NCBI GenBank assembly: GCA_937872895.1
Contig: CALMUP010000008.1
Coordinates: 68,976-132,975, forward strand
Direction of reading: 5' to 3'
Length of the DNA: 64,000 nt
Origin: an uncultured Verrucomicrobiota bacterium
Lineage (GTDB): Bacteria > Verrucomicrobiota > Kiritimatiellia > CAIVKH01
The notes below the pieces were generated by a model, which saw only the letters and a list, made by a program, of their open reading frames with translations, searched no databases and had not been told where the DNA came from. Below, piece by piece: positions 1-64,000 of this stretch. Within the stretch, counting starts at the first letter, position 1, and each line of letters opens with the position of its first letter. The position numbers were made by a program, and so were the translations under genes.

Positions 1-610
1 GGGTTGGCTGGCGCGGCACGGAAGAACGGCGTCCCGCGCGGAAATCCTCCACCAGTATGCCGCTTTCGAACCCGAGGCGCAGGTGGGTCTCTACCGGCGC
101 TACCGTGACGTGCTGGCCGTGGTTATGCAACGGTTCAGCGGGTCGTACGGGATCCCGCTGGCGGCGGGCGATGAGCGGATTCTCGCCGAATCGCTGGCCA
201 GCTGGCCAGCCTTTCCGGATGTTGCGGACGCGCTGGTGAAACTGGCGTCGCGTTACCGGTTGGTGATCCTGTCCAACGTGGACCGCGACCTGTTCGAGGG
301 CACGCGTGCGCAATTGCCGCCGGTGCTGGCCGGGGTGGTTACCGCCGAGGATGTGCAGGCCTACAAGCCGTCGCACCGGCATTTCCACGCCGCGATGGAG
401 CAGTATGCCTGCACGCCGGAGCAGATCCTGCACGTGGCGGAAAGCCTGTTCCACGACATCCTGCCCTGCCGCGAACTGGGGATCCCGCATTGCTGGATCA
501 ACCGGAAGGGCAAGACGATGGGCACGGGGGCGACAAGGGGCGCGGTGGTGCAGCCGGAGGCGGAGGCGGCATCGCTTGATGAATTCACCCGGCGGGTGCT
601 CGGCGCATGA
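1..610 (+). CDS. HAD-superfamily hydrolase (haloacid dehalogenase type II-like), 5' end outside window
   Basis: The reading frame is open from nt 2, so the GTG at 83 in the ORF track is probably internal. The C-terminal part matches HAD hydrolases (…VILSNVDRDLFEG…, …KPSHRHF…, ESLFHDILPCRELGIP). Confidence 0.55.
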   Translation, partial: GWLARHGRTASRAEILHQYAAFEPEAQVGLYRRYRDVLAVVMQRFSGSYGIPLAAGDERILAESLASWPAFPDVADALVKLASRYRLVILSNVDRDLFEGTRAQLPPVLAGVVTAEDVQAYKPSHRHFHAAMEQYACTPEQILHVAESLFHDILPCRELGIPHCWINRKGKTMGTGATRGAVVQPEAEAASLDEFTRRVLGA

Positions 611-765
611 GCGGGGACGACACGCCGTCGGAGTCGACTGCGGAGCCGTCCTCGGAACCGGTCTGTCCGGTGTGCGGCGCACCGCTCGTCCACGAGAAGT
701 GCAAGCTGGTGTGCCGCAGCGAGCGGTGCGTCTACCGGATCGTTTTCAACTGCGCGGAGTTCTGA
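607..765 (+). CDS. Small Cys-rich zinc-ribbon-like protein (52 aa)
   Basis: ATG at 607 overlaps the upstream TGA (ATGA), and the stop at 763-765 abuts the ATG of the next gene at 766. Translation is MSGDDTPSESTAEPSSEPVCPVCGAPLVHEKCKLVCRSERCVYRIVFNCAEF, with CPxCG … CxxxC … C spacing. It is below the 60-aa cutoff of the ORF track. Confidence 0.4.
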   Translation: MSGDDTPSESTAEPSSEPVCPVCGAPLVHEKCKLVCRSERCVYRIVFNCAEF

Positions 766-1236
766 ATGAAGCAGTACTGGTTGATGAAATCGGAGCCGGA
801 TGTCTATTCGATCACGGACCTGGAGCGCGACCGCACGACGTCCTGGACCGGGGTGCGGAACTACCAGGCACGCAATTTCATGCGCGATGCGATGAAGGTC
901 GGCGACGAGGTGTTGTTCTACCACTCCAACGCGGAGCCGCCAGGGGTGGCGGGCCTGGCCCGGGTGGTGCGACTGGCGCATCCGGACCGCACGGCCTTGG
1001 ACCCCGGGAGCGACTACTACGACCCCAAGGCCACGGAGGAAAACCCGATCTGGATGCATGTCGATGTCGGGCATGTCCGCACCTTCCCGCAGGTGGTCAC
1101 GTTGGATACGCTGAAGGCGGACCCGGCGCTGGACGGCTTGATGGTGACCAAGCGTGGCATGCGCCTCTCGGTGCAACCGGTCAGCGCCGCCCATTTCGCG
1201 CGGATCGTGCAGCTGGCCGGGACTCGAAAGGCGTGA
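766..1236 (+). CDS. EVE (PUA-like) domain protein
   Basis: 156 aa. MKQYWLMKSEPDVYSI…WTGVRNYQARNFMRDAMKVGDEVLFYHS… is the canonical EVE-domain N-terminus. Confidence 0.8.
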   Translation: MKQYWLMKSEPDVYSITDLERDRTTSWTGVRNYQARNFMRDAMKVGDEVLFYHSNAEPPGVAGLARVVRLAHPDRTALDPGSDYYDPKATEENPIWMHVDVGHVRTFPQVVTLDTLKADPALDGLMVTKRGMRLSVQPVSAAHFARIVQLAGTRKA

Positions 1237-1239
1237 GGG

Positions 1240-1600
1240 TGAAACCGCGGATGTCGCGGAGGGCGCGGATGGGGCGGGTGATCCTGTCGTTCCGGCGTTG
1301 TAGGCCGGAAGCGGACGGAACAAAGAGAGTGAACGACGGAACACGCGGAATTTACGGAAGGGGTTTGGTAGCGATGGTACGCCCTTCCTGTAGGCGGGAT
1401 CGGTGATCCCGCGGATGCGGTGCGGGAGATCGGACCGACCCACTCCGGCGTACAACGCCGGAGCTACAGGAAGAGTGTATGGAACCGCGGATGTCGCGGA
1501 GAGCGCGGATGAAGCGGGCTGGTTCTGTACTTCGGGTGTTGTACGCCGGAAAAAGACTGCGAAGCGAGAGGGAGCCGCGGCGGGCGAGCGCAACCGCCGC
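1240..1600. repeat. Cluster of REP-like palindromic elements in a convergent intergenic region
   Basis: Two imperfect direct repeats of about 80 bp (1243-1320 and 1478-1560) share 'gaaccgcggatgtcgcggag(g/a)gcgcggatg' and each contains the palindrome ccgcg-gatgt-cgcgg. There are three copies of a CCGGCG-TTGTA(G/C)-GCCGG-type hairpin, one in inverted orientation (ccggcgttgtaggccgg, ccggcgtacaacgccgg, cgggtgttgtacgccgg). Confidence 0.5.
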
Positions 1601-1606
1601 GCTGGA

Positions 1607-2401
1607 TCAGACGCTGTCGGCACCGAGGAATGCGCGAACATCGTCGGCCAGGTCCTGGTGGCAGGCGGCGATGCAGGCATAGCGACCGGGTTGGGCGATG
1701 GGTTGGATCGCGAAGGAACCACCGGCGCGTTGGATGATCAGACCGGCGGCGGCGACGTCCCAAAGGTACAGTCCGGTCTGGCAGAAGATATCAACCGAGC
1801 CGACGGCGACCTGGCAGAGGTCGAGGGCGGCGGCTCCGAGGATGCGGACCTTCTGCACATGCGGGGCGAGGCGCTGGGCAGTGGCCAGCGGGGGATCGCG
1901 CGGGTTCAGTTCCTTTTCAGAACCGGTGACCACGAGGGCATCGGCGAGGCGGCGCGTTTCAGCAACCTTGAGGGTCACGCCGTTGCACCGTGCCGGGGTG
2001 TCGGTGCTGGCTTCGTAGAGGTGGTCGAATTCCGGGGCATAGACCGACCCGGCCACCACGGTGCCGTGGACGCGCACGGCAACCGAGGAGCACCACCAGG
2101 GGATGCCGTGGAAGAAATTCACCGTACCGTCGATCGGGTCGAGGATCCACTCCACGCCGTTGGTCGCGCCATCGACCGTCCATTCCTCGCCGAGGACCGG
2201 GTCGCCGGGAAACACCTTGTGGATGGCCTCGACTGCGGTGTGCTGGGCCTCGCGGTCGAGCTGCAGTTTCACGTCATGGGAAAAGCGTTCATGAATTTCC
2301 GAACGGCGCGCCTTTTCCCGCAGGGCATGGAGGCCGGCGGCGCGGGCGGCATCGCGGCAGACAGCCAGCAGGTGGTCCACGCTGCGATCGGGCGTGCTCA
2401 T
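1607..2401 (-). CDS. Inositol monophosphatase family protein (SuhB/CysQ-like)
   Basis: 264 aa, with the motifs DPIDGT and WDVAAAGLII characteristic of the IMPase fold. Confidence 0.8.
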   Translation of the reverse strand: MSTPDRSVDHLLAVCRDAARAAGLHALREKARRSEIHERFSHDVKLQLDREAQHTAVEAIHKVFPGDPVLGEEWTVDGATNGVEWILDPIDGTVNFFHGIPWWCSSVAVRVHGTVVAGSVYAPEFDHLYEASTDTPARCNGVTLKVAETRRLADALVVTGSEKELNPRDPPLATAQRLAPHVQKVRILGAAALDLCQVAVGSVDIFCQTGLYLWDVAAAGLIIQRAGGSFAIQPIAQPGRYACIAACHQDLADDVRAFLGADSV

Positions 2402-2402
2402 G

Positions 2403-3329
2403 TCAACGTTGGTACCAGGCGATGGTGCGGCGGAGACCTTCCTCGAAGGTCACCTTGGGTTCCCAGCCGATCATCGCCTTCGCACGCGAGGAGTCGGCCT
2501 GGCTGTCGCGGACATCGCCGGCGCGGGCCGGTTCGTGTTTCGGCTCGATGTTCTTGCCGAGGATGCGGGCGATCAGCAGGGCGAGTTCCTTGATCGAGAT
2601 GCGGTTGCCCCAGGCCACGTTGTACACGCCACCGGCGGCGGCTTCCGGGGCATCGCAGCAGGCGAGGTTCGCGGCGACGATGTCGTCCACATAGGTGAAG
2701 TCGCGGGTCTGGCCGCCGTCGCCGTGCAGGATCGGGGCGCGGTCATTCAGCACCGCGTTGATGAACAGCGGGATCACCGCGGCGTAGTCGGACTTCGGAT
2801 TCTGGCGCGGACCGAACACGTTGAAGTAGCGGAGCGAATAGGTCTTCAAGCCGTACAGGTTGTGGAACATGCGCAGGTAATGTTCGCCGGCCAGCTTGTG
2901 CAAGGCGTAGGGGGAGAGCGGGGTGGGGGTCATGTCCTCGTGCTTGGGCAGCACCGGGGTGTTGCCGTAGACGGAGGAGGATGAAGAGAAGACAACACGG
3001 TCCACGCCGGCATCGCGGGCGGCGAGCAGCAGGTTCAGCGTGCCGTTGATGTTCACATCGTTGGCCGACCAGGGGTCCTCGACGGAGCGGATGACCGAGG
3101 GCATCGCGCCGAAGTGGATCACGAAGCGGACATCCTTCACGGCGCGGGCCACGGTGGCCCGGTCGCGCAGGTCGCCCTCGATCAGCTCGATGCGGTCCTC
3201 AAGGCCGGCGAGGTTTTCGCGGCGGCCTGAGAAGAAGTTGTCGAGCACCCGGACCGGACGGCCCTCGGCAGCGAGACGGTGGACGAAGTTGGAACCAATG
3301 AAGCCGGCGCCGCCGGTGACGAGGTACAC
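2403..3329 (-). CDS. NAD-dependent epimerase/dehydratase (extended SDR; UDP-sugar 4-epimerase-like)
   Basis: Has the GGAGFIGS Rossmann motif and a YxxxK (YALHK) motif. 308 aa, abutting the IMPase gene. Confidence 0.85.
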   Translation of the reverse strand: MYLVTGGAGFIGSNFVHRLAAEGRPVRVLDNFFSGRRENLAGLEDRIELIEGDLRDRATVARAVKDVRFVIHFGAMPSVIRSVEDPWSANDVNINGTLNLLLAARDAGVDRVVFSSSSSVYGNTPVLPKHEDMTPTPLSPYALHKLAGEHYLRMFHNLYGLKTYSLRYFNVFGPRQNPKSDYAAVIPLFINAVLNDRAPILHGDGGQTRDFTYVDDIVAANLACCDAPEAAAGGVYNVAWGNRISIKELALLIARILGKNIEPKHEPARAGDVRDSQADSSRAKAMIGWEPKVTFEEGLRRTIAWYQR

Positions 3330-3350
3330 GATGTTGCCTCCGGGTTGTGA

Positions 3351-5540
3351 TTAATAGCCGACGTCGATCATGGTGCCGGGGAAGGCGGTCAGCCAGAGCT
3401 GCAGCCAGACCTGCTCATCGTCATCCACCTGGCGGAAACCGAGGCCCCAGCCGATGCACTGGCCGGTACGGCGGATAAAGTAGGATTGCTCCTCCAGTTC
3501 ATCCTCTTCGAAATCCATGCGGAAACTCGAATTGAAGGACCAGCGGTCCTGCGGGAAAAGGTCGATGACCAGACCACCGAGGCTTTGTTGGTCGAGTCGA
3601 TAACGGTATTCGAGGCCGACGCGGCTCAGATCATCCATCAGGTAGGAGACCTGGGTGCTGAAGGTTTCGACCTCGGACTCGTAGGGGTCGTACGAACCGT
3701 CGAACTCGATCAACAGCCAGGGGACGAGGCTCATGTCGGCATCCCAGAAGATCTCCGAGAAGTCTTCCTCATCGTCCTCCTTCTCCACGCGGTAGAAGGT
3801 GTAGACATTCAGGTCGATCAGATCCACCGGTTGCTTGACGCGGCGGGTCTGCAGTTTGTTGCGCATACCGAGCTTGATGTCGTGGCGCTTGTCGATGGTG
3901 TCGATCGAATCAAACTGAGGAAGTTCATCCGGGGTCAGGTTCGGGCGGGGTTGGAAGGTGTGGTCGAGGTAGGGTTCGGCCACATGGCGGAGTCCGTCGC
4001 CGTCGCCCATGACGATGTAGTCGTCCCAGGTGCGGAACGCCTTGAAGGAGCCTTCCCACCCGAGCTGGTAGACGTTGCGGAGGTCGGCACCTTCGTCGAG
4101 GATGCTGGAGACGGTATTGGTGGTGACGGTGATGTTGCCGGCGCCGTCGTCTACGATGGCGGTGTTGGTTACGGTCGAGGATGACAAGGTCTCCGAATAA
4201 TAGGTACCGCGGTAGCCGGCGCGGGGGATGATGTTCAGGAACCCGAAGTGGCGGGTGGGGTAGTAGATGGTGTTGGCCGAATCGATGCGGAAGGAATCGT
4301 AATCCTCGGCCACCGGATCCCCGGATACCGGATCCTCCGGGAATACCCGTTCGAGGTAGGAGGCGGCGCTGCGGCTTTCGAAGTAGAAACCGCTGTCATC
4401 GATCTGCTTGCGAGGAACGTCGAGGGTCAGTTCCGGCAGGCGGTCCACGTTTTCGTAAAAATCGTTCAGGCGTTTGTTCAGCCCGATGGCGGCGGTGTAG
4501 TCATCGCCGCGGTGGGTCAGGGTCACCCGGTTCTCAGGTTGGACCTGGTTACGGTATTCACGGTTGAAGAAGTCCTGCAGAATGAAGGGATCGCTCAGAT
4601 AATTTGCGTCGGCGAGCAGGAAGTCGCGGTCCGAGAATTCATGGAAGTGGGTGAGGCGGATGCGGTAGCGCTCCTCATCGACGATGTCCTCGGTGCGGTT
4701 TTCCGAGTCGGGGCCGCGCAGCGGATCATCATCGTTCAGGTAGTAGCCTTGGATCATGCCGTTGTAGGTATCGTTTTCGCGGTCCTTCCAAACGAAGTCC
4801 TGACCGACGCCGACACCGCGCTTGGAGCGATAGTCGAGGTGGGTGATGCCGCGGAGATTTTCAGCGAGGCGGTAATTGTAGGCGGTGAGCATGAACGCTC
4901 CGAGGCGCGAGCTGTAGCCGGGCACCAGTTGGAAGAAGCGCTCATGGGAGTCGAGGCTGCGCGAATAGGACGGAAGGTAGAGGTAAGGCAGGAACCCGAA
5001 GGCATAGAAGGTGGCGCCCTTGGTATAGACGCGGTTGTCCTTGATGCGGGCTTCACGGGCATGGATGGACACGGCCGGGTCATCACCTTCGCAGGTGGTG
5101 ATGATCACGCCGTTCAGGACGTATTCGTTGGTCGCGACCCGTTTGGAATCCTCGGCGGTCACATAGAAGGGATCGAAAAACATGCTGAAGGAACCGAAGT
5201 CGCCCGTGCGGGTCTTCAGATTGTAGCGGAGTTCCTCGCCACGCCAGATGTTGTCGCCGCGGCGGTAGATGACGTTGCCGCGGGCATAGACGTCCATGGT
5301 CTCGGTCTGCACGCTCATGTAGTCGGCGGTCAGCACGTCGCCGCGATCCCGCACTTCGACGTTTCCGGTACCGACCATGAGGTTCTTTTCGGCGAAGTAA
5401 TCCAAACTGTCAGCCACGATATCCAGCGGAGGGCGCTCCTGGGCTTTGGATTGGGCGAAGGTTGGGGGGAGGGTCGCCAGCAAGGCGGCAACCAGGGCGA
5501 AACAACCGGCAATCATGGATCGTGGCATGAGGTTCTCCAT
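3351..5540 (-). CDS. lptD: LPS-assembly outer-membrane protein LptD (OstA family)
   Basis: 729 aa with a signal peptide and an N-terminal OstA/LptA-like jellyroll region (…LMVGTGNVEVRDRGDVLTADYMSV…ARGNVIYRRGDN…). The large C-terminal part is rich in β-strands. Confidence 0.7.
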   Translation of the reverse strand: MENLMPRSMIAGCFALVAALLATLPPTFAQSKAQERPPLDIVADSLDYFAEKNLMVGTGNVEVRDRGDVLTADYMSVQTETMDVYARGNVIYRRGDNIWRGEELRYNLKTRTGDFGSFSMFFDPFYVTAEDSKRVATNEYVLNGVIITTCEGDDPAVSIHAREARIKDNRVYTKGATFYAFGFLPYLYLPSYSRSLDSHERFFQLVPGYSSRLGAFMLTAYNYRLAENLRGITHLDYRSKRGVGVGQDFVWKDRENDTYNGMIQGYYLNDDDPLRGPDSENRTEDIVDEERYRIRLTHFHEFSDRDFLLADANYLSDPFILQDFFNREYRNQVQPENRVTLTHRGDDYTAAIGLNKRLNDFYENVDRLPELTLDVPRKQIDDSGFYFESRSAASYLERVFPEDPVSGDPVAEDYDSFRIDSANTIYYPTRHFGFLNIIPRAGYRGTYYSETLSSSTVTNTAIVDDGAGNITVTTNTVSSILDEGADLRNVYQLGWEGSFKAFRTWDDYIVMGDGDGLRHVAEPYLDHTFQPRPNLTPDELPQFDSIDTIDKRHDIKLGMRNKLQTRRVKQPVDLIDLNVYTFYRVEKEDDEEDFSEIFWDADMSLVPWLLIEFDGSYDPYESEVETFSTQVSYLMDDLSRVGLEYRYRLDQQSLGGLVIDLFPQDRWSFNSSFRMDFEEDELEEQSYFIRRTGQCIGWGLGFRQVDDDEQVWLQLWLTAFPGTMIDVGY

Positions 5541-5621
5541 ACGTCGTGGGCGAACCTAGCAGACCGGAGACGGACAAGCCACTATTTTTAGCCGGTGTCC
5601 GACGGGTGTCAGGGAGGGATT

Positions 5622-6041
5622 TCAGGTGGCTATCAGGAGCAGGAGCAGGCGGGCCGACCAGCCACCGGTGCGGATCCAGTTGGTGGTGACCAGGCGGCGA
5701 TGAACGGCGGCATCGTAGCCGCGGCCGAGCCGGTTGTGGCAGGGAATCTGGATCAGGGTGGTGGAAAGCCAGATCGCGGCGAGCAGCACCAGGCTGGCGA
5801 TGAGGGCGCTGCGTTGCGGGCCGGTGGCGCTGGCCAGCAGGGCGATGCCGGTGAGCAGTTCCGTGATCATGGCGGGTCCGACGATCAGGCCGATGCGCCG
5901 GGTGTAGCGCGCGTGATTCCGCGGGAAATCCGCCGGGGGGGATCGGTCGAGTTCCGGGTAGGTCACCAGCTGGGTCACCCAGATCACACCGGTCATGATG
6001 CCGGTGGCAGCGAGGTGGATGAGTAAGATGACGTCGCTCAT
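5622..6041 (-). CDS. DUF1772-like small integral membrane protein
   Basis: 139 aa with four predicted TM helices. The N-terminal motif LxxTQLVTYPEL resembles DUF1772. It overlaps the upstream SRPBCC gene by 4 nt. Confidence 0.45.
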   Translation of the reverse strand: MSDVILLIHLAATGIMTGVIWVTQLVTYPELDRSPPADFPRNHARYTRRIGLIVGPAMITELLTGIALLASATGPQRSALIASLVLLAAIWLSTTLIQIPCHNRLGRGYDAAVHRRLVTTNWIRTGGWSARLLLLLIAT

Positions 6042-6490
6042 GACAAGGCCTCAAGGGTAATGCGGTGGCGGAAGGTGAACAGGCGTTCGAACTTGGGCAG
6101 GATGATCAACCGGCCGAGCCACGGGCCGAGGCGACCGAGCGGCATGGTGAAGGTGACGTGGTCATGCAGGACGGAGCGGTTGGCATCGACGGGGATGATC
6201 CGGTGTTCGTGCCGGTAGGAGGCGAAGGGGCCGCGAAGCTGTACGTCGCAGAATTGCCGGTCCGGGACATAGTCGCGGTGTTCCAACTCCCAGCGGAGGC
6301 GGAACGGGCGGGGGCCGACGAGCAGCACGGCGCGGGCGCCATCGCGGACATGGCCGTCGTGGTGGAGGATGGTGACCGGCTCGCCGGGCGGGAGCAGGCG
6401 CCGAAAGGCGGCGGGTTCCTCGTGCCAACGGAACAGGCGTTCGGCGGAGCAGGGGATCTCGGTCTTCTTCTCGTAGATGAGCGGAGCCAT
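6038..6490 (-). CDS. SRPBCC (START/Bet v1-like, cyclase/dehydrase) family protein
   Basis: 150 aa. Composition and spacing are typical of SRPBCC ligand-binding proteins. It lies in an operon with the SDR and DUF1772 genes. Confidence 0.5.
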   Translation of the reverse strand: MAPLIYEKKTEIPCSAERLFRWHEEPAAFRRLLPPGEPVTILHHDGHVRDGARAVLLVGPRPFRLRWELEHRDYVPDRQFCDVQLRGPFASYRHEHRIIPVDANRSVLHDHVTFTMPLGRLGPWLGRLIILPKFERLFTFRHRITLEALS

Positions 6491-6493
6491 GGT

Positions 6494-7219
6494 TCACCGG
6501 GAGCGCACGGTGCTCAGGCCGCCGTCGACGCGGATGATCTGGCCGGTGACCCAGGAGGTGGCGGGATCGACCAGCCACGCCGCGGCGGCGGCGATGTCGG
6601 CGGGGGTGCCGATGCGGCCGAGCGGGTGCAGGGCGATCGAGGCCTTCAGGGCGGCCTCGTTGCCGGTGATCCGGGTGGCCAGCGGGGTGTCGGTCAGTCC
6701 GGGAGCGACGGCGTTCACGCGGAGGTTCTTCGCGGCATAGGTCGCGGCGGCGCTGATGACCAAGCCGTCGATGCCCGCCTTGGCCGAGGCGATGGCCTCG
6801 TGGTTGGCGAGGCCGATGCCGGTCGCCACGGTTGAGAAGAACACCATCGACCCGCCGGTTCCCATCATGGCCTTCGCGCCATGACGGGCCATCAGGAAGG
6901 CACTGACGAGGTTGGTGTCGAGGGTGGCTCGGAAATCCTCAATCGTCGTGAGGTGGGCGGGTTTCAGCAGCATGGAGCCGACGGCGTGCACGATGCCGTG
7001 GACCGGACCGATCGCGGCAAAGAGGGCGGCCACGTCCTCTTCGCGGGTGGCGTCCGCGGTGAAGGCCGGGGCGCCGAGTTCATCGGCGAGGGTTTGCACG
7101 GCATCGCGGTTGCGGCCGGCCAGGGCGAGGCGGTGGCCGCGGGTTTGGAGCAGGCGGGCGGTGGCGGCACCGATGCCACCGTTGGCGCCCATGATCAGGA
7201 TGGAAGAGTCGGGATTCAT
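6494..7219 (-). CDS. SDR-family short-chain dehydrogenase/reductase
   Basis: Has a GANGGIGAA Rossmann motif and the classical SDR core. 241 aa. Confidence 0.85.
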   Translation of the reverse strand: MNPDSSILIMGANGGIGAATARLLQTRGHRLALAGRNRDAVQTLADELGAPAFTADATREEDVAALFAAIGPVHGIVHAVGSMLLKPAHLTTIEDFRATLDTNLVSAFLMARHGAKAMMGTGGSMVFFSTVATGIGLANHEAIASAKAGIDGLVISAAATYAAKNLRVNAVAPGLTDTPLATRITGNEAALKASIALHPLGRIGTPADIAAAAAWLVDPATSWVTGQIIRVDGGLSTVRSR

Positions 7220-7280
7220 GCGACCAAGATACGCCAGGGCGGGACGGTTGCAATAGCCGGGGCGCGCAGCCGGGTGGTGG

Positions 7281-8468
7281 CTACAGCACCGGCTGGGTAT
7301 CGCGGACGACGAGGATGCGGGTGTTCCTGTTCTGGATGTAGGGTGGCTTGAGGTGCAGGGTCCGGCCGGCCCCGCCGGGGCTATGGACGAAGCGGACCTG
7401 GATCTCCTGCGGGTCGGTCGGGCAGGGCACGCGGGCGACCTGGAGCGAGCGGGGCAGCGTTTCCCAGCGGCGCACGTCGGGTTGTTCGAGCAGCCCGATC
7501 ATGATGATCCGGTACAGCGCGCCGACGAGTTCGTTCTGCTTGTCGAGTTGGTAGGCGGTCGCTTCCTTCAGGGCGATCCGGCTAACGGTCTTGGCCATGT
7601 CGCGGATCGCGTCCTTCTGCTTGGTGGTGAACGCGAGGTCGGCGGTGTCGGTCAGGGCATAACTGCGTCCGGCGGTCTGGCCATCGATGACGATCTCGGC
7701 GAAGCCGGCAGGCATGATCGGACGCCGTTGATTGTGGAGCTCCTGGCCGGTCGGGGAGCGGCCGATCAGGGCAAACACCACGAGTTCGTGGCCTGTGTTT
7801 GCGCCGGGTGTCGGGGAGGCGGGGGCATTGGTGCCGGGGGTGATCAGGCCGGTGCGCTCATCGATCTGAAGGGCGGGGAGCAGTTTGCCGGCCTCGCGGA
7901 ACTGCAATGCGGCATTGGACCAGTCGCCGATCATCGACAGGCAGAAGCCGGCCATGTAGCGGGAATAGGCGTCGTCGGGATAGTCCTTTTTCGCTTCCGC
8001 CGATAGCGACTGGATGATGCGGCGTGCTTCTACCGCGGCATTCTCCCAGTTCGACTGCAGCAGGTGATTCTTCGCGGTGAACGTGTGGAGCAGGGTGCGT
8101 TCGAACGGGACAGCATGGAAATTCTGGACATTGTCGTTGATGACCATGGATGCCGTGTCCTTGGTCACACTGATTGCGGTCATCTCCTCCAGCGTCTCAT
8201 AGGCATCGAGAAAATCCTTCGTCGAGTCGTCGTAGTGTTCGGCGGCCTGGCGGATCATGCCGCGCTCCATCATGAACAGAACGCGGTCGCGTTCGGGAAA
8301 ATCGGCCTTCTCCAACGTTTCGGCCGCCTTCCGGTAGTCGCCGCTGTGGTACTCGCGCCGCGCCTGGTTGAGGGACGAGGACGCACAACCGGAGGCGACG
8401 GCGGCCAGCAGGGCCAGCATCACCAACCCGGATGCTCTGGTCGGGGCGTGGTGCATGGTGGTCAACAT
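7281..8468 (-). CDS. Hypothetical lipoprotein
   Basis: Signal peptide with lipobox LAAVASGC. 395 aa. It lies immediately upstream of, and on the same strand as, the LpoB-like gene. Confidence 0.5.
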   Translation of the reverse strand: MLTTMHHAPTRASGLVMLALLAAVASGCASSSLNQARREYHSGDYRKAAETLEKADFPERDRVLFMMERGMIRQAAEHYDDSTKDFLDAYETLEEMTAISVTKDTASMVINDNVQNFHAVPFERTLLHTFTAKNHLLQSNWENAAVEARRIIQSLSAEAKKDYPDDAYSRYMAGFCLSMIGDWSNAALQFREAGKLLPALQIDERTGLITPGTNAPASPTPGANTGHELVVFALIGRSPTGQELHNQRRPIMPAGFAEIVIDGQTAGRSYALTDTADLAFTTKQKDAIRDMAKTVSRIALKEATAYQLDKQNELVGALYRIIMIGLLEQPDVRRWETLPRSLQVARVPCPTDPQEIQVRFVHSPGGAGRTLHLKPPYIQNRNTRILVVRDTQPVL

Positions 8469-8520
8469 GGCCGCCCGGTCGTCGCATGGAACGGCGATCC
8501 GGGCGGGGTGTGCGTGCCGG

Positions 8521-9192
8521 TTACCAGCCGATCAGCGGCAAGGTGGCGGCGCGGGCGAATTCGCGTTCGGTGGTCCAGGCGAGCAAGCCGGTCTCGAGGT
8601 CGGTTACCTCGACAGTCAGCTTGTAGTACTTCTCCTTGGTCTTGGAGACGCGGACTTGGCGGGGGCTGCGCTGGCTCATCTCGATCATTGAGCCGGTGAT
8701 CATGTACTTCGCGCCGAGCTGCTGGCCGATGCGGACCTGCGTTTCGGGGGTCACGTTCGCGGCCTGGAAGCCCTGCTCGTTCATCAGGTCGGCACGGCGC
8801 GACTCGTTCACGAACTGGGCCTTGCCGGAGCGGAACACCTCGGTGCGGATCCGGTCGGTCAAGGCCTTGGTGTCCATGTACTCGCTGGTGCGGTTCTCGA
8901 TGCCGGGGATCATCATGATAGGCGGGGTGGCCTGGCTGGCCAGGAAGGTAGTGATCATCTCGTCGGCCACGCTCTGGGATATCTGGCGCATGTCCACGAA
9001 ATCGTAGGATTCCTTCATGTGGGTGGTGCGGTTCACATCCACCTCGGTGGTCGAGGCGCGGAAAGCGGCGCAACCGGAGCTGGTGAGCATGGCCAGCATG
9101 CCGCAGCACAGAACACTTGAACGGACGAACATTGCTTTCATTTTCAAACCTGCCTGTTTCTGGTGGGTGGTTTCAACCTGCCTGTTGGTCAA
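8521..9192 (-). CDS. LpoB-like lipoprotein (COG3417; penicillin-binding protein activator family)
   Basis: Lipobox LTSSGC. Segments NRTSEYMDTKALTDRIRTEVFRSGKAQFV, QLGAKYMITGSMIEM and YKLTVEVTDLETGLLAWT parallel the E. coli LpoB core (NRTNGSLNAAE…, VGAHYVLYSSASGN, LQMQLMLVQTGEIIW). The true start is probably the internal MKAMFVRS at about 9141. Confidence 0.6.
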   Translation of the reverse strand: MTNRQVETTHQKQAGLKMKAMFVRSSVLCCGMLAMLTSSGCAAFRASTTEVDVNRTTHMKESYDFVDMRQISQSVADEMITTFLASQATPPIMMIPGIENRTSEYMDTKALTDRIRTEVFRSGKAQFVNESRRADLMNEQGFQAANVTPETQVRIGQQLGAKYMITGSMIEMSQRSPRQVRVSKTKEKYYKLTVEVTDLETGLLAWTTEREFARAATLPLIGW

Positions 9193-9444
9193 GACTTATA
9201 CCTTTCCTCTCTCTAGGACGCAAGGGGGGCGGGAATATTCATCGGCGGGCAGGAAAATGAGACAAGGGGTATAGGCGCCGGCAGCCGGAACCCCATACCG
9301 GGCTGGAACCGGGTCGGGGGGTTCCCGGATCGAACGCATCAGGGTTTTATTGAAACGTTCCATACGTTATTGACGCTATGGGGAGGGTGCGATATGTATG
9401 CGCACTTGTAATTTTCGGGGTCGGGGTAGCCATACCCATCCTGA

Positions 9445-10491
<1,047 letters not shown>

Positions 10492-10500
10492 TCGCAACAA

Positions 10501-10536
10501 CCCCGGACGCGGCGACGCGTCCGGGGTTTCCTTTTC
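10501..10536 (+). terminator. Intrinsic terminator/attenuator hairpin between gap and pgk
   Basis: Perfect 11-bp stem CCCCGGACGCG-gcga-CGCGTCCGGGG followed by the T-rich tract tttccttttcc. Confidence 0.5.
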
Positions 10537-10584
10537 CCCCTCCGTCTTCCCGTTACCGACTCCATCACCAAGGACCTGATCTCA

Positions 10585-11840
10585 TGGACAAGCTGACCAT
10601 TCGCGACATCGACCTCAAGGGCAAGCGTGTGCTGATACGCGTTGACTTCAATGTGCCGATCAAGGACGGCAAGGTGGGCGACGATACCCGCATCACCTCC
10701 GCGCTGCCGACCATCAAGTACGTGCTCGACCACGGCGCCTCGGTGATCCTGATGAGCCACCTCGGTCGTCCGAAGGGGAAGCCTGCCGCCGAGTTCAGCC
10801 TGAAGCCGGTGGCCGAACACCTTTCCAACCTCATGCGACGCCCGGTTCTCTTCGCCCCCGATTGCGTCGGCACCGAGGTCAAGGCGATGGCCGAGTCGCT
10901 CCGTCGCGAACAGCATATCCTCCTGCTCGAGAACCTCCGCTTTCATGCCGAGGAAGAGGGCAAGGCGAAAGTGGCCGAGGACGCCACCGATGACGTCAAG
11001 AAGGCCGCGAAAGCCGAGATGAAGAAGAAGCAGGAGGAATTCGCCCGCCAGTTGTCCGAGCTGGGCGAAATCTATGTCAACGACGCGTTCGGCACCGCGC
11101 ACCGCGCCCACGCCTCGACCGCGATCATCACCAAGTTCTTCAAGCAGAATGTCGCCGGTTTCCTGATGGAGAAGGAGATCAAGTACATGGGCCAGGCGCT
11201 GGCCAATCCGGAACGCCCGTTCATCGCCATCCTTGGTGGAGCAAAGGTCAGCGATAAGGTCAACGTGATCGCCAACCTGCTGACCAAGGTCGATGCGTTG
11301 CTGATCGGCGGCGCAATGGCCTATACGTTCTACCGCGCCATGGGCATCGGAGTCGGCAAGTCCCTGGTCGAGGAAGACAAGAAGGACCTTGCCGCCGACC
11401 TGCTCAAGCAGGCCGAGACGCGCGGCGTCAAGCTGCTCCTGCCGGTCGACAACATCGTTGCCGATGCGTTCAGCGCCCAGGCGAATACCAAGGTCGTTTC
11501 CCGCGACGGCATCCCGTCGGACTGGGAGTCGCTGGACATCGGCCCGGAGACTGCGAAGCTGTTTGCCGCGGAAATCAAGCGCGCCAAGACGGTGATCTGG
11601 AACGGCCCGATGGGCTGCTTCGAGATGGCCCCGTTCGCGGGCGGAACCTTGGCTGTTGCCAAGGCCATCGCCGAGACCACCTGCGTCAGCATCATCGGTG
11701 GTGGCGACAGCGTCAGCGCGATCAACCAGAGTGGCTTGGCCGACAAGATGACCCATATCAGTACCGGTGGCGGCGCGAGCCTCGAGTTCCTCGAAGGCAA
11801 GATCCTCCCCGGTGTGGATGCCCTTTCAACCAAAGCCTGA
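10585..11840 (+). CDS. pgk: Phosphoglycerate kinase
   Basis: [25 protein letters not shown]…. The ORF-track start at 10062 is a spurious read-through of the gap 3' flank; the true ATG is at 10585. The protein carries a roughly 20-aa Lys/Glu/Ala-rich insertion after [11 protein letters not shown]. Confidence 0.95.
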
Positions 11841-11875
11841 GTCACCCCCTTCACCCCCAACGTCAGGAATCCATC

Positions 11876-12646
11876 ATGACTGCCAACAAGAGCCGCAAGC
11901 CCATTGTCGCCGGCAACTGGAAAATGAACAAGACCGTCGCCGATGCCGTGGTGCTCGCCGATGCGATCAAGCGCAGCCTCGCCGGCTGCAAGGATGTCGA
12001 TATTGTCCTATGCCCTCCGTTTACCGCGCTGAAGGCGGTGAGCGATGTCATCTCCGGCACCCACATCGACCTCGGCGCGCAGAACATGCACTGGGAGAAG
12101 TCCGGCGCGTTCACCGGCGAGATTTCCGCCGAAATGCTCCGCGAAGTCTATTGCCACTACGTCATCCTCGGCCACAGCGAACGCCGTGCTTATTTCGGCG
12201 AATCCGATGAGATCGTGAACAAGAAGACCAAGGCGGCGCTGGAAAGCAACCTGACCCCGATCGTCTGTGTCGGCGAGACGCTGGCCGAACGCGAGGGCGG
12301 CAAGACCAACGATGTCGTCGGCACCCAGGTGCGCGGCAGCCTGGCCGGCCTGAGTGCCCGCCAGTTGGTCGACACCGTGATCGCCTACGAGCCGGTCTGG
12401 GCGATCGGCACCGGTAAGACCGCCTCGCCCGAACAGGCGCAGGAGGTCCATGCCTACATCCGCGGCGTGCTGAAGGACATGGCCGATGCCGCCGTGGCCC
12501 AATCGGTGCGTATCCAGTACGGCGGTAGCGTCAAGGCCTCAAACGCCAAGGAGCTGTTCAGCCTGCCGGATATCGACGGCGGCCTGATCGGTGGCGCCTC
12601 CCTCGAAGCCCGGTCCTTTATTGACATTGTGCAGGCGGCCCTGTAA
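11876..12646 (+). CDS. tpiA: Triose-phosphate isomerase
   Basis: IVAGNWKMN…, with a catalytic-loop and EPVWAIGTG motif. 256 aa. Confidence 0.95.
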   Translation: MTANKSRKPIVAGNWKMNKTVADAVVLADAIKRSLAGCKDVDIVLCPPFTALKAVSDVISGTHIDLGAQNMHWEKSGAFTGEISAEMLREVYCHYVILGHSERRAYFGESDEIVNKKTKAALESNLTPIVCVGETLAEREGGKTNDVVGTQVRGSLAGLSARQLVDTVIAYEPVWAIGTGKTASPEQAQEVHAYIRGVLKDMADAAVAQSVRIQYGGSVKASNAKELFSLPDIDGGLIGGASLEARSFIDIVQAAL

Positions 12647-12672
12647 GCAGACCGGCAAACGTAAGGAATTTT

Positions 12673-13167
12673 ATGCAAAGCGTGTTGCTCGTCGTCTTGA
12701 TTCTGATCGAAGTTGTTTGCTGCCTCCTGCTGATCGGAGTGATCCTGCTCCAGCAGTCGAAAAGCCAGGGACTTGGCCTCGCCTTTGGGGGTGGGATGGG
12801 CGAATCGTTGTTTGGTTCCCGTGCCGGCAATGTGTTGACCAAGATCACCATCATCCTGTCGATCGTGTTTCTAGCCAACACCACGCTGTTGGGCATCCTG
12901 TTCTCCTCGAGCGATGACCGATCGCTGGTCGAAAAAGTTGCTGCACCCGCGCCGTTGCCGGTGGCGGCCCCAGCCGCTTCGGACATGATGGCGTCGCCGA
13001 GCCAGCAGGGAACCCTGTTCCCTACCACGGATGGTACACCGGTTACCGCTCCGGTCGAAGCCCCGGCCATGGCCCCGACGGTGACCGCTGATCCGATACC
13101 GATTGCCGTGCCGGCAGAAGAAGCGGCTTCCCCGGTTGAGACCGCCGAGCCGGTCGCCACGCCCTGA
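12673..13167 (+). CDS. secG: Preprotein translocase subunit SecG (with Ala/Pro-rich C-terminal tail)
   Basis: …LLQQSKSQGLGLAFGGGMGESLFGSRAG… is the canonical SecG core, in the conserved gap-pgk-tpi-secG arrangement. Confidence 0.8.
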   Translation: MQSVLLVVLILIEVVCCLLLIGVILLQQSKSQGLGLAFGGGMGESLFGSRAGNVLTKITIILSIVFLANTTLLGILFSSSDDRSLVEKVAAPAPLPVAAPAASDMMASPSQQGTLFPTTDGTPVTAPVEAPAMAPTVTADPIPIAVPAEEAASPVETAEPVATP

Positions 13168-13190
13168 GCCGCAAGGCGCACGCTGCTCCC

Positions 13191-15017
13191 ATGCATGCCG
13201 ATCCCACGCCGGCGATCCGTCTCCCGGCCTGGATCGGCATGTTGCTTTTGATCTCCCTCGCATTCCCGCTCGGATGCGGCGATCCCACGCTGCGCACCTC
13301 CGCCCCGGTCGAATCCGTGTTGCGCCAGGACACCCTCCGCATCCGCGGGTTTGATCCGGTCAAGGCGGGTGACGCGCCCAGCGCCCTCGCCATCGCCCGT
13401 ATCTACGAACCGCTCCTTCAGTACGCCTACCTCGACCGTCCCTACCGCGTGGTGCCCTTGCTCGCAGCCGACCTACCGGTCGTCTCGGACGATGGCCTGA
13501 CCTATACCTTCACCATCCGCCCCGGCATCCATTTTCAGGATGATCCCTGCTTTACCGCCACCGGCGGCAAGGGCCGCGAGGTCACCGCCGAGGATTTCGT
13601 TTATTCGGTGAAACGGCTGGCCGACCGCAAAAACCAGTCGGTCGGTTACTGGATCCTCGACGGACGGGTGGTCGGACTTGATGCCTTCCGCGAGGCGTCG
13701 GGAACGCCGGAGCCGACCGACTACGACGTCGAGATCGAAGGCATCCGCGCCCTCGACCGCTACACCCTCCAGTGGAAACTGACCGAGCCGTATCCGCAAC
13801 TACTGTGGGTTCTGGCCATGCACTATGTCTGCGCCTTCCCCCGCGAAGCGGTGGAACGGTATGGCGATGCCATCACCCGGCACCCGGTCGGAACCGGACC
13901 CTACATCCTCGAACAGTGGGTGCCAAATTACCGGCTCGATTACGTTCGCAACCCGAAATGGGCGGAAACCGGACGCATCGACCGGTTTCCGTCCACCGCG
14001 ACCGAGGCGTTCCGGGAACGGGGCCTGCTTGCCGACGCCGGGCAGCCGTTGCCGTTCATCGACCGCATCACCGATACCGTGGTGATGGACCCGGCCACCC
14101 GCTGGCTGATGTTCATGAAGGAGCAGCTCGACGCCTCGGATGTCTCGCGGGACAACTGGGACGCCGTGCTCGATGACCAACTCGGCCTCGCCCCGGCGCT
14201 CGCCGCGCGTGGCATCACCGTCAGCCACGGTCCCTCGCTCCGTCTCGGTTACTTCGCCTTCAACATGGAAGACCCGCTGCTCGGCGCGAACCGCGCGCTT
14301 CGCCAGGCCATGACCTGCGCCTTCGACACCGAAGCCTGGATCACCCTCTACAACGGACGCATCACCCGGCCGAACGGACCGATCCCCGAGGGCCTTGACG
14401 GCCATGAGCCGGACTACCAGCCGTTCCCGTTCGACCTCGACCGCGCGAAGGCGCTGATGGTCGAGGCCGGTTTTCCCGAAGGCCGTGACCCCGCCACCGG
14501 CCGCCGCCTGCAGATCACGCTCGAACTCGGACGCGCCGACGACGCGGAGTTGCGCCAATCGGCCGAACTCTTCGCCCACTTCATGAGCCGGATCGGCATT
14601 CAGATCAACCTCAGCTACAACAACGGCCCGGCGTTCTTCGACAAGCTTGAACGCCGCCAGGCCCCGATGTTCTTCCTGAGCTGGATCGGTGACTATCCCG
14701 ATGCGGAGAACTTCCTCCAGCTCTTCTACGGACCGAACAGCTCGCCTGGGCCGAACCGCAGCAACTACCGCAACCCGGAATTCGATGCCTTGTACGAGCG
14801 GATCCGCGTCATGCCCGACACCCCGGAGCGCACCGCGTTGTACCAGGCGATGGCCCGCATCGTCATCGCGGACTGTCCGTGGATCTTCGCCTACCAGCAC
14901 CTGAATGTCGGCTTGCGCCATGCCTGGTTCGGCAACTACGCGATGCACGCCTTCCCCTACGGCAACGAGAAGTACTACCGGATCAACCGCGCGGGCGGGG
15001 CAGGGGGGGCGCGTTGA
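13191..15017 (+). CDS. ABC transporter substrate-binding protein, family 5 (Opp/Dpp-like)
   Basis: 608 aa with a signal peptide and SBP_bac_5 architecture. The stop overlaps the start of the first permease by 1 nt. Confidence 0.85.
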   Translation: MHADPTPAIRLPAWIGMLLLISLAFPLGCGDPTLRTSAPVESVLRQDTLRIRGFDPVKAGDAPSALAIARIYEPLLQYAYLDRPYRVVPLLAADLPVVSDDGLTYTFTIRPGIHFQDDPCFTATGGKGREVTAEDFVYSVKRLADRKNQSVGYWILDGRVVGLDAFREASGTPEPTDYDVEIEGIRALDRYTLQWKLTEPYPQLLWVLAMHYVCAFPREAVERYGDAITRHPVGTGPYILEQWVPNYRLDYVRNPKWAETGRIDRFPSTATEAFRERGLLADAGQPLPFIDRITDTVVMDPATRWLMFMKEQLDASDVSRDNWDAVLDDQLGLAPALAARGITVSHGPSLRLGYFAFNMEDPLLGANRALRQAMTCAFDTEAWITLYNGRITRPNGPIPEGLDGHEPDYQPFPFDLDRAKALMVEAGFPEGRDPATGRRLQITLELGRADDAELRQSAELFAHFMSRIGIQINLSYNNGPAFFDKLERRQAPMFFLSWIGDYPDAENFLQLFYGPNSSPGPNRSNYRNPEFDALYERIRVMPDTPERTALYQAMARIVIADCPWIFAYQHLNVGLRHAWFGNYAMHAFPYGNEKYYRINRAGGAGGAR

Positions 15018-16327
15018 TGCTTCGCTACCTGATGCGCCGTCTCGTGCAGATGATCCCGACGATGATCGGGGTTGTGCTGATCACCTTCATCCTGTTCAAC
15101 CTCGTCGGCGGCAGCCCGGCCCGCATGGTGCTCGGCGACAAGGCGTCGGCGCGGCAACTCGAGGAGTTCGATGAACAGCGCGGATTCAACCGTCCGCTGT
15201 TCTTTGGTCGCACCAGTCCGACGCGCCTGTACGCGGCAACCGACTTCCGCCGCTCGGCGGGTCCATGGACCGGCAGTTCCGGCGTGGTGCACCATACCGA
15301 GGGATTCCTCCGCCTCACGGGCCCCGCCTCGGTCCCGTTCCCGTTGTCCTTCGCTCCACTGCCGGGTCACCGGTATGCCTGGCGGCTCGAAGTCCGAACC
15401 TCGGGCGAAGGCGCGGCCTTGCGCGTGCGTGACGGGACGCGGGAGCTACCTCCCGGTGCCTCGGTGCAGGGGTGGACCGATGGCGTGGACGCCGCGGGTG
15501 ATCCCTACCGGCCGCACCTCGATGTGCCGGCTGGCGTCACCGTGGACCTGGTCGCGCTCACCTGCAAACGGGCGCATGCCCGGCCGTGGCAGTCGCAGTG
15601 GTCCCACTACCTCGGGCAGGTGCTGCGGTTCGACTTCGGGACATCGCACGCAGTCAACCGTCCGGTCGCCGACCTGCTGCGCGAGGGGATCAGCCCGACC
15701 TTGCTGCTCGCCACCCCGATCCTCGTCGGCGAGACCGTGCTCAGCCTGGTGCTCGCCTTGCTGTGCGCCTACCGGCGCGGGCGCTGGCTCGACCATACGG
15801 TACTCGTGGCCTGTGTCATGCTGATGAGCGTCAACTACCTGGTCTGGATCGTGGCCGGGCAGTATTGGCTGGGTTACCGGCTCGACCTGTTTCCGGTATG
15901 GGGCTTCGAGTCGTGGTCCTACCTGCTGCTCCCGGTCCTCATCGGCATCCTGCACGGGCTCGGTCCCAACGTGCGGTTCTACCGCTCGATCATGCTCGAG
16001 GAGATGAACCGCGACTATGTGCGCACCGCGCGGGCCAAGGGCATCGGCACGGCGGGCATCCTGTTCCGCCACGTGCTCAAGAACGCGATGATCCCGGTCA
16101 TCACCAACGTCGTGTTGTCGTTACCATTCCTGTACACCGGCAGCCTGCTGCTGGAGACGTTCTTCGGCATTCCCGGCCTCGGGTACATCAGCGTCAACGC
16201 GATCAATTCATCCGACGTCGATGTCGTGCGCGCCGTGGTGCTGATCGGTTCGTTCCTGTACCTCGCCTCCAACCTGATGGCCGATATCGCCTATGCGCTG
16301 GTCGATCCGAGGGTGCGGCTGTCATGA
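15017..16327 (+). CDS. ABC transporter permease (OppB/DppB-like) with long periplasmic insertion
   Basis: N-terminus MLRYLMRRLVQMIPTMIGVVLITF with BPD_transp_1 TM helices. An insert of about 170 aa lies between TM1 and TM2. ATG at 15017; the track start at 14879 was rejected. Confidence 0.85.
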   Translation: MLRYLMRRLVQMIPTMIGVVLITFILFNLVGGSPARMVLGDKASARQLEEFDEQRGFNRPLFFGRTSPTRLYAATDFRRSAGPWTGSSGVVHHTEGFLRLTGPASVPFPLSFAPLPGHRYAWRLEVRTSGEGAALRVRDGTRELPPGASVQGWTDGVDAAGDPYRPHLDVPAGVTVDLVALTCKRAHARPWQSQWSHYLGQVLRFDFGTSHAVNRPVADLLREGISPTLLLATPILVGETVLSLVLALLCAYRRGRWLDHTVLVACVMLMSVNYLVWIVAGQYWLGYRLDLFPVWGFESWSYLLLPVLIGILHGLGPNVRFYRSIMLEEMNRDYVRTARAKGIGTAGILFRHVLKNAMIPVITNVVLSLPFLYTGSLLLETFFGIPGLGYISVNAINSSDVDVVRAVVLIGSFLYLASNLMADIAYALVDPRVRLS

Positions 16328-17220
16328 GTGCGGACGTCCAGATCGCCGTCGCCGTGCGCTCCGGGGCCTGGGCCCAGTTGTGGCGTTCGACGCGGGCCCG
16401 GTGGTGCATCGGCATCGTGCTGGTCTACGTCGCGATGGCCTTGTACGGCGAGGCGGTATACCAGTGGCACCAGTGGCACGACGTCGTACCGTCGTACCAG
16501 CACCAGGACCTCGACCGCCGGTTCGAGCCGCCGGGTCGCGACCACTGGCTGGGCACCGATGCCCTCGGTCGTGACGTGTTGCAGCGCCTCGTGCAAGGCG
16601 CGCGCATCGCGTTCCGGGTCGGCATCATCACGTCGCTCATCGCGATTCCGATCGGCGTCCTGCTCGGCGCGCTGGCCGGGTATTTCGGGGGCAAGACCGA
16701 CGACGTGATCGTCTGGCTCTATTCCACCTTTGCCGCGATTCCCGGACTGCTCTTCATCCTCGCCATCGCCATGGTCGTCGGGAAGGGACTGCTCGGGGTG
16801 TACCTCGGCATCGGCCTCACCATGTGGGTGGGGGTCTGCCGCCTGGTGCGCGCCGAGGTGATGAAGCAGCGGGCCTTGCCCTACGTGATGGCGGCGCGGG
16901 TGCTGGGTTATTCGCATGCGCGGATTATCGTCCGCCACATCCTGCCCAATGTCCTGCACATCATCATCGTCGCCTTCACCCTCCGGTTCCCCGCCTCGGT
17001 CGGCACGGAAGTCTTCATGAGCTTCCTCGGACTCGGGGTGCAGGGTGAACCCTCGTGGGGCATCATGATCAACAACGCACGGTTGCGGTTGTGGCAGGGC
17101 GTCTGGTGGGAGATGACCTTCGTCACGCTCGCCCTCTTCCTGCTCGTCTGGGCCTTCAACCTGCTTGGGGATGCCCTGCGCGATGCCCTCGATCCGCGCG
17201 TCCGTTCGCAGCGAACGTAA
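16324..17220 (+). CDS. ABC transporter permease (OppC/DppC-like)
   Basis: Overlaps the previous permease in an ATGA arrangement, with a typical DppC topology. No ATPase genes follow. Confidence 0.85.
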   Translation: MSADVQIAVAVRSGAWAQLWRSTRARWCIGIVLVYVAMALYGEAVYQWHQWHDVVPSYQHQDLDRRFEPPGRDHWLGTDALGRDVLQRLVQGARIAFRVGIITSLIAIPIGVLLGALAGYFGGKTDDVIVWLYSTFAAIPGLLFILAIAMVVGKGLLGVYLGIGLTMWVGVCRLVRAEVMKQRALPYVMAARVLGYSHARIIVRHILPNVLHIIIVAFTLRFPASVGTEVFMSFLGLGVQGEPSWGIMINNARLRLWQGVWWEMTFVTLALFLLVWAFNLLGDALRDALDPRVRSQRT

Positions 17221-17345
17221 AAGGCAAACCACCCATTCTCCTCTTGATCCTCTTCATCGAGCGAAGCGGATGGTAAAAAATCTTCCCGAATTTAACTTGC
17301 AACCCCTTCAAGGTGTAATATCCTTTTATCCGAAAGTACGCATAT
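17221..17345 (+). promoter_or_regulatory. AT-rich promoter/operator region upstream of SahR-like regulator and ahcY
   Basis: Locally AT-rich (ggtaaaaaatcttcccgaatttaacttgc…gtgtaatatccttttatccgaaagtacgcatat) within a GC-rich genome. Direct TATCC repeats are present. Confidence 0.3.
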
Positions 17346-18272
17346 ATGCCTGAAGCCGACACGATTGAAATCTTCCGCGCCCTGGCCGACGATGTGCGGT
17401 TGCGGTTGGTTCGGGCGTTGATGACCGCGGAACTTTCGGTGGCGGAGTTGGTACAAGTGCTTGGTTTGCCGCAGTCTACGGTGAGTCGGCATTTGAAGCC
17501 GCTCCGCGATTGTGCGTTGGTGGAGACGCGACGCGAAGGCACCTCGGTGTATTACCGGAAGGGTCCGGCGCTGCGCGAATCGAACCTCGAGCAGGTGTTG
17601 GACCGGGAGCTGCCGCGGTTGGCGACGGCACGCGAAGATGCCCAGGCGGTGCGCCGGGTGTTGGAGCAGCGACGCCGGCGCAGCCACGAGTTTTTTGAAA
17701 AGATGGCCGGCAAGTACGGGGAGTTGACCCAGCCCGGGGGCGGGTGGTCGGCCTTGGCTGCCGGGTTGGCCGCCGGATTCACCGGCCGCGAGGTGGTGGA
17801 CATGGGGGCCGGGGAAGGCGAGTTGGCCTTGCTGCTTGCCCGGTTCGCCGGACGGGTGACCGCGGTGGACCAGTCGCAGGCGATGTTGAAGGAAGTCCGC
17901 AGCAAGGCGGAAGCCGCGGGACTGGGTTCGGTGGTGCAGGTGTGCGAGAGCGACATGGAGTCGTTGCCGCTGGCGGATGCCTCGGCCGATGCGGTGTTCC
18001 TGAGCCAGGCCTTGCACCATGCCGCGCAACCGGAGGCGGCGGTGCGCGAAGCGGCGCGGATCCTGCGGCCGGGCGGGCAGGTGATCCTGCTCGACCTGGT
18101 CAAGCACGACCAGGATTGGGTGCGCGAGCAGTGGGCCGACCAGTGGCTGGGGTTTGGTGAGCAGGAGATCCGCGATTGGATGAACGCGGCCGGATTGAAG
18201 CAGGTGCGCACCGAGCGACTGCCCGCAGCCTCGGATGCGTTTACGGTTTTGTTGGCGAGTGCATGCAAGTAA
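17346..18272 (+). CDS. ArsR-family HTH fused to SAM-dependent methyltransferase-like domain (SahR-like SAM/SAH-responsive regulator)
   Basis: The N-terminal region has an ArsR HTH ([18 protein letters not shown]…[21 protein letters not shown]). The C-terminal region has a Methyltransf_11-like domain ([13 protein letters not shown]…VDQSQAML…[12 protein letters not shown]). It sits immediately upstream of ahcY. Confidence 0.7.
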
Positions 18273-18307
18273 CAGCAACGGTATCAAACACGAAGGAGCA
18301 GAGAGAC

Positions 18308-19729
<1,422 letters not shown>

Positions 19730-19752
19730 GCGGTCGTCCGGCTTGTTGCAGC

Positions 19753-19786
19753 GAAGCGCTCCCCGCAAGGGGGGCGCTTTTTTTAT
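19753..19786 (+). terminator. Rho-independent terminator after ahcY
   Basis: Stem AGCGCTCCCC-gcaa-GGGGGGCGCT followed by TTTTTTT. Confidence 0.7.
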
Positions 19787-19913
19787 GCAAACGGTAGCAC
19801 TGTCCAATCATTGGAAACAACGAATCTGGTGCTGTCCAGTCATGGGAAAGCAGTTTTGTAACCACGGATGAACACGGATTCAGAGGGTGGTGTAGAGGTG
19901 CTGTTCCAGATAC

Positions 19914-19982
19914 ACTTCGACTTCGCTCCGGGCATTCGACGCGGATGGCCCGCCATGAGCAAGCTGAACGAAGTGAAGCGCG
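19914..19982. repeat. Solo copy of the 107-bp repeat unit, truncated exactly at the GIY-YIG stop codon
   Basis: cttcgacttcgctccgggcattcgacgcggatggcccgccatgagcaagctgaacgaagtgaagcgcg matches the tandem units at 20276-20670. Confidence 0.7.
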
Positions 19983-19984
19983 GA

Positions 19985-20266
19985 TCACGTCCGGGAGCGG
20001 CTCAATGCTTTCAGACTCACGTGATCGCCCCGTACGAGGGCTAGTTTCTTTGCCCTGGACCATCGCTTAATCTGTTTCTCGCGGGCAATGGCGGTAGCGT
20101 GATCAGGCGCCGACTCGGAGTAGATAAGTTTTCCGAAGCCATGATGAGCTACATGCAGGGCGCCACGTTTTTCCGAATGGTAGGACATTCGCTGTTCGAG
20201 GTCATGGGTGTGCCCTACATAGAGCGACCCATCACCACATTCGACTATGTAAACGGCGTATTGCAT
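19985..20266 (-). CDS. GIY-YIG nuclease family protein (stand-alone URI domain)
   Basis: 93 aa. YAVYIVECGDGSLYVGHTHDLEQRMSYH… is a classical GIY-YIG motif. Confidence 0.75.
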   Translation of the reverse strand: MQYAVYIVECGDGSLYVGHTHDLEQRMSYHSEKRGALHVAHHGFGKLIYSESAPDHATAIAREKQIKRWSRAKKLALVRGDHVSLKALSRSRT

Positions 20267-20275
20267 GGGTAAGCC

Positions 20276-20673
20276 CGCCCTTCGACTACGCTCAGGGCAT
20301 TCGACGCGGATGGCCCGCCATGAGCAAGCTGAACGAAGTGAAGCGCGTCGAGTCGTGGTGTCTTCATCGTATATCTAAAGTTCGCCCTTCGACTTCGCTC
20401 AGGGCATTCGACGCGGATGGCCCGCCATGAGCAAGCTGAACGAAGTGAAGCGCGTCGAGTCGTGGTGTCTTCATCGTATATCTAAAGTTCGCCCTTCGAC
20501 TTCGCTCAGGGCATTCGACGCGGATGGCCCGCCATGAGCAAGCTGAACGAAGTGAAGCGCGTCGAGTCGTGGTGTCTTCATCGTATATCTAAAGTTCGCC
20601 CTTCGACTTCGCTCAGGGCATTCGACGCGGATGGCCCGCCATGAGCAAGCTGAACGAAGTGAGGCGCGTCGAA
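20276..20673. repeat. Tandem array, about 3.7 copies of a 107-bp unit
   Basis: Units at 20276-20382, 20383-20489 and 20490-20596 are near-identical. The fourth, partial unit merges into the 3' flank of tRNA-Ser. Copies are identical with no unique spacers, so this is not a CRISPR array. Confidence 0.85.
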
Positions 20674-20768
20674 TGGCGGAGAGAGAGGGATTCGAACCCT
20701 CGGTACCTGGTTAACCCAAGTACAAGTGATTAGCAATCACTCGCATTCGACCACTCTGCCATCTCTCC
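20674..20768 (-). tRNA. tRNA-Ser (anticodon GCT), type II with long variable arm; CCA encoded
   Basis: The reverse complement folds as GGAGAGA / D-arm / anticodon stem AGTGA, loop TTGCTAA, TCACT / long variable stem / T-arm GAGGGTTCGAATCCCTC / acceptor / G / CCA. Confidence 0.85.
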
Positions 20769-20874
20769 GCACGGGTCGTATTCCGGGAAGGAATGAGCGC
20801 AACCTAGCGGATTCATTCCTGTGCGGCAAGGTGTTTCTGGTTGGCGGGGGAAATCAGGCCGGTATGCTGGAGCC

Positions 20875-21573
20875 ATGTTGATTCTTGGTCATCGCGGGGC
20901 GGCGGCGGTTATGCCGGAGAACACCCTGGTGTCGTTCCGAGCGGCGTGGCAGGCCGGGGCGGATGGGGTTGAGTTGGATGTCCATCTTACGGCGGATGGA
21001 ATCCCGGTGGTATTCCATGACCACGACGGGGCGCGTCTGGCCGGGCGTCCGCAGTCGATCGCGGCCACCTCCTGGGCCGAGCTGCAAACCTGGCGGGTGC
21101 GCGGCGAGCCGGTTCCGTCGCTGGCGGAGGTGCTGGATTCGGCACCGGACGGTTCACGGGTGCTGGTGGAGGTGAAGGCGGGACGGGAGGCGTTGGTGCC
21201 GCTGGCCTCGGTCTTGCGCACGCCTCGTCCGGTGCACCTCGGGCTGCTGGGGTTTGATCCGATGGTCATGGCCGAGGCGGTCTCGGTATTGCCTGGAATT
21301 CCGGTATCGCTGAATGTCGAAGCCGGGGAGGTGAACCGGCTTGATGCCTTGTTGGCGCTGGCGGTGCGGTCCCGGTGGGAGGGGTTGAGCTTCGGGTGGT
21401 CGGCGGTGCTGGATGCTTCGGTGGTTCGTGCCGTGCACGGGGCAGGGTTGTTGTGCACGGTATGGACGGTCAATGACCCGATCGTCGCGGCCTCGTTGCG
21501 CGCGGCCGGCGTGGACCGCTGCATTACCGATGATCCGGCGCGGTTGCGGGAGTTCCTCGATCGTGGGCACTAA
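20875..21573 (+). CDS. Glycerophosphodiester phosphodiesterase (GDPD family)
   Basis: LILGHRGAAAVMPENTLVSFRAAWQAGADGVELDVHLTADGIPVVFHD is the canonical GDPD N-terminus with its HR…E…D…H catalytic signature. Confidence 0.85.
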   Translation: MLILGHRGAAAVMPENTLVSFRAAWQAGADGVELDVHLTADGIPVVFHDHDGARLAGRPQSIAATSWAELQTWRVRGEPVPSLAEVLDSAPDGSRVLVEVKAGREALVPLASVLRTPRPVHLGLLGFDPMVMAEAVSVLPGIPVSLNVEAGEVNRLDALLALAVRSRWEGLSFGWSAVLDASVVRAVHGAGLLCTVWTVNDPIVAASLRAAGVDRCITDDPARLREFLDRGH

Positions 21574-22405
21574 ACGGCGATGGGCACCCGGTGAGCGAGA
21601 CGCGGCGTTGTGCTGGTTGGAGGATCTCCATGCCCAGTACCACCAACGGGCGTGGCTTGGTTCCGATCCGTTGCAGTTTGTCCATCGGTACCCTGATCCG
21701 GCCGATCAGGAAGTTGTCGGACTGATCGCCGCGTCGCTTGCCTACGGGAATGTTACGGTGATCCACCGCAGCATTGAGGATGTGTTACACCGGATGGCCG
21801 GTGCGCCCGCCGCTTGGTTGCGTGGCACGCCGGATCGGGAGGTGTACCGGGCCATGGCCGGGTTCCGGCACCGCTGGACCGATGCGGTGGCGCTCGGTGA
21901 TTTGCTGGTGGGCATGGCGCGGGCGATTCGAACACACGGTTCACTGGGCTGGTTGTTCCGGGAACTCGATCGTCCCGCCGAAGATTACCGGGACACCCTG
22001 ACCGCATGGGTCGGGGTTTTGCGTACGTCCGCCTCGCGGGGTGGGCGGCACCTGCTCGCGGATCCTGCGGCCAACAGTCCTTGTAAACGCCTTTACCTGT
22101 TTGCCCGCTGGATGATCCGGCAAGACGCGATCGATCCGGGATGCTGGGCCGGTCTTGATCCGTCACGTCTGGTGATTCCACTCGACACCCACATCTTTGC
22201 CTTCGCCAAAGCCGCCCGCTTTACCAGGCGCGTCCGTCCCGATGGTTGCGCTGCACAGGAGATTACCACTGTGTTTCGCATCCTGCGGCCGGATGATCCG
22301 GTGCGTTACGACTTCGCCTTGACCCGCCCGGGCATACTTCATGGATGGCGACCGGGTATCCGGCCTCCGTGGTTGAACCGAAGGCCTACGCCTCTAAATG
22401 CATAA
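21563..22405 (+). CDS. Conserved hypothetical protein (possibly DUF2400/TIGR02757-like); start uncertain
   Basis: Long ORF in a different frame from the GDPD gene. It has no in-frame ATG downstream of the GDPD stop before conserved-looking sequence, so a GTG at 21563 is proposed. Contains …HRYPDPADQEVVGLIAASLAYGNV…. Confidence 0.4.
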   Translation: MGTKRRWAPGERDAALCWLEDLHAQYHQRAWLGSDPLQFVHRYPDPADQEVVGLIAASLAYGNVTVIHRSIEDVLHRMAGAPAAWLRGTPDREVYRAMAGFRHRWTDAVALGDLLVGMARAIRTHGSLGWLFRELDRPAEDYRDTLTAWVGVLRTSASRGGRHLLADPAANSPCKRLYLFARWMIRQDAIDPGCWAGLDPSRLVIPLDTHIFAFAKAARFTRRVRPDGCAAQEITTVFRILRPDDPVRYDFALTRPGILHGWRPGIRPPWLNRRPTPLNA

Positions 22406-22513
22406 ATACGTTAACCTTGCGGTCTGATTTCTTGACGTGTTCTAAACCATCCCATAACCTTTATCGATCATGATCCAACAAACGGATCATGAACGCAGTC
22501 CAAAGAATACATC

Positions 22514-25324
22514 ATGATTGCTACACGCACCGTAGGGATGTTTGCAGGTTCTGGTCGGCGGGGGTGTGTTCTGGCGATAACGGTGGCATGCCTGCTCCCG
22601 ATCGCCAGCCGTGCCCAGACGCTCGATGCGGACATGAATTTCGCCTCGGGGTTGATCGAGTGGGGTTTTCCTGACTTCGCGTTGAAACAGGCCGAAGCCG
22701 TCCTGCAGAAGAATCCCGGTGCGGCTGATCGCGTCAACCTGATCCGGGCCCAGATTCACATCGCGGCCCGCCGCTTTGCCGAGGCCGAGGCGATGCTGGC
22801 CGGTTTCGCTCCCGGCAATGCGAAGGCCGATGCGCTGCGTCTTGCCTTGGCCAATGCGTACAACGCCGCCGGAGACACCGACAAGGCACGGCAGATTTAT
22901 ACGGAATTCTTCAGCCGGTTCACCGAGAAGCCGACCGATCCCGATGTGATGCGGTTCTACCGTGACGCTGCCTACCGCTATGCCGCCATGCTCGAGCGGG
23001 CCGGCGATCTGGTTGGCGCGTTTGATGCCTACAACCGGGTGTTGCTGACCGACCCGGAAAAGGACGTCGCCCGGCGCATCAAGACGGATCAATCGCAATT
23101 GTATCTCAAACTTGCCCGGGCCAACCATGAAGGCAAACGCGATGAATTTGCCCATAAGACCCGAACATTGGTCGAGGAAATTCAATGGGGCGGCGTGGAC
23201 CTGTGGTTCGGTCAGTCGATCATCACCCTGGCCAATGTCGAGTTGATCTACAACGACGAGGAGAAAGCACAGGCCATCATCCGTGACTACAAGGACATTC
23301 TCGATCAGATCGATGTGCTGCTGGAAGAGAACCAGATGTCCAAGGCGCTTAGTCCAAAGGCCGGAGCACGCTTTCTATCCGGAGAGATTTCCCAACGAGC
23401 CGCCGAGCGGGCCGCTGCCGCGAACGATACGGACGGTGCGGTGCGCGCCTATGGTGCCGCACTGACCGAATTCTACAATGTATTCGTCGGGTACGGCGAC
23501 AGCGACGTCGGTCCGGAGGCGGGAGTGCGTGCCCAGACGATCAAGGACATCCTGCAAAACACCTACGGCAAACGGGTGAACATCGACCTTGGAGCACGGG
23601 CCAACGAAGCCGCGATTACGGCGTACCGACTGGCTGAAACCCTGTTCCGCGAGAAGAAGTTCGCCGAGGCGGCTGACGCATTCCTCCGCGCCGCCAACCA
23701 GTTCCCTGAACTGGACACGACCGCCAAGGCGCTGGGCACGTTGATGCTCGCCTATGCTGAATTGGACGACGTGCTGATGGTACGTACAATCGCTTCGTAC
23801 GTGGCCGATCGGTTCTCCAGCAAACCCGACGGTGCCAACGGCCTCCTTGCCGCCGGCAAGTTTTATGTCGATAAGAACCGGCCCGACTTGTTCACCGAAT
23901 TGTACGAGACCTACCTGCGCGCCTATCCCTCACACGATCGCGCCGGTACGATCCTGTTCTTCCTCGCCACCCAGCGCAAGAAGGCCGGGGACGAGGCGGG
24001 TGCAGCGGCCTATTTCCGCCGGATCATCGATAACTACCCGAAGGACCAGTATTACCCGCGCGCCTTGACGCAGGTGGCCTGGAGTTTCTACCAGGCCGGT
24101 GACTTCGAAAGTGCAGTGAATTATTTCCGCAAGATGGTGGCGGAAACCCAACCAGGTCCGGACCGTGCCAATGCACAGTTCAACCTGGCCGATTCCCTGG
24201 TACGGCTTGGTCGATTTGCCGATGCCATCACGGAGCTGGAAACGCTGATCAAGTGGTTGGCCCCGCCCAGCAACCCGTACGGATCCTCGCCGTCCGATAT
24301 CGAGAAGAACCGCCAGACCCTCGAACGCGCCACCTTCCAACGCGCCCAAAGCCTGGCGCGGATCACCGAGCCGGCCGACCAGATCCCCGAGTTCCGCGAC
24401 CGGGCCATTCGCGGGTTCGACCAGTTCGTCCGGACGTTTGGCCAGTCCGACCTGGCATCGCGGGCGTTGAATGCCAAGGGAACGGTTCTGCTCGAACTCA
24501 AGCGCTTTGACGAAGCAACCCAGGCGTTTGATGAGCTCGCGGCCAAGTACCCCGACTCCACCGAGGGCCGCAACGCCTTGTTCTCCCTCGCACGGGCGGC
24601 CATGGAGATCAAGCAGTTCGAACAGGGGGTCGCGGCGTTCCGCAAGATGATGGGCATGCCGGATCAGTACGCCGCCGACGAATATGTCCGCCTTGGTCAA
24701 ATGATGGGTGATGCCGGCTATGCCAAGGAAGCCATCGAGGCCTTCAACCAGGCCCAGGGGAAAATCGCCCGCCTTCCCGAGGCCGAACAAGCCAATGCCC
24801 GCCCGCTGCTTGAGCGTTCGCTCTTCGGGATCGCGCAGGCCTATTACAAAGCGGGGCAATTTCCGGAGGCCATCCAGGCCGTGAGCGACCTGATGGCCCG
24901 GTATCCGCAATCGGGTCTGTTCTATGAAGCGAAATTCCTCCAGGGTGAAGCCTTGCGTGACAGCGGGCGCCTGCCCGATGCCGTGATCGCCTTGAGCGAT
25001 GTGTTCCGCTTTGCCTCCGACCCCGCCTTGATCAATCGAGCCAACCGGACCCTGGCCGATATCCAGACCCGGAACGGGGATCTGGTCGATGCCTTGGCGA
25101 CCTGGCAACGCATGGCTTTGCTCAGTGATCGCAGCAAACCCGAGAATCTGCCGATGATCGAAGAGGCGCTGTTCCGCAGCATTGAACTGGCGACCCAGTT
25201 GGAGCGGCACAAGGAAGTGATCGAAAGCGCCGATGACTATCTCGCCTTGTTCCCGCAGGGTCCGAACATCGTTACGGTGCGCCGCCTGCGTGGTGAGTCC
25301 GTCTTGAAATCCGCTGGTCCATAG
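22514..25324 (+). CDS. Large secreted tetratricopeptide-repeat (TPR) protein
   Basis: 936 aa with a signal peptide and TPR-like helical repeats throughout. It lies immediately upstream of the TPR/ExbB/ExbD/ExbD cluster. Confidence 0.7.
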   Translation: MIATRTVGMFAGSGRRGCVLAITVACLLPIASRAQTLDADMNFASGLIEWGFPDFALKQAEAVLQKNPGAADRVNLIRAQIHIAARRFAEAEAMLAGFAPGNAKADALRLALANAYNAAGDTDKARQIYTEFFSRFTEKPTDPDVMRFYRDAAYRYAAMLERAGDLVGAFDAYNRVLLTDPEKDVARRIKTDQSQLYLKLARANHEGKRDEFAHKTRTLVEEIQWGGVDLWFGQSIITLANVELIYNDEEKAQAIIRDYKDILDQIDVLLEENQMSKALSPKAGARFLSGEISQRAAERAAAANDTDGAVRAYGAALTEFYNVFVGYGDSDVGPEAGVRAQTIKDILQNTYGKRVNIDLGARANEAAITAYRLAETLFREKKFAEAADAFLRAANQFPELDTTAKALGTLMLAYAELDDVLMVRTIASYVADRFSSKPDGANGLLAAGKFYVDKNRPDLFTELYETYLRAYPSHDRAGTILFFLATQRKKAGDEAGAAAYFRRIIDNYPKDQYYPRALTQVAWSFYQAGDFESAVNYFRKMVAETQPGPDRANAQFNLADSLVRLGRFADAITELETLIKWLAPPSNPYGSSPSDIEKNRQTLERATFQRAQSLARITEPADQIPEFRDRAIRGFDQFVRTFGQSDLASRALNAKGTVLLELKRFDEATQAFDELAAKYPDSTEGRNALFSLARAAMEIKQFEQGVAAFRKMMGMPDQYAADEYVRLGQMMGDAGYAKEAIEAFNQAQGKIARLPEAEQANARPLLERSLFGIAQAYYKAGQFPEAIQAVSDLMARYPQSGLFYEAKFLQGEALRDSGRLPDAVIALSDVFRFASDPALINRANRTLADIQTRNGDLVDALATWQRMALLSDRSKPENLPMIEEALFRSIELATQLERHKEVIESADDYLALFPQGPNIVTVRRLRGESVLKSAGP

Positions 25325-25347
25325 TGAAACGAAGCGAGGGGAAACCC

Positions 25348-26124
25348 ATGAAAACCAAACCATATCTTTTCGCCGTGGTCGCCATCGTCGCCGGTTGGTC
25401 CGCCGATGCCGCCGTGGTCATCCTGCCCAACGGCAACCGTATTGAAGGCACCGAGATCAGGGCGAACCGCAACGGGGATGTCGTCCTTACCACCGCTGCT
25501 GGTCAACGTACCTTCGCCCGCGGCCAGTACACCCAGGCCATTGCCGATAAACCGGCTTCGTTCGACCAGGCGCGTGCCTTGGCCGGGCAGGGGAGGCATG
25601 ATGAGGCGATCACCATGCTGGAAACGATCGCAACCGAGTTCCGGTTTCTCGACTGGGACAACAAGGCGCTGATTGCCATCGCCCAGATCCAATCCGGCCG
25701 CGGCAACCACAAGCAGGCGGTTGAGGTCTATGAACGGTTGTTCCGTCAGGCACCGGAGTTGCGCCAGGATGCCGTCGCGCAATGGGCTTACCGCGATGCG
25801 TTGCTCGCCGCGGAGGAGTTCGACAAGCTGGTGCCGCAGTTGGATGATGCGATCAGCAAGGGAAGCCGCACCGATGCCGCCCGGGCCCAGGTCATGCGGG
25901 GTGATGTGCGGATGCGCCAGTCGCAGGTGGAGGCCGCGGTCATGGATTATCTCCGCTCCGCCATCCTGTTCGAGACCGAGGCGACCGTGCAGCCGGAAGC
26001 CCTGTTCAAGGCCGGACAGGGACTGGAAAAACTCCGTGATCCCCGTTCAAAAGAGATGTATCGTCGATTGGTAGCAAAGTATCCAACGTCCACCTTCGCC
26101 CAGGAAGCTCGGGGCAAGCTGTAA
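25348..26124 (+). CDS. Secreted TPR-like protein
   Basis: Signal peptide MKTKPYLFAVVAIVAGWSADA with TPR-like repeats. RBS gaggggaaa lies before the ATG at 25348. Confidence 0.6.
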   Translation: MKTKPYLFAVVAIVAGWSADAAVVILPNGNRIEGTEIRANRNGDVVLTTAAGQRTFARGQYTQAIADKPASFDQARALAGQGRHDEAITMLETIATEFRFLDWDNKALIAIAQIQSGRGNHKQAVEVYERLFRQAPELRQDAVAQWAYRDALLAAEEFDKLVPQLDDAISKGSRTDAARAQVMRGDVRMRQSQVEAAVMDYLRSAILFETEATVQPEALFKAGQGLEKLRDPRSKEMYRRLVAKYPTSTFAQEARGKL

Positions 26125-26132
26125 ACCAACGT

Positions 26133-26969
26133 ATGAAGCGAACCGTCATGAGGAGTGCTGGTATGTCCAATAAAATGCGCGTGTTGTTGTGTCTGATGGT
26201 GTCCATCGGCCTGTTGGGATTCACCTCGGCGGTCCTCGCCCAGGAGGCCGCACCGGCGGCCGGGGCCGGACTTGAGCTTGACGCCGATGCGGCGGCCGCA
26301 GCGGCCAACGAGGCGAAACAGGACCAGATGAGTTTCTACCGCATTGTCATGAGCGGTGGCTTCATGGGCGTGGTCCTCTGGCTGTCGCTGGGTGCCTGCT
26401 CGGTGGCCGGATTTGCCCTGATCGTCGATTCGTTCATCACCATCCGCGAGAAGAAGATCGTTCCCGACGCCTTTGTCACCAAGGTGCGCGAGTCGATGGA
26501 GCAGGGGGATGTCATGAAGGCGATGAAACACTGCGAGGAGGAGCCGGGCCCCTTGTCCAGCATCCTCACCGCCGGCTTCAGCAACGTGCAGGAAGGTTTC
26601 GAGGCGATTCAGGAGGCGGTCGGTATCGCCGCTGACCTGGAAAGTGAAAAACTGCTTCAGCGCGTCACCTACCTGAACGTGGTGGCCAACCTGGCGCCGA
26701 TGCTCGGGCTGCTCGGCACGGTGCAAGGCATGATCTTCGCCTTCGCCACCCTCGGTACCCAGTCTGCCGGTGCCGCCCAGCAGGCCATGCTCGCCGTCAA
26801 CATCGCCCAGGCGCTCTACACCACGGCGGGTGGCCTGGTGGCCGCCGTCCCGGCACTTGCCTTCTTCTACTACTTCCGCAACCGCGCCACCAAGATCACG
26901 CTGGGCATGGAGGCGTTGACCCTGGATTTGATCAAGGTGCTTCGCAACGTGGATGTCGTTTCCGAGTAA
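26133..26969 (+). CDS. MotA/TolQ/ExbB proton-channel family protein
   Basis: C-terminal core …ANLAPMLGLLGTVQGMIFAF…AQALYTTAGGLVAAVPALAFFYYF… with an N-terminal signal/anchor extension. Confidence 0.85.
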   Translation: MKRTVMRSAGMSNKMRVLLCLMVSIGLLGFTSAVLAQEAAPAAGAGLELDADAAAAAANEAKQDQMSFYRIVMSGGFMGVVLWLSLGACSVAGFALIVDSFITIREKKIVPDAFVTKVRESMEQGDVMKAMKHCEEEPGPLSSILTAGFSNVQEGFEAIQEAVGIAADLESEKLLQRVTYLNVVANLAPMLGLLGTVQGMIFAFATLGTQSAGAAQQAMLAVNIAQALYTTAGGLVAAVPALAFFYYFRNRATKITLGMEALTLDLIKVLRNVDVVSE

Positions 26970-26992
26970 TCGAGCCCCGGACAGGTGAACGG

Positions 26993-27406
26993 ATGAAAAA
27001 GCCGAGAGAAGAAGGGGGCGTCAATATGACGCCGATGATCGATGTGGTCTTCCAGTTGATCATCTTCTTCGTGTGCACCGCCGTCCTGGAGCAGCAGTCG
27101 ATCGATGAGAGCATCCGGTTGAGCATGTCGCCCCACGGACCCGCGGTCGAGAAGAAGGACCCCCGCGAGGTCGTGGTGGAGGTGGATGAGCGCGGTCGGA
27201 TATCCATCGCCCGCAACCACATGAACGAGGCGTTCCTGCGCAACCTGCTGCGGAACATCGTGGTGAACCATGGTCAGACCACACCGGTGATCATCCGCGC
27301 TGCCGGCGGGGCCAAGCACGAGGATGTGCGCAAGGTGATGGATGCCTGCGCCTATGCCGGCTTGTGGAAGGTTTCGTTTGCCGCCACCAAGGAAGTGGCC
27401 AAGTAG
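26993..27406 (+). CDS. ExbD/TolR biopolymer transport protein
   Basis: NMTPMIDVVFQLIIFF, a single TM helix and a periplasmic domain. 137 aa. Confidence 0.85.
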   Translation: MKKPREEGGVNMTPMIDVVFQLIIFFVCTAVLEQQSIDESIRLSMSPHGPAVEKKDPREVVVEVDERGRISIARNHMNEAFLRNLLRNIVVNHGQTTPVIIRAAGGAKHEDVRKVMDACAYAGLWKVSFAATKEVAK

Positions 27407-27421
27407 AAAGGCGCATGCACC

Positions 27422-27841
27422 ATGGCAGGTAAACGCAGAAGGTCCCGAGGTTCGTCGTCGGAGTCAGGCGAGGTCAACATGACCGCCATGATCGATGTGG
27501 TGTTTCAATTGCTGGTGTATTTCATTGTCACCATCCAGCCGGTTGATGTCATTGCCCACCTCGATGTATTTCGCCCGTCGCCGGAAAAGAAGCAGGAGAA
27601 GCTCGAGAAGCCGCCGAAAATGATCAACATCCAGATCTATCCGGACGGGTTTACCATCAATGAGCGCTCGGTCGGTTTACGTGAGCTGGATACGCTGGTG
27701 GGCCGTCTGGCCGCGATTGATACGCGCCAGACCATCATGATCATGGCCACCGCATTGTCCAAGCATGAAGACCTGATCCGGGTACTCGACCTGTGTGCCA
27801 AGCATGGCCTGCAGAACCTCTCCGTGATCAGCACCAATTAA
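27422..27841 (+). CDS. ExbD/TolR biopolymer transport protein (second paralogue)
   Basis: NMTAMIDVVFQLLVYFIV…, 139 aa. Confidence 0.8.
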   Translation: MAGKRRRSRGSSSESGEVNMTAMIDVVFQLLVYFIVTIQPVDVIAHLDVFRPSPEKKQEKLEKPPKMINIQIYPDGFTINERSVGLRELDTLVGRLAAIDTRQTIMIMATALSKHEDLIRVLDLCAKHGLQNLSVISTN

Positions 27842-27867
27842 CGGATGGAGCGAATAGGAAGCCCGCC

Positions 27868-29370
27868 ATGAACGAAAGCGCCTCGACGCCCACGCCCAGC
27901 ACCGAATCGATCAAGAAGAAGCACCTGCGCCGCCGGATCCTCGAGCATATGCTCGGCCCGGTCGGTTCGATCATTTTCCATATCATTATCGTGATTGCTG
28001 CGCTGAAATTTCTCGGTATGGTCGGCGAACAGAAGGATGCCGCCATCCAGGTCCAGATCATGGAACCGGACGCGATTGATCTCGAGGAATTCGAAAAGGA
28101 ACTGGAGCAGATGGATGAGCTGACCGAGATGACCGACCTGGTCAATCCCGATCAGAACTTCGACATGGAAACCCCTCCGGATGTATCCACCGATGTCGCC
28201 CCCTCCGAAGATATCAGCATGGACTTGGCCGATCTGAATGTCATCAGCGATGCCCAGAGCCCGCTGGTGATGAAGGGTCTGTACGAAGGGCGTTCGGCTG
28301 CCGGCCGCTCCAAGATGCTCGGTGGCGCCGGCCGCTGGGCGCGCGAGGTCGAGGGCTCGGTCAACAAGGCCCTCGAATGGTTGAAGAACAACCAGGCCGA
28401 AGACGGATCATGGGGCCCCGGCGACCGGGAAGCCATGACCGGTTTGGCCGTCCTGACCTTCCTGGCCAATGGGGAAACCCCGTCGTCCGCGCAATACGGA
28501 GCCACCGTTGAAAAAGGCATCAAGTACCTCGTCAGCCTCCAGGAGAAGTTCGGTGAAGGCCGGTTTGCCAACTGGACACCCGGCGGAGAAGGCGGCATGC
28601 ATCAGGCCTATGCCCATGGTATTGCCACCTACGCCCTGTCCGAAGCCTATGGCCTTACGCGTATTCCAAGCCTTAAACCTGTTATGGAAAACGCCGTGGC
28701 CCTGATCGTCAACGGCCAGCAACCCGGTGGTTCCTGGGATTATGGCTTCCGCAAAACGGCCCGACGCGATGCCTCCGTGGCGGGGTGGCAATTGCAGGCC
28801 TTGAAGGCCGCCATCATGGCGGGGGCCAGTACTCCGGGAATCAAGGAAGCCCTTGATCGAGGTGTCGAAGAATTGATCAAGAGCCAACACCCGGAAACCG
28901 GCATGTTCCCGTACTCATCGCCTGACCGCGGCAAGATGAGCATCACCGGTGTTTCCGTGTTGTGTCTGCAGATTTCCGGGAAGGGCCGCGACAGCGCAAC
29001 CCGTCGCGGACTGCAGGCGCTGAAACAAGCGGACATCGACTGGCAAAAGCCCATGGATTGGCCCATGTACTCCTGGTATTACATCACCCAGGCAAAGTTC
29101 CATGCCGGCGGGGGAGACTGGGATCAGTGGAACATGAAATTCGCCCGGGAGATCATCCGGAACCAGAACGATGACGGAAGCTGGACTTCGGCTGGTCAGA
29201 ACATCGAGGGCGATGGCCATGGCAAGGAAGTGAACCATGGCCCGGTATATGCCACGACCCTGGCCGCCCTGACGCTTCAGGTCTATTACCGCTTCCTGCC
29301 GACCTACAAACCGGTCGAAGTCGAGGAAGACAAGGGGCCGTCCAAGGACGTGGTCATCGAGATCATCTGA
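27868..29370 (+). CDS. TonB-like membrane anchor fused to squalene-cyclase/prenyltransferase-like (alpha/alpha-toroid, QW-repeat) periplasmic domain
   Basis: Basic cytoplasmic N-terminus (KKKHLRRRILEH), one TM helix, an acidic Pro-containing linker, then at least four QW-type repeats (LEWLKNNQAEDGSWG; LIVNGQQPGGSWDYG; LIKSQHPETGMFPY; IIRNQNDDGSWTS). It occupies the position normally held by tonB after exbB-exbD-exbD. Confidence 0.6.
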   Translation: MNESASTPTPSTESIKKKHLRRRILEHMLGPVGSIIFHIIIVIAALKFLGMVGEQKDAAIQVQIMEPDAIDLEEFEKELEQMDELTEMTDLVNPDQNFDMETPPDVSTDVAPSEDISMDLADLNVISDAQSPLVMKGLYEGRSAAGRSKMLGGAGRWAREVEGSVNKALEWLKNNQAEDGSWGPGDREAMTGLAVLTFLANGETPSSAQYGATVEKGIKYLVSLQEKFGEGRFANWTPGGEGGMHQAYAHGIATYALSEAYGLTRIPSLKPVMENAVALIVNGQQPGGSWDYGFRKTARRDASVAGWQLQALKAAIMAGASTPGIKEALDRGVEELIKSQHPETGMFPYSSPDRGKMSITGVSVLCLQISGKGRDSATRRGLQALKQADIDWQKPMDWPMYSWYYITQAKFHAGGGDWDQWNMKFAREIIRNQNDDGSWTSAGQNIEGDGHGKEVNHGPVYATTLAALTLQVYYRFLPTYKPVEVEEDKGPSKDVVIEII

Positions 29371-29428
29371 TCCCGTCCCGCTTCGGCCGCAGTTGTGCTT
29401 TCCGGGCCGCGCGGCTACACTGCCGCCC

Positions 29429-31249
29429 ATGTCCAGCCACCCGGTCATCCAGATCCTGCCCGACCCGATCATCAACAAGATCGCGGCGGGCGAAGTGGTT
29501 GACCGACCCGCCTCGGTGGTGAAGGAATTGATGGAAAACGCCATCGACGCCGGTGCCCGCAACATCCATGTCTCGGTGATCGATGGCGGATTGAAGCTGA
29601 TCTCCATTGCCGATGACGGCCATGGCATGGACCGTGACAACGCGTTGTTGTCGATTGAACGCCATGCAACCAGCAAGATACGCCATGTGGACGACATCGA
29701 GAACGTGGCCACGCTGGGTTTCCGCGGTGAAGCACTCGCCGCGATCGCCTCCGTATCGCGGTTCACCTTGACCACCCGCCGCGCCGAGGATCTCAGCGGT
29801 ACCGAGATCCGGATCAACGGGGGCCGTATCGAGGATGTCGGTGAAGCCGGTTGTCCGCCGGGAACCCGGTTCGATATCCGGCAACTGTTCTTCAACGTGC
29901 CCGCGCGGCGGAAGTTCCTCAAAGCCGCCGCCACCGAATTGAACCATATCCGCCAGGTGTTTCTCCTGTATGCGCTCGGTCGTCCTGATATCGGCTTGCG
30001 GCTGACGTCGGATGAACGTGATTTGTACCGGCTCGATGCGGATAGCCAGATCGAGGACCGGATCCGCCAGTTGTACGGCCCTGATCTGGTCCGCGACTTG
30101 TGCGCGGTCTCGTGGACCAACGGACCGTGGCGCATCCACGGCCTGGCCAGCCATCCCAGGTTGCACCGCGCCGACAAGGCGGAGCAGTACATCTACGTCA
30201 ATGGCCGCCCCGCGAGTGCGCCGGTTCTCGGCTACGCCATCAGTGAGAGTTATGCCGACAGGATCCCGCGTGGCCGGCATCCGATCCTCTTCCTGTTCAT
30301 CGAGGTGCCGCCGGGCGATGTCGATGTCAATGTCCACCCGACCAAGAAGGAGGTCCGCTTCCGCCGTGCCGGACCGCTGCGCGACGCCCTGATGGCTGCG
30401 TTGACTGCCGCGCTTGCCGCCCGCATCACGGAAACGGCAGCCGTGGCGGGAACGCCGACCCGTGACCGGGCCACTCCGGATGGATCCGCCCGACCGGGCG
30501 CCGAGCCGTTCATGCGTGTCCCGGATCTGCCGGTACTGCCCGCATTTGATTACCCTGTTCCCGAGCGTACCATGGTTCCGCTGTCACCCAGCGGGAGCGC
30601 TCCTTCCGCCTCGCCGTCCGGGGCCTTCGCCGCCTCCGCCACCGCCGCACAACCAAACCATCGGGCACCTTGGCACTGGTGCCGGATCCTTGGTCAGATC
30701 GCCGATTTCTTTGTCGTGCTGGAAACGGACGAGGGCATGATCCTGATGGATCCACAGGCGGCCCATGAGCGGGTCCTGTTCGAGCGGTTCATGCGGTCAT
30801 TGAAGGGGCGCACCCTCGATACCCAGGGATTGCTCACCCCGGAAACGGTCACCTTGCCACCGCTCAAGGCCGCATTGGTCCGGAAGCATCTGGCCGTCTT
30901 GCAGGAAATCGGGGTGGGGGTATCGGAATTCGGCGGGGACACCTTCCTGGTTGAGGCATTGCCCTCCGTATTGGGCGAATTGTCCGCCGCCGCGCTGTTG
31001 GCGGATGTTACCGAGGAACTCGAGCTGGTCGGGAAACAAGCCTCCGGCCTCGCCGCGATTCGCGACACCGTCGTGCAGATGGCGGTACGCGCCGCCGTGC
31101 GCAGCACCACCCAGTTGTCGCGCGAGGAGTTGGAGCGGCTGATCAGTGATCTGGCCATGACCGCCATGCCGTATACGAGTCCGCGGGGGAGGCCCACCCT
31201 CGTGTTCACCAGCATCCAGGAACTTAACCGGAAATTCGGCCGCGCCTAG
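29429..31249 (+). CDS. mutL: DNA mismatch repair protein MutL
   Basis: N-terminal GHKL ATPase (IINKIAAGEVVDRPASVVKELMENAIDAGA…) and a C-terminal dimerisation domain. Start at MSSHP (29429). Confidence 0.9.
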   Translation: MSSHPVIQILPDPIINKIAAGEVVDRPASVVKELMENAIDAGARNIHVSVIDGGLKLISIADDGHGMDRDNALLSIERHATSKIRHVDDIENVATLGFRGEALAAIASVSRFTLTTRRAEDLSGTEIRINGGRIEDVGEAGCPPGTRFDIRQLFFNVPARRKFLKAAATELNHIRQVFLLYALGRPDIGLRLTSDERDLYRLDADSQIEDRIRQLYGPDLVRDLCAVSWTNGPWRIHGLASHPRLHRADKAEQYIYVNGRPASAPVLGYAISESYADRIPRGRHPILFLFIEVPPGDVDVNVHPTKKEVRFRRAGPLRDALMAALTAALAARITETAAVAGTPTRDRATPDGSARPGAEPFMRVPDLPVLPAFDYPVPERTMVPLSPSGSAPSASPSGAFAASATAAQPNHRAPWHWCRILGQIADFFVVLETDEGMILMDPQAAHERVLFERFMRSLKGRTLDTQGLLTPETVTLPPLKAALVRKHLAVLQEIGVGVSEFGGDTFLVEALPSVLGELSAAALLADVTEELELVGKQASGLAAIRDTVVQMAVRAAVRSTTQLSREELERLISDLAMTAMPYTSPRGRPTLVFTSIQELNRKFGRA

Positions 31250-31285
31250 ATGTTTCACCGGTCAGCGCAGCGCGACGTCAACGCA

Positions 31286-31873
31286 TTACGCCGTCGTAGT
31301 ATGCGCATCGACCGTGGCGGACATGGCCTGGGCCGGGAACTTCGCCATGATCTCTTCGCGGAAGCTCCGGTAAGCCTTGCGATAGCGCTCCTGCTCGGCC
31401 GGGGATAGCGACTGGATATTGGCTTGCTGGAGGTTGCGGTACGGTTTGTGCCCGAGCCGCAGCAAGTGCCATAACCCATGAAAAATGTCATCGGCCCGGC
31501 GCCGGTAATGCATCGCCGGCAAGACGCATTCATCCGGCCGCGCATCCAGGAACTGGCATAGGAACCCCTCCTCGCCCTCAAGGTGCGCCTGGTGCTGCAT
31601 CATGGAATGAGCCGACTGGACGTTGTGGGAGATCAGCCGCAAGAAATGAAGCAGATCGTGTTCGGACTGGGTCGAGGCCGGGGATTTCGTCGAGAAGAAC
31701 GCGTGGAACTGTGCGGTCTTCAGCAACGTGATGACCTTGTCCACGTGCTCGATACGCGCACCGGTATCCATTTCCTGCATCGGCATGTACAACAGCTCCA
31801 CCGCGCGTTCGAAATAGGCGTCGCGACGGGCCAGATGGATCGGCCGGTTCAGGTTGAAATCCTTTGCGCTCAC
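31286..31873 (-). CDS. Hypothetical His-rich protein (possible metal-dependent hydrolase)
   Basis: 195 aa with many conserved-looking His residues (HNVQSAHSMMQHQAH). No confident family assignment. Confidence 0.35.
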   Translation of the reverse strand: MSAKDFNLNRPIHLARRDAYFERAVELLYMPMQEMDTGARIEHVDKVITLLKTAQFHAFFSTKSPASTQSEHDLLHFLRLISHNVQSAHSMMQHQAHLEGEEGFLCQFLDARPDECVLPAMHYRRRADDIFHGLWHLLRLGHKPYRNLQQANIQSLSPAEQERYRKAYRSFREEIMAKFPAQAMSATVDAHTTTA

Positions 31874-32004
31874 AAGGAACAGCTAGCATAAAGCTCGCGG
31901 GTTGGCAATCATCGCCCGGATTCTCACCCGCATCGAAGCTTGCCAGCCGGACGATGGCCGGGTATGTTACCCGCTCGATTTAAGGCAGATGAGCCGGAGG
32001 TACT

Positions 32005-32232
32005 ATGCTTGGTGGTAAAGAAGATATCCTGGAGCTTGATGGAACGGTCCTGAAGGTCCTTCCCGCGACGATGTACCGTGTGAAGCTGGAAAGCGGCCAC
32101 GAGATTCTCGCCCACATCTCCGGAAAAATGCGCAAGCATTTCATCAAGATTACCACGGGCGACAAGGTCAAGGTCGAGATGTCGCCCTACGATCTGACCA
32201 AGGGCCGCATCACCTACCGCCATAAGGCTTGA
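32005..32232 (+). CDS. infA: Translation initiation factor IF-1
   Basis: …[57 protein letters not shown]… has very high identity to IF-1. RBS ggagg. Confidence 0.95.
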
Positions 32233-32238
32233 CCTGCC

Positions 32239-33081
32239 TCATAGACCGAGCGCCTTCGCAGCCTGCTTGAAGTCCTCCGGAATCGCCGCCCGCGCCTGCA
32301 CGAAGGTTTGCGTGTACGGGTGGGGGAATCCCAGCAACACCGCATGGAGCATGTGACGCTTCAGGGTGCGCAACATTGGATTGTCGAGCGTGGTGGCTCC
32401 GTATTGTTTTTCACCGGCTAGATGGAGTCCCAGCGCGGTCAGGTGGCGTCGGATCTGGTGGGTGCGTCCGGTGATCAGTGTGAACTCGAGGCGTGCCGCA
32501 GGACCTTTACGCTTCATGACTTTGACCAACGTCATCGCATCCTCGCCATCCACCGGACGGTTGATGACCTCCAGGCTCTCCGGCAGATTCCCGATCACCA
32601 GACCTTCGTAGAGCTTCTTGACTTCGCGCCGCTGGAAAACCGGGATCATACGCTGCATGTCATCGCGCGACCAGGCCAGCAGCATGCATCCCGAGGTCTC
32701 CCGGTCCAATCGGTGCACCGCATGGACAGTCCGCTGGAGTTCACGTCCCAGTTTCTCCTCGATGCTGCCGGTGCCGTTGGCGAGCCAGCCAGCCGGCTTG
32801 TTGATGATGATGAAGTGATCGTCCTGCCACAGGATCTCGCACGGCTTTTCCACCTCCGGGGTCATCATGCCATGGATCTCGACCAGATCCCCGATCTGGA
32901 CCTGGTGCCGGGCCATCCAGACCCGTTGGTGGTTGATGAAGACCTGCCGGGAATCGATCCGCCGCTTCGCCTCGTTGCGGGTCAGGCCCAGCCGACGGGC
33001 CAGCAAGGCGATCAATTCCAGGCCTTTTTCGCCGCCAGCCACCTTCAATTGAATCGGTTTGCTCATGGTCGGATCATTCAT
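32239..33081 (-). CDS. RluA-family pseudouridine synthase with N-terminal S4 domain
   Basis: S4 domain followed by HRLDRETSGCMLLA (catalytic Asp motif). Confidence 0.85.
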   Translation of the reverse strand: MNDPTMSKPIQLKVAGGEKGLELIALLARRLGLTRNEAKRRIDSRQVFINHQRVWMARHQVQIGDLVEIHGMMTPEVEKPCEILWQDDHFIIINKPAGWLANGTGSIEEKLGRELQRTVHAVHRLDRETSGCMLLAWSRDDMQRMIPVFQRREVKKLYEGLVIGNLPESLEVINRPVDGEDAMTLVKVMKRKGPAARLEFTLITGRTHQIRRHLTALGLHLAGEKQYGATTLDNPMLRTLKRHMLHAVLLGFPHPYTQTFVQARAAIPEDFKQAAKALGL

Positions 33082-33258
33082 GGAAGCGACCGGTTTGACA
33101 AGCCCCGTATCCCTCGGTCGGGCCGGCCGGGATGCGGCATCAAAGCAAAAGCTTGTCTATCTGACTGATTTCCCTTAGGAACAACGGCACAAGACCGGTT
33201 CGGAACGTCCCGTAGCCGGACGTTGCCGGACCGGTTGTGTTATGTAGGGAGCTGTATC

Positions 33259-35400
33259 ATGTCGAACCTGTTGAATGCCGACCAGATCAAGGAAGCCATC
33301 GAGCGGGACGATTGCCCGTGGCCCACGGTGGAATCGAGCCTCAAGGCCCTGTACCGCAGCGGACCGAAGGCACAAGCCGATAGCCTGTCCGATCTGGCCG
33401 CCACCGCTCTCGAAGCCTCGGGAAATTTCGACGGCTGGCTGGGTGTCATGGAGGTCCGCACCAGCGCCTCCGGGGAGTCCGGCTCCGCCTGGACCGCCCG
33501 CGTGTTGAAAGTGATCGGAAGCGAATGGGAACAGAAGGCCTTGGTTGAACAGGCCGGGTTCGATTCCGGCATCAGCGCCGGCGAAGCCATGCGCCGCCTC
33601 CGTCTGCTTCGCGGCCTCAAGGAAGGTGCCGTTTGCTTCGACAAGACCTGGGGTACCGGAGTGGTTGGCAAGACCGACTACTTCTACAAGCGGGTGGACA
33701 TTGATTTCCGCAAAAAACGCGGCCATCAACTTGCCTTGTCCTACGCCGCGGAAAAACTCCTGCTCCTCGACGAGCACCACATCCTGTACTGGCGTCACCA
33801 GAAACCGGCCGAACTGGTCGATCTGGTCAAGTCCAAGCCCGGTGAAGCCTTCAAGCTTGCGCTGCGTTCCTTCGGCGCCATGTCTGCCGTGCAGCTCCAG
33901 GAGAAGATGGTGCCGGATGTCCTCGACGAGAAGCAGTGGAAGTCCCTGTGGGATGCCGCCCGCAAGGAGCTCAAGGCGGACAAGACCGTGCAGATCCCTT
34001 CCAACAAGAAGGATCCGATCCGCCTGATCGACGAAGCCCGCGCGAACGACGTCAGCAATGACCTCAACGGCCTTGCCGCCGAACGCAACCTGGAAACGCT
34101 CGCCCTGCGGTTTGAAGAACTCGCCGAGGAAATCGGTCAGGGTGGCCTGACCGACCAGCAGCGCGGAATCCTGCAGGATCGCCTGGCCTTCGTGGTAAAA
34201 GGCGCCTGGCCGCGGCAATTGACCCTGTTGATCCGCACGAAAATGGCTGCCGTATCCCTCGGCATAGATGACGAGAGTAAACCCGAACTCGCCGCGATCG
34301 AGAAGTTCCTCGACGAAGAGATCTTCATGGAAACGCTGCGCAAGTTGCCGGTGAAGCACTCCGCCAGGTTCCTCCGTTACCTCTCCGCGTACAGCAAGGA
34401 CCGGATCGATTCCATGCTCGTCGCGTTGCTGAAGAAGATGGACATCGGATCCATGGCGGAAGTGATCAACTACCTGTTCGAACAGGGGCAGGAACGCCAG
34501 GTCGCGGAAATCTTCCGATCGGCGGTCGATACCCGCGAGCCCGGTATCGAAATCCTGAGTTGGCTCTCCCGCAACATGGAGAAAGTGGCCGCCTGGAACC
34601 TCGGTCCGATGAACCAGATGCTGCACTTCATGGTCGATGAAATCGAGAAGGACTACAACGGCGACCAGCTCAAGGCCCAGAACCAGCTCAAGGAACGCTT
34701 CAACAAGTCCGAATGGATGAAGTCGGCCATGGTCCAGCTCGACGAGGCACAGCGCGAAGTGATCACCATGCGCGTAAAAAACTCGTCCGGTTGGTCGATG
34801 CTCGACCGGCAGTCCCAGCTCGCCACCATGGTCAAGCTGTTCCCCGAGCTCGAGGCCCTGATGGCCAGCAGCAGCAAGCAGGAGCAGTCGGCCCCGAAGG
34901 GTCCGCTGACCTCGATTCGCACCTACGAGGAGCGCAAGGAGCAGCTGCAGCGCATCGTGAACGTGGAGATTCCCCGGGTGGCCAAGGAAATCGCCCTGGC
35001 CCGCGAATACGGCGACCTGCGCGAGAATTTCGAGTACAAGGCCGCCAAGGACGCCCAGGCCCTGCTGTTCCGCCGCCGCGACGAAATCGCCGCGATGCTG
35101 GCCAAGGTCACGCCGACCGACTTCAAGGACCTCCCTACCGACAAGGCCGGACCCGCCACCTCGGTGACCCTGACCTATGGCGATGGCAAGGTGGAAACAT
35201 TCCACCTGCTGGGCGAATGGGATACCGACCCGACCCTGAGCATCATCTCCAGCAATTCCCGCATGGCCCAGGTGCTGAGCGGCCATGTCGCCGGCGATTC
35301 GCTGATGGTCCCGACAGAAAATGGCGAGGCGACCTGCACGGTGACCGCAATCAGCGCGTTGCCCGACAAGATCCGCCTGTGGATTGAGCGGAAACTGTAA
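33259..35400 (+). CDS. Large (713 aa) protein with C-terminal complete GreA/GreB transcript-cleavage-factor module
   Basis: The C-terminal roughly 150 aa contain a coiled-coil with the acidic tip GDLRENFEYKAAKD (equivalent to the GreA DxxE tip) followed by an FKBP-like domain. The N-terminal roughly 560 aa are novel/helical. RBS gggag lies before the ATG at 33259. Confidence 0.65.
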   Translation: MSNLLNADQIKEAIERDDCPWPTVESSLKALYRSGPKAQADSLSDLAATALEASGNFDGWLGVMEVRTSASGESGSAWTARVLKVIGSEWEQKALVEQAGFDSGISAGEAMRRLRLLRGLKEGAVCFDKTWGTGVVGKTDYFYKRVDIDFRKKRGHQLALSYAAEKLLLLDEHHILYWRHQKPAELVDLVKSKPGEAFKLALRSFGAMSAVQLQEKMVPDVLDEKQWKSLWDAARKELKADKTVQIPSNKKDPIRLIDEARANDVSNDLNGLAAERNLETLALRFEELAEEIGQGGLTDQQRGILQDRLAFVVKGAWPRQLTLLIRTKMAAVSLGIDDESKPELAAIEKFLDEEIFMETLRKLPVKHSARFLRYLSAYSKDRIDSMLVALLKKMDIGSMAEVINYLFEQGQERQVAEIFRSAVDTREPGIEILSWLSRNMEKVAAWNLGPMNQMLHFMVDEIEKDYNGDQLKAQNQLKERFNKSEWMKSAMVQLDEAQREVITMRVKNSSGWSMLDRQSQLATMVKLFPELEALMASSSKQEQSAPKGPLTSIRTYEERKEQLQRIVNVEIPRVAKEIALAREYGDLRENFEYKAAKDAQALLFRRRDEIAAMLAKVTPTDFKDLPTDKAGPATSVTLTYGDGKVETFHLLGEWDTDPTLSIISSNSRMAQVLSGHVAGDSLMVPTENGEATCTVTAISALPDKIRLWIERKL

Positions 35401-35402
35401 GC

Positions 35403-35897
35403 GTGGAATCGCTGATCCAGCAGTTCCTCAGCCGCGACGCCGGCCCGGTCGTCCAGTTCATCAAGTATGCCCTGGCCGGCGGGATCGCCACCGCGGTGGA
35501 CATCGCGGTGTTCTACCTGGTGGCCTGGAAATTCATTCCCGCCCTGCGCGAGGATGATCCGGTCGTGAAGCGGCTGGGCCTGAAGGTCAAGCCGGTCACC
35601 GAAGCCCAGCGTTCCGCCCGCTTCGTGTACGTCACGCTGATCGCCTTCCTGTTCTCGAACCTGACCGCCTACCTGATCAACATCCTCTGGGTGTTCGAGC
35701 CGGGCAAGCATGCATGGTGGATTGAACTGCTGCTCTTCTACGCCGTATCCGGCATCAGCATCTTTATCGGGGCGGGCATCGGCTGGGTGATGATCAAGTG
35801 GTTCCACCTCAGCACCACCGCCTCCTACGCGAGCAAGATGATCGCATCACTGCTGATCAACTTTGTCTGCCGGAAATTCATTATTTTCAAGGGTTAA
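35403..35897 (+). CDS. GtrA-family membrane protein
   Basis: 164 aa with four TM helices, a GtrA-like N-terminus (…FIKYALAGGIATAVDIAVFYLV…) and a GTG start. Confidence 0.65.
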   Translation: MESLIQQFLSRDAGPVVQFIKYALAGGIATAVDIAVFYLVAWKFIPALREDDPVVKRLGLKVKPVTEAQRSARFVYVTLIAFLFSNLTAYLINILWVFEPGKHAWWIELLLFYAVSGISIFIGAGIGWVMIKWFHLSTTASYASKMIASLLINFVCRKFIIFKG

Positions 35898-38147
35898 CCC
35901 GTCGTCCGGAGCAAGCAGCCGCGCAGTCAGCCCGGTACGGCGCTGCTGGACATCATGCCGCCCGACCGCCATGGCGATGGCCTTGCGCGAGCCGACCAGG
36001 ATCACCAGCTTGCGCCCCCGGGTGATCGCCGTGTACAGCAGGTTCCGCTGCAGCATCATGAAGTGCTGGGTGTGCACCGGCACGATCACGCAGGGATATT
36101 CGCTGCCCTGGCTCTTATGCACGGTGATGGCGTAGGCCGGGGCCAGCTCGTCGAGCTCGTTGAAGCCGTAGTGCACGAGACGGTCGCCGAAGCGCACCAG
36201 CATCTGCTGCTCGGGGGTGTCGATGCGGTGCACGAAGCCGACATCACCGTTGAAAACCTCCTTGTCGTAGTCGTTCTCGAGCTGCATCACCTTGTCCTTC
36301 TCGCGGAACACGATGCCGAATCGTTCCAGGACATCACCGTGGGGATTCAACGCCTCCTGCAGCCGCGCATTGAGGTTCCGGGCACCGAGCGCGCCACGTT
36401 GCATCGGGGCGAGCACCTGGATGTCGCGGATCGGACTGAGCTTGGCCCGCGCCGGCACGTGTTTGCAAACCAGCTTGAGAATGGTGTCCACCGCGCGTTC
36501 CGGGTCCTCCTCCTCCATGATGAAGAAGTCCGACCCTGAACCCGGCTCGCCGCTGACCGGCATGTCGCCCCGGTTGACCGCGTGGGCGTTGACCACGATC
36601 GCGCTGCCTTCAGCCTGCCGGAAGATCTCGTTGAGCTGGGCGACCGGGAAGGCCCCGCTGCGGATAATGTCCTTCAGCACCGCACCGGGCCCGACCGAGG
36701 GCAACTGGTCGACGTCGCCGACCAGCACCAGCGCCGCCCGGCGGGGCAGGGCGGCCACCAGCGCATGGGCCAGGGGAAGGTCAAGCATGCTCGACTCGTC
36801 CACGATGAACACGTCGCCTTCAAGAGGATTCTTCGCGCCGAACTTGAATGACCCCTTGCCCGGCTCGAACTCGAGCATGCGGTGGATCGTCTTGGCGTCC
36901 AGCCCGGTGGATTCGCTCAATCGCTTGGCCGCACGCCCGGTCGGCGCACACAGGCACACCGTCACCCGCTTCGCACCAAGGATCTGGATGATTGCCCGGA
37001 TCAGGGTGGTCTTACCCACGCCGGGCCCGCCGGTGATCACACTTACCTTGTGTGTCAATGCGCCCGCCACCGCGGCCCGCTGCGCCGGAGCCAACGTAAA
37101 GCCGATGCGCGCCTCCGCCCAGACGATCGCCTTGTCCACCGCGATGGGCGGACTCGGATACGTGCCCTGGGCCAGCGACTTGAGGCGGCGGGCCAGCGAG
37201 ACTTCGAAGTCGTAGAGGTGCGCGAGGTAGATCACCGCAGTGCCCTGGTGCTGGTCGCGCACGATACGACGTTCACGCAACGCGTGGGCGATCGCCTCCT
37301 CGATGATCGGGCGCTCGATACCGAGGATGCTCACCGCCTGTTCGATCAATTCCTCGAGCAGACAGGCGCAATGGCCCTGGTTGGTCATCTCCAGCAGCAC
37401 ATGTTCAATGCCGGCCCGCGCGCGCAACACGCTGTTCGCCGCGATGCCCATCTTCATGGCGATGGCATCCGCGCTCTTGAACCCGATGCCCTTGATGTCG
37501 CGGGCGAGGCAATAGGGATCGGCCTTGACCGTCGGGATCGCCCGGTCGCCGTACATGCGGTAGATGCGGAACGCCCGCGCCGTGCTGATGCCGTTGGCCA
37601 TCAGGAACGCCATGATCGCCCGGATCTCCCGCGCCTCGTTCCAGCTCTCCTTGATACACTGGCGGCGCGTCTTGCCGATGCCTTCGACCTCCTCCAGCCG
37701 TGCCGACTCCTTCTCGATGATCTCGAAGATCTCGCGGCCGAATTGCTTCACCAGCTTCGCCGCATAGACCGGACCGATGCCGCGAATCATGCCGGAGCCG
37801 AGGAACTTCTCGATACCCTCCAGCGAATCCGGTGGACTCCCCTTGAGCTGCTCGGCCTTGAATTGGCGGCCATGCTGACGGTCGGTAATCCACGATCCGG
37901 ATGCCGTGACGGTTTCGCCCGGCACGATCTGCGGGATTTGACCGACGACCGTTACCGGGGTTTTGCGTCCGCCTAAAAGCACCTTCAAAACGGTAAATCC
38001 CGTCTCGTCGTTGTGGAACGTCACCCGATCCACGGTACCGGAAAGGCTTGTCGTGGCGGTACTTGACAGTTGTTCCGGGTTGGCCATGGACACTCTATAC
38101 CACAACCGATGGCTCGCTGAAAGGATGGTGAATTTTCCTTTATCCAC
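35847..38147 (-). CDS. recD2: RecD2-like ATP-dependent DNA helicase (SF1B)
   Basis: Walker A GGPGVGKTT with helicase motifs. The N-terminal region is typical of RecD2. The start may be the internal MANPEQ at 38087. Confidence 0.9.
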   Translation of the reverse strand: MDKGKFTILSASHRLWYRVSMANPEQLSSTATTSLSGTVDRVTFHNDETGFTVLKVLLGGRKTPVTVVGQIPQIVPGETVTASGSWITDRQHGRQFKAEQLKGSPPDSLEGIEKFLGSGMIRGIGPVYAAKLVKQFGREIFEIIEKESARLEEVEGIGKTRRQCIKESWNEAREIRAIMAFLMANGISTARAFRIYRMYGDRAIPTVKADPYCLARDIKGIGFKSADAIAMKMGIAANSVLRARAGIEHVLLEMTNQGHCACLLEELIEQAVSILGIERPIIEEAIAHALRERRIVRDQHQGTAVIYLAHLYDFEVSLARRLKSLAQGTYPSPPIAVDKAIVWAEARIGFTLAPAQRAAVAGALTHKVSVITGGPGVGKTTLIRAIIQILGAKRVTVCLCAPTGRAAKRLSESTGLDAKTIHRMLEFEPGKGSFKFGAKNPLEGDVFIVDESSMLDLPLAHALVAALPRRAALVLVGDVDQLPSVGPGAVLKDIIRSGAFPVAQLNEIFRQAEGSAIVVNAHAVNRGDMPVSGEPGSGSDFFIMEEEDPERAVDTILKLVCKHVPARAKLSPIRDIQVLAPMQRGALGARNLNARLQEALNPHGDVLERFGIVFREKDKVMQLENDYDKEVFNGDVGFVHRIDTPEQQMLVRFGDRLVHYGFNELDELAPAYAITVHKSQGSEYPCVIVPVHTQHFMMLQRNLLYTAITRGRKLVILVGSRKAIAMAVGRHDVQQRRTGLTARLLAPDDGLTLENNEFPADKVDQQ

Positions 38148-39066
38148 AGCGGCACGGGCGTATGCTGTCCATACCGATATGCCCCATACCCACCCACATG
38201 CTTTTCCTCACCTGGTCACTGCTGAAGTGACCGATCGCGGCCTGCACCGAGCCCGCAACGAGGATGCGATCATCCGCCTGCCTGGTTCCGGGGTGTTCTG
38301 CGTCGCCGATGGTATTGGTGGTTCACAAGGAGGGCACGAGGCCAGCGCCATCACCGTGCAAGCACTCCTTGATATATTTTCACGCGCGGATGTTGACCAG
38401 TCGGCCAACAACTTTGAAACCCGTAAGCGCCTGGTCCGCGAGGCGATGAACCAGGCCTGTCAGTCCATTCGCCGCCACTGTCTGGTGGCGGGGTACCGCG
38501 AGTCGGGAACAACGGCGGTGACCATGTTGTTCGACCGGGAGGATGTGACACGTGCGGCGATCCTGCATGCCGGCGACAGCCGTGCCTACCGCTACCGTGA
38601 CGGGCGATTGTACCGGCTGACCCGCGATCACACGCTCGCCGTCGAGGCGGGGTGGCCCGAGCAGGACGCCTGGGTCTTCGGCATGCGTACCATCGTGACG
38701 AGGGCGGTGGGTGTTCGACCTGCGGTTGATCTGGATGAATCGCCGGTGGATGTTCTGCCGGGCGATGTTTTCCTGCTGTGTACTGACGGGCTTACCCGCA
38801 TGTTGCATGATCGTCTGATCGCGGATAGCATACAGCGCCACGGAATTCATGATCTTGATGCCACGGCGCAAGCCCTGGTTGCCCAGGCCAACGCGGCCGG
38901 CGGCAAGGACAACATCACGGTGTTGCTGGTGCGGGTGGATGAGTCCGCAAATCCGTCCATCCGTGACAAGCCGGCGGGGTGGCGCTCATGGTGCGCTCCG
39001 TTGCTTCGCCGTATCCCGTGGATCGGACGCAAACTGCATCATCCGACCGGTCCGGCCCTGGGTTGA
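38126..39066 (+). CDS. PP2C-family Ser/Thr protein phosphatase
   Basis: GLHRARNEDA…FCVADGIGGSQGGHEAS…LLCTDGL…GGKDNITVLLV is the PP2C signature. RBS aaagga lies before the ATG at 38126. Confidence 0.8.
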
Positions 39067-39097
39067 CGCCGAAACCGCTCGCGGCCATCGGCGCGGT

Positions 39098-39499
39098 CTA
39101 CTCCTTGAATTTGAACGCGTGCGGGAGCAGTCCGCCCATGGTCAGGGAATGGATGTCCTCCGGATGCTTGACCGATGCGACATAAACCGGCGTGTCGGCC
39201 CGCAGGAACTCGCTCAACACCTGGCGGCAGGCACCGCACGGGAAGGCAATCGCATCGCCGTCGGCCACGATCGCCACCGCCTTGAACGAGGAGATCCCCC
39301 GGGCCACCGCGGCAAAGATCGCGTTGCGCTCGGCACAGATGGTCAGGCCGTAGGAGGCGTTCTCGACATTGCAGCCGGTGATGATCTCCCCGTTGTCGGC
39401 GAGCAAGGCCGCGCCGACATGGAAGTTCGAGTAGGGCGCGTAGGCGCGCCGCGAAACCTCTACCGCGGCGGCGACGAGTTTGTGGGCGATGTCGTTCAT
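39098..39499 (-). CDS. cdd: Cytidine deaminase
   Basis: …CAERNAIFAAV…PCGACRQVL… zinc-binding motifs. 133 aa. Confidence 0.9.
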   Translation of the reverse strand: MNDIAHKLVAAAVEVSRRAYAPYSNFHVGAALLADNGEIITGCNVENASYGLTICAERNAIFAAVARGISSFKAVAIVADGDAIAFPCGACRQVLSEFLRADTPVYVASVKHPEDIHSLTMGGLLPHAFKFKE

Positions 39500-40323
39500 G
39501 CGCGGGCCATCTCCTCCCAGAAGCGACCGATCATCGCGATCATCTTCGGCATGGTCTGCCGCGAGGTCTCGGTGACTTCCTCATGGCTGAGCGGATGGGC
39601 GCTGATCCCGGCCGCCGCATTGGTGATGCACGACAGGCCGGCCACCCGCAAACCGGCGGCATTCGCGAGCAGGGTTTCCGGAACGGTGGACATACCCACC
39701 GCATCGGCACCGAGCGTCCGGAAGGCGCGGATCTCGGCCGGTGTTTCATAAAACGGACCGGACGAGGCGAGGTAGACGCCTTCGGCGGCGGCGAGCCCAC
39801 TCGACAACGCGGCGCGCTTCAACGCGGCGCGCATGGCGAGATCGTAGGCATTCGACAGGTCGGGGAAGCGCGGTCCCCAGCAGGGATGGTGCGGACCGAT
39901 CAACGGATTTGCGCCCATGTTGTTGATGTGATCGGAAAGGACCATCAGCGAACCGGGTTTCAGGTCGGCCCGTACCCCGCCTGCCGCATTGGTCAGCAGC
40001 ACCCACGACGCGCCCAGCTGCTTCAGCAGGTAGACTGGAATCGCGACCGGGGTCCAGCCTTCGCCCTCGTAGTAATGGCGGCGTCCCTGGAACACCAGGG
40101 TCGTGATGCCGGCCGCTTCGGCGAGGATCAACTTGCCGGAATGGCCGACCACCCCGGTCTTGCCGAAGCCGGGGATGTCCTCGTAGGGGATCGTGGCGTG
40201 TACAGTGAAGTTGGTCAGGACATCGCCCCAGCCGGAGCCGAGGATCAAACCGGCGGTCGGTTTGGGCTGGTTGAGTCGCTTGCGGACAACGTCCGCGGCC
40301 TGTTCGAGGACTTGAATGTTCAT
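39496..40323 (-). CDS. punA: Purine nucleoside phosphorylase (PNP family I, PunA/XapA-type)
   Basis: …ILGSGWG…GHSGKL…LTNAAGG…MSTVPE…. 275 aa. Overlaps cdd by 4 nt. Confidence 0.9.
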   Translation of the reverse strand: MNIQVLEQAADVVRKRLNQPKPTAGLILGSGWGDVLTNFTVHATIPYEDIPGFGKTGVVGHSGKLILAEAAGITTLVFQGRRHYYEGEGWTPVAIPVYLLKQLGASWVLLTNAAGGVRADLKPGSLMVLSDHINNMGANPLIGPHHPCWGPRFPDLSNAYDLAMRAALKRAALSSGLAAAEGVYLASSGPFYETPAEIRAFRTLGADAVGMSTVPETLLANAAGLRVAGLSCITNAAAGISAHPLSHEEVTETSRQTMPKMIAMIGRFWEEMARA

Positions 40324-40334
40324 GGTCGGACCTT

Positions 40335-41639
40335 TCAGCGGAGGGTTTCCAAAACGGCGGGGGCGTGCGGTACGGGATTGGCGGAGAAGCGGAAGGCGGC
40401 CGCGATAAGTTGTTCCGCCTCGGCGAGCTTCTGCTTGTCGTTGGCGTGGATCATCAGCAGCGGCTGGCCTTTCTCCACCCGGTCGCCAACCTTGACGAGG
40501 TCGGAGATGCCGACGGCGAAATCGACCGGATCCTCGGTCCGCTTGCGGCCCGCGCCCAGCACGATGCAGGCGCGGCCGATGCCCTCGGCATTCACCTCGG
40601 CGACATAACCGGCGTGTGGCGCGTTGAACTCCTCCACGATGGAGGCGTGCGGCAGGCGCGACAGGTCATCGATCGCCGCGACATCGCCGTGTTGCAGCCG
40701 GACCATCTCGCGGAACCGCGCCAGGGCTTCGCCGTTCTTGAGCTTCTCGCGGCAGGCGCGGTCGAGTTCGACCGGATCGCGGTCCGGATAGGAGAGCATG
40801 ATCATCTCGACCGCGAGCAATACGGTCAGGTCCACCAGATCGGCCGGACCCCGGCCACGCAGTGTCTCGACCGATTCGATCACCTCAAGGGCATTGCCCG
40901 CAGTGCGGCCGAGCGGCTGGTTCATGTCGGTGATGATCGCGGAGACCTTCCTGTTCATCGCCTTGCCTACGTTGATCATCGACTGGGCGAGGGCACGGGC
41001 GTCCTCGCGTGTCTTCATGAAGGCCCCGGCACCACACTTCACGTCAAGCACGAGGGCATCGATGCCTTCAGCCATCTTCTTGCACATGATGCTGGCGGTG
41101 ATCAGCGGGATCGACGGCACCGTCGCGGTCACATCGCGCAATGCATAGAGTTTCTTGTCGGCGGGGGCCAGCCGGTCGGTCTGGCCGATGATCGAGCATC
41201 CGCACTGCTTGATGACATCGATGAAGTGCTTCTCGGCAATCTTCGCCTGGTAGCCGGGAATCGATTCGAGCTTGTCGAGGGTGCCGCCGGTGATGCCGAG
41301 GCCGCGCCCGGAGATCATCGGCACGGCGATGTCGAAGCAGGCGACCAGCGGGGCCAGCGGCAGCGACACCTTGTCGCCGATGCCGCCGGTCGAATGCTTG
41401 TCGGCCTTGGGCAACGGGATGCTCGACGTGTCCACGAGGTCGCCCGAACGCATCATCGCATCGACCAGCACCGAGACCTCGGCCGGATCCATCCCCTTGA
41501 AGTAGATGGCCATGGCCAGGGCCGACATCTGGTAGTCGGGAATGGTTCCCTTCGTGTAGCCATCGATAAACCAGCGAATCTCCTCGCTGCTCAGGGCTTT
41601 TCCGTCGCGTTTCTTCTCAATGATCCATTGGGGCAGCAT
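40335..41639 (-). CDS. deoA: Thymidine/pyrimidine-nucleoside phosphorylase
   Basis: …KRDGKALSSEEIRWFIDGY…HSTGGIGDKVSL…. 434 aa. Confidence 0.9.
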   Translation of the reverse strand: MLPQWIIEKKRDGKALSSEEIRWFIDGYTKGTIPDYQMSALAMAIYFKGMDPAEVSVLVDAMMRSGDLVDTSSIPLPKADKHSTGGIGDKVSLPLAPLVACFDIAVPMISGRGLGITGGTLDKLESIPGYQAKIAEKHFIDVIKQCGCSIIGQTDRLAPADKKLYALRDVTATVPSIPLITASIMCKKMAEGIDALVLDVKCGAGAFMKTREDARALAQSMINVGKAMNRKVSAIITDMNQPLGRTAGNALEVIESVETLRGRGPADLVDLTVLLAVEMIMLSYPDRDPVELDRACREKLKNGEALARFREMVRLQHGDVAAIDDLSRLPHASIVEEFNAPHAGYVAEVNAEGIGRACIVLGAGRKRTEDPVDFAVGISDLVKVGDRVEKGQPLLMIHANDKQKLAEAEQLIAAAFRFSANPVPHAPAVLETLR

Positions 41640-41656
41640 GGTGGGTCTCCGTCGGG

Positions 41657-42832
41657 TTAGACAAACGATACGCCGCGGGTGACCGGCTTGATGCCGAACA
41701 GCGTGGCGATAGATTGGGCGATGTCGTAGTAGCCGTTGCGCACACCGAGCGAGACACCCGGCTTGCCGCGTCGGTACAGCAGGACCGGAACGGCCTCGCG
41801 GGTATGGTCGGTACCCTTGTAGGTCGGGTCGTTGCCGTGGTCCGCAGTCAGGATGAGCACATCGTCATCGGCCAGGGTCGGAATGAATCCGGCCAGCCAG
41901 GCATCGGTCTGGCGCAGGCAGTCGGCGTAACCCTGCGGATCGCGACGATGCCCGTAGATCATGTCGAAGTCGATGAAGTTGGCGAAGATCAAGCCGTTGC
42001 CCGGTTCCTTCATGAACACCTCGACCGCCTTCTGGGAGTCGCGGTTGTTCCCGGTGTGGTTCGACTTGGTAACGCCGCGGTGGGCGACAATGTCCTCGAT
42101 CTTGCCGACGGCATACACCGGAATGCCGGCTTCGGTCAGCCGCTCCAGCACGGTTGCCTCGGCGGGCTTGAACGCGTAGTCGCGGCGGTTTTCCGTGCGC
42201 GTGAAGGCACCGGGTTTGCCGAGGAACGGGCGTGCGATGACCCGGCCGACGCGGTAGGGGTCGCACAGTTCGCGGGCGATCTCGCAGGCGCGGTAGAGTT
42301 CCTCCAGCGGGATCACGTCTTCATGGGCGGCGATCTGGAACACGCTGTCCGCGCTGGTATAGACGATCCATTTCCCTTCGACCATTTGACGGGCGCCGAA
42401 TTCATCGATGATGCCGGTCCCGCTGGCCGCCTTGTTGCCGAGGATGCCGCGCCCGGTGCGCTCCTCGAATTGGCGCACCAGTTCATCCGGGAAGGAGGGT
42501 GGACCGGGCGGGAATAGGTGGAAGCCGGGGATGAGTTCGAGCCCGACAATTTCCCAATGGCCGGTGACCGTGTCCTTGCCCTGCGATTGCTCGATCATCG
42601 TGCCGAAACTTGCCTCGGGTGCATCGACCGGTGCTACGCCGGGGATAGCGGGTGACCCGGGCAACAGGACGGGGATGTTGCCGAGGCCGAGGCGTTGCAG
42701 GACGGGGAGGTTCAAACCGCCCACCGCCTGGCCGATGTGGGGCAGGGTGGCGGCACCTTCATCGCCGTAGGCGGCGGCATCCGGGGCATGGCCCACGCCA
42801 ACGGAATCCAAAACGATCAATACCACTTTCAT
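41657..42832 (-). CDS. deoB: Phosphopentomutase
   Basis: MKVVLIVLDSVGVG…, 391 aa, alkaline-phosphatase-superfamily DeoB. Confidence 0.9.
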   Translation of the reverse strand: MKVVLIVLDSVGVGHAPDAAAYGDEGAATLPHIGQAVGGLNLPVLQRLGLGNIPVLLPGSPAIPGVAPVDAPEASFGTMIEQSQGKDTVTGHWEIVGLELIPGFHLFPPGPPSFPDELVRQFEERTGRGILGNKAASGTGIIDEFGARQMVEGKWIVYTSADSVFQIAAHEDVIPLEELYRACEIARELCDPYRVGRVIARPFLGKPGAFTRTENRRDYAFKPAEATVLERLTEAGIPVYAVGKIEDIVAHRGVTKSNHTGNNRDSQKAVEVFMKEPGNGLIFANFIDFDMIYGHRRDPQGYADCLRQTDAWLAGFIPTLADDDVLILTADHGNDPTYKGTDHTREAVPVLLYRRGKPGVSLGVRNGYYDIAQSIATLFGIKPVTRGVSFV

Positions 42833-42922
42833 AGGCTGTCTCCGTGGTTGGGTTGCGCCGCCATGACGTCGTGCATGTTAACGCATCATCGCGCGACGCG
42901 GTAGCACAATCAACGCAATCGG

Positions 42923-43192
42923 CTAGGTCCGGTTGAGCTGGTCCACGATGCCGACGATTACCGAACGGACCGGTGCGGTGGGGTCACCCAGCACCTGGCG
43001 GGCTCCGGTTCCCTCATCGAGAACAAGGACCGGTTCGCCGATGCCGGCCCCGACGGAATCCACCGCGATCAGGTAATCCCCGCCCGGCTTTCCCTCGGGA
43101 TTGTGCTTCTCCACCATCAGGAGTTTTTTCCCGTCGTAAAACGGGTGGTTGATCGTTGAGTAGATGTTGCCGATGACGACGCCGGTGATCAT
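42923..43192 (-). CDS. BMC vertex protein (BMC-P; EutN/CcmL/PduN family)
   Basis: MITGVVIGNIYSTINHP…GKKLLMV……GDYLIAVDSVGAGIGEPVLV…. 89 aa. Confidence 0.85.
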   Translation of the reverse strand: MITGVVIGNIYSTINHPFYDGKKLLMVEKHNPEGKPGGDYLIAVDSVGAGIGEPVLVLDEGTGARQVLGDPTAPVRSVIVGIVDQLNRT

Positions 43193-43473
43193 GGTGTGCC
43201 TGCCTCGTTGCGGGTGATGCCGTCCACGATGCCGATGATCGCGTGATCGACCGGGACGAACGTCGTGTCCAAGGCCATGGCCGCCTCGCGGCCTCCTTCG
43301 TAATAAACGGTCTCGCCTGCGCCGGCCATCCGTGTGGCATCGGCCGCGACCAGCGCCTTGCCCTTCGGCTGGCCGTTCTTGTCGAGCGGCTGGACCAGTA
43401 GCATCGGCACGCCGCCGAGGCCTTCGTAGATGTCGCAGGGGACAACGGTTCCGATGACTTTGCCGAGCATCAT
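43189..43473 (-). CDS. BMC vertex protein (BMC-P), second paralogue
   Basis: MMLGKVIGTVVPCDIYEGLGGVPMLLVQPL…ALVAADATRMAGAGETVYY…. Strong RBS aggagagagg before the internal ATG; the 154-aa track ORF was rejected. Confidence 0.8.
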   Translation of the reverse strand: MMLGKVIGTVVPCDIYEGLGGVPMLLVQPLDKNGQPKGKALVAADATRMAGAGETVYYEGGREAAMALDTTFVPVDHAIIGIVDGITRNEAGTP

Positions 43474-43474
43474 A

Positions 43475-44086
43475 TCAAGTCCTCTCTCCTTCGAGTTCGA
43501 GGGCGGTGGCTTCGTGGAAACGGGTCGAGCCGTTGATCTGGCGACCGAGGGCTTCGTGGGGTGCGGTGAGGATCCGGTGGGTGAAGACCACCCCGGCGTG
43601 TTCGAGGAAGGCTGCGGCGAGGTCCACTGCGGCCTCGATATCATGCAGGTCACCCTCGTAGATGCTCAAGCCCTTGCCCGCGAGCCCGTCATCGGCCAGG
43701 CGCAACTCGATCAGCGATACCGGGGTGCCTTTGAGTGCGGCCTCGGCGGCCCGGACATTCGCGGAAACCGAGGAGGTCTCGATGATCGCCCAGGCTCCGT
43801 CACGGGTCGCCGCACGGCGACCGAACATCGCCGCAAATACGTCGGGATGCACATCGGGGAGAAACACCTTGTCGATCAGCGCCTGCCCGGCCCAGAACTG
43901 GCCTTCGGCATAGGCCTCCTCGACGGCGGCGGTGGAGCCGCCGATAACGGTCAGGTAACGCCCGCGGGTGATCGTTCCGTTCTTCAGGAAGGCGATCGGC
44001 GCTTTCTTGAGCATGGCATCGGTGGCCTGGATTCCCGAGGGAATGTCCAGGAACTCCAGGATGGCCACCGCGGGGAAGGGCTTCAT
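43475..44086 (-). CDS. Tandem-domain BMC shell protein (BMC-T)
   Basis: Two BMC (PF00936-like) domains: AVAILEFLDIPSGIQATDAMLKKAPIAF… and AWAIIETSSVSANVRAAEAALKGTPVSLIELRL…. The start codon overlaps the AldDH stop (TGATG). Confidence 0.7.
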   Translation of the reverse strand: MKPFPAVAILEFLDIPSGIQATDAMLKKAPIAFLKNGTITRGRYLTVIGGSTAAVEEAYAEGQFWAGQALIDKVFLPDVHPDVFAAMFGRRAATRDGAWAIIETSSVSANVRAAEAALKGTPVSLIELRLADDGLAGKGLSIYEGDLHDIEAAVDLAAAFLEHAGVVFTHRILTAPHEALGRQINGSTRFHEATALELEGERT

Positions 44087-45537
44087 CAGGTGATCCGGAA
44101 GTGGTCGACCAGCACGCAGCGGCGCCACCGCGAGAAGCTGCGCGGTCCGGTGAGGCCTTCGCCGGTCGGGCTGGCGATGGTGAACGAGCAGTAGCCTTCG
44201 CCACCGAGGCCGAGTCCCGCCTGGGAGCGGCCATTCTTGACGAAGATGCTGCAGTTGCATTCCTTTGCCATGCGGTGCAGTTTGTCGATGTTGCGCGAGT
44301 GCATGATCGCGGTGTGGCGGTTGCCGCCCTCGGTCTTGAGGGCGAGGTCGATCGCGTAGTCGGCATTCGGTACGCGGCAGACCGGCAGGATCGGCATCAT
44401 CTGTTCGGTCCAGAGCAGCGGATGGTTCTCGTCGACTTCGACGATGCCGAGGCGGATCGAGCTCGGGACATTGATGCCGATCTTCGCGAGGATCACGTCG
44501 GCGTTCTTGCCGATCAAGTCGCGGTTGATGTGGGCCTCCTTGCGGGGTCCGTGCATTTCGGTGAAGATGACTTTCTCCAGCGCGGCGAGCTTGTCGGGAC
44601 CGATCAGCACCGCATTGTTCTGGGTCATGGCCTGGACCAGCCGGTCGGCCACGCTCGACACCACCAGCACCTGTTTCTCGTCGGCGCAGATAATGTTGTT
44701 GTCGGTCGAGGCGCCGAGCACGATGTCGCGCCCGGCCTTGTCGATGTCGGCGGTCTCGTCGACGACCACCGGCGGGTTGCCAGGGCCGGCGCAGATCGCG
44801 CGCTTGCCGCTGGTCATCGCCGCCTTCACCACACCGCCACCGCCGGTCACCACGACCAGGCGGATATCCGGATGCTTCATCGTGGCGTTGGCGCTCTCCA
44901 CGGTCGGGCTGGCCACGCAGGTGATGGTGTTCGCCGGGCCGCCGGAATCGACGATGACCTTGTTGATCAGCGCGACGGTCTGCATGGAGCAGTTCTTCGC
45001 GGTCGGATGGACGTTGAAGACCACCGTGTTGCCGGCGGCGATCATGCCGATGGTGTTGCAGATGATCGTCGAGGTCGGGTTGGTGCAGGGGGTGATCGCG
45101 CCGATCACGCCAAACGGGGCGGGCTCGAGCAGGCAGAGGCCGTGGTCGCCGGTGATGGCCTGCGGTTCGAGGTGCTCCATGCCCGGGGTCTTTTCCGTCA
45201 CCAGGATGTTCTTGGTGATCTTGTCCTCAAAGCGGCCGAGGCCGGTCTCGGTATGGGCCGCCTTGGCCAGCGGAGCGGCGTGCTCGAGCATCGTCTTGCG
45301 GATGTTGGCGATGATCGTGGCGCGGGTCTTGAGGGGCAGGGCGACGAATACCGGTTGCGCGGCCTTGGCGGCCTTCACCGCTTCATCCACGGTGGCGTAG
45401 ATGCCGAGGGCCTGTTCCAGGGGCGGTGCCCCCGAGGCGCTGGTCGCGGCGGGGCTGCCCGGTTCCCGGTTCAAGTCCGCAACGATGCGCTGGGCGATCG
45501 CATCGATTTCCTGGTCGGTCAATCTGGCCATAATCAC
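44086..45537 (-). CDS. CoA-acylating aldehyde dehydrogenase (EutE/PduP family) with N-terminal encapsulation-peptide-like helix
   Basis: 483 aa with an ALDH fold and a catalytic Cys region. The N-terminus ARLTDQEIDAIAQRIVADL (amphipathic) is followed by a Pro/Ser/Ala linker. Confidence 0.85.
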   Translation of the reverse strand: MIMARLTDQEIDAIAQRIVADLNREPGSPAATSASGAPPLEQALGIYATVDEAVKAAKAAQPVFVALPLKTRATIIANIRKTMLEHAAPLAKAAHTETGLGRFEDKITKNILVTEKTPGMEHLEPQAITGDHGLCLLEPAPFGVIGAITPCTNPTSTIICNTIGMIAAGNTVVFNVHPTAKNCSMQTVALINKVIVDSGGPANTITCVASPTVESANATMKHPDIRLVVVTGGGGVVKAAMTSGKRAICAGPGNPPVVVDETADIDKAGRDIVLGASTDNNIICADEKQVLVVSSVADRLVQAMTQNNAVLIGPDKLAALEKVIFTEMHGPRKEAHINRDLIGKNADVILAKIGINVPSSIRLGIVEVDENHPLLWTEQMMPILPVCRVPNADYAIDLALKTEGGNRHTAIMHSRNIDKLHRMAKECNCSIFVKNGRSQAGLGLGGEGYCSFTIASPTGEGLTGPRSFSRWRRCVLVDHFRIT

Positions 45538-45638
45538 ACCTCGAACGACGGCGAAGGATCAACAACCGGGCATGCACCGGGCCATCAGCCCGTGGCACCC
45601 GTGCGTGCCATGCCCTGCGATGTTGCTCCTGTCCGCTA

Positions 45639-45926
45639 CTACTTTTTGTACTTGGTCGCGTTGCCGACGTTCCACGTGTCCACGATGCCCATGACCACGG
45701 CGTCCACCGGACGCTTGTCGGTCATCTGGGTCTGGCGCGCGGAACTGCCGGACGCGATCAACACGATTTCCTCGGGACCCGCGCCGACGGCGTCGGCCGC
45801 GACGAGGATCGAGCCGGTTTCCCGGCCTTCCTCGTCAACCGGCCGCACCATCAGGAATTTCAGCCCGTCGAGGCTGGACTCCTTGCGCGTCGACACGACA
45901 GTCCCGACCACTTTGGCGAGTTGCAT
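45639..45926 (-). CDS. BMC vertex protein (BMC-P), third paralogue
   Basis: MQLAKVVGTVVSTRKESSLDGLKFLMVRPVD…ILVAADAVGAGPEEIVLIASGSSAR…. 95 aa. Confidence 0.85.
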   Translation of the reverse strand: MQLAKVVGTVVSTRKESSLDGLKFLMVRPVDEEGRETGSILVAADAVGAGPEEIVLIASGSSARQTQMTDKRPVDAVVMGIVDTWNVGNATKYKK

Positions 45927-45963
45927 AGTGATCCCATCTCCCGCACGGGGCGGGATGGACTGG

Positions 45964-46263
45964 TTACTTCTTGGCCTTGGCGTCGGGGGCGCGGCCGAGC
46001 GGCATCACCGCATCCACGTTGGCGTGGGGGCGGGCAATGACGTGGATGGCCACGACTTCACCGATGCGTCCGGCAGCGACCTGGGCGGCGTCGCAGGCGG
46101 CCTTGACCGCGGCCACATCACCGCGAACAACCACGGTGGTGAAACCGCCGCCGGTCTTCTCGTAGGACACCAGTTCAACCTTGGCCGCTTTCACTGCGGC
46201 ATCGGCGGCTTCCACGACCGCCGGGAACGAACGCGTCTCGATCATGCCTAATGCTTCCGTCAT
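45964..46263 (-). CDS. BMC hexamer shell protein (BMC-H; PduA/EutM-like)
   Basis: [57 protein letters not shown]… is the canonical BMC-H sequence. Confidence 0.9.
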
Positions 46264-46373
46264 GTTCTCTCTCCGTTTGGGTTATACTTGCTACTGCTCA
46301 TTGAACGTATGGGTTTGGGCGCCCACTCCGGGCCTTTTCCGTTCCCATCAACCATGAACCATTCTCCTTCGGC

Positions 46374-47000
46374 CTACCGTCCCTTGACCACGCGGCCGGT
46401 GACCGCTTCGATGGCCTTCTCGGCGGCCCGGTACCCGACATCGATATCACGCTCCTCCCCGCCGAGGTAGAGGCGCCCGACCGCGCCGACCGCGCGCACT
46501 TCGAGAATATTGATGTTCGCGGCCTTTTCGGCCTCGTTCGCGGCGATGGCGGCGTACCCGGCCGGCGCGCACTCCATCACGTACAGGGAGTGGCCGGGCA
46601 GGATCATGTCGCCGTGGCGGGTGCGGTTGATCAACTGGGTGTGGTAGTCGGAAATGTTGCGGATCACCTCGCTGGTGTAGATCTCCGGCTTGATGCGGTC
46701 CTCCTCCTTGAGGCCAAGGTGCTCGAGGATGGCCCGGCCGGCCTCGCGCACTTCCGACTGTTCGTGGGAGTGGAGTTCCAGCATGCCGAACTGGCGTTCG
46801 ACGATCAGCATGCCGGGCGTGACGTTGGTCGCCTTCAGGGCGACGTCGGTCATGCGCATGATGTCCATGCCGGGGTTGATTTCCACGAAGAGGGCGGCCT
46901 GGCCCGGGGTGGGGAGGAAGCCCTGCGCGACCGTTCCGAGGAACGACGCGAATTGCGGCTGCAAGCTGTCGAGAAACACGTAACAACGCAGTTCGGCCAT
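46374..47000 (-). CDS. Permuted tandem BMC shell protein (EutL/PduB-like BMC-T)
   Basis: About 208 aa. Segments …ALFVEINPGMDIMRMTDVALKATNV… and …GHSLYVMECAPAGYAAIAANEAEKAANINILEV… parallel the two permuted domains of EutL. Strong RBS ggaagaaggag before the ATG at 47000; the upstream extension in the track ORF was rejected. Confidence 0.6.
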   Translation of the reverse strand: MAELRCYVFLDSLQPQFASFLGTVAQGFLPTPGQAALFVEINPGMDIMRMTDVALKATNVTPGMLIVERQFGMLELHSHEQSEVREAGRAILEHLGLKEEDRIKPEIYTSEVIRNISDYHTQLINRTRHGDMILPGHSLYVMECAPAGYAAIAANEAEKAANINILEVRAVGAVGRLYLGGEERDIDVGYRAAEKAIEAVTGRVVKGR

Positions 47001-47023
47001 GGTGATACTCCTTCTTCCTTCTG

Positions 47024-48298
47024 TTATTTGCCGGCCAATGCCTTGGCCTCTTCCATTATCTTCACACTGCTGCTGCAACCGACGCGGGTCGCGCCGGCGT
47101 TGACCATCTTGATGACATCGGCGTAGGTGCGCACCCCGCCCGAGGCCTTGACCCCGAGTTTCTTCGGCGCGGTCACCCGGGCCATCAGCGCGATGTCCTC
47201 GGCGGTCGCGCCGCCGGTGGACATGCCGGTCGAGGTCTTCACGTAGTGGGCGCCGCCCTTCATGCTCAATTCACAGGCGCGGACCTTCTCCTCGTCGGTG
47301 AGCAGGCTGTTCTCGAAGATCACCTTGCACAGGGCGCGCGCATCGTTGCAGTCCTCGACCACGCCGCGGATGTCCTGCAGGACCAGCTTGTCGTCCTTGC
47401 TCTTGAGTGCGCCGATGTTGATAACCATGTCGATCTCCTGGGCGCCGTCGCGCAACGCACGCCGGGTCTCCAGGGCCTTGATCTGCGGGGTCACCGCACC
47501 CAGCGGGAATCCGACCACCGCGCAGACCTTGACCGACGAACCGCGCAGCAGCGTGCGGGCCAGTTTCACCCACATCGGGTTCACGCAGACCGAGAAGAAG
47601 TTGAACTGGAGCGCTTCCTTGCAAAGTTTTTCGACATCCGCCTGCGAGGCGTCGGCCTTCAGGATGGTATGATCGATCAGCTTGCAGAGTTTCTCCGGCG
47701 GAATCGGGGCGCCGCCGGCAGGACGTCCGGTCGGGCCGCCGGCGATCATCGACTTCACACGGTCGGCGATGCGTTGGACGTCTTCGGGGCTCAGGTTGGA
47801 TGGCATGGATGCGCTCATATGCGTTCTCTCGATTTCCTTGATAAGGTTCACCCGGGCGATGTGCCGCTCCGCGGTGTGTTCGGTGGACAGGAAAACAGCG
47901 GCGATCTTCTTGGCGTCCTCCAGACCGGTCTGGCCGGAACCGAGGGTGAGGAGGTTCGCCCCGTTGTGCTCGCGGGCATTGCGGGCGAGGGCTTCGTTGT
48001 AGCAGGCGGCGGCGAGTACGCCGGGATGCTTGTTCGCGGTCATCGCGGATCCGATGCCCGCACCGTCGATCATGATGCCGAAATCGGCCTTGCCGGACGA
48101 CACCGCGGCGGCCACCAGGGAGGCGAATCGTGGATAGTCCACGGGGTCCTTGCCGTTTGTGCCAACGTCCTGGACGGAGTGTCCCAAGCCGGTCAGTAAG
48201 GGGATCAACCCCTGCTTGGTCTCGAAGCCTCCGTGGTCAGCGCCAATCGCTATCCGTACACTTCGGGTCATCAGTTGCAGCATGCTTGGCCATGTCAC
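47024..48298 (-). CDS. Fusion protein: RpiB/LacAB-family sugar-phosphate isomerase (N) + deoxyribose-phosphate aldolase DeoC/DERA (C), with internal encapsulation-peptide-like helix
   Basis: N-terminal domain IAIGADHGG…[17 protein letters not shown] (RpiB fold). The linker …[41 protein letters not shown]… contains an amphipathic helix. C-terminal domain [12 protein letters not shown]…FFSVCVNP…[17 protein letters not shown]…VKASGGVRT (DERA, with both catalytic Lys present). Confidence 0.8.
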
Positions 48299-48419
48299 CC
48301 TGCTACGTCAACCGAAATCGGCTACCAATTGCTGTTTAACGTTTTAACGAAAAGGCTTTACCTGCACGAAACCTAAATGACAAGGATTCGGCTTGGACGA
48401 AACCGGAGCTGGAACTGGT
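48299..48419 (-). promoter_or_regulatory. Promoter region of the BMC/deo operon with AT-rich direct repeat GTTAAAAC-GTTAAAC
   Basis: Only AT-rich patch in the locus: (minus strand) …cgttaaaacgttaaacagcaattggtagccgatttcggttgacgtagc…. Candidate operator plus a TTGAC-like -35. Confidence 0.3.
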
Positions 48420-50141
48420 TCAGCTCCGGGGCTGATCGCTCTCATTCTCGTCTGGTTGGGAGGCTTCGGCGGGTTGACGACGAAGATTATCCACGAAGCC
48501 GGATTGGCGGAGGATGTGTTGCTGCAGGTCAGCGAAGGCGACACGGCTGAATTCGCGGCGCAACATCGAGGTGATTTGCTGCTGCATCGCGCTGTATCCG
48601 CCCGGGTCGGCGGAAGGGGTGCGGGCGGCGACATAGCCGAGCAGGATGCCGTCGTCGGTCTGGATCAGTTCGGTCAATTCGTTCTGGTTCAGGACGAGAA
48701 TCGGGCGGACCAGGTTTGAGGCCAGCTCCTCATCAATCTTCATGTCGCTGATCGTGAAGGGCTCGAGCTTCTCGCTGGATAGGCCGTAATCAGCCAGTAC
48801 CTGGTTGAACGTCAGGCCAACCGCCAGGCCGGCCACAACGCTCTCGCGGATTTCCTGGGCCTTTTCGGTAAGCGCATTGTAGACGGCAAACTCACGGGCC
48901 ATCAACGTCACGTCGTTCTTTACTTCCTCGAATTCGGGGACGCGTTCCGGAATTCGTTCCTGCAACGCCAGGACATAGACATAATTCGATCCCTTGATCG
49001 GATCACTGTAAAAGTAGTCGTTGTCGTCCGACAGGCTGAAGGCGGCGCGCACGAGGTCGGCGCCGGCTTCGAGACCTTCCGGGCGTTGAGCGACGGTGAA
49101 CGGTTTGGGCAGGACCAATTCCACGCCGAACTCGGAAGCAATCTGGTCAAAAACGGAGCGTCCCTGGGCGTGACGCTCGGAAACCTGTTGGACAAACCGG
49201 TTGGCTTCCTGCTCGGCCTTGACCCGGGCTTCGATGGCCGTAAGGGTGGCGCGGATTTCGCCGGAAACCTCGTCCAGCGGTCTGTACACCGCACCGGCCA
49301 GCGAAAACGAATTGGTCGCAGGTTCGTCCGGGGTGGTGGTGAATTTGTCGAGGTTGAAGTCGTAGTACTCCTTGATCTCGGCTTCGGTGATCTCGATGGT
49401 GGCGGCGTAGTCCGCGATCGGGAACACCGCAGCCTTGACGCTGACCTTTTCCGCGAGGGTAAAGACCGAGGGATCCTTGGAGAAGTAGGCAAGAACGTCT
49501 TCCTCGGACACGGTAACCTCATCGGAGACGATCGCCGGGGAAAGGTTCACGTATTCGACCGTGAAGGTGTCGGTGAGGGTGCTGTAGGTGCGTTGGATTT
49601 CCTGAGGGGTCACCAGCAGCATCCGGTCGGTGATCACCCGGAACTTCTGCAGGACGATCTCCTGGCGGATATGTTCATCGAACATCTTCTTGCTGGCGCG
49701 TCGAGGTGCGAGGAACTGCTGGTAGAATCCTTCGTAGGCTTGCGGGTTGAACTTTCCGTTGGTCTGCAGGAATTCAAGCGATTGGATCGCCCGCACAACC
49801 TCGTCGTCGGTGGCGGTGATGCCAAGCTTTTCCGCCTCGCGCAAGGTCGCCAGCCGCTGCCAGGCCATCTTGTAGAGTTCCTCGTCCACTTCAGGCGTGA
49901 TGTTGATGTCGCGGCCCGACATCAGGACAATCGACAGGTAGGTGTGAAACCGCATGCGCTGGAAGTCCTCGAAACTGACCGACGCGCCGTCGAGTTGCCC
50001 CGCGGCATTCTTCGCCCGGTCTTCCGCCGTCGGCATCGTGGTACCCCAGATCACGAACGAGAAGATGATCACGACCAGGAAAAACAGCCAGAGGAGCTTG
50101 CTCTGAATCAAACGATGAAATTTCGTAATCAGCATGGCCAT
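48420..50141 (-). CDS. Membrane-anchored periplasmic chaperone / peptidyl-prolyl isomerase (PpiD/SurA-like)
   Basis: 573 aa with an N-terminal TM anchor and a SurA_N-like region (…FEDFQRMRF…YKMAWQRLATLREAEKLGI…). Confidence 0.65.
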   Translation of the reverse strand: MAMLITKFHRLIQSKLLWLFFLVVIIFSFVIWGTTMPTAEDRAKNAAGQLDGASVSFEDFQRMRFHTYLSIVLMSGRDINITPEVDEELYKMAWQRLATLREAEKLGITATDDEVVRAIQSLEFLQTNGKFNPQAYEGFYQQFLAPRRASKKMFDEHIRQEIVLQKFRVITDRMLLVTPQEIQRTYSTLTDTFTVEYVNLSPAIVSDEVTVSEEDVLAYFSKDPSVFTLAEKVSVKAAVFPIADYAATIEITEAEIKEYYDFNLDKFTTTPDEPATNSFSLAGAVYRPLDEVSGEIRATLTAIEARVKAEQEANRFVQQVSERHAQGRSVFDQIASEFGVELVLPKPFTVAQRPEGLEAGADLVRAAFSLSDDNDYFYSDPIKGSNYVYVLALQERIPERVPEFEEVKNDVTLMAREFAVYNALTEKAQEIRESVVAGLAVGLTFNQVLADYGLSSEKLEPFTISDMKIDEELASNLVRPILVLNQNELTELIQTDDGILLGYVAARTPSADPGGYSAMQQQITSMLRREFSRVAFADLQQHILRQSGFVDNLRRQPAEASQPDENESDQPRS

Positions 50142-50261
50142 GAGAGGGCCCTTTCTATGAACAGGTTACCAATCGATCAACAATAGCCGGGCAGACTACC
50201 CGGTCACGGCAAACCCGTCAATGCGAAGTCCTGAGGGAGGAGAGCCGAAAAAAGGGGAAAA

Positions 50262-50337
<76 letters not shown>

Positions 50338-50568
50338 ACAGGTGATCGAGGGTGCGTTTATAGCCAGCGATGGCGTTTCGTGCAACAAAAAGTTGAACTC
50401 CTGCGATCCGGACCGGAAATAGGTTGCGCAGTATTCCATCCCGGGGATGACCGGTCGTTGCCGCCAGCCGGCCTGTGGGGCGGCCAATCCGTATTGAGCC
50501 TCCCGGGTCCTGGAATGCCTGAAGCCGCTTCCGCTTTCCTTTCCACGGGCATTCGTTAAGGTGGGGTC

Positions 50569-52020
50569 ATGCGCGAGGTCGTTGTTCACGGTTGGCCCTA
50601 CTTCGTGGCGGGCCTCGGTTTGTTGATGTCGCTGCTGACCTCGGGTCATGCGATCATCTACAAGCGCGACTCCCGTGCCGCCGTGGGGTGGGTCGGTCTC
50701 GTCTGGCTGGCCCCGTTTGTCGGGCCGCTTTTGTATGTCCTGCTCGGCATCAACCGGATCCACAGGAAAGCCGCGGGGATACGCGGTGACGAATGCGAGC
50801 ACATGGCTTCCGTGGCGTCGTTCACCTGTTCGCCGGTTGACCTGGCCAACCACCTGCCGGATGGTCATGGCCACCTCGCCAGCCTGGCCCAGGTCGGAGA
50901 GCAACTGACCCGGCTCCCCTTGCTCACGGGCAACCGTGTCGATGTCCTGTGCGATGGCGATCAAGCCTACCCGGCCATGATCGAGGCCATCGAGGCGGCG
51001 GAACGGTCGGTCTCGTTGACCTCGTACATCTTCGACAATGATCGCGCTGGCCGTCGGTTCGTCGAGGCGCTGGCCGCCGCAGTCAGGCGCGGGGTCCAGG
51101 TGCGTGTGCTGATCGATGCGATCGGCGCCCGCTATTCAATCCCTCCCGTCACACAGAATCTCCGGGCGCAGGGCGTCCGGGTGGCCCGATTCATGCCTAG
51201 CAATGTGCCGTGGACTACACCGTATGTGAACCTCCGCAGCCATCGCAAGATCCTGGTCGCGGATGGCCGGGTCGGCTTTACCGGCGGGATGAATATTCGT
51301 GAAGGCAGCATGTTGTCGCTGAATTCAGAACATCCCGCTCGCGATGTGCATTTCCGCGTGACGGGACCGGTGGTGCAGGAGTTGCAGGCCACCTTTGTCG
51401 AGGATTGGTATTTCACCACCGGCGAACGGCTGTCCGGTGACGGTTGGTTTGCCCCGGCCGAGGACGTCGGATCGGTCATCGCACGTGGTGTGCCCGACGG
51501 ACCCGACAAGCACTACGACACGATGCGCATGGCCTTTCATGCCGCGTTGTCCGTGGCGCAACGATCGGTACGGATCATCACGCCCTACTTCCTGCCGGAC
51601 GCCGCCCTGATCAGCACGTTGAACACCTGTGCGATGCGCGGGGTACCGGTGGATATCATCCTGCCGGAAACCAACAACCTGAAAATGGTGGCCTGGGCAT
51701 CCATGGCCCAGATGTGGCAGGTTCTTGAGTGGGGTTGTAGGGTTTGGTTGACCCCGCCGCCCTTTGATCATACCAAGCTTTTTGTCGTCGACGGTGCCTG
51801 GTCCATGATTGGCTCGTCCAACTGGGATCCTCGCAGCCTGCGGCTTAATTTCGAATTCGGGGTCGAGTGTTACGGCGTGGAACTGGCGAAACGGCTTGAT
51901 GCACTGGCCGAACTGCGCATGCGGGAAGCGCGCCGCCTCACGTTGGAGGAGGTGAACGGTCGTTCCCTCCCGGTTCAATTGCGGGATGGCGGAGCCCGCC
52001 TGTTTGCCCCGTACCTGTGA
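50569..52020 (+). CDS. cls: Cardiolipin synthase (PLD superfamily)
   Basis: Two N-terminal TM helices and two HKD motifs (…LRSHRKILVADG…; …DHTKLFVVDGAWSMIGSSNWD…). Confidence 0.9.
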   Translation: MREVVVHGWPYFVAGLGLLMSLLTSGHAIIYKRDSRAAVGWVGLVWLAPFVGPLLYVLLGINRIHRKAAGIRGDECEHMASVASFTCSPVDLANHLPDGHGHLASLAQVGEQLTRLPLLTGNRVDVLCDGDQAYPAMIEAIEAAERSVSLTSYIFDNDRAGRRFVEALAAAVRRGVQVRVLIDAIGARYSIPPVTQNLRAQGVRVARFMPSNVPWTTPYVNLRSHRKILVADGRVGFTGGMNIREGSMLSLNSEHPARDVHFRVTGPVVQELQATFVEDWYFTTGERLSGDGWFAPAEDVGSVIARGVPDGPDKHYDTMRMAFHAALSVAQRSVRIITPYFLPDAALISTLNTCAMRGVPVDIILPETNNLKMVAWASMAQMWQVLEWGCRVWLTPPPFDHTKLFVVDGAWSMIGSSNWDPRSLRLNFEFGVECYGVELAKRLDALAELRMREARRLTLEEVNGRSLPVQLRDGGARLFAPYL

Positions 52021-52103
52021 ACGGTCCATGTCCTTGAATGCCACCTTGACAGCGCTAGCCACCTTCCGGATGGTAGCCGCACACGCAACACGCTGAGCTT
52101 CCC

Positions 52104-53999
52104 ATGGACACCACACCCACCTTCAACGCGACCCATCCGCGAACGCCAAACGCAAAATCGCCCTTTTGCCCTCCCAAGACCTCCCGGCTGGCCACCCTGC
52201 TGCATGGCGGCCCGGTGGATCTCGAGGAAGTGCAACGCATCCGTGATGTCGTGATGTTTGATCCCCCGGAGCGAACCAAGCGTCTGGTTCGGTTCTTCTG
52301 CCTGCTGCTGATGGCCGCGGGAATCGCGACCTTTGGCCTGTTGCTGGATTCGGCGGCCACCGTGATCGGCGCGATGATCGTGGCGCCGCTCATGCTTCCC
52401 ATCACCGGACTCGCGTTCGGGATCAGCATGGGCGATGCCCGGTCGGTGCTCAGTTCCGCCCTTGTCTCGCTGGCCGGCATGGTGGTTGTGGTGTGCCTCG
52501 GTTGCCTGCTGACCCTGCCGGTGACCGGGCTTTACGCACCACTGGAAATCGGACAGATCATGGCCCGCACTGCACCACGCCTGCTGGACCTGATTGCCGC
52601 GCTCGTCATCGGCATCGCCGGTGCATTCGCCATGGCCCGCCGTGATGTGTCCGACACCCTGCCCGGGGTCGCGATTGCCGTATCGCTGGTTCCGCCGCTG
52701 GCCAACGTGGGCATTCTCCTGGCCTTTGGCGAAACCCGGCTCGCGCTCGGCAGTCTGCTCCTGTTCCTCGCCAACTACGTCGCGATCCTCACCTCGGGCA
52801 TTTTTGTCTTCCGGATCATGGGCTTCGGCACCGTGCTTGCCGAGGAGGCCACAGGGCAAACCCATCGCAAAGGCGTCCTGGTTTCGGCGCTGGGAATCCT
52901 GCTGGTTGCCGTCCCTCTGGCGTTGACCAGCTATGACATCGCCCGCAAGGCTTCGCTGAAGCGTTCGGTCATGGCGGAGGTCGAATCGTGGCTCACGGGA
53001 GGGGACTACCGCCTGGCCGGGGTCGAGACCGAAACCGTTGACGACCACGTGAGGGTCCTGGTCAAGGGCTCGGGTTACCTGCCTCCGATCGAGGATCTCC
53101 AGGACCGGTTGTCCGGGCCGTTGGCCGGTCGTTCGGTCACGGTTGAAGCCATCGAGGTGAATTCGATCCATTTCCCGGCGGCACCCGTGACCGGGGACAA
53201 GAAATCTGCGCACGAACAAGGCATCTGGGAGCGCACGTACCAGACCCTGCAAACCGACGATTGGTTGGATCTCGCCTACGTTCGCCCTGAGGCGGAAGAA
53301 TACCTGGCGATCCTGAAGTCGGTTGAGGAAACGGAGCCCGGCGCCGACTGGCTCGAACAGCGTCTGGATTACTACCGGATGGTGGAGCAGGCGGTCCTGG
53401 AACTTGCGCCACCCGGGCTCTACGACCCGGCTGCTCCCAAGCCGCTGACGCAAGCCGCCATGGCATTCGATTCCGTACTCGGGCTGGCGATTGCCGCGCG
53501 GATCGCCGATCCTGAAGCGTGGAAGTCCCGCGTGGCCGGGCGTCCGGTACCCGCCCGCGCCGAAGCCCTGGCCCCGTTGCTTCGCCGTATCTTCATCGAG
53601 GAAGGGGTGGCTCCCGAACTGATCTGGGTGGCCGAGGTTGAGTCGACCTTCAACCCCGCAGCGCGGAGTCCGGTGGGTGCCCTGGGATTGTTCCAATTGA
53701 TGCCGGTTACCGCGAAATCGCTGGGATTGCGGGTATCTCCGACGGATGAACGGCTCGATCCCGAGCGGAACACGCGCGCGGCTGCACGGTATTTGCGGCA
53801 GTTGCATGGCCGGTTCGGTTCGTGGGAACTGGCGTTGGCCGCCTACAACGGCGGACAGGGACGGGTGGCCCGTCTTCTGCGCCAACACCCGGGCGGTGGA
53901 TTTGCCGAAATTTCACCGTACCTGCCTGCGGAAACCCGCATGTACGTGCCCAAGGTCATGGCCATCATTTCTCTTCGAGAAGGGCGATTGCCGGGATAA
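52104..53999 (+). CDS. Fusion: DUF389 (TIGR00341) polytopic membrane domain + C-terminal soluble lytic transglycosylase (SLT) domain
   Basis: The N-terminal roughly 330 aa have multiple TM helices typical of DUF389. The C-terminus has …ELIWVAEVESTFNPAARSPVGALGLFQLMPVTA…AYNGG… (SLT catalytic Glu-Ser motif). Confidence 0.65.
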   Translation: MDTTPTFNATHPRTPNAKSPFCPPKTSRLATLLHGGPVDLEEVQRIRDVVMFDPPERTKRLVRFFCLLLMAAGIATFGLLLDSAATVIGAMIVAPLMLPITGLAFGISMGDARSVLSSALVSLAGMVVVVCLGCLLTLPVTGLYAPLEIGQIMARTAPRLLDLIAALVIGIAGAFAMARRDVSDTLPGVAIAVSLVPPLANVGILLAFGETRLALGSLLLFLANYVAILTSGIFVFRIMGFGTVLAEEATGQTHRKGVLVSALGILLVAVPLALTSYDIARKASLKRSVMAEVESWLTGGDYRLAGVETETVDDHVRVLVKGSGYLPPIEDLQDRLSGPLAGRSVTVEAIEVNSIHFPAAPVTGDKKSAHEQGIWERTYQTLQTDDWLDLAYVRPEAEEYLAILKSVEETEPGADWLEQRLDYYRMVEQAVLELAPPGLYDPAAPKPLTQAAMAFDSVLGLAIAARIADPEAWKSRVAGRPVPARAEALAPLLRRIFIEEGVAPELIWVAEVESTFNPAARSPVGALGLFQLMPVTAKSLGLRVSPTDERLDPERNTRAAARYLRQLHGRFGSWELALAAYNGGQGRVARLLRQHPGGGFAEISPYLPAETRMYVPKVMAIISLREGRLPG

Positions 54000-54071
54000 A
54001 CCTGGGTGCGTGTTGCTCTGACTGGCCAGTACTGGTCATGACCCCGTCCTGCCGTTTCGCTCAGTTGGAGG

Positions 54072-55142
54072 TCAACGCATCGCACCAAATAGAACGTGAA
54101 ACTGGATGTTGATGAACGGTGTAGCCTCCCAGTCCTGCTCCCTCGGGAACTGCACCCCCGGTTCGATTTCGAGGTAAACCCAGTTCTTGTAGATCAGCCG
54201 GTAGAGGTTGTAGCGGACGATGTAGGCGGTCACGATGGCCGAAGGTTCCAACGTCCCGGTTGCCCCTGCATGAACGGAATGGACACGCCGACGGTTTGGG
54301 GCGTGGAACACCGAAAAGGTCTGGGACGCCTCCACACCCTCGCTTGTTTCCGACCACAGGAAGAAGGTGCTGGACCGCTGCTTCCATACCGGGGTGGGAT
54401 GGCGCTCGAAGTCGATACGCGCATTCTGGCCGAAGCCGTCCCTTTCGTCCCAGAACAGGGTGGGGGTTATGCGTCGTACGTAGATTCCATCGCGCTCCTC
54501 AAGCCGAAGCCGGGCCGAGATCACCGGTACGGGTTCCGGCCGGAAGTTGATGCCGGTGGACAAGGACAAGCGCAAGCGTCGGGTTTCACGCACCGTGGCA
54601 CGCAGGCTGATGCTCCGATCCGTCTCCTCCTCGAGGATCGAGTCGTTGAAACGTCCGGTACGGAAGGCGTCATCCACGGTTTCATCGCGCGCAAAGTTGG
54701 CAATCACCAGGTCAACCTGGTTCTCGAAGCGGGGCAGGTGAAGCTTGAGAGCATACCGGAAAGAGGGATCCGTTCCTTCACCATCCTTGATGGTCAATCC
54801 CGGTGACAGGCGAAGTACGGTATCCTGTTCCGTGTAATCCAATCCCCGGTCGTCGAAGAAGTGATCAAAGGTGGCGTTCCGTCGCGCATGGGAAGGCGCG
54901 GACAGGTTAAAGAAGAACCGGTCCAGCCGGTTCGCAGTGCGTACGATCCAGTCCGACCAGCGTTCCTGCTGGCGGCCGGTCTCCTCGATCATGTACTGGA
55001 CCCGGCCCCGGGTTGTTGCGGGTTCGGGAGCCGTTTCCGGCAGGGTTGGTTCAGGCAACTCCGCGGCTACCGTGGATCCGATGATCAGGCATAACAGCAT
55101 CGCCGGACATGCCTTCTTGGGGTTCAATGCGGATTCTCCCAC
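54072..55142 (-). CDS. Hypothetical secreted/outer-membrane protein
   Basis: 356 aa with a signal peptide. β-rich, with no recognisable family. Confidence 0.4.
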   Translation of the reverse strand: MGESALNPKKACPAMLLCLIIGSTVAAELPEPTLPETAPEPATTRGRVQYMIEETGRQQERWSDWIVRTANRLDRFFFNLSAPSHARRNATFDHFFDDRGLDYTEQDTVLRLSPGLTIKDGEGTDPSFRYALKLHLPRFENQVDLVIANFARDETVDDAFRTGRFNDSILEEETDRSISLRATVRETRRLRLSLSTGINFRPEPVPVISARLRLEERDGIYVRRITPTLFWDERDGFGQNARIDFERHPTPVWKQRSSTFFLWSETSEGVEASQTFSVFHAPNRRRVHSVHAGATGTLEPSAIVTAYIVRYNLYRLIYKNWVYLEIEPGVQFPREQDWEATPFINIQFHVLFGAMR

Positions 55143-55732
55143 AGGCGGTTGAACCTCAATCGGGACTTCAGGTTTTTCTGCTGGCGCTCCAGCCCCTCGC
55201 GAATCGCCGTGAGTTCCGCTTCAGAGTAGGTCCTTGTCGGATTAATCGCGCAGATCATGATCCATGTCCCGTCCAGCCGGGGTTTTTCATACACGGCGAT
55301 ACGGAGACGCCTTCGCATTTCCAGATCCCGGAGAAAGGGTTCGATACGGGAATGGTCCTCGAAGAAAATGCCATTGACCATCAGGCAGATCGTGTTTCCG
55401 GTCCCGTACACGACCAGGAAAGGGTCGGTGCCTCCGAAGCGGGACATCGCTTCCAGTTCGGATGTGTTGGTGATGAACCCCGGATTCTCCTGCATGCCCA
55501 TCGCCCGGAGAAAGTTCGGGATTTCGATCAGCGAATAACCTTCCGGACAGATTTCCGAGGTGTCCAGGAAGGTTTGCAGCACATCGGGATGCACGGGTTC
55601 GAATTCAAGGATCCGGGACGAACGGCAGGACGTTCCCAGTCCGAGGTTGATGAACAGGAGAAACAGTGCCAGGTTGCCCAGGGGCCGATAGTGACTGGCC
55701 GGGCGGAGCGGGATGGGATAAACAGCCTTCAT
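55124..55732 (-). CDS. Hypothetical exported protein (possible lipoprotein)
   Basis: 202 aa. Internal start MKAVYPIPL… with a hydrophobic leader ending LGLGTSC. The 378-aa track ORF overlaps the next gene and was trimmed. Confidence 0.35.
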   Translation of the reverse strand: MKAVYPIPLRPASHYRPLGNLALFLLFINLGLGTSCRSSRILEFEPVHPDVLQTFLDTSEICPEGYSLIEIPNFLRAMGMQENPGFITNTSELEAMSRFGGTDPFLVVYGTGNTICLMVNGIFFEDHSRIEPFLRDLEMRRRLRIAVYEKPRLDGTWIMICAINPTRTYSEAELTAIREGLERQQKNLKSRLRFNRLWENPH

Positions 55733-55743
55733 GCCTGGTCCGG

Positions 55744-57108
55744 TCAAAACTGGAACGGCTGTGAGATCATCATCTGGATCCCGACGCCCTCTTCGGAAAC
55801 GGCGGTATCGATGCGGGCGACGATGCCCTTGGCCCAGCACCGGATGCCCAGGCCGGTGCTCCACTTCATGTCCGAATGAAGCTCGTCTGCGTTCCACGCG
55901 GGAGCCACCCGGCCGACCTCGACAAACGGGACGATCTGAATCCATTGAACCCCGACGTGCTTCTGCACGGCGGGCCAGTGGTTGAACGGATTCCAATTCG
56001 GGATCATCCGGAGTTCCGCCGAGTAATAGATGGCGGCTTTGTCGTTGAACCGCTGGGAGGGATAGCCGCGCATCCGCCACAAACCGCCGAGGGTCGATCC
56101 GGTATAAGAGGGCGGATTGTTGTCGATCGAGCCGTCGGCCGACTCCTCCCAGCTCGGTGAATAGGAGGTCCAGATATCGAACGCCAGCACGCTCTGGCGG
56201 AAGGCTTCGCCGAGGTCCACGGGAACATACAGGTCCAGTTCGCCGTCGAGGTTCCGCCACGGATTGGAACTGTTGAACCAGCCGTAGTCGCGGGAGTAGC
56301 GGCCGCGCAAGCCGAAGCCCCGCGTGGGATTGGCATAGAAGTCCCGGTTGTCCCAGAACAGGGAAAGATCAAGCCCGTTGGTGTCCAGCTCCTTGTCGAA
56401 ATCGGATCCCTCGATCTGGAGCGAACGATAGAAGGGGCGCAGTTCGATGTAGCTTCGTCCGCTCTCCAGCGGGTTCAGGGATTCACCGCCGGCCGCCCCC
56501 GATTCCAGCAAGCCGTCCCGTAGATGAAACGAACCGATTGTCTGATCACGACCATGGCCGATGGGGAGCAGGTACTTCAGGCGCAGGCGGAAGAAGTTGT
56601 CCCAGCCATCGCCCTCAAGGAAGTCGTCCGGGTCCGAGTTGTTGCTGCCGGCGCGCTCGTCGGGAAACGCGGGGTTCCCGTCGATGAACGCCTCGGCCCC
56701 CTTGTAGTAGCCCAGTGAAAGAATCGGATCGAGGAACAGGCGATCCGCAAAGGGTGCTTGCAGGTCCCGGCCGGCGAGGAACCCCATGGCCGAACCCTCG
56801 GAGCCGGCAATCGCCGTCGCCAGCAACGTGGCTTGTTTCTGGGGTATTCCGACCAACCCATGGACGTAACCGGCAGCGAAACCGAAGGTCTCGTTGTAGA
56901 AGGCATACGGGAGGCGAAGGGTACTCTCGACCACCTGGCCGTCTGGATCGACACGGACGCCCTGGCCTAACACGGTCGATGCCGTCAATAGCATCAGCGC
57001 GAACCGGCGGAGCAGCACGCCACGTTGACAGGTGTGATGAAGGATGGTCATTGAGCGCTGTGATCGATTCCGTTCCGTGCCGGCTGTGGTTTGTCGTGGC
57101 GCATGCAT
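55744..57108 (-). CDS. Outer-membrane β-barrel protein, Omp85/surface-antigen (D15)-like barrel without obvious POTRA repeats
   Basis: C-terminus …GLGIRCWAKGIVARIDTAVSEEGVGIQMMISQPFQF, with a terminal Phe and BamA-like final strands. Signal-like region after the internal Met. Confidence 0.5.
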   Translation of the reverse strand: MHAPRQTTAGTERNRSQRSMTILHHTCQRGVLLRRFALMLLTASTVLGQGVRVDPDGQVVESTLRLPYAFYNETFGFAAGYVHGLVGIPQKQATLLATAIAGSEGSAMGFLAGRDLQAPFADRLFLDPILSLGYYKGAEAFIDGNPAFPDERAGSNNSDPDDFLEGDGWDNFFRLRLKYLLPIGHGRDQTIGSFHLRDGLLESGAAGGESLNPLESGRSYIELRPFYRSLQIEGSDFDKELDTNGLDLSLFWDNRDFYANPTRGFGLRGRYSRDYGWFNSSNPWRNLDGELDLYVPVDLGEAFRQSVLAFDIWTSYSPSWEESADGSIDNNPPSYTGSTLGGLWRMRGYPSQRFNDKAAIYYSAELRMIPNWNPFNHWPAVQKHVGVQWIQIVPFVEVGRVAPAWNADELHSDMKWSTGLGIRCWAKGIVARIDTAVSEEGVGIQMMISQPFQF

Positions 57109-57130
57109 GCGATGGCCAACCCGGCGAACA

Positions 57131-57973
57131 CTAGAAGAAGTAGTTCACGCCGGCGATGAACGTCGTCAGGTAATCGTCGCGAATGATCGGGCTGTCGCGC
57201 ACCTCCGGGCCCAGGACCTCGACCCGGACCGCACTGGCCAGCGACCAGTTGGGGGTAAGATCGTACCGCAGCGCCAGGCGCGCGAACCACTCGAGGTCGG
57301 CACCCGGATCATACGCCGGTCTGGTCTCGGTTGCCTCGGAGTCCCGGACGCCGTAGTAGTACGCATTGTAATCCGCGCTTCGCCACACCACTCCGGCGGC
57401 GGGAATCAGCATCAGGTTGTCCATCCGGAAAACCCTGCTCAGGGAAAGATTGACCTCCTGCCCATTGTGCCGGTCAAGGATGTCGGTCATGGCGGACAGG
57501 TCGGCACGATAACGACCGGGCAGGCGCAGGTGGCCGTCGAGTCCCGCCATTGCGGTGTTCTTCCGATCCTGCATGCCTGCCAGGAACCCTTCGCTTTCGA
57601 AGGCTTCGCCCTTGAACCGGAAGTCCGTGATGGCATTGATCCCGCCCATCGGTTGCCGGTAGAGGTGAACCCCGGCTCGCGGACTGACCACGAAAAAGCG
57701 TTCGCCCACGTAGGAAAGCATGGGTAGGGCCATCACGACGCTATCGCCACCTCGGTAAGGGTTGGATTGAACCAACGCCTGGGCACCGAGTCCTATCTGC
57801 TGGGTGCGCTGGATGGGCGGAGGAAGCTCGGCCTCCCCTGCGTACCCGTCGGGGAAATGGGCATCGCCATCGTCCGGTGACGAAGCGATCTGGTTTTCAG
57901 CCGCGAGAGCAGGAGCGGCGAGGAAGCCAAGCCATCCTAACAATAAAAGCAGGCGGGCATGTACGATGTTCAT
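57131..57973 (-). CDS. MipA/OmpV-family outer-membrane protein
   Basis: 280 aa with a signal peptide, a C-terminal …FIAGVNYFF and MipA-like spacing. Confidence 0.65.
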   Translation of the reverse strand: MNIVHARLLLLLGWLGFLAAPALAAENQIASSPDDGDAHFPDGYAGEAELPPPIQRTQQIGLGAQALVQSNPYRGGDSVVMALPMLSYVGERFFVVSPRAGVHLYRQPMGGINAITDFRFKGEAFESEGFLAGMQDRKNTAMAGLDGHLRLPGRYRADLSAMTDILDRHNGQEVNLSLSRVFRMDNLMLIPAAGVVWRSADYNAYYYGVRDSEATETRPAYDPGADLEWFARLALRYDLTPNWSLASAVRVEVLGPEVRDSPIIRDDYLTTFIAGVNYFF

Positions 57974-58182
57974 GTGTTCCTTTTCGCTTCGGTCTGCGGC
58001 CTGTGCCTATGTGTTGCTCCCGCGCAAAATGACCCTCCAACCCTTGCGCGTCAAGTGTCCAGATTGGAAAGGTGTGCCGTACGAGCATGAGTCCCCATGG
58101 ATGAGGAAGTCGTGGCTATCGCGCAACCATCGGACATCAGCAACCAATCATCGGGAAACAAGTTGCCGCCTCATGGATTTTC

Positions 58183-59271
58183 TTGATCCGATCGACAGAA
58201 GGTGCGACTTCATGCGTCATGAACATCCCGTCTTTTCCATCACGCAAGGTCCGGATTCTCTTGCTATCCCTCCTGATGCCTGTACTTCTGGGTGGGATGT
58301 GGACGTGGTGGGCGGAAAGCCACCGCGACCAGGAGCGCGAACTGCGGAACCTGGTCCAGGACCATCTGGAAGAATGGTTTCCCGGCCCGATGCAGGCCTC
58401 GTCCGGACAATACGGGTTGCTCCGGCATGGGTCGGCTGTGCGGACTGAAAACCCGCGGAGCGTCGTGCTTGTCCATGGACTGGATGAACCGGGCGGTATC
58501 TGGCATGACCTTGTTCCCGTGCTCGAGGCCATGGAGTTGGAGGTGTGGGAATTTCGTTATCCGAACGATCAGGCGATCGACCGGAGTGTCCAGTTGCTGG
58601 CCGTTGCGTGGGCAACCTTGGAGGGAAGGCGGGATGTGGTGATGATCGGGCATAGCATGGGCGGCTTGGTCATCCGCGATTTTGTCTCCCGGCTTCGTCA
58701 TCCGGTCGGCGCATCCCCCTTGATCGATGGGCCTGCGATCTCCGGGGTCATTCTTGTGGGCACGCCCAGCCAGGGTTCGGAATGGGCGCGATTGCGCGTA
58801 TGGCTGGAACTTAGGGAGTACTTTACGACGGTCACCGACCGGCGCTTCTCCCTGTTCGCGGCATTGCGCGATGGCACAGGCGCCGCGAAGGTGGACCTGC
58901 ATCCGGGAAGCACCTTCCTGGCCGGACTGAATGGTCGTGACTGGCCGCAACAGGTGCCGGTAACCATCATCGGCGGCAGCATGCCAACGACACCTGCGCC
59001 GCTGGAGGAATCCTTCCGTGCGATCAGCGAGGACTTCGTCTCCCCCGAACTCGAGCAGGCACTCAAGGCTCAAGTGGCCGAACTCGGGGACGTGGTCGGC
59101 GATGGTGCGGTTGCCGTTGCGTCGCTTTCATTCCCCGGCGGCCCGCCGCCCATCCTGGTGCCCGCGTCCCACCGAGGGCTTCTGGCGCGCCGGGTTCCGT
59201 CCGACCCGCAACCTCCAGCGATCGCCCACATTGTCGCAAGCATCCGCGCCTGGGAGGCAGGCCGGGAATGA
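58183..59271 (+). CDS. Alpha/beta-hydrolase (lipase/esterase-like; GHSMGG nucleophile elbow); start uncertain (58183 or 58219)
   Basis: …VLVHGLDEPGGIWHDL…VVMIGHSMGGLVIRDFV…. Hydrophobic N-terminal anchor. Confidence 0.6.
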   Translation: MIRSTEGATSCVMNIPSFPSRKVRILLLSLLMPVLLGGMWTWWAESHRDQERELRNLVQDHLEEWFPGPMQASSGQYGLLRHGSAVRTENPRSVVLVHGLDEPGGIWHDLVPVLEAMELEVWEFRYPNDQAIDRSVQLLAVAWATLEGRRDVVMIGHSMGGLVIRDFVSRLRHPVGASPLIDGPAISGVILVGTPSQGSEWARLRVWLELREYFTTVTDRRFSLFAALRDGTGAAKVDLHPGSTFLAGLNGRDWPQQVPVTIIGGSMPTTPAPLEESFRAISEDFVSPELEQALKAQVAELGDVVGDGAVAVASLSFPGGPPPILVPASHRGLLARRVPSDPQPPAIAHIVASIRAWEAGRE

Positions 59272-59367
59272 ACCCGATGCCTGATGTGACCGTTCTCCAT
59301 CCATGATCGCGCCACCCTGGATGGTTCATGGGTTCGAGACCGATCACGCACCCATCCTGGAATAGTA

Positions 59368-60444
59368 TCAACGCGCTTCTTCTTGGGGGATGCCCGGTCG
59401 GTTCATCCGGATCCGGGCGGAAAAGTCGCCGGTGCCCTCGTCGGCGTAAGCCCGCGCTGCGTCGTTGATGTGTGATCGTGCGCGAAGTTCGTCAAAGGGG
59501 AGTTGCGTGTCGAGGATGCCCAGGTAGTACAGGTAGGTGTCGATGAAACCATTCAGGAGATGCCGGAGGTCGATGCGCCGGTGGGGACCGCCCACCTTGC
59601 GTGCGTACCGGATGACATTGATCGTGCAGTTGTCGGTCAGCAGGTGGTACCACTCGGGGTGATCGGCCAGGCGGTTGATCCGATCGAGGTAGATGCGGAA
59701 CAGGTCCCGGACCGCCTCCGGCGTTGCGTTGATGCGGTAGAGGAACACCTCCTCGTCGCGATGGTCCGTGCGCACGCGAACGAGGTCGCGTTCATCGCCG
59801 ACCACATAGATCAGCTCGAACTGCTTGAACATCGAGGAGAGGGGGTCGAACGATTCCCCGATCTCCGGGCGCACCTCGATCGAGATGCTCACCGGGGGGG
59901 AACCATCGTCGAAATTGAAGCTGAGGAAGGTGTGCGCGACCGGACCGATCTTCCAGTACGAGATGATCAAATCGACCGAATCCATGCGGGATAGATCCAC
60001 CACCCGGACCTCATGGCGCTCATCAAAGTCCGTCGCGCTCCGGTAGATGAAGTTCCGGTAGTTGACCAGGCGTACGTTGTCCCCGTCGATTTCAGCACGC
60101 GGAAGGACCGCGACCTCCCGCCGCCAGGGCCGGTCGTTGGAGGGCGGGATCAGCACATGCCAGATGATCACCAGCAGGATCAGCAGCCACAAGGTCTTCC
60201 TCCAGCGTGATGACCGATGTATCCAGAACGCCCACACCGCGAACACACCAAAGCCCGCCGACATCAGCAGGCGTCCGGTAGGCCAGGGCAGGTTGGAATA
60301 ATAGAGGGCCAGCGTGGTCCACAGGACCAGCAGCAGGAAGGCCAGTGCGGTGAAGCACCACCGGACGATCCGGCCCAGCACGTTCAGGAACCTCGATTGA
60401 ATGGACGGCTCCCCCTTAGGCTTCACGGGCCTGCTTGAGTCCAA
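59368..60444 (-). CDS. Membrane protein with DUF4105-like periplasmic domain
   Basis: 358 aa with three N-terminal TM helices followed by a soluble domain. Family assignment is tentative. Confidence 0.4.
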   Translation of the reverse strand: MDSSRPVKPKGEPSIQSRFLNVLGRIVRWCFTALAFLLLVLWTTLALYYSNLPWPTGRLLMSAGFGVFAVWAFWIHRSSRWRKTLWLLILLVIIWHVLIPPSNDRPWRREVAVLPRAEIDGDNVRLVNYRNFIYRSATDFDERHEVRVVDLSRMDSVDLIISYWKIGPVAHTFLSFNFDDGSPPVSISIEVRPEIGESFDPLSSMFKQFELIYVVGDERDLVRVRTDHRDEEVFLYRINATPEAVRDLFRIYLDRINRLADHPEWYHLLTDNCTINVIRYARKVGGPHRRIDLRHLLNGFIDTYLYYLGILDTQLPFDELRARSHINDAARAYADEGTGDFSARIRMNRPGIPQEEAR

Positions 60445-60967
60445 GTCCGTACATGATCAGCGACATGCCGATAAACAGGCTGTTGATGCCAAACAGCAGG
60501 CCGATCGCCCACGGGGCATCGGAGGGAAACCGGATGAAGAGCAGGAGTCCCAGCACAAGGGCGCCGAGTGAGTTAAGGAGAACCCAGCCCCAGGCCGGGT
60601 TCTTGCCGCGCAACGATAGGGCGAGGAAGATGCCCATCACGCCCTCGGCCGCGAACATCCCCGCCAGGAACAGGGTCAACACCGCGACGGTGGTGAGGAG
60701 ATTGCCGATGAAGAGCAGTCCGAGGAAAATACGGAGCAACCCGGTCGCGATATCCAGGATGCGGTGTTTGCGTGCCTTGCCGAACAATCCGGTGCCCAGC
60801 AGCACGGCACCGCTCACCAGCGACAGGACGCCGACCATTTTGGCGATTGCGACGGTGGTCACACAGGGAATCGCGATGGCCATCGCGCCCAGCATCAGGG
60901 AGAAAACACCTCCCACGACAAACCAACCCCGGCTGACAGACTGTACGGAAGCAGTTTCGGTATTCAT
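60416..60967 (-). CDS. HdeD-family (DUF308) membrane protein
   Basis: 183 aa with six short TM helices and repeated GxxxG-rich segments, in an HdeD-like pattern. Confidence 0.6.
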   Translation of the reverse strand: MNTETASVQSVSRGWFVVGGVFSLMLGAMAIAIPCVTTVAIAKMVGVLSLVSGAVLLGTGLFGKARKHRILDIATGLLRIFLGLLFIGNLLTTVAVLTLFLAGMFAAEGVMGIFLALSLRGKNPAWGWVLLNSLGALVLGLLLFIRFPSDAPWAIGLLFGINSLFIGMSLIMYGLGLKQAREA

Positions 60968-61021
60968 GAGTTCCTCTTTGTTGTTGCGTTCAATGGTTCA
61001 GCCTGTGCGGTGATCACCCGC

Positions 61022-62647
61022 CTAGTGCGCGAAGTGTGCGCGCAACCGCTCCAGATCCGGTTCGCTCCAGCCGGCGGGTTCGGTCAATCCGTTCCAGGCG
61101 TTCAGGTAGTGGATCGCCGCGTACTCATGGCCGAATCCGGTGGGCGCGGTTCCGACCATCATGTCGGCGGCGAGTTGGAGCATGGTCACCACCGGGAACC
61201 AGCGAAGGCCGGGCGCGACGTCGGGGCCGCGGGGCTCCCGCATCCACTCCGGCTCGCGCCATGCCGCCCCGGCGCTGAAGAAGGTGATGGGGTCGCTGGC
61301 GTACTGCAGGAACGCGATGCGGAACGAGCCCCATGGCATCGTGTACCGATCAAGACCCTTGTCCTGGTTGATGAACCGCACCACCGAACCCCCGCGGAAC
61401 GAGGGAAGCCAGGCGGGTGAACCGGCATCGCGCTCTGTGGTCGCCCGGTACCAGGTCCGCGCGCTGAAGGGGGGGCCGATCCAGAGTGCACCGTCGAACG
61501 GATCGTCGATGATGTCGAAGAGATCGAAGGACAAGTCGGAATTGAGGGAGCCCAGGCTAAGGCCGGCGAGGAACAGCCGGGGCCGGGCGTCCTTGGGCAA
61601 CGTCCGCCAGTAACCATAGATCTCGGCAAACAGGGCACGCGCCATTTCCGCGCCGTACGCGGCCTGGGTCAGCAGGGCGAGCGGGCTGTTCAGGTAGGAA
61701 TACTGCGCCGCCACGGTCGCGATATCCCCGCGGTGCAGGTATTCGACGGTGTCCTGCGAGCCCGGATCGATCCAGCCGGTGCCGGTTGGTGTTACGATCA
61801 GCAGCAACGAACGCTCGAAGCCGCCTGCGCGTTTCAATTCCTCCAAGGCCAGCCGGGCCCGGTCCTCGGGGGTGTCGGCTGAATTCAGTCCGACATACAC
61901 ACGGATCGGCGATGGGGCCGGGGCGCCCAGGAACTCGGTCAGGTCGTCCGCGGACGGCCCGCCCATGACAAACCGCCGGCCCTGCCGCCCGAGATCCGAC
62001 CACTTTACCAGCGATTCGGCACTGCCGGTTTGTTCAGGACGAACAGGCTGGGGCAAGTCGTCCTCGATCAGGGCGTCCAATTGCTGAAAGGATCGGTCGG
62101 CCACGCGCAACACGGATGAGACAAGCAAGCCATCGATCACCGTCCAGAACAGCAGGATAGCAGCCGCGATGCCGGCCAGGTAGGAGATCCGGGGCGGCAC
62201 AAGCCGGTGCAACCAGCGCGAGAAGCATCGGAACACCATCCGGAACAAGCGGCCGAGACCGAGCAGGACGAGGAACACGACGATGGCCACGAGGCCGATC
62301 AGCGCCGGATGCACGCCGGGTGCCTCCTCCATGCCCATCACGGCGCGAATCGCGTTCTGTCCTTGTGCGGCCCGCCAGAGGAAACTCAACGCCACAAGGA
62401 TGCTCAGGACGGCGGCGATCACGGTGGTGACAAAAGCGGTACGTCCCCGAACGAGTGGAAGTTGCAGGTACTTCCACAGGTACAGGGCCGCGACGCCCAG
62501 GCCGTAACCGGCGGCAAGGGAGATACCGGATATGATGCCTTGGATGGCGAAGGGACGCGGTAGCAGCGAAGGCGTCAGCGAAAAAGCGAAGAAAATCGTG
62601 CCGAGCACCAAGCCGGTAATGCCGAGGCGTTCCTTGAGTAACATCAC
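61022..62647 (-). CDS. Membrane-anchored alpha/beta-hydrolase family protein (Abhydrolase_9-like)
   Basis: 541 aa with N-terminal TM helices and a C-terminal hydrolase-like domain (…FLAGLSLGSLNS…). Confidence 0.55.
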   Translation of the reverse strand: MMLLKERLGITGLVLGTIFFAFSLTPSLLPRPFAIQGIISGISLAAGYGLGVAALYLWKYLQLPLVRGRTAFVTTVIAAVLSILVALSFLWRAAQGQNAIRAVMGMEEAPGVHPALIGLVAIVVFLVLLGLGRLFRMVFRCFSRWLHRLVPPRISYLAGIAAAILLFWTVIDGLLVSSVLRVADRSFQQLDALIEDDLPQPVRPEQTGSAESLVKWSDLGRQGRRFVMGGPSADDLTEFLGAPAPSPIRVYVGLNSADTPEDRARLALEELKRAGGFERSLLLIVTPTGTGWIDPGSQDTVEYLHRGDIATVAAQYSYLNSPLALLTQAAYGAEMARALFAEIYGYWRTLPKDARPRLFLAGLSLGSLNSDLSFDLFDIIDDPFDGALWIGPPFSARTWYRATTERDAGSPAWLPSFRGGSVVRFINQDKGLDRYTMPWGSFRIAFLQYASDPITFFSAGAAWREPEWMREPRGPDVAPGLRWFPVVTMLQLAADMMVGTAPTGFGHEYAAIHYLNAWNGLTEPAGWSEPDLERLRAHFAH

Positions 62648-62981
62648 CGGACCTTGATGAAATTGCGGGCATTGATCAAGTCAACAGTTGGCTTGCAGGT
62701 CGTGCGTGGTGTGTAAACGCGAGGTCACTCCGGTGACCTCCATGCCGTGAAGGGACACGGCAGCAGGCCGCCATCGCACCTTGTTCTGTTTGCAAAAAAC
62801 CGTGTTTTGCGCAATAACCCACAGGTGACGGGTTTTCCCGTCGATACGGGCACGTGGTGAAATGGCAGACACGCAAGACTTAGGATCAAATGCGAATCAC
62901 CGAAAACACTAGGAAAAACGCAAAAACCAGCGCGTGTTGACGCGGTGTTGACAAATTGCCTTCATGCGCCATCATGGGTGC

Positions 62982-64000
62982 ATGAAAACAAAAAAGCGCA
63001 AGATTCCGACAACGATTGAAGCGGGAATACCGATCCGCGAAGTGCGACCCGGCTACTACCTCGTTGATTGCTACCACCACGGCAAGCGGGAACGTCAATG
63101 CTTCCGTGACTTGGTAATGGCGAAGGCGCATTGCCAAGCCCTACGGATCAAGGTCCGCAACGAGGGCCTGTCTTTTCTCGCGTTGAACTCCAAACAACGA
63201 GCCGATGCAATCGAGGCGTTGACCTTGCTGGCCGGTCGAGCGTCGTTGGTCGAGGCCGCGCAAGCGTTCAACACCCTGAACCCTGTAGGCGTTGTCGAGA
63301 CGGTAGCGCAGACGGTTCAACGGTATCTTGAAACGATGCGCGTTGAAGGTGCGCGGCCTATTTCGATCAACGAGAAACGCCAGAAGTTGACCAAGCTGGC
63401 AGATGCCTATGGTGATCGGCCTACTTCGTCGTTGATCCGCGATCACTTGAACACCCTGGCCGACAAGCTGGGCTATCAGGGAACCAATCGGACCAAGTAC
63501 ATTGGCGCATGGCAATCGGCGTTGAACCTGTACGCCGGAACCCGCCGCACCGCCGCCAGCACTGGCGACAAGAAACCGGCCGAGACGTTCCACCCGGATG
63601 TTGTGCGGAAGCTGTTTTCCGTGGCCGCAATAAACCACCCGGATGTTGCGCCCGTTCTGGCGTTGCTGTTTTTCGCCGGTCTGAGGCCCGAGGAAGTGCA
63701 ACGGATGACGTGGGAGGCAATCAAGATCGGGGAGGGCTACATTGACGTAGCACCTTCCATGTCGAAAACACGCGACGGCCGGCACGTTACCATCCAGAAA
63801 AATCTATCCTCGTGGCTGATGAAGTACCGCCGCGCTCGCGGTCCTGTAGCACCGACCAAGGCCGCAACGAGACGGTTGCGAGAACTGGTCATGCGGAAGG
63901 CCGGATTGACGGAGTGGCCGAACGATGTTGCACGACACACGTTTGCCACGGCGCATTTCACGGCGTTCAAGGATTCGGGAGACACGTGCAAGGAACTTGG
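62982..64000 (+). CDS. Tyrosine-type site-specific recombinase/integrase, 3' end outside window
   Basis: My own translation from the ATG at 62982 is MKTKKRKIPTTIEAGIPIREVRPGYY…LLFFAGLRPEEVQRMTWEAI…ARHTFATAHF…, giving integrase core motifs. The ORF is open to the window end, which is why it is absent from the ORF track. Confidence 0.8.
   Translation, partial: MKTKKRKIPTTIEAGIPIREVRPGYYLVDCYHHGKRERQCFRDLVMAKAHCQALRIKVRNEGLSFLALNSKQRADAIEALTLLAGRASLVEAAQAFNTLNPVGVVETVAQTVQRYLETMRVEGARPISINEKRQKLTKLADAYGDRPTSSLIRDHLNTLADKLGYQGTNRTKYIGAWQSALNLYAGTRRTAASTGDKKPAETFHPDVVRKLFSVAAINHPDVAPVLALLFFAGLRPEEVQRMTWEAIKIGEGYIDVAPSMSKTRDGRHVTIQKNLSSWLMKYRRARGPVAPTKAATRRLRELVMRKAGLTEWPNDVARHTFATAHFTAFKDSGDTCKEL

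Follow-up and report, generated by a model that had tools for sequence, protein, structure and literature searches.

The locus described here lies on the minus strand of a 64-kb stretch of DNA (the window) and reads, in order, tRNA-Ser(GCT), four full copies of a core sequence of about 75 nt with 32-nt spacers, a 93-aa GIY-YIG open reading frame and a truncated fifth core. The tRNA gene (20674..20768, minus strand) was detected by ARAGORN and scored 61 bits with the Rfam tRNA model. Its 3' CCA directly abuts core copy 1 (TTCGAC...GTCGAAGGGC; 20598..20673, minus strand), which starts at base +1 after the CCA. Core copies 2 (20491..20565) and 3 (20384..20458), identified by repeat search and Tandem Repeats Finder, lie together with the three spacers in the interval 20352..20597, all on the minus strand, and core copy 4 (20277..20351, minus strand) is the leader immediately 5' of the GIY-YIG gene. 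The three spacers (20352-20383, 20459-20490, and 20566-20597, minus strand) are identical (GAACTTTAGATATACGATGAAGACACCACGAC) and have a G+C content of 39%. Core plus spacer accounts for a period of 107 bp, and Tandem Repeats Finder found 3.7 copies of this period at 20276-20672, with 99% matches. The repeat search delimited five 68-nt core copies (19915-19982, 20280-20347, 20387-20454, 20494-20561, and 20601-20668) with 97-100% identity to the reference copy, and a 34-nt core pattern matched five times in the window vs. zero expected from 100 shuffles.

The GIY-YIG gene (19985..20266, minus strand), recognized as an ORF and by Pfam PF01541, encodes a single-domain protein of the UPF0213/YhbQ type. 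The tail of core copy 4 contains GAAGGG (20278..20283, minus strand), a probable Shine-Dalgarno sequence 11 nt 5' of the ATG. Core copy 5 (19915..19982, minus strand) lies 3' of the gene, is missing ~5 nt at its start as well as the GGGC tail, and differs by one substitution, in CCCTGAGC. This isolated copy begins 2 nt past the GIY-YIG stop codon, and the array restarts 10 nt 5' of the ATG by the full core (20277) or the Tandem Repeats Finder boundary (20276), or 13 nt when measured by the 68-nt core. The gene thus sits where a spacer would be, between two core copies, as the preliminary description of this DNA had it. A hairpin terminator (19753..19780, no strand assigned) is common to the locus and the convergent adenosylhomocysteinase gene, and no integrase-like gene was found between the flanking AhcY and GDPD genes of the window.

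The same locus was present, with one unit fewer, in an independent assembly of the same species (L062, GCA_035324265.1), where every spacer carries one extra T relative to the window. Because it recurs in an independent assembly, the array is no assembly accident. No spacer-like sequence was found in any fetched locus or in metagenome_contigs.

Distribution of the core beside tRNA and tmRNA genes

The occurrence of the core was surveyed by scanning 185,579 species genomes for its two conserved blocks, with loci selected by an exact match to 24 conserved bases; conservation of the two search blocks among the recovered loci is therefore partly built in. The scan found 59 loci in at least seven phyla, drawn from Verrucomicrobiota, Kiritimatiellia, Acidobacteriota, Planctomycetota, Bdellovibrionota, Patescibacteria, and Acidimicrobiia. 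Two features that were absent from the search pattern recurred: CCA|TTCGA was found 5' of 58 of the 69 cores, and a same-strand UPF0213-type GIY-YIG ORF was found 3' of 43. No copies of the core were detected in IMG/VR viral contigs, phage records or plasmid records.

Sixty-eight junctions had at least 100 nt of sequence upstream. The core abutted a complete tRNA gene (17 anticodons) or tmRNA gene in 45 of these; the other 23 were orphan cores preceded by a 5-32-nt fragment of a tRNA or tmRNA 3' end, and seven of the orphan copies start within the T-loop. Breakpoints in the T-loop are likewise a common feature of the att sites used by tyrosine integrases. The usual module was a tRNA gene, then the core, then the nuclease gene. 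The core is about 75-150 nt long. Most loci had one core each, and serial cores occurred at several other loci besides the window. A core on both sides of the gene was rare and was seen at three loci (the window, L001, and L052), of which L052 has three copies inside 0.8 kb. L001 encodes the closest protein homologue (61% identity) and has the layout tRNA-Ser(CGA), core, GIY-YIG, core as in the window; the junction CCA|TTCGACGCGCC of core copy 1 is identical in the two loci, and the GCGTAGTCGAAGGGC variant in core copy 4 is common to both. Several copies could occur at different tRNAs within one genome, and the tRNA-Gln(TTG) locus carries the cassette in at least seven Opitutae-group genomes. 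One of the carriers, L046, is the cultured Puniceicoccaceae bacterium K14. At L039, two copies of tRNA fragment, core and GIY-YIG gene bracket a 3.5-kb segment in which no integrase was found.

The core and the nuclease gene showed presence/absence polymorphism at a conserved locus, as is looked for in homing genes. L063 has the same order of AhcY, tRNA-Ser(GCT), and GDPD genes, with a GDPD 81% identical, and is an empty site with neither core nor nuclease; L065 has the same tRNA-Ser(GCT)/GDPD neighborhood and likewise contains neither. Signs of decay were also present. Nuclease genes were split, frameshifted or truncated in L011, L013, L045, and L056, and about one third of the cores were solo cores, a pattern of degenerate ORFs and solo cores that matches the invasion-decay-loss cycle of homing genes. 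The G+C content of the ORF in the window was 54.3% vs. 62.4% for the window.

These comparisons bear on what the preliminary description had made of the array. Its view that nuclease and repeat belong together is borne out. The repeat is not missing from the element's relatives, and the gene accompanies the repeat at other loci too. Its proposal that the array arose by reiteration of the host tRNA 3' flank does not hold, since a core of 68-75 nt is conserved at tRNA and tmRNA 3' ends in many phyla and is missing from the same tRNA-Ser locus in the relatives L063 and L065. The 107-bp array instead appears to be a local amplification of a conserved folded core. Nor does the comparison favor insertion of the gene into a pre-existing repeat: the core recurs as the leader of the gene, a core 3' of the gene is confined to the three loci named above, and the recurrent tRNA-core-GIY-YIG module is the ancestral arrangement.

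Structure of the core and features of the nuclease

The core contains covarying helices. Its strand order (S1-5', S2-5', S1-3', S2-3') is pseudoknot-like, with S1-3' and S2-3' only 5 nt apart (UGCCC). The first helix, S1, begins exactly at +1 after the tRNA, spans 8-21 bp and reaches into the CA of the tRNA, pairing this terminal CA and TTCGAC+x with x'+GTCGAA+TG. The core also has a variable hairpin and a conserved helix, GCUCAUGGCA/UGCCCUGAGC. Among 57 distinct cores, standard pairs occupied 72.6% of cells vs. 69.2% in shuffles, a value reached by 0 of 500 shuffles, and the covariation score was 0.145 vs. 0.099 shuffled (0 of 500), falling to 0.08 or less when the partners were slid by 1-3 columns. 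Columns 13 and 64 pair as GC in 21 sequences, UA in 19, and UG in six, and a pair of the variable hairpin is CG in seven sequences and GC in six. Compensatory variants were found in L084 (TGG|TTCGAC...GTCGAA|CCA) and L078 (CACCA...TGGTG), and GCCCT/AGGGC is replaced by GGCCTT/AAGGCC in L081 or GCCCC/GGGGC in L086. Variant core families, of the TGGTG/CCCCGAGC type and of the L081 and L084 types, were also noted.

Comparison of G:U with A:C pairs gave no G:U excess in S1 and a weak excess in S2, so the covariation fits RNA-level folding and ssDNA or cruciform folding alike. Covariation in the S2 extension was weak. RNAalifold predicted that the 5' end pairs with the GTCGAA copy in the tail; the extension of this pairing was no better than shuffled partners, so the pairing reflects conserved bases only. 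Unpaired blocks of the core were strongly conserved, and the synonymous sites of the adjacent gene were saturated. A search of Rfam 15 at E up to 1 with the window and eight other loci returned tRNA, tmRNA and chance matches and no family for the core. The core does not, as a rule, contain a conserved reading frame: of ~24 loci, 11 have an ECPE frame in register with that of the nuclease, other frames are used in the window and L001, and variable-length inserts interrupt the frame.

The 93-aa protein matched Pfam GIY-YIG (PF01541) over residues 3-74 with an E-value of 3.6e-17 (62.9 bits vs. a cut-off of 22.6), and this was the sole domain detected, as in UPF0213/YhbQ proteins. It was similar to PDB 1zg2 (BH0048; E 9.2e-11) and PDB 1ywl (EF2693; E 4.2e-4), and no NCBIfam model matched it. 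The UPF0213/YhbQ/BH0048 family (COG2827) comprises bacterial relatives of the Slx1 nuclease domain. In an alignment of 23 homologues, Y6, Y16, G18, R26, H30, and E63, which we take to be the catalytic residues of the GIY-YIG fold, were invariant. The basic C-terminal helix of ~20 aa (KRWSRAKK) was conserved; the protein consists of the catalytic domain and this helix, with no DNA-binding module for a long specific site. The gene is under purifying selection (dN/dS 0.07-0.25 at dS 0.7-2.9), which together with the invariant catalytic residues indicates from the sequences that the nuclease is functional.

The proteins group largely by phylum, so recent horizontal transfer is not evident. Among 67 loci selected by protein, the core was associated with 10, all in the subclade closest to the window protein and mostly with at least ~45% identity. 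An exact look-up of the 93-aa product gave no match, likely because the other assembly (L062) yields a 163-aa in-frame ORF. The protein had no PHROG match at E up to 1e-3, which places it outside the phage Seg family by this search. A tblastn search against phage found UPF0213-like genes that were ~42% identical, and the single example inspected did not adjoin tRNAs. Our literature search found no paper on the function of the UPF0213 family or on a link of the family to tRNA genes.

Expression, proposed mechanism and alternative explanations

The layout of the module suggests transcription by read-through that starts at the tRNA promoter. Neither a promoter-like nor a terminator-like site was found between the tRNA and the GIY-YIG gene, and from the tRNA to the adenosylhomocysteinase gene the hairpin at 19753..19780 was the sole terminator-like site. 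The preliminary description had allowed that the repeat might supply the promoter of the gene; no sigma-70-like site was found in support of this, and the GAAGGG tail is better explained as a ribosome-binding site, as it lies 6-11 nt 5' of the start codon in seven loci and 16 nt in an eighth.

The selfish or homing-type element already proposed for this locus is still its best reading, and we give the full form of it, a small cassette of the homing type that is expressed through read-through from the tRNA and whose nuclease stimulates the recombination that leaves arrays and orphans, a probability of about one half. A promoterless cassette would be transcribed by read-through from the tRNA promoter, with the core serving as the folded 5' leader of the nuclease mRNA. 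Within this leader the conserved helix GCUCAUGGCA/UGCCCUGAGC could compete with a 3' hairpin, GCCCU/AGGGC, that covers the Shine-Dalgarno-like GAAGGG and so gate ribosome binding. The nuclease would cut DNA at or near T-loop-like TTCGA sites in the 3' part of the tRNA and in the core, and recombinational repair of the breaks would allow the cassette to persist or spread at tRNA flanks. Tandem arrays of cores like that of the window, solo cores, and orphan copies with tRNA 3' fragments may be by-products of this repair, and the nuclease may thus be the cause of the amplification. The element is probably selfish. Several observations count against the homing-type reading: a core flanks the gene at only three loci, and this was the feature that suggested repeat targeting; the 93-aa protein lacks a DNA-binding domain able to read a long homing site; the cassette is retained at tRNA-Gln(TTG) and its nuclease is under strong purifying selection; the proteins group largely by phylum; the viral, phage and plasmid collections yielded no copies; the G:U comparison and the S2 extension give weak signals; the spacer has no counterpart in the sequences searched; and breakpoints in the T-loop would also be left by tyrosine integrases.

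A more far-reaching proposal can be put forward tentatively. The core and its UPF0213 nuclease might constitute a new class of minimal, autonomously mobile element of ~0.4 kb that homes to tRNA and tmRNA 3' ends in different bacterial phyla. In that case the core would be a structured RNA of a new kind, which might process itself at CCA|UUCGAC and would both safeguard the maturation of the tRNA and control translation of the nuclease. The nuclease might then target T-loop-like TTCGA sites or the DNA hairpin of the core, and this would be the first role for UPF0213/YhbQ.

Several features of the core would also be expected of an RNA-processing device located at the 3' end of the tRNA. Such a device might be a self-cleaving ribozyme of a new type, or it might imitate a substrate of RNase P, Z or III, and it would free both the tRNA and the nuclease mRNA 5' end, much as theta (HDV-like) ribozymes act beside phage tRNAs. 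The first helix starts at +1 after the tRNA, the strands follow one another in pseudoknot order, conservation of the unpaired blocks is strong against saturated synonymous sites in the adjacent gene, and theta ribozymes offer a precedent with a cleavage site abutting tRNAs (PMC10879173). However, the Rfam search gave no ribozyme match, and S1 reaches the CA of the tRNA with its 8-21 bp. The HDV-like fold is a nested double pseudoknot with a 7-bp P1, P1.1, P3/L3, P4, and a catalytic C in J4/2. It was considered by hand, as was the hammerhead fold, and neither appears to fit: the core has no P4 and has only 5 nt between S1-3' and S2-3', and a hammerhead-like core is not present. We consider processing as the chief function of the core unlikely, and it could coexist with the selfish-cassette model. 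It is slightly less likely still that the module has been domesticated and is no longer mobile, the UPF0213 nuclease having a cellular task (repair at strongly transcribed tRNA loci, for instance), the core acting as a cis-regulatory leader or as a tRNA 3' trailer or terminator, and the window array reflecting plain replication slippage. The long retention at tRNA-Gln(TTG) in Opitutae-group genomes and the purifying selection are as compatible with a module of use to the host as with a parasite that persists; the phylum-wise grouping of the proteins, the lack of copies in the phage and plasmid collections, and alternative helices near the ribosome-binding site that look regulatory also speak for domestication. 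Its distribution, however, is patchy (about 59 loci in 185,579 species genomes with the strict pattern), close relatives have empty sites, and the hosts comprise 17 tRNA anticodons and tmRNA. Multiple copies per genome, solo cores, pseudogenes, orphans that drag tRNA fragments along, and an ORF G+C below that of the surrounding genome likewise speak against domestication.

The remaining explanations account for less of the evidence. A pair resembling type III toxin-antitoxin systems, in which processed tandem RNA repeats neutralize the downstream nuclease as in ToxIN, is brought to mind by the four tandem repeats directly 5' of a small same-strand nuclease gene in the window, with no terminator between, and by the serial cores at several other loci. 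It is improbable given that most loci have a single core, nuclease-less solo cores are common, the fold is that of a GIY-YIG DNA nuclease and not a ToxN/AbiE-type RNase, PADLOC models gave no match, and the tRNA adjacency would be left without explanation. The T-loop, where orphan copies start, is the classic crossover position of integrases, and L039 has its two copies arranged around a 3.5-kb segment, so the core might be part of the attachment site of integrase-mobilized islands that target tRNA or tmRNA genes, with the GIY-YIG gene as a passenger. This is very improbable: integrases are missing from both the L039 segment and the compact loci; many loci, including the window and L001, comprise nothing beyond tRNA, core and a 0.3-kb gene; and L052 packs three copies within 0.8 kb. 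Finally, a local slippage product or assembly artifact of no wider meaning could be read from the 99% identity of the array units and from the copy number that differs between the two assemblies, a difference that collapse of short-read repeats could explain. It is scarcely credible for the locus, which was found in two independent assemblies, and is already refuted for the core itself by cross-phylum conservation and covariation.

Comparison with known systems

No published description of the core element was found in our literature search, in which the papers on SegB and on theta ribozymes were the only relevant precedents. SegB is a phage GIY-YIG homing endonuclease whose gene lies among tRNA genes, whose cleavage sites are enriched for RAWTSGAAC and which drives recombination-dependent tandem segmental amplification (PMC13096335). 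We read RAWTSGAAC as a T-loop sequence. The homing-type cassette resembles SegB and the free-standing GIY-YIG genes of T-even phages in the position of the nuclease gene among or beside tRNA genes, in the likeness of RAWTSGAAC to the ATTCGAC/GTCGAAT motifs of the core, and in the tandem amplification of adjacent DNA, the sporadic distribution and the degenerate copies. In contrast to the phage-borne SegB, the element is chromosomal, its nuclease is a 93-aa UPF0213 catalytic domain with no DNA-binding domain or PHROG match, and it has a covarying structured core exactly at the tRNA 3' end, for which PMC13096335 has no counterpart. The protein itself is a typical UPF0213/YhbQ member in its similarity to 1zg2 and 1ywl, its single domain and its KRWSRAKK helix, but association with a core is limited to the subclade nearest the window protein.

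Theta ribozymes are minimal HDV-like ribozymes whose first helix starts from the base after the tRNA 3' end and which occur with many tRNA isotypes (PMC10879173). The core shares this placement and the range of tRNA isotypes serving as hosts, but it has no HDV-like Rfam match, its long first helix enters the CCA, it has no P4, and it is chromosomal and linked to a nuclease gene. As in the IS200/IS605-OMEGA systems (TnpB/IscB), a small nuclease gene goes together with a conserved non-coding structure that marks the edge of a mobile unit, and the pairing of outside bases (CCA) with internal bases recalls target recognition by base pairing; unlike those systems, the locus has no TnpA, TnpB or IscB, the nuclease fold is another one, no target-matching guide segment is evident, and the CCA pairing spans only 2-5 bp. 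ToxIN likewise has tandem RNA-like repeats directly 5' of a small nuclease gene, as seen in the window, but the repeats here are 107 nt vs. about 36 nt and occur as one copy in most related loci, the toxin belongs to another family, and PADLOC gave no match. The short imperfect palindrome that alternates with an ORF or spacer, with covarying arms and a variable center, is reminiscent of integron cassettes and attC sites; unlike these, the core occurs with no integron integrase and no R/L core sites, and its position is fixed at tRNA 3' ends.

The element also has consequences for annotation and assembly. It gives rise to spurious ORFs (VECPEPVEG/NALSE-type peptides) and to mis-called N-terminal extensions of GIY-YIG genes, and core repeat arrays can collapse. 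UPF0213/YhbQ proteins are widespread and two members have solved structures, and the core-tied subclade gives the family a concrete, testable context. The cassette would add a chromosomal, cross-phylum counterpart to the association of phage SegB with tRNA genes and, after theta ribozymes, a second kind of structured element abutting tRNA 3' ends.

Anatomy of the tRNA-Ser locus and its close relatives

The minus strand of the window carries, in order, tRNA-Ser(GCT) (20674-20768; ARAGORN), a first core, three more cores, 10 nt, a 93-aa GIY-YIG ORF (19985-20266; Pfam GIY-YIG, E 3.6e-17), 2 nt and a fifth core, the core being a conserved folded element of about 75 nt that starts directly after a tRNA or tmRNA gene. 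The repeat search returned a 68-nt core in five minus-strand copies (19915-19982, 20280-20347, 20387-20454, 20494-20561, and 20601-20668), which are separated from one another by 1-3 substitutions, and a 34-nt core piece matched five times in the window with none expected from shuffles. The first base of core 1 is the base after the CCA of tRNA-Ser. Cores 2-4 are each preceded by a 32-nt spacer (20352-20383, 20459-20490, and 20566-20597), and the fifth core, downstream of the ORF, lacks its first ~5 nt and the GGGC tail. Tandem Repeats Finder placed the array at 20276-20672 (period 107, 3.7 copies, 99% matches). Given this order, the preliminary description of the locus was accurate: tRNA-Ser, the 107-bp array, the GIY-YIG ORF and the fifth core beyond it were all recovered. 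The G+C content was 54.3% in the ORF, 39% in the spacers and 62.4% in the window. No sequence similar to the spacer was detected in any fetched locus or in the metagenome collection; its 3' end (...GACACCACGAC) loosely resembles the ...ACCA end of a tRNA. The second tRNA gene of the window, tRNA-Lys(CTT) at 50262-50337, has no adjoining core. The Rfam model Plastid-psbl-rps4 3'UTR matched antisense to the 3' half of tRNA-Ser (20677-20733, plus strand) with 58 bits, short of the gathering score of 68, and also matched at loci L039 and L052 from other genomes; this was a false lead, since the model evidently includes an antisense tRNA-Ser piece.

Comparison of orthologous tRNA-Ser loci for presence or absence of the insertion, as suggested at the outset, found the cassette (tRNA or tmRNA, core and a small GIY-YIG nuclease gene) in another assembly of the same species and not in two relatives. 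The neighbouring GDPD protein places the window in a metagenome-assembled genome of Kiritimatiellia. The locus in the other assembly of this species (L062) is identical to that of the window except for unit number and spacer length, having one unit fewer and one extra T per spacer, which gives a 108-bp unit. Its recovery in a second assembly indicates that the array is real and that the number of copies either varies or is difficult to assemble correctly. A relative (L063), whose GDPD gene is 81% identical and whose order of AhcY (a convergent adenosylhomocysteinase gene), tRNA-Ser(GCT) and GDPD is the same, has neither core nor nuclease, the tRNA CCA being followed by TTCGGTCTG..., and the site is likewise empty in a more distant relative (L065). 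In L062, a 163-aa ORF (3216-3707, minus strand; compare window 20245-20736) runs from the spacer ATG through two core units and, owing to the extra T of the 108-nt unit, enters the GIY-YIG domain in frame. Each 107-nt unit of the window holds one 36-aa ORF with an ATGA stop/start overlap. An exact look-up found nothing on record for the 93-aa product, probably because the L062 reading frame yields the 163-aa ORF.

The core as a recurrent element at tRNA and tmRNA genes

The nearest protein homologue of the nuclease (P0001, 61% identity) is encoded on a metagenome contig (L001) in the order tRNA-Ser(CGA), core, GIY-YIG gene and a second, perfect core copy of 72 nt. The junction of CCA with TTCGACGCGCC is the same in L001 and the window, and the window, L001 and a further locus (L002) have in common the blocks TTCGAC, GCTCATGGC(A/G)GGCCAT, and GTCGAATGCCCTGAGC ... 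GTCGAAGGGC. A scan covering one genome from each of 185,579 species, with TCATGGCNGGCCAT followed by AATGCCCTGAG after at most 61 nt as the pattern, returned 59 loci in Verrucomicrobiota (Opitutae, Puniceicoccaceae), Kiritimatiellia, Acidobacteriota, Planctomycetota, Bdellovibrionota, Patescibacteria, and Acidimicrobiia. The earlier proposal that the repeat is a reiterated host tRNA 3' flank was not borne out by this distribution of a conserved element across phyla.

Selection by pattern builds in conservation of the two searched blocks, and CCA directly followed by TTCGA (at most 90 nt upstream in 58 of 69 cores), the tRNA or tmRNA, and a same-strand GIY-YIG ORF (at most 450 nt downstream in 43 of 69) lie outside the pattern. 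Of the 68 junctions preceded by 100 nt or more of sequence, 45 fell where a complete tRNA or tmRNA gene ends, with 17 different anticodons among the adjoining tRNAs, and the other 23 had a 5-32-nt tRNA or tmRNA 3' fragment in front. A core downstream of the gene is confined to the window, L001, and L052, which argues that the general module is tRNA or tmRNA, core and nuclease, and that the core-bracketed gene of the window is a derived state. At five loci of the Opitutae group (L068, L127, L028, L077, and L030), AAAGTTCGCATTTC...GGACCGGGCAGCCA is conserved ahead of the core; ARAGORN called no tRNA in this region upstream of the junction, which is either an orthologous orphan locus (a core preceded only by a tRNA or tmRNA 3' fragment) or a degenerate tRNA-like gene.

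Traces of rearrangement were found at several loci. Serial cores lie between tRNA and gene in L039 (two tandem 138-nt units), L005 and L079 (two each), and L086 (three), and the Opitutae-group tRNA-Gln loci combine an intact core with a degenerate one. L052 has three copies within 0.8 kb; copies 2 and 3 have 19-22 nt of tRNA 3' end in front, and copy 3 stops directly after GGCCAT. Seven orphan copies start within the T-loop. At 2600-6700 of L039, ~3.5 kb is flanked by two units that each comprise a tRNA-Ser 3' fragment, core and GIY-YIG gene. This segment carries a Gp49 (HigB-like)/HTH_3 (HigA-like) pair and an FGE-sulfatase gene and lacks an integrase; it may be a mini-island caught between the two cassettes. 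The window cores differ at just 1-3 positions and the two core copies of L001 are identical, yet the window and L001 nucleases share no more than 61% identity, so duplication or homogenisation of the cores is recent in each lineage.

Folding, expression and the nuclease

Base pairing was counted in a gap-free, anchor-based alignment (A2) of 57 distinct cores for two long-range helices and one short stem. In S1, CA + TTCGAC + x pairs with x' + GTCGAA + TG, taking in the last two bases of the tRNA; in S2, y + GCTCA pairs with TGAGC + y'. The short 3-bp stem TGG/CCA within TCATGGCNGGCCAT is uninformative because it never varies among the 57 cores. Standard pairs formed in 72.6% of cells, compared with 69.2% for shuffled 3' partners (0/500 shuffles reached 72.6%) and 26-36% when slid by 1-3 columns, and the covariation score was 0.145, compared with 0.099 (0/500) and at most 0.08, respectively. 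S1 columns 13/64 were GC in 21, UA in 19, and UG in 6 sequences, and columns 16/61 were CG in 21, GC in 10, and UA in 5. An independent test by partner swapping gave 2.74 extra Watson-Crick pairs for S1 vs. 1.11 when swapped (maximum 1.71); the S2 extension was weak (1.61 vs. 0.92, maximum 1.8). RNAalifold on 15 short cores found a variable hairpin whose pairs change in a compensatory manner (CG in 7, GC in 6 sequences) and a conserved 10-bp helix, GCUCAUGGCA/UGCCCUGAGC. Single loci vary in a paired manner: L084 has TGG before TTCGAC and CCA after GTCGAA in place of CCA ... TG; CACCA pairs with TGGTG in L078, and this TGGTG also follows a different helix in L086; L081 has GCTCAAGGCC/GGCCTTGAGC and GGCCTT/AAGGCC; and L086 has GCCCC/GGGGC where others have GCCCT/AGGGC. 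S2 and the GCCCU/AGGGC hairpin are mutually exclusive, owing to an overlap between the 3' strand of the former and the 5' strand of the latter. Comparison of G:U with A:C pairs gave no G:U excess in S1 and only a mild one in S2, and the pair counts therefore cannot separate folding as RNA from folding as single-stranded or cruciform DNA. The cores of the window and eight other loci matched no Rfam family.

Between tRNA and nuclease gene there is no sigma-70-like and no terminator-like site; the only terminator is a hairpin in common with the convergent AhcY gene. In seven loci, the start codon follows the end of the tail GTCGAAGGG by 6-11 nt (11 nt in the window), which fits a Shine-Dalgarno sequence. 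In eleven Opitutae/Puniceicoccaceae loci (L009, L019, L021, L044, L051, L060, L008, L016, L018, L039, and L052), the GIY-YIG ORF has no start codon near the first beta-strand, and its frame continues uninterrupted across the 3' half of a core or a degenerate core, reading M..MPDL..I.CP....G / VECPEPVEGL. This suggests that the core was recruited there as an N-terminal extension; the VECPEPVEGL frame is not general among loci.

The nuclease belongs to the single-domain UPF0213/YhbQ group (PDB 1zg2, E 9e-11; 1ywl, E 4e-4), has no DNA-binding domain and had no match in NCBIfam, PADLOC, or PHROG. Y6, Y16, G18, R26, H30, and E63 are invariant in 23 homologues, and dN/dS of 0.07-0.25 at dS 0.7-2.9 between orthologous cassettes indicates that the protein is kept by selection; split or truncated copies occur in L011, L013, L045, and L056. 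The proteins cluster largely by phylum. In a sample selected by protein, independently of the core (80 metagenome loci, 67 with enough upstream sequence), CCATTCGA was present in 10 of the 67, mainly upstream of the closest relatives (~45% identity or more), so the association belongs to a subclade rather than to the family as a whole. UPF0213 genes that are more distant, most of them alphaproteobacterial (P0026, P0031, P0041, P0047, P0052, P0065; L128), end in tails such as ASTSSARTE, PSTSSGRTG, or FDRLRQAQ, which translate a CCTTCGACAAGCTCAGG-type palindrome just 3' of the gene. The family is therefore also accompanied by a related motif that differs in where it lies and how it is oriented.

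Interpretation and comparison with known systems

The reading best supported by these sequence comparisons is a compact selfish cassette that has specialised in tRNA and tmRNA 3' flanks. Read-through would transcribe it, the core would act as a folded leader, and recombinational repair of nuclease breaks would lead to spread, solo cores (those with no nuclease gene), orphan copies and arrays in tandem; we infer cleavage, the choice of target and mobility. The long retention of the cassette at one tRNA-Gln locus would also fit a host-useful module. Full-text literature on the gene family, tRNA/tmRNA context, conserved DNA words and pseudo-peptides yielded no description of the element, and the core was not found in Rfam, IMG/VR viral contigs, or phage or plasmid collections. 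We class it as a previously undescribed variant of free-standing GIY-YIG elements associated with tRNA genes, with a substantial chance that knowledge of the core's role will set it apart as a class of its own.

Possibly the core is an RNA that processes itself where the tRNA ends, for which theta ribozymes are a precedent in that position (PMC10879173), but its fold fits HDV-like ribozymes poorly. Recombinational repair of nuclease breaks, the last step of the cassette reading, is made plausible by a published precedent, the phage GIY-YIG endonuclease SegB, which lies among tRNA genes, has cleavage sites enriched for RAWTSGAAC and drives UvsX/UvsY-dependent tandem segmental amplification (PMC13096335). 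We read RAWTSGAAC as T-loop sequence, and the core contains three T-loop-like words (CCATTCGAC, GTCGAATG, and GTCGAAGG).

Follow-up and report, generated by a model that had tools for sequence, protein, structure and literature searches.

A six-gene operon conserved in Kiritimatiellia joins a Tol/Ton-type proton motor to a membrane-anchored protein that ends in a toroid. This last product, here called X, is probably the subunit that transmits force in a proton-driven envelope machine of the Tol/Ton type and has a non-catalytic toroid head, a reading to which we assign a probability of roughly 0.6. The basis of the whole analysis is computational, and Table 1 gives the positions of the features in the window, the 64,000-nucleotide stretch of DNA analysed. 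The six genes lie co-directionally on the + strand in the order TPR936, TPR259, ExbB, ExbD1, ExbD2 and X, separated by 20, 8, 23, 15 and 26 bp, with mutL following X after 22 bp. Gene identities were obtained from Pfam and NCBIfam profile searches of the window's open reading frames, and the closely spaced arrangement proposed in the initial annotation was borne out.

Table 1. Features of the operon and of its last product, X
Feature	Position	Strand	Basis
TPR936, predicted secreted 936-aa multi-TPR protein, operon gene 1	22514..25324	+	many TPR Pfam families
TPR259, predicted secreted 259-aa protein, small N-terminal beta module then TPRs	25345..26124	+	TPR_6 8e-13
TolQ/ExbB-like proton-channel subunit, 278 aa, signal-peptide-like N-terminal extension	26133..26969	+	PF01618 MotA_ExbB 3e-25
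ExbD/TolR paralogue 1 (ExbD1), 137 aa, TM aspartate in MIDVVFQL	26993..27406	+	PF02472 2.6e-24
ExbD/TolR paralogue 2 (ExbD2), 139 aa, TM aspartate in MIDVVFQL	27422..27841	+	PF02472 4.3e-18
X, 500-aa toroid-headed TonB/TolA-like protein, gene including stop	27868..29370	+	AlphaFold2, synteny, database match
X TM helix GPVGSIIFHIIIVIAALKFLGMV, residues 30-52, S34-x3-H38 motor-docking signature	27955..28023	+	conservation, hhalign
X acidic linker with some proline, residues 53-143	28024..28296	+	composition, AlphaFold2
X D-box-like beta-strand IQVQIMEP, residues 60-67	28045..28068	+	alternating hydrophobic pattern
X single (alpha/alpha)6 toroid, residues 144-476, five QW-like repeats	28297..29295	+	AlphaFold2, Foldseek
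X tail, residues 477-500: LPTYKP, variable acidic spacer, D-V-x-I-E-I-I-COOH	29296..29367	+	strand-like, conserved end

In sequence, the motor and TPR genes resemble the Tol system (TolQ, TolR, CpoB/YbgF) more than the Exb system, with TolQ and TolR as the top matches. The channel subunit scores 94.7 bits against TIGR02796 (tolQ) and 43.2 bits against TIGR02797 (exbB) in NCBIfam, and TolQ is the closest of the solved chains (2.4e-12, versus 3.8e-7 for ExbB). ExbD1, which matches both ExbD and TolR chains of known structure, consistently precedes a second, distinct ExbD gene in related loci. TPR936 matches TPR_16 in Pfam (4e-31) and, in six stretches, the NCBIfam family TIGR02795 tol_pal_ybgF (134.7 bits, cutoff 90.1). 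The best NCBIfam match of TPR259 is likewise tol_pal_ybgF, at 48 bits and under the cutoff; this protein is of CpoB/YbgF size, its C-terminal TPRs resemble those of CpoB/YbgF, and its mature N-terminus is conserved ('VILPNGNRIEGTxIRA..GDIxLTT..GQRTF'). Its AlphaFold2 model, computed from the single sequence, has a pLDDT of only 64, and a second possible start is the GTG at 25324. The signal peptides of both TPR proteins were called by eye from an N-terminal hydrophobic stretch and AxA rather than by a predictor; the N-terminus of TPR936 is hydrophobic up to AxA and carries no lipobox on inspection, as in its orthologues.

Along its entire length X matches the database protein P0001, 'terpene cyclase/mutase family protein [Kiritimatiellia bacterium]', with 100% identity, which supports the ATG at 27868 as its start. 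Residues 1-29 are basic (6 K/R) and lead into the TM helix. In a conservation sample of 60 diverse family members with pairwise identity under 55%, G30 and H38 of this helix are invariant, and conservation is 93% or higher at P31 and S34; Leu is the consensus 11 positions past the Ser, and three of the four SHLS positions are matched. In an hhalign comparison with 11 published TolA/TonB N-termini, a profile of the short, mostly hydrophobic N-terminal segment of X aligned with a probability of 87% and a score of 29.6, and the alignment paired the Ser and His residues. Shuffling of the TM block gave a mean score of 13.4 and a maximum of 26.2, and 29.6 was reached in 0/200 trials. A search of the PDB sequences with the N-terminal module profile did not retrieve TonB or TolA, and homology therefore rests on the motifs and on one profile-profile comparison.

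Beyond the helix, a hydrophobic residue occupies position 60 in 92%, position 62 in 100% and position 64 in 90% of the 60 members, and E66 and often P67 come next. This agrees with the alternating pattern of the TonB D-box, defined experimentally as QPISVTMVTPAD, whose alternate side chains are buried between two ExbD domains. Of the 91 linker residues, 25 are D/E and 6 are Pro, and the linker includes a predicted helix (72-89) and a conserved motif, SPLVMKGL..GRSAxGR; residues 51-72 and 88-142 are modelled with low pLDDT, and the median linker length across the family is about 110 residues. Composition, the S-x3-H motif and hhalign thus uphold the TonB-like topology read initially, namely a basic N-terminus, one TM helix and an acidic, proline-containing linker.

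No TonB or TolA C-terminal domain was detected in X by profile searches, which returned no TonB_C match. AlphaFold2 (mean pLDDT 78 for the whole protein) predicts for its C-terminal region a confident (alpha/alpha)6 toroid, with 12 helices over residues 158-474 and pLDDT mostly above 90. The toroid fold of the initial annotation was confirmed by this model and by Foldseek, whereas its size was not: the domain spans about 333 residues rather than about 380. Foldseek places it, at about 1e-5, with single-domain squalene-hopene cyclases, GH76, cellobiose 2-epimerase and AprG. At least four QW repeats had been claimed; the domain has five Q-x2-5-G-x-W/F sites (at 176, 225, 284/285, 340 and 433), a number reached by none of 2000 composition-shuffled domains, which average 0.55. 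Profile support for a cyclase-like domain is real but marginal, with 26.9 bits against PF13243 (cutoff 26.1), E = 4e-8 against TIGR01787, far under its cutoff, and 4e-4 for 8pak_A. Motif inspection of the toroid found no DxDD, no CGEQ/thioester motif, no zinc ligands and one Cys only. The term 'terpene-cyclase-like' hence refers to the fold only, because the domain carries no cyclase, prenyltransferase or thioester signatures. Four residues, E259, D301, K313 and R475, are invariant family-wide. The tail, modelled with low pLDDT, is kept in the motor-linked subtypes a, b and c and in the anti-sigma variants, and is missing from kinase and multidomain toroid fusions.

The family is large (5,773 clusters at E<=1e-30), and its association with exbBD, anticipated at the outset, is recurrent: ExbD2 lies directly upstream of X in 66/80 related loci, and the full order from TPR936 to ExbD2 is present in 57/80, with 9 further loci interrupted by contig ends. 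TPR259 always stands between TPR936 and ExbB in these loci, and Lentisphaeria have the same six-gene layout, with X after the second ExbD. The core X copy is usually single, is 47-80% identical across the class and neighbours housekeeping genes such as mutL. Several X paralogues occur per genome, some in tandem. In N-terminal subtype c, which has no Ser/His pair, one member (L083) adjoins ExbD and another stands alone. Some paralogues are anti-sigma factors, with an ECF sigma gene overlapping their start (L032, L037, L050) or with a zf-HC2 domain (P0202), and the toroid recurs in fusions with Ser/Thr kinases and in PD40 proteins. Its use as a periplasmic module in anti-sigma factors, kinases and PD40 proteins is consistent with a domain that binds or senses. 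Of the orphan paralogues, one is embedded in an operon for an ABC sugar transporter and GH5 (L002), two adjoin an SBP-permease (L013) and GH2 (L087), and one is close to heparinase-like lyases (P0184).

Motif, profile, strand and synteny all support the view that X holds the TonB position with an alpha/alpha-toroid as its transducer module. X shares with TonB a gene directly 3' of exbD, a short basic cytoplasmic N-terminus, a single S-x3-H TM helix, a D-box-like alternating strand about 8-15 residues past it, a long flexible periplasmic linker and several paralogues per genome. It differs from TonB in having no PF03544 and, as its head, a 333-residue all-helical toroid that is followed by a strand-like tail at the C-terminus; its acidic linker is only moderately rich in proline, and the motor contains two different ExbD proteins, is nearer to TolQ and is not linked to a TonB-dependent transporter. 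With TolA it shares a TolQ/TolR-like motor, the S-x3-H helix, a housekeeping context and a layout (CpoB-like TPR, tolQ, tolR, transducer) that mirrors the cpoB-tolQ-tolR-tolA order reported in deep-branching phyla. Unlike TolA, however, it lacks domain III, its operon has an extra 936-aa TPR protein and two TolR paralogues, it has paralogues of its own, some in tandem, and no tolB or pal was linked in the loci examined. Neither the window nor the region directly 3' of X, in the 17 loci whose open reading frames were inspected by eye, revealed a tolB or pal gene, a TonB-dependent transporter or any other partner in the outer membrane.

We infer that X is physically coupled to the motor and that its head binds rather than catalyses. 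A TolQ/ExbB-like pentamer would surround a heterodimer of two different ExbD/TolR proteins, both retaining the proton-binding TM aspartate, and the TM helix of X, through Ser34 and His38, would dock at the rim of the pentamer. The strand at 60-67 would be held between the two ExbD periplasmic domains in the manner of the TonB D-box, and the acidic linker of about 90 residues would span the periplasm. The toroid and its beta-strand tail could then take hold of a target at the outer membrane or cell wall, either a partner or a ligand, on which the motor would pull, with the two periplasmic TPR proteins as putative adaptors. The additional paralogues may redeploy the module in sugar-linked uptake and ECF-sigma signalling.

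The highly conserved core copy most likely serves a housekeeping, Tol-like envelope role, though it may instead have a glycan-related one. A Tol-like role is suggested by the presence of TolB-Pal, and of no recognisable TolA, in Kiritimatiellota and some Lentisphaerota. K. glycovorans has tolB-pal and no annotatable TolA, Tichowtungia has neither TolA nor TonB, and one Lentisphaerae genome has been recorded as 'tolQ-tolR-???-no TolA'. The same phylum also has a second, vWA-type TPR-tolQ-tolR-tolR cluster, and the X cluster thus need not be the Tol equivalent. Paralogue number per genome and sugar-operon neighbourhoods look more Ton-like than Tol-like. It is conceivable, if rather unlikely, that the same motor coupling has a Ton-like output. 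The toroid would then bind either a polysaccharide or an outer-membrane channel loaded with glycan, and the motor would drive the capture of large glycans and their import into the periplasm, in phyla that largely lack SusC/D-type systems yet degrade sulfated polysaccharides. Bacterial (alpha/alpha)6 toroids are mostly carbohydrate-active, Foldseek puts GH76, GH105 and epimerases beside cyclases, and homologues of X give weak Pfam matches to GH88, Pec_lyase and TED. The sugar and glycan settings of the four orphan paralogues and the multiplicity of paralogues, as for TonB, point the same way, and K. glycovorans is reported to lack TonB-dependent polysaccharide uptake genes. A possible lead is the MUL1 locus of another PVC bacterium, Akkermansia muciniphila (Amuc_0543-0548), which is needed for mucin uptake and has ExbB (Amuc_0548) and ExbD (Amuc_0546) genes beside hypotheticals including mul1A (Amuc_0544), itself required for that uptake; its gene order appears different, with the motor first. 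Nevertheless, the strong conservation of the core copy and its place among housekeeping genes are easier to reconcile with a single fixed ligand than with a range of nutrients, and no outer-membrane channel gene is linked.

An uncoupled X, that is, a membrane-anchored periplasmic enzyme (isoprenoid cyclase or transferase, glycosidase, lyase) that neighbours the motor by chance, is improbable. The database name, the slight excess over the PF13243 threshold and the four invariant charged residues, which could make an active site, would suit such an enzyme. The beta domain of class II terpene cyclases and squalene-hopene cyclases (including 8pak and 8paj) is likewise an (alpha/alpha)6 toroid, with QW-type repeats after each outer helix. 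In contrast to these cyclases, X has no DxDD and a single domain, without the second (gamma) one, and its predicted place is the periplasm, where a TonB-like anchor would tether it; X also lies outside the 'SHC-like' PVC clade (550-700 aa) of the cyclase literature. Zinc ligands and a thioester motif are likewise absent, and an uncoupled enzyme would leave the conserved TonB/TolA-type TM motif and the D-box-like strand unexplained. The ExbD2 adjacency also holds in two phyla and in 66/80 loci, and in anti-sigma factors and kinases the same toroid acts as a sensor module.

FecR signalling needs a Ton motor. Some X paralogues resemble FecR-type anti-sigma factors in their N-terminal anti-sigma domain, immediately upstream ECF sigma gene and large periplasmic domain, which is a toroid rather than a FecR domain, and they retain the S-x3-H helix. 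These close paralogues, the zf-HC2 domain and the kinase fusions would favour a core X that is mainly a transmembrane sensor or regulator, gating the motor or signalling envelope state. This is highly improbable, given that the cytoplasmic part of core X is about 29 residues long and has no anti-sigma or other output domain, and that Pfam and NCBIfam profiles found no regulator gene in its operon.

The force-transducing reading of X has a parallel in PVC bacteria, from which Williams-Jones et al. (2025, Mol Biol Evol, PMC12204202) described vWA-headed transducers that carry the SHLS His and a motor box and are encoded 3' of TPR-tolQ-tolR-tolR. These transducers share with X the phylum Kiritimatiellota, the operon grammar (TPR, tolQ-like, two heterologous tolR-like genes, one or more transducers), a TM helix with a conserved His, a motor/stator box, a disordered linker and tandem duplication. 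X differs from them in its head, a toroid where theirs is a von Willebrand A domain, in its TM and linker sequences, and in the two TPR genes of its operon. Neither the paper nor its supplement mentions a toroid or prenyltransferase-like head, and a literature search found none described on such transducers. The toroid thus appears to be an undescribed head type among carriers of inner-membrane energy to the outer envelope, adding another to the non-TonB heads already published in 2025 for vWA.

The initial annotation had described an ExbB-ExbD-ExbD energiser cluster opened by two secreted TPR proteins and closed by a membrane-anchored protein, here called X. ORF prediction and profile searches show that this cluster is real: six co-directional ORFs lie within positions 22514-29370 of the window (GC about 62%), with spacings of 20, 8, 23, 15, and 26 bp. 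The coordinates of these genes and of the other features discussed are collected in the table. A Kiritimatiellia metagenome-assembled genome encodes a protein 100% identical to X, which assigns the window to this class. A terminator scan found no terminator-like site between X and the mutL gene that follows it, and site counts in the promoter/terminator scan were no different from those in shuffled sequences. Among the best 80 of 495 related loci, 37 carry mutL immediately 3' of the X gene or genes, a constancy of position that is surprising for a DNA-repair gene.

Coordinates of the features discussed (positions in the window, unless a related locus, L0nn, is named)
Feature	Location	Strand	Length	Match or remark
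TPR936	22514-25324	+	936 aa	multi-TPR protein (profile searches)
TPR259	25345-26124	+	259 aa	TPR protein (profile searches)
MotA/TolQ/ExbB channel subunit	26133-26969	+		PF01618, 3e-25
ExbD1	26993-27406	+		ExbD/TolR protein; PF02472, 3e-24
ExbD2	27422-27841	+		ExbD/TolR protein; PF02472, 4e-18
X	27868-29370	+	500 aa	membrane-anchored protein with predicted toroid head
X C-terminal tail	29296-29367	+		residues 477-500
mutL	29393-31249			starts 22 bp past X
LpoB-like lipoprotein with adjoining protein	7281-9192	-		adjoining protein 395 aa, lipoprotein-like, weak TPR match
LpoB-like lipoprotein	8521-9192	-		PF13036, 1.6e-25
GreA/GreB-domain protein	33223-35400		725 aa	domain in final 160 residues
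Microcompartment cluster	43189-48298	-
EutN/CcmL vertex protein	43189-43653	-
Aldehyde dehydrogenase	44086-45537	-		in microcompartment cluster
EutN/CcmL vertex protein	45639-45926	-
BMC shell protein	45964-46263	-
BMC shell protein	46374-47078	-
RpiB-DeoC fusion	47024-48298	-		in microcompartment cluster
Phage-integrase-family gene	62964-64000			extends past window end
L037 anti-sigma paralogue and ECF sigma gene	L037:7195-9404			genes overlap 4 bp
L032 anti-sigma paralogue and ECF sigma gene	L032:7251-9446
L050 anti-sigma paralogue and ECF sigma gene	L050:3835-6035
MotA_ExbB-domain protein and two small proteins	L013:1996-4715	-	521 aa (MotA_ExbB protein)	near orphan X

The N-terminal module of X has the TonB-like topology proposed from the initial annotation, with a basic N-terminus (residues 1-29), one TM helix (residues 30-52, GPVGSIIFHIIIVIAALKFLGMV), and an acidic linker (residues 53-143) containing 25 Asp or Glu and 6 Pro residues. 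This topology is now joined by a conserved Ser/His pair of the SHLS type, in register with that of TolA and TonB. Across 60 aligned, diverse N-termini of the X family, G30 and H38 never vary (100% for H38), and conservation of P31 and S34 is at least 93% (93% for S34); Leu is the consensus at +11 from Ser34, and none of the 60 has Ser at +15. The S-x3-H spacing of S34 and H38 is the one seen in TonB and TolA, where the pairs are S16/H20 and S18/H22, respectively. The module was aligned by hhalign with 11 TolA/TonB N-termini taken from the supplement of Williams-Jones et al. 2025 (PMC12204202), giving 87% probability and a score of 29.6 with Ser and His in register. Shuffling all columns gave a maximum score of 15.7 in 200 trials, and in the harder control, in which only the 23 TM columns were shuffled, scores averaged 13.4 (SD 3.5, maximum 26.2) and 0 of 200 reached 29.6. 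An HMM/profile search of the module against all PDB sequences returned neither TonB nor TolA, only chance antiporter matches. Eight residues past the TM helix begins the segment I60-Q-V62-Q-I64-M-E-P, in which hydrophobic residues occupy position 60 in 92%, position 62 in 100%, and position 64 in 90% of the 60 sequences. At the motif level only, this putative strand (residues 60-67) resembles the experimentally defined TonB D-box, QPISVTMVTPAD; in the D-box, every second side chain (Ile, Val, Met) lies buried between a pair of ExbD periplasmic domains (Loll et al. 2024).

The remainder of X is predicted to form a different kind of head from those of TonB and TolA. AlphaFold2, run with a 38-sequence alignment, predicts a helix at residues 12-50, low confidence at 51-72 and 88-142, and the C-terminal 350 residues as an all-alpha toroid: a very confident 12-helix barrel at about 158-474 (pLDDT mostly above 90), followed by 24 disordered residues. 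A Foldseek search of the PDB returned only (alpha/alpha)6 proteins at E of about 1e-5 with no standout, among them single-domain squalene-hopene cyclases, drimenyl-diphosphate synthase, a GH76 mannanase, cellobiose 2-epimerase, and AprG. The alpha/alpha-toroid with QW repeats, first proposed from the sequence alone, is borne out by this prediction, by five QW-like repeats, each after an odd-numbered helix (composition shuffles average 0.55), and by the sole Pfam match, SQHop_cyclase_C (PF13243), which scores 26.9 bits (cutoff 26.1). That X has no TonB C-terminal domain also holds, since PF03544 and TIGR01352 are unmatched in Pfam and NCBIfam searches and the C-terminus is the predicted toroid; TolA domain III is likewise not found, with no TolA or TonB_C match.

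The resemblance to enzymes is confined to the fold. X shares QW repeats and the toroid with class II terpene cyclases (SHC/OSC) but not their DxDD motif, which is absent throughout X, nor their beta-gamma didomain, X having a single 12-helix domain; cyclase equivalog models score 27-32 bits against cutoffs of 323-431. The conserved zinc site of protein prenyltransferase beta subunits and LanC is also missing: C366 is the single Cys of X, and no Cys is found among the residues at least 90% conserved in 210 diverse family members (each below 60% identity). The CGEQ motif of the alpha2-macroglobulin/complement thioester domain is absent, and PF07678 matches are weak, precomputed, and seen in some X homologues only. 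Because DxDD, CGEQ, and a conserved Cys are all lacking, the cyclase, thioester, and zinc-enzyme chemistries are unsupported, and these enzyme readings were rejected. The invariant residues of the 210 members are mostly aromatic or Gln/Gly repeat positions, together with R142, E259, D301, K313, and R475. The tail of X consists of an acidic spacer and a terminal D-V-x-I-E-I-I-COOH. Its consensus, D-[VI]-x-[IV]-[ED]-[IV]-[ILF]-COOH, is kept in all motor-linked subtypes and in the anti-sigma forms described below, and is absent from kinase and PD40 fusions. By analogy, this strand-like tail may correspond to the beta-augmentation peptides of Ton and Tol (the Ton box and the TolB N-terminal peptide); it is also reminiscent of a PDZ/tail-specific-protease signal.

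By sequence, the motor appears to lean towards Tol. Its TolQ/ExbB-like subunit scores 94.7 bits with the tolQ model against 43.2 with exbB, matches solved chains of TolQ at 2.4e-12 and of ExbB at 3.8e-7, and is accompanied by ExbD1 and ExbD2, the top match of both being TolR; all of the Tol-like matches lie under the equivalog cutoffs, bar that of TPR936, the larger TPR protein, to the YbgF/CpoB model TIGR02795, which it probably passes through repeat number. The smaller TPR259 is CpoB-sized with CpoB-like C-terminal TPRs, and reaches 48 bits with the same model (cutoff 90); its single-sequence structure model has a pLDDT of 64. The other genes of the window are housekeeping and envelope genes (LptD, an LpoB-like lipoprotein, PpiD/SurA-like, Omp85, MipA). 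Among them, the LpoB-like lipoprotein, with its lipoprotein-like neighbour, is of interest because the E. coli CpoB/Tol systems act on PBP1B-LpoB. The 46 likely ORFs of the window encode no TonB C-terminal domain, TonB-dependent transporter, TolB, or Pal, and no PD40 or OmpA protein was found within it. In contrast to Tol-Pal systems, linkage to tolB or pal was seen neither in the window nor downstream of X in 17 loci, where inspection by eye of ORF N-termini only revealed no evident tolB, pal, or outer-membrane partner.

The operon is widely conserved. A scan of one representative genome for each of 185,579 GTDB species yielded 495 loci encoding X relatives, and the best 80, from Kiritimatiellia, Verrucomicrobiota-labelled, and Lentisphaerae MAGs (41-97% identity), were compared. 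ExbD2 lies directly 5' of X in 66 of these 80 loci and the full TPR936-TPR259-ExbB-ExbD1-ExbD2 order is present in 57, with 9 loci cut off at contig ends; ExbD1 and ExbD2 form separate orthologous groups whose order is fixed. Tandem arrays of two or three X genes occur in 14/80, and 11/80 carry 'orphan' X copies, mostly second copies within a genome. Lentisphaeria/Victivallales have a more distant N-terminal subtype (EEYRRRQMxEHLTGPxxSxxxH) with a matching layout: a large TPR-like protein, an approximately 248-aa protein, ExbB, ExbD, ExbD, and X. A third subtype is without the Ser/His pair and keeps the post-membrane strand; of its members, one adjoins ExbD and one is solitary, with polysaccharide lyases nearby. 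An exhaustive HMM search recovered 17,701 clusters (50% identity) at E<=1e-3 and 5,773 at E<=1e-30. Thousands of members of this very large family are mis-annotated, the database name 'terpene cyclase/mutase family protein' being a misleading one.

Several paralogues place the toroid in other settings. Three orphan paralogues are extended at the N-terminus ('ELIxKYLDD...'), and each has an ECF sigma-70 gene (Sigma70_r2 plus r4) upstream. These anti-sigma forms retain the TonB-like helix motif GPxGSxxxH, which suggests motor-linked transmembrane signalling. Another homologue (P0202) combines a zf-HC2 anti-sigma domain with a toroid, and two Ser/Thr kinases (P0217, P0247) end in one. Since anti-sigma factors and kinases both carry the toroid as their periplasmic terminus, it is most simply a recognition module, and these fusions suggest that it may be a general one in the periplasm. 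Four proteins of 1,400-2,000 aa (P0227, P0230, P0248, P0258) carry a PD40 propeller and one or two C-terminal toroids. They were considered as a Rosetta-stone link to TolB, a weak one, as their propellers match PorE/CHU_0125-type outer-membrane-integrity proteins far better than TolB. Other orphan copies lie inside an ABC sugar transporter plus GH5 operon (L002), beside an SBP-permease (L013), or beside GH2 (L087). Near the L013 copy, a 521-aa MotA_ExbB-domain protein is followed by two small, Pfam-unrecognised proteins with ExbD-like N-termini, and the three may constitute a further divergent motor.

Very few couplers are known to bring energy to the diderm outer membrane: TonB, TolA, some gliding-motility proteins, and, as an addition made in 2025, the vWA-headed proteins of PVC bacteria. 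A further head type would widen the range of tasks that Tol/Ton motors drive. The vWA transducers consist of a TM helix with the His of SHLS, a motor box, a disordered linker, and a vWA head (Williams-Jones et al. 2025, PMC12204202). The X family fits this concept of a non-TonB force transducer because its operon grammar and N-terminal features match: a His-bearing TM helix, a post-TM motif, a disordered linker, a non-TonB head, and TPR-tolQ-tolR-tolR genes upstream are common to both. The head differs, with no VWA Pfam match in X and a predicted (alpha/alpha)6 toroid instead. That paper and its supplement are silent on heads of a toroid or prenyltransferase-like type, and nothing relevant came from our wider literature search combining ExbD/TonB with prenyltransferase, squalene cyclase, or toroid. 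The transducer interpretation of the initial annotation stands, refined by motifs, predicted fold, and operon structure: judged from its sequence, X is a putative TonB/TolA-type force transducer with a new head. Its TM helix would dock on the motor pentamer, its post-membrane strand would be held by the ExbD1/ExbD2 pair, and proton flow would pull the toroid head and tail, bound to a target in the outer envelope; TPR936 and TPR259 would serve as adaptors.

As for what such a machine does, the role that we prefer for the core X copy is a housekeeping one of the Tol type: the copy is highly conserved and sits among housekeeping genes, its system has parts resembling those of Tol, and the phyla concerned lack a recognisable TolA. 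Tichowtungia aerotolerans (Kiritimatiellota) is without recognisable TolA and TonB; K. glycovorans has tolB-pal, located elsewhere, and its TolA could not be annotated; and a Lentisphaerae genome was recorded as 'tolQ-tolR-???-No TolA found' (Williams-Jones et al. 2025 and supplement, PMC12204202). TolB-Pal without an identifiable TolA is the situation in Kiritimatiellota and some Lentisphaerota, and for the stabilisation and constriction of their outer membrane the X family offers a concrete candidate. Capture or import of glycans by the core system is a serious rival to the Tol-like role, in line with the usual chemistry of the toroid fold, the paralogues in sugar operons, and the biology of hosts that degrade polysaccharides. 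A lead towards this rival, and no more than a lead, is the Akkermansia MUL1 locus (Amuc_0543-0548), which is required for the uptake of mucin and has genes for ExbB and ExbD. That X is instead a free-standing enzyme is unlikely given the absent catalytic motifs. A role in defence, as for Zorya and other systems with MotAB-like motors, finds no support; PADLOC models gave no meaningful match to any of the six proteins searched, and this reading was rejected.

A bolder reading, to which we assign a probability of roughly one in four, is that toroid-headed transducers constitute a third, very abundant, PVC-type-specific class of proton-motor-driven envelope effectors, taking either of two forms and with force-gated anti-sigma members. 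In one form, they would be the missing TolA equivalent of Kiritimatiellota/Lentisphaerota, with the toroid and C-terminal strand gripping TolB/Pal or the cell wall; in the other, they would work independently of TonB, seizing polysaccharide directly and drawing it into the periplasm. With either form, motor pull on the ligand-bound toroid of the anti-sigma paralogues would release the ECF sigma factor. The family, large in both loci and clusters, bears directly on outer-envelope energisation in Kiritimatiellota and Lentisphaerota; it may also bear on outer-membrane stabilisation and constriction, and on the import of glycans by these polysaccharide specialists without Sus-like systems.

Three further features of the window were noted. 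The GreA/GreB-domain protein carries a 560-residue N-terminal region without a Pfam match, and a phage-integrase-family gene runs past the window end. The cluster of shell and vertex proteins, aldehyde dehydrogenase, and RpiB-DeoC fusion is a bacterial microcompartment cluster, probably a PVC-type sugar-degradation microcompartment.

Follow-up and report, generated by a model that had tools for sequence, protein, structure and literature searches.

The locus and its reading frames

The window that we analysed is a 64,000-nucleotide stretch of DNA from an uncultured Verrucomicrobiota bacterium. It contains a long-form greA gene, in which a GreA/GreB module follows a large N-terminal region (domains D1 to D4) and a linker, with a gtrA gene immediately downstream. 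The features are as follows.

33259..35400, + strand: long-form greA open reading frame (ORF), 713 aa plus TAA stop
33259..33615, + strand: D1, N-terminal helical domain, aa 1-119 (AF2 helices at 7-119)
33616..33774, + strand: D2, predicted Tudor-like beta-barrel, aa 120-172, LKEGAVCFDKTWGTGVVGKTDYFYKRVDIDFRKKRGHQLALSYAAEKLLLLDE (fragment model, Foldseek, conservation)
33775..34044, + strand: D3, helical HTH-like net-basic domain, aa 173-262 (fragment model, conservation)
34090..34884, + strand: D4, modelled helical-repeat (ARM/HEAT-like) solenoid, aa 278-542 (AF2 model)
34885..34911, + strand: flexible linker, aa 543-551 (pLDDT low, and under 50 for aa 543-545)
34912..35109, + strand: Gre N-terminal coiled-coil, aa 552-617 (Pfam, 1grj alignment, AF2 model)
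35110..35397, + strand: Gre C-terminal globular domain, aa 618-713 (Pfam, 1grj alignment, AF2 model, Foldseek)
35403..35897, + strand: GtrA/DPMS-family membrane protein gene, 164 aa (Pfam PF04138, 57.7 bits)

The ORF extends over 33223..35400 on the + strand, and the ATG at 33259 gives the 713-aa protein. This start has a GGGAG Shine-Dalgarno-like motif upstream and agrees with the N termini of homologues (MSN...); the TTG at 33223 is an unlikely alternative. A protein from a bioreactor-sludge metagenome (P0001) is 100% identical to the 713-aa window protein. Since all the homology evidence lies in the + strand frame, we took a 703-aa antisense ORF (33175..35286, - strand) to be a shadow ORF of the GC-rich coding sequence. 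Promoter/terminator, Rfam, and tRNA scans returned nothing bearing on the long greA gene.

A complete GreA/GreB module at the C terminus

A sequence-only reading of this DNA had placed a GreA/GreB cleavage-factor module at the C terminus and had matched its tip Asp and Glu to D41 and E44 of GreA. Both claims were borne out. Pfam GreA_GreB_N (PF03449) matched aa 554-617 with 58.5 bits (cut-off 24.5) and GreA_GreB (PF01272) matched aa 626-699 with 45.2 bits (cut-off 26.9). Thus, the C terminus does match GreA/GreB profiles, the point on which the earlier claim depended. The two domains were found in 65/65 members of the long-GreA family. A phmmer comparison with E. coli GreA (1grj) gave E = 4.5e-14 and, counting from the alignment, D41/E44 pair with D586/E589 of the window protein. 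These acidic residues are held in the tip motif GDLRENFEYKAAKD, which is coded by 35011-35052, and both are invariant in all 65 family members. In the AlphaFold model, where most of the Gre region has a pLDDT of about 85-91, the C-terminal part superposed on 1grj, 2p4v, 3aoi_X, and 4wqt_X with target-normalised TM scores of 0.73-0.78 (Foldseek). Besides GreA and GreB, the structures that superpose on the modelled Gre module include RNA polymerase (RNAP)-bound Gfh1. We conclude that aa ~552-709 form a complete GreA/GreB module in which the catalytic acidic tip is intact.

The module has the two-domain build of canonical GreA and GreB (1grj, 2p4v), with a coiled-coil, an acidic tip, and a C-terminal globular domain. 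However, the canonical proteins are stand-alone factors of ~158 aa, whereas here the Gre module occupies only the final ~160 aa of the 713 aa. For the whole protein, the scores stayed under the cut-off of TIGR01462 and under those of all NCBIfam GreA/GreB equivalogs: 103.2 bits for TIGR01462 greA (cut-off 139), 86.4 bits for the best NCBIfam GreA equivalog (NF0012xx; cut-off 167), and 42.2 bits for greB TIGR01461 (cut-off 171). The homology, the fold, and the invariant catalytic tip residues support the earlier proposal that the protein is a secondary-channel factor of RNAP. By what is established for the GreA/GreB family, the coiled-coil would enter the secondary channel, where D586 and E589 would position Mg2+ and water such that backtracked RNA is hydrolysed.

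The N-terminal region contains several conserved domains

The N-terminal ~545 aa constitute a conserved multi-domain region, consisting of the helical D1, the Tudor-like D2, the HTH-like D3, and the solenoid D4. The sequence-only reading had described ~560 aa that were mostly helical and had no obvious motifs. The region is indeed mostly helical, but it is not free of motifs, as the D2 block and a Trp-containing helix in D3 are conserved and relatives carry a Pfam entry of their own, PF27167 (HTH_GRAD). Precomputed matches to this entry occur on P0001 and on all 66 homologues, beside both Gre domains, and D3 is probably the part that Pfam names HTH_GRAD. The D3 helix bears the invariant residues W227, W231, A234, and R235, with the conserved motif WKxFWDAARKxLK. 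D1 is the least conserved part (mean identity to the query 0.28), and conservation of D4 is below that of D2 and D3.

AlphaFold modelling of the N-terminal region, a check that the earlier reading had proposed, returned a confident D2 barrel. The full-length model had a pTM of 0.44, and thus the placement of the domains relative to one another is not predicted. When the N-terminal region was scanned against Pfam, whole and in four pieces, the only match was a non-significant one to Sigma70_r4 (E = 0.14). A sigma-70 region-4-like segment at aa ~455-508 (E = 0.002-0.05) was rejected because it recurs in only 2/65 members. Our literature search found nothing useful on the N-terminal domain, on HTH_GRAD/PF27167, on BB0132, or on the spirochaete form, and found neither biochemical data for any long GreA nor experiments on the front ~550 residues.

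The modelled fold of D2 resembles Tudor-like domains of RNAP-binding proteins

D2 is the best-conserved segment of the N-terminal region (identity 0.58, entropy 1.32 bits), equalling the Gre coiled-coil in conservation. W131, G134, F150, H156, and A163 are invariant, and aa 120-172 show the conserved pattern DKTWGxGVV...VDIDF...GH. A model of the fragment with this domain reached a pLDDT of 93 and a pTM of 0.82. In Foldseek searches, the best-fitting structures were the RNAP-binding Tudor domains of UvrD/PcrA, namely the UvrD C-terminal domain in 7egt_B (TM 0.79, rmsd 1.7 Å) and in 7egs_B, where it sits on the RNAP lobe (TM 0.78). Further matches were to Msm UvrD1, PcrA (5dma), and CdnL (2lqk). 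The E-values were only 0.06-0.2. Since eukaryotic histone-reader Tudors and NusG fit D2 about equally well, the fold leaves the binding partner unspecified. Over the Tudor-like RNAP-interaction domains compared, TM scores ranged from 0.67 to 0.79 and rmsd from 1.7 to 3.0 Å. The Tudor domains of PcrA/UvrD (5dma, 7egs, 7egt, 6yi2, 9dqs) are five-stranded barrels equal in size to D2, but are terminal in those proteins, whereas D2 is internal in long GreA.

Sequence comparison gave a mixed picture. Aligning D2 with the PcrA C-terminal domain using hhalign gave P = 0.0028 and set W131 and F150 opposite PcrA W684 and F705, so that the WGxGxV and DIxF motifs of D2 align with these two conserved, aromatic-cage-like residues (PMC5397179). 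With a combined PcrA and UvrD template, the signal was not strengthened but dropped to P = 0.013. In a HMMER shuffle control, 2/1000 shuffles reached the PcrA score and 89/1000 the UvrD score. Pfam PcrA_UvrD_tudor (PF21196) was touched by 1/34 members (E = 0.19), and a family profile of the fragment had no matches among PDB sequences at E ≤ 10. PcrA K712 is strongly conserved (PMC5397179); read from our alignments, its position is not conserved in long GreA. No clearly significant sequence-profile tie of D2 to PcrA/UvrD, the Mfd RID, or CarD/CdnL emerged. Bacterial RNAP-binding Tudor-like domains have a common fold without sequence homology (PMC5397179). We conclude that the model of D2 as a Tudor-like barrel is a confident one, but that the sequence support for it is marginal.

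Profile similarity to CarD, with its RID and Trp-wedge helical domain, was not seen: hhalign gave a probability of 0.2 (P = 0.34) and the HMM score was -2.2 bits. Foldseek matched 4kbm_B with a TM of about 0.3 and an rmsd of 12 Å. On the same hhalign result (P = 0.34), we rejected a CarD-like Trp-wedge identity for the WKxFWDAARK helix.

These comparisons also bear on whether the Tudor-like and HTH-like core binds nucleic acid and not RNAP, either targeting the factor to promoters, pauses, or transcripts or playing a CarD-like role in initiation. D3 is net basic family-wide (median +3) and has the invariant Trp-rich helix, Pfam names the family an HTH, weak AlkZ-like (winged-helix) matches occur in 3/34 members, and Tudor/KOW-type barrels such as that of NusG fit D2 as well. 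However, the net charge of D3 is modest, significant matches to DNA-binding families were absent, the sigma-70 region-4 hints are confined to the two members mentioned above, and the CarD comparison was negative. We consider a nucleic-acid-binding core of this kind unlikely.

The fusion is universal among the loci examined

Homologues numbered 66 and were full-length at 707-768 aa, the exceptions being a fragment of 578 aa and a variant of 914 aa. Searching the protein database with a profile of the family alignment recovered the same 66 proteins and none further. Using a profile of the N-terminal region only, we found 1,607 cluster representatives, of which 371 matched at E ≤ 1e-30; among the best 150 of the 1,607, nearly all were 705-760 aa long. 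The N-terminal region is encoded in 363 species genomes, from which we examined 80 listed loci. These belong to Kiritimatiellia, Verrucomicrobiota, Lentisphaerae/Victivallales, the PVC group, or unclassified bacterial metagenome-assembled genomes (MAGs).

At 80/80 listed loci, a single ORF encodes the Gre module together with the N-terminal region, which answers the question of phylogenetic spread raised by the earlier reading: the long form is fused throughout these PVC-group or unclassified MAGs. We detected no second Gre gene in the 64-kb window and no separate Gre within ±10 kb at any of the 80 loci. Apparent short Gre proteins close to this module were discarded, as they are contig-end fragments (P0211) or derive from a frameshifted long gene (P0214, at locus L081). 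The latter locus is the one observation in favour of an artefact in which mis-assembly or mis-calling fused two separate genes, since in this single MAG the halves are separate, overlapping ORFs. However, a frameshift of 1 nt, at a tttccc run within the linker, accounts for the split, and the frame of the Gre half carries on upstream through the family linker consensus. Together with the single ORF in the window and at 80/80 independent listed loci, this effectively refutes an artefact.

The sequence-only reading had named one outcome that would tell against a specialised protein, a lineage-specific housekeeping GreA that is the sole homologue and has the extension in all relatives. For the second half of that description, the survey agrees, as the extension is present at 80/80 listed loci.

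Long GreA is most likely the ordinary Gre factor of its lineage

Two NCBIfam models describe long GreAs. NF004969/PRK06330 ("transcript cleavage factor/unknown domain fusion protein", 718 positions), which we take to be the chlamydial long-GreA family, is like the window protein in length and architecture. Searched alone, the N-terminal region matched it from aa 64 to 267 (model positions 81-285, E = 3.4e-19), and the Gre modules are also homologous, whereas D1 and D4 are unmatched. The window protein scores 143.4 bits, whereas the equivalog cut-off is 697; under the NCBI criterion it is therefore not an orthologue but a distant sister. The second model, NF011309/PRK14720 (906 positions), is presumably the spirochaete/Borrelia form, with an N terminus ~190 aa longer than that of the window protein. 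Here the N-terminal region alone matched from aa 124 to 256 (positions 310-442, E = 7e-17), and aa 399-700, spanning the end of D4 (aa 399-545) and the Gre module, matched positions 585-902; the score of 164 bits is again below the equivalog cut-off (714). The D2 and D3 core is common to both models.

In C. trachomatis, GreA (CTL0004) is unusually large at 715 aa, and greB is absent; the 2024 review that reports this describes no function for the extension (PMC10995303). Since the long form is already catalogued across Kiritimatiellia, Verrucomicrobia, Lentisphaerae, and Chlamydia, it is most likely the ordinary GreA of the lineage and the regular Gre factor of this organism. Fusion at all 80 listed loci, the existence of PF27167, the two long-GreA models, and the Chlamydia review all point to a housekeeping GreA. 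The window gene is very probably a functional, lineage-wide GreA of PVC bacteria, and long GreA would be the form of the whole superphylum, the pathogen Chlamydia included. What is new is the domain parse of the N-terminal region and the Tudor-like D2; the gene itself is an ordinary member of an already catalogued family.

We found no support for the earlier idea of a Gre module attached to a sensor or regulatory domain, which would switch Gre activity in response to a signal and make the protein a specialised regulator rather than a general Gre factor. The N-terminal region is large and conserved, and a flexible linker connects it with the Gre module, so that autoinhibition would be conceivable; the low full-length pTM leaves the domain arrangement free. 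However, we found no known sensory, ligand-binding, or signalling domain in 65 members. In addition, the whole clade shares this architecture, the ±10 kb flanks of the 80 listed loci hold no short paralogue, the nearest "short" matches are fragments or the frameshifted long gene, and Chlamydia lists a long greA only, greB being absent (PMC10995303). A signal-responsive switch is therefore quite improbable.

A candidate second anchor on RNAP

The explanation that best accommodates our data, which we hold to be reasonably likely when taken as a whole, is that the PVC long GreA is a regular Gre factor with an RNAP-docking N-terminal core. An RNAP-docking role for the Tudor-like D2, considered by itself, is more tentative. 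Residues 120-262, comprising the Tudor-like and HTH-like core, would form a second docking module that keeps the factor on RNAP. [quoted passage not shown] The solenoid and the flexible linker would act as a spacer, such that the Gre module could move in and out of the channel while the factor stays bound.

A broader and somewhat doubtful extension is that long GreAs in general (those of PVC bacteria, Chlamydiae, and PRK14720) place a UvrD/PcrA-like Tudor domain on RNAP beta and so behave as quasi-permanent, subunit-like factors. If so, the tether could compete with or replace the Tudor-domain clients of RNAP (UvrD/PcrA, Mfd, and CarD), and the rescue of backtracked complexes would be tied to transcription-coupled repair in long-GreA lineages. 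Docking, if it holds, would represent a new way in which entry into the RNAP secondary channel is regulated, and would be relevant to chlamydial transcription. The domain parse, with W131, F150, H156, W227, and W231 as candidate contacts, makes a second RNAP anchor a testable hypothesis.

The downstream gtrA gene

The gtrA gene begins 2 nt past the greA stop codon in the same orientation. The two genes are adjacent and co-oriented in 61/80 listed loci, while the GtrA gene is missing at 19 more distant loci that retain the long GreA. This pairing is relevant to a role for the solenoid as a scaffold that recruits repair-, translation-, or envelope-related factors to RNAP, the downstream GtrA-family protein being one example. 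A scaffold had been suggested in the earlier reading and is possible given the ARM/HEAT-like solenoid modelled at aa 278-542. However, Foldseek matched D4 only weakly to solenoids such as beta-catenin (E ~3e-3, low TM), D4 falls behind D2 and D3 in conservation, long GreA persists at the 19 distant loci without GtrA, and operon adjacency is no proof of physical interaction. Recruitment of such factors by the solenoid is thus unlikely. On the + strand, we detected no terminator-like site between greA and gtrA; gtrA is a conserved partner of greA and is probably co-transcribed with it.

The C-terminal Gre module

The gene product studied here is a PVC-type long GreA. Since a GGGAG motif lies ~7 nt 5′ of the ATG at 33259 and the first residue of its homologues falls at the same position, this ATG is the likely start.

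33223..35400, + strand: long greA open reading frame (713 aa from the ATG at 33259)
35011-35052, + strand: tip motif GDLRENFEYKAAKD of long GreA
33175..35286, − strand: antisense ORF, 703 aa

Pfam places GreA_GreB_N at residues 554-617 (58.5 bits against a cut-off of 24.5) and GreA_GreB at residues 626-699 (45.2 bits against 26.9). Among solved structures, E. coli GreA (1grj, E = 4.5e-14) ranks first and GreB second. In the 1grj alignment, GDLRENFEYKAAKD lies opposite GDLKENAEYHAARE of GreA, which pairs D586 with D41 and E589 with E44; neither residue varies among the 65 aligned family members. An AlphaFold model built from the family alignment was confident (mean pLDDT 87.6); target-normalised TM scores of its C-terminal part were 0.73-0.78 against GreA, GreB and RNAP-bound Gfh1. 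Together, these results bear out the sequence-only reading that the protein ends in a Gre module with an acidic tip. Long GreA is almost certainly a working transcript-cleavage factor. The antisense ORF overlaps greA, with all homology evidence in the + strand frame; such ORFs are a typical by-product of GC-rich (about 61% GC) coding sequence.

Distribution of the long form

Of the 66 homologues of the full protein, all but two are 707-768 aa long and covered over their full length; the other two are a fragment of 578 aa and a variant of 914 aa. Those bearing taxon names are Kiritimatiellia or Verrucomicrobia. An identical protein with the same neighbours occurs in a bioreactor-sludge metagenome; the exact protein was in public data beforehand. 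In the 914-aa variant (P0058), ~200 extra residues precede the usual N-terminal region, with residue 202 the first to match the profile. Precomputed Pfam annotation gives PF27167, named HTH_GRAD in gene tables, and both Gre domains in all 66 proteins. The N-terminal region had looked empty in our Pfam scan because the Pfam copy scanned lacked PF27167.

For an exhaustive search of 1.84 billion cluster representatives we used a profile restricted to the first 545 aa. It returned 1,607 proteins at E ≤ 1e-3 (371 at E ≤ 1e-30), and nearly all of the best 150 were 705-760 aa. With this profile, relatives were also detected in 363 species genomes. The 80 loci listed from these belong to Kiritimatiellia, Verrucomicrobiota (including Opitutia and Spartobacteria), Lentisphaerae/Victivallales, the "PVC group" or unclassified bacterial MAGs, and a six-frame HMM scan found the N-terminal region and Gre module within one ORF at every one. 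An artefactual fusion is excluded by the 1,607 matches, the 363 genomes and the 80 single-ORF loci; given also the 66 homologues, the view of the protein as a one-off fusion does not hold.

The architecture is already catalogued in PF27167 and two curated NCBIfam models, and is mentioned in the chlamydial literature. Our protein scores far below the equivalog cut-offs of both models. Taken by itself, the N-terminal region matches PRK06330 ("transcript cleavage factor/unknown domain fusion protein") at residues 64-267 (E = 3.4e-19) and PRK14720 at residues 124-256 (E = 7e-17). GreA of C. trachomatis, at 715 aa, is described as "unusually large", with greB listed as absent and no function given for the extra sequence (2024 review, PMC10995303). 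What we add is a domain parse of the N-terminal region and a Tudor-like lead.

Short Gre factors

No separate Gre ORF was detected within ±10 kb of long greA at the 80 listed loci (six-frame HMM scan), nor a second Gre-like ORF in the 64-kb window. Searching with the Gre module only returned apparently short close relatives, among them P0211 and P0214. We rejected P0211, as a contig end cuts the gene, and P0214, which is the 3′ half of a frameshifted long greA (locus L081).

L081 1533..3700 (Kiritimatiellae MAG, JAMLJF010000006.1): split long greA, 559-aa and 163-aa ORFs with a 4-nt overlap

A single-base frameshift, located near L081 position 3145 where the linker is encoded by a tttccc run, divides the gene. 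HTH_GRAD is assigned to the first ORF (559 aa), the reading frame of the Gre ORF extends upstream through the linker consensus of the family, and a GtrA gene follows the 163-aa Gre ORF. An assembly error or pseudogene is the probable explanation; the split may also be natural. Matches below the level of P0211 and P0214 had identities of 35% or less and are ordinary GreA from other phyla. The Gre-module search, the 80 loci and the 64-kb window yielded no genuine short Gre paralogue in the clade. Long GreA is probably the housekeeping Gre factor of its lineage.

Domains of the N-terminal region

We parsed the protein using the full-length model and a separate model of residues 103-262 (pLDDT 93, pTM 0.82).

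Residues 1-119: D1, helical (predicted structure)
Residues 120-172: D2, small beta-barrel (predicted structure)
Residues 173-262: D3, helical, HTH-like (predicted structure)
Residues 278-542: D4, helical repeats (predicted structure)
Residues 543-551: linker, low model confidence
Residues 552-713: Gre module, coiled-coil and globular domain

Since the full-length pTM was 0.44, the relative positions of the domains are not predicted. Across 33 non-redundant family members, with identity taken to the window protein, conservation in the N-terminal region peaked at D2, where mean identity was 0.58 and entropy 1.32 bits. These values approach those of the Gre coiled-coil (0.63, 1.06 bits), and the identity exceeds the 0.49 of the Gre C-terminal domain. 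D3 came second, with an identity of 0.42 and a net basic charge (median +3); D1 and D4 were looser. D2 and D3 are exactly the portion that our protein shares with both PRK06330 and PRK14720. The N-terminal region, initially described as having no obvious motifs, contains a conserved barrel and has a Pfam family of its own, HTH_GRAD (PF27167). Weak matches to sigma-70 region 4 and ECF sigma models at 34621..34782 (residues ~455-508; E = 0.002-0.05) recur only in 2 of 65 members and are probably due to chance.

D2 resembles RNAP-binding Tudor domains

Foldseek comparison of the model of residues 103-262 with the PDB gave weak E-values (0.06-0.2) with probabilities of 0.97-1.0, and the best-fitting matches were bacterial RNAP-binding Tudor domains.

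7egt_B: T. thermophilus UvrD C-terminal domain (TM 0.79, rmsd 1.7 Å)
7egs_B: E. coli UvrD C-terminal domain with RNAP lobe (TM 0.78)
9dqs: M. smegmatis UvrD1 Tudor
5dma: PcrA Tudor
6yi2: UvrD
2lqk: CdnL

Eukaryotic PHF1-type Tudors and NusG were also among the matches. The same set of structural neighbours is reported for the PcrA Tudor domain, and no sequence homology links the Tudor domains through which PcrA, Mfd, CarD and RapA interact with RNAP (PMC5397179).

At the sequence level, the family profile found no match to D2 among PDB sequences, and Pfam gave isolated, sub-threshold matches to DUF3553 (5 of 34 members) and PcrA_UvrD_tudor (1 of 34). Alignment of D2 with the verified PcrA C-terminal domain sequence by hhalign was marginal (P = 0.0028); it pairs the invariant W131 and F150 with PcrA W684 and F705, residues highlighted in PMC5397179. 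A combined PcrA and UvrD template was weaker than PcrA alone (P = 0.013), and in a shuffle control PcrA's score was reached by 2 of 1000 shuffles and UvrD's by 89 of 1000. Comparison of CarD with the N-terminal region revealed no similarity. A Tudor-like fold for D2 is thus well supported by modelling. D2 may be homologous to the UvrD/PcrA domain, and by analogy we infer that it may bind RNAP.

In the model we propose, the Tudor-like and HTH-like core (D2 and D3) would dock on RNAP as a second module and might contact nucleic acid too; a rival reading makes this core a nucleic-acid targeting module. Tethered by the D4 solenoid and the flexible linker, the Gre module could move in and out of the secondary channel while the factor stays on RNAP. 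Alternatively, the solenoid could be a scaffold for other partners, or the N-terminal region as a whole a sensor or regulatory domain.

Gene neighbourhood

31286..31873, − strand: 195-aa ORF between mutL and rluA
32239..33081, − strand: RluA-family pseudouridine synthase (S4 + PseudoU_synth_2), upstream of greA and divergent
35403..35897, + strand: GtrA/DPMS-family membrane-protein gene, 164 aa, starting 2 nt past the greA stop codon
35847..38147, − strand: RecD2/YrrC-type helicase gene, convergent with the GtrA gene

A co-oriented GtrA/DPMS gene adjoins long greA in 61 of the 80 listed PVC loci (including L001-L032), and no terminator-like site lies between the two genes on the + strand. The remaining 19 loci, which are more distant (Lentisphaerae, Victivallales, Pontiella), lack the GtrA gene despite ample downstream DNA. 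In about 28 of 80 loci, a divergent RluA-type gene lies upstream of greA, no more than 3 kb away. MutL, an infA-like ORF, RecD2 and PP2C are housekeeping neighbours conserved only among close relatives; at L083, a 75-aa infA-like (eIF-1a family) ORF lies just past the RluA gene. The 195-aa ORF has no Pfam match, and its homologues occur only in 6 of 80 loci. The window's only Rfam/ARAGORN matches are tRNA-Ser(GCT) (20674..20768, − strand) and tRNA-Lys(CTT) (50262..50337, − strand). The helicase and GtrA genes overlap at their 3′ ends by 51 bp (35847-35897), a convergent arrangement also seen in L082 and L083.
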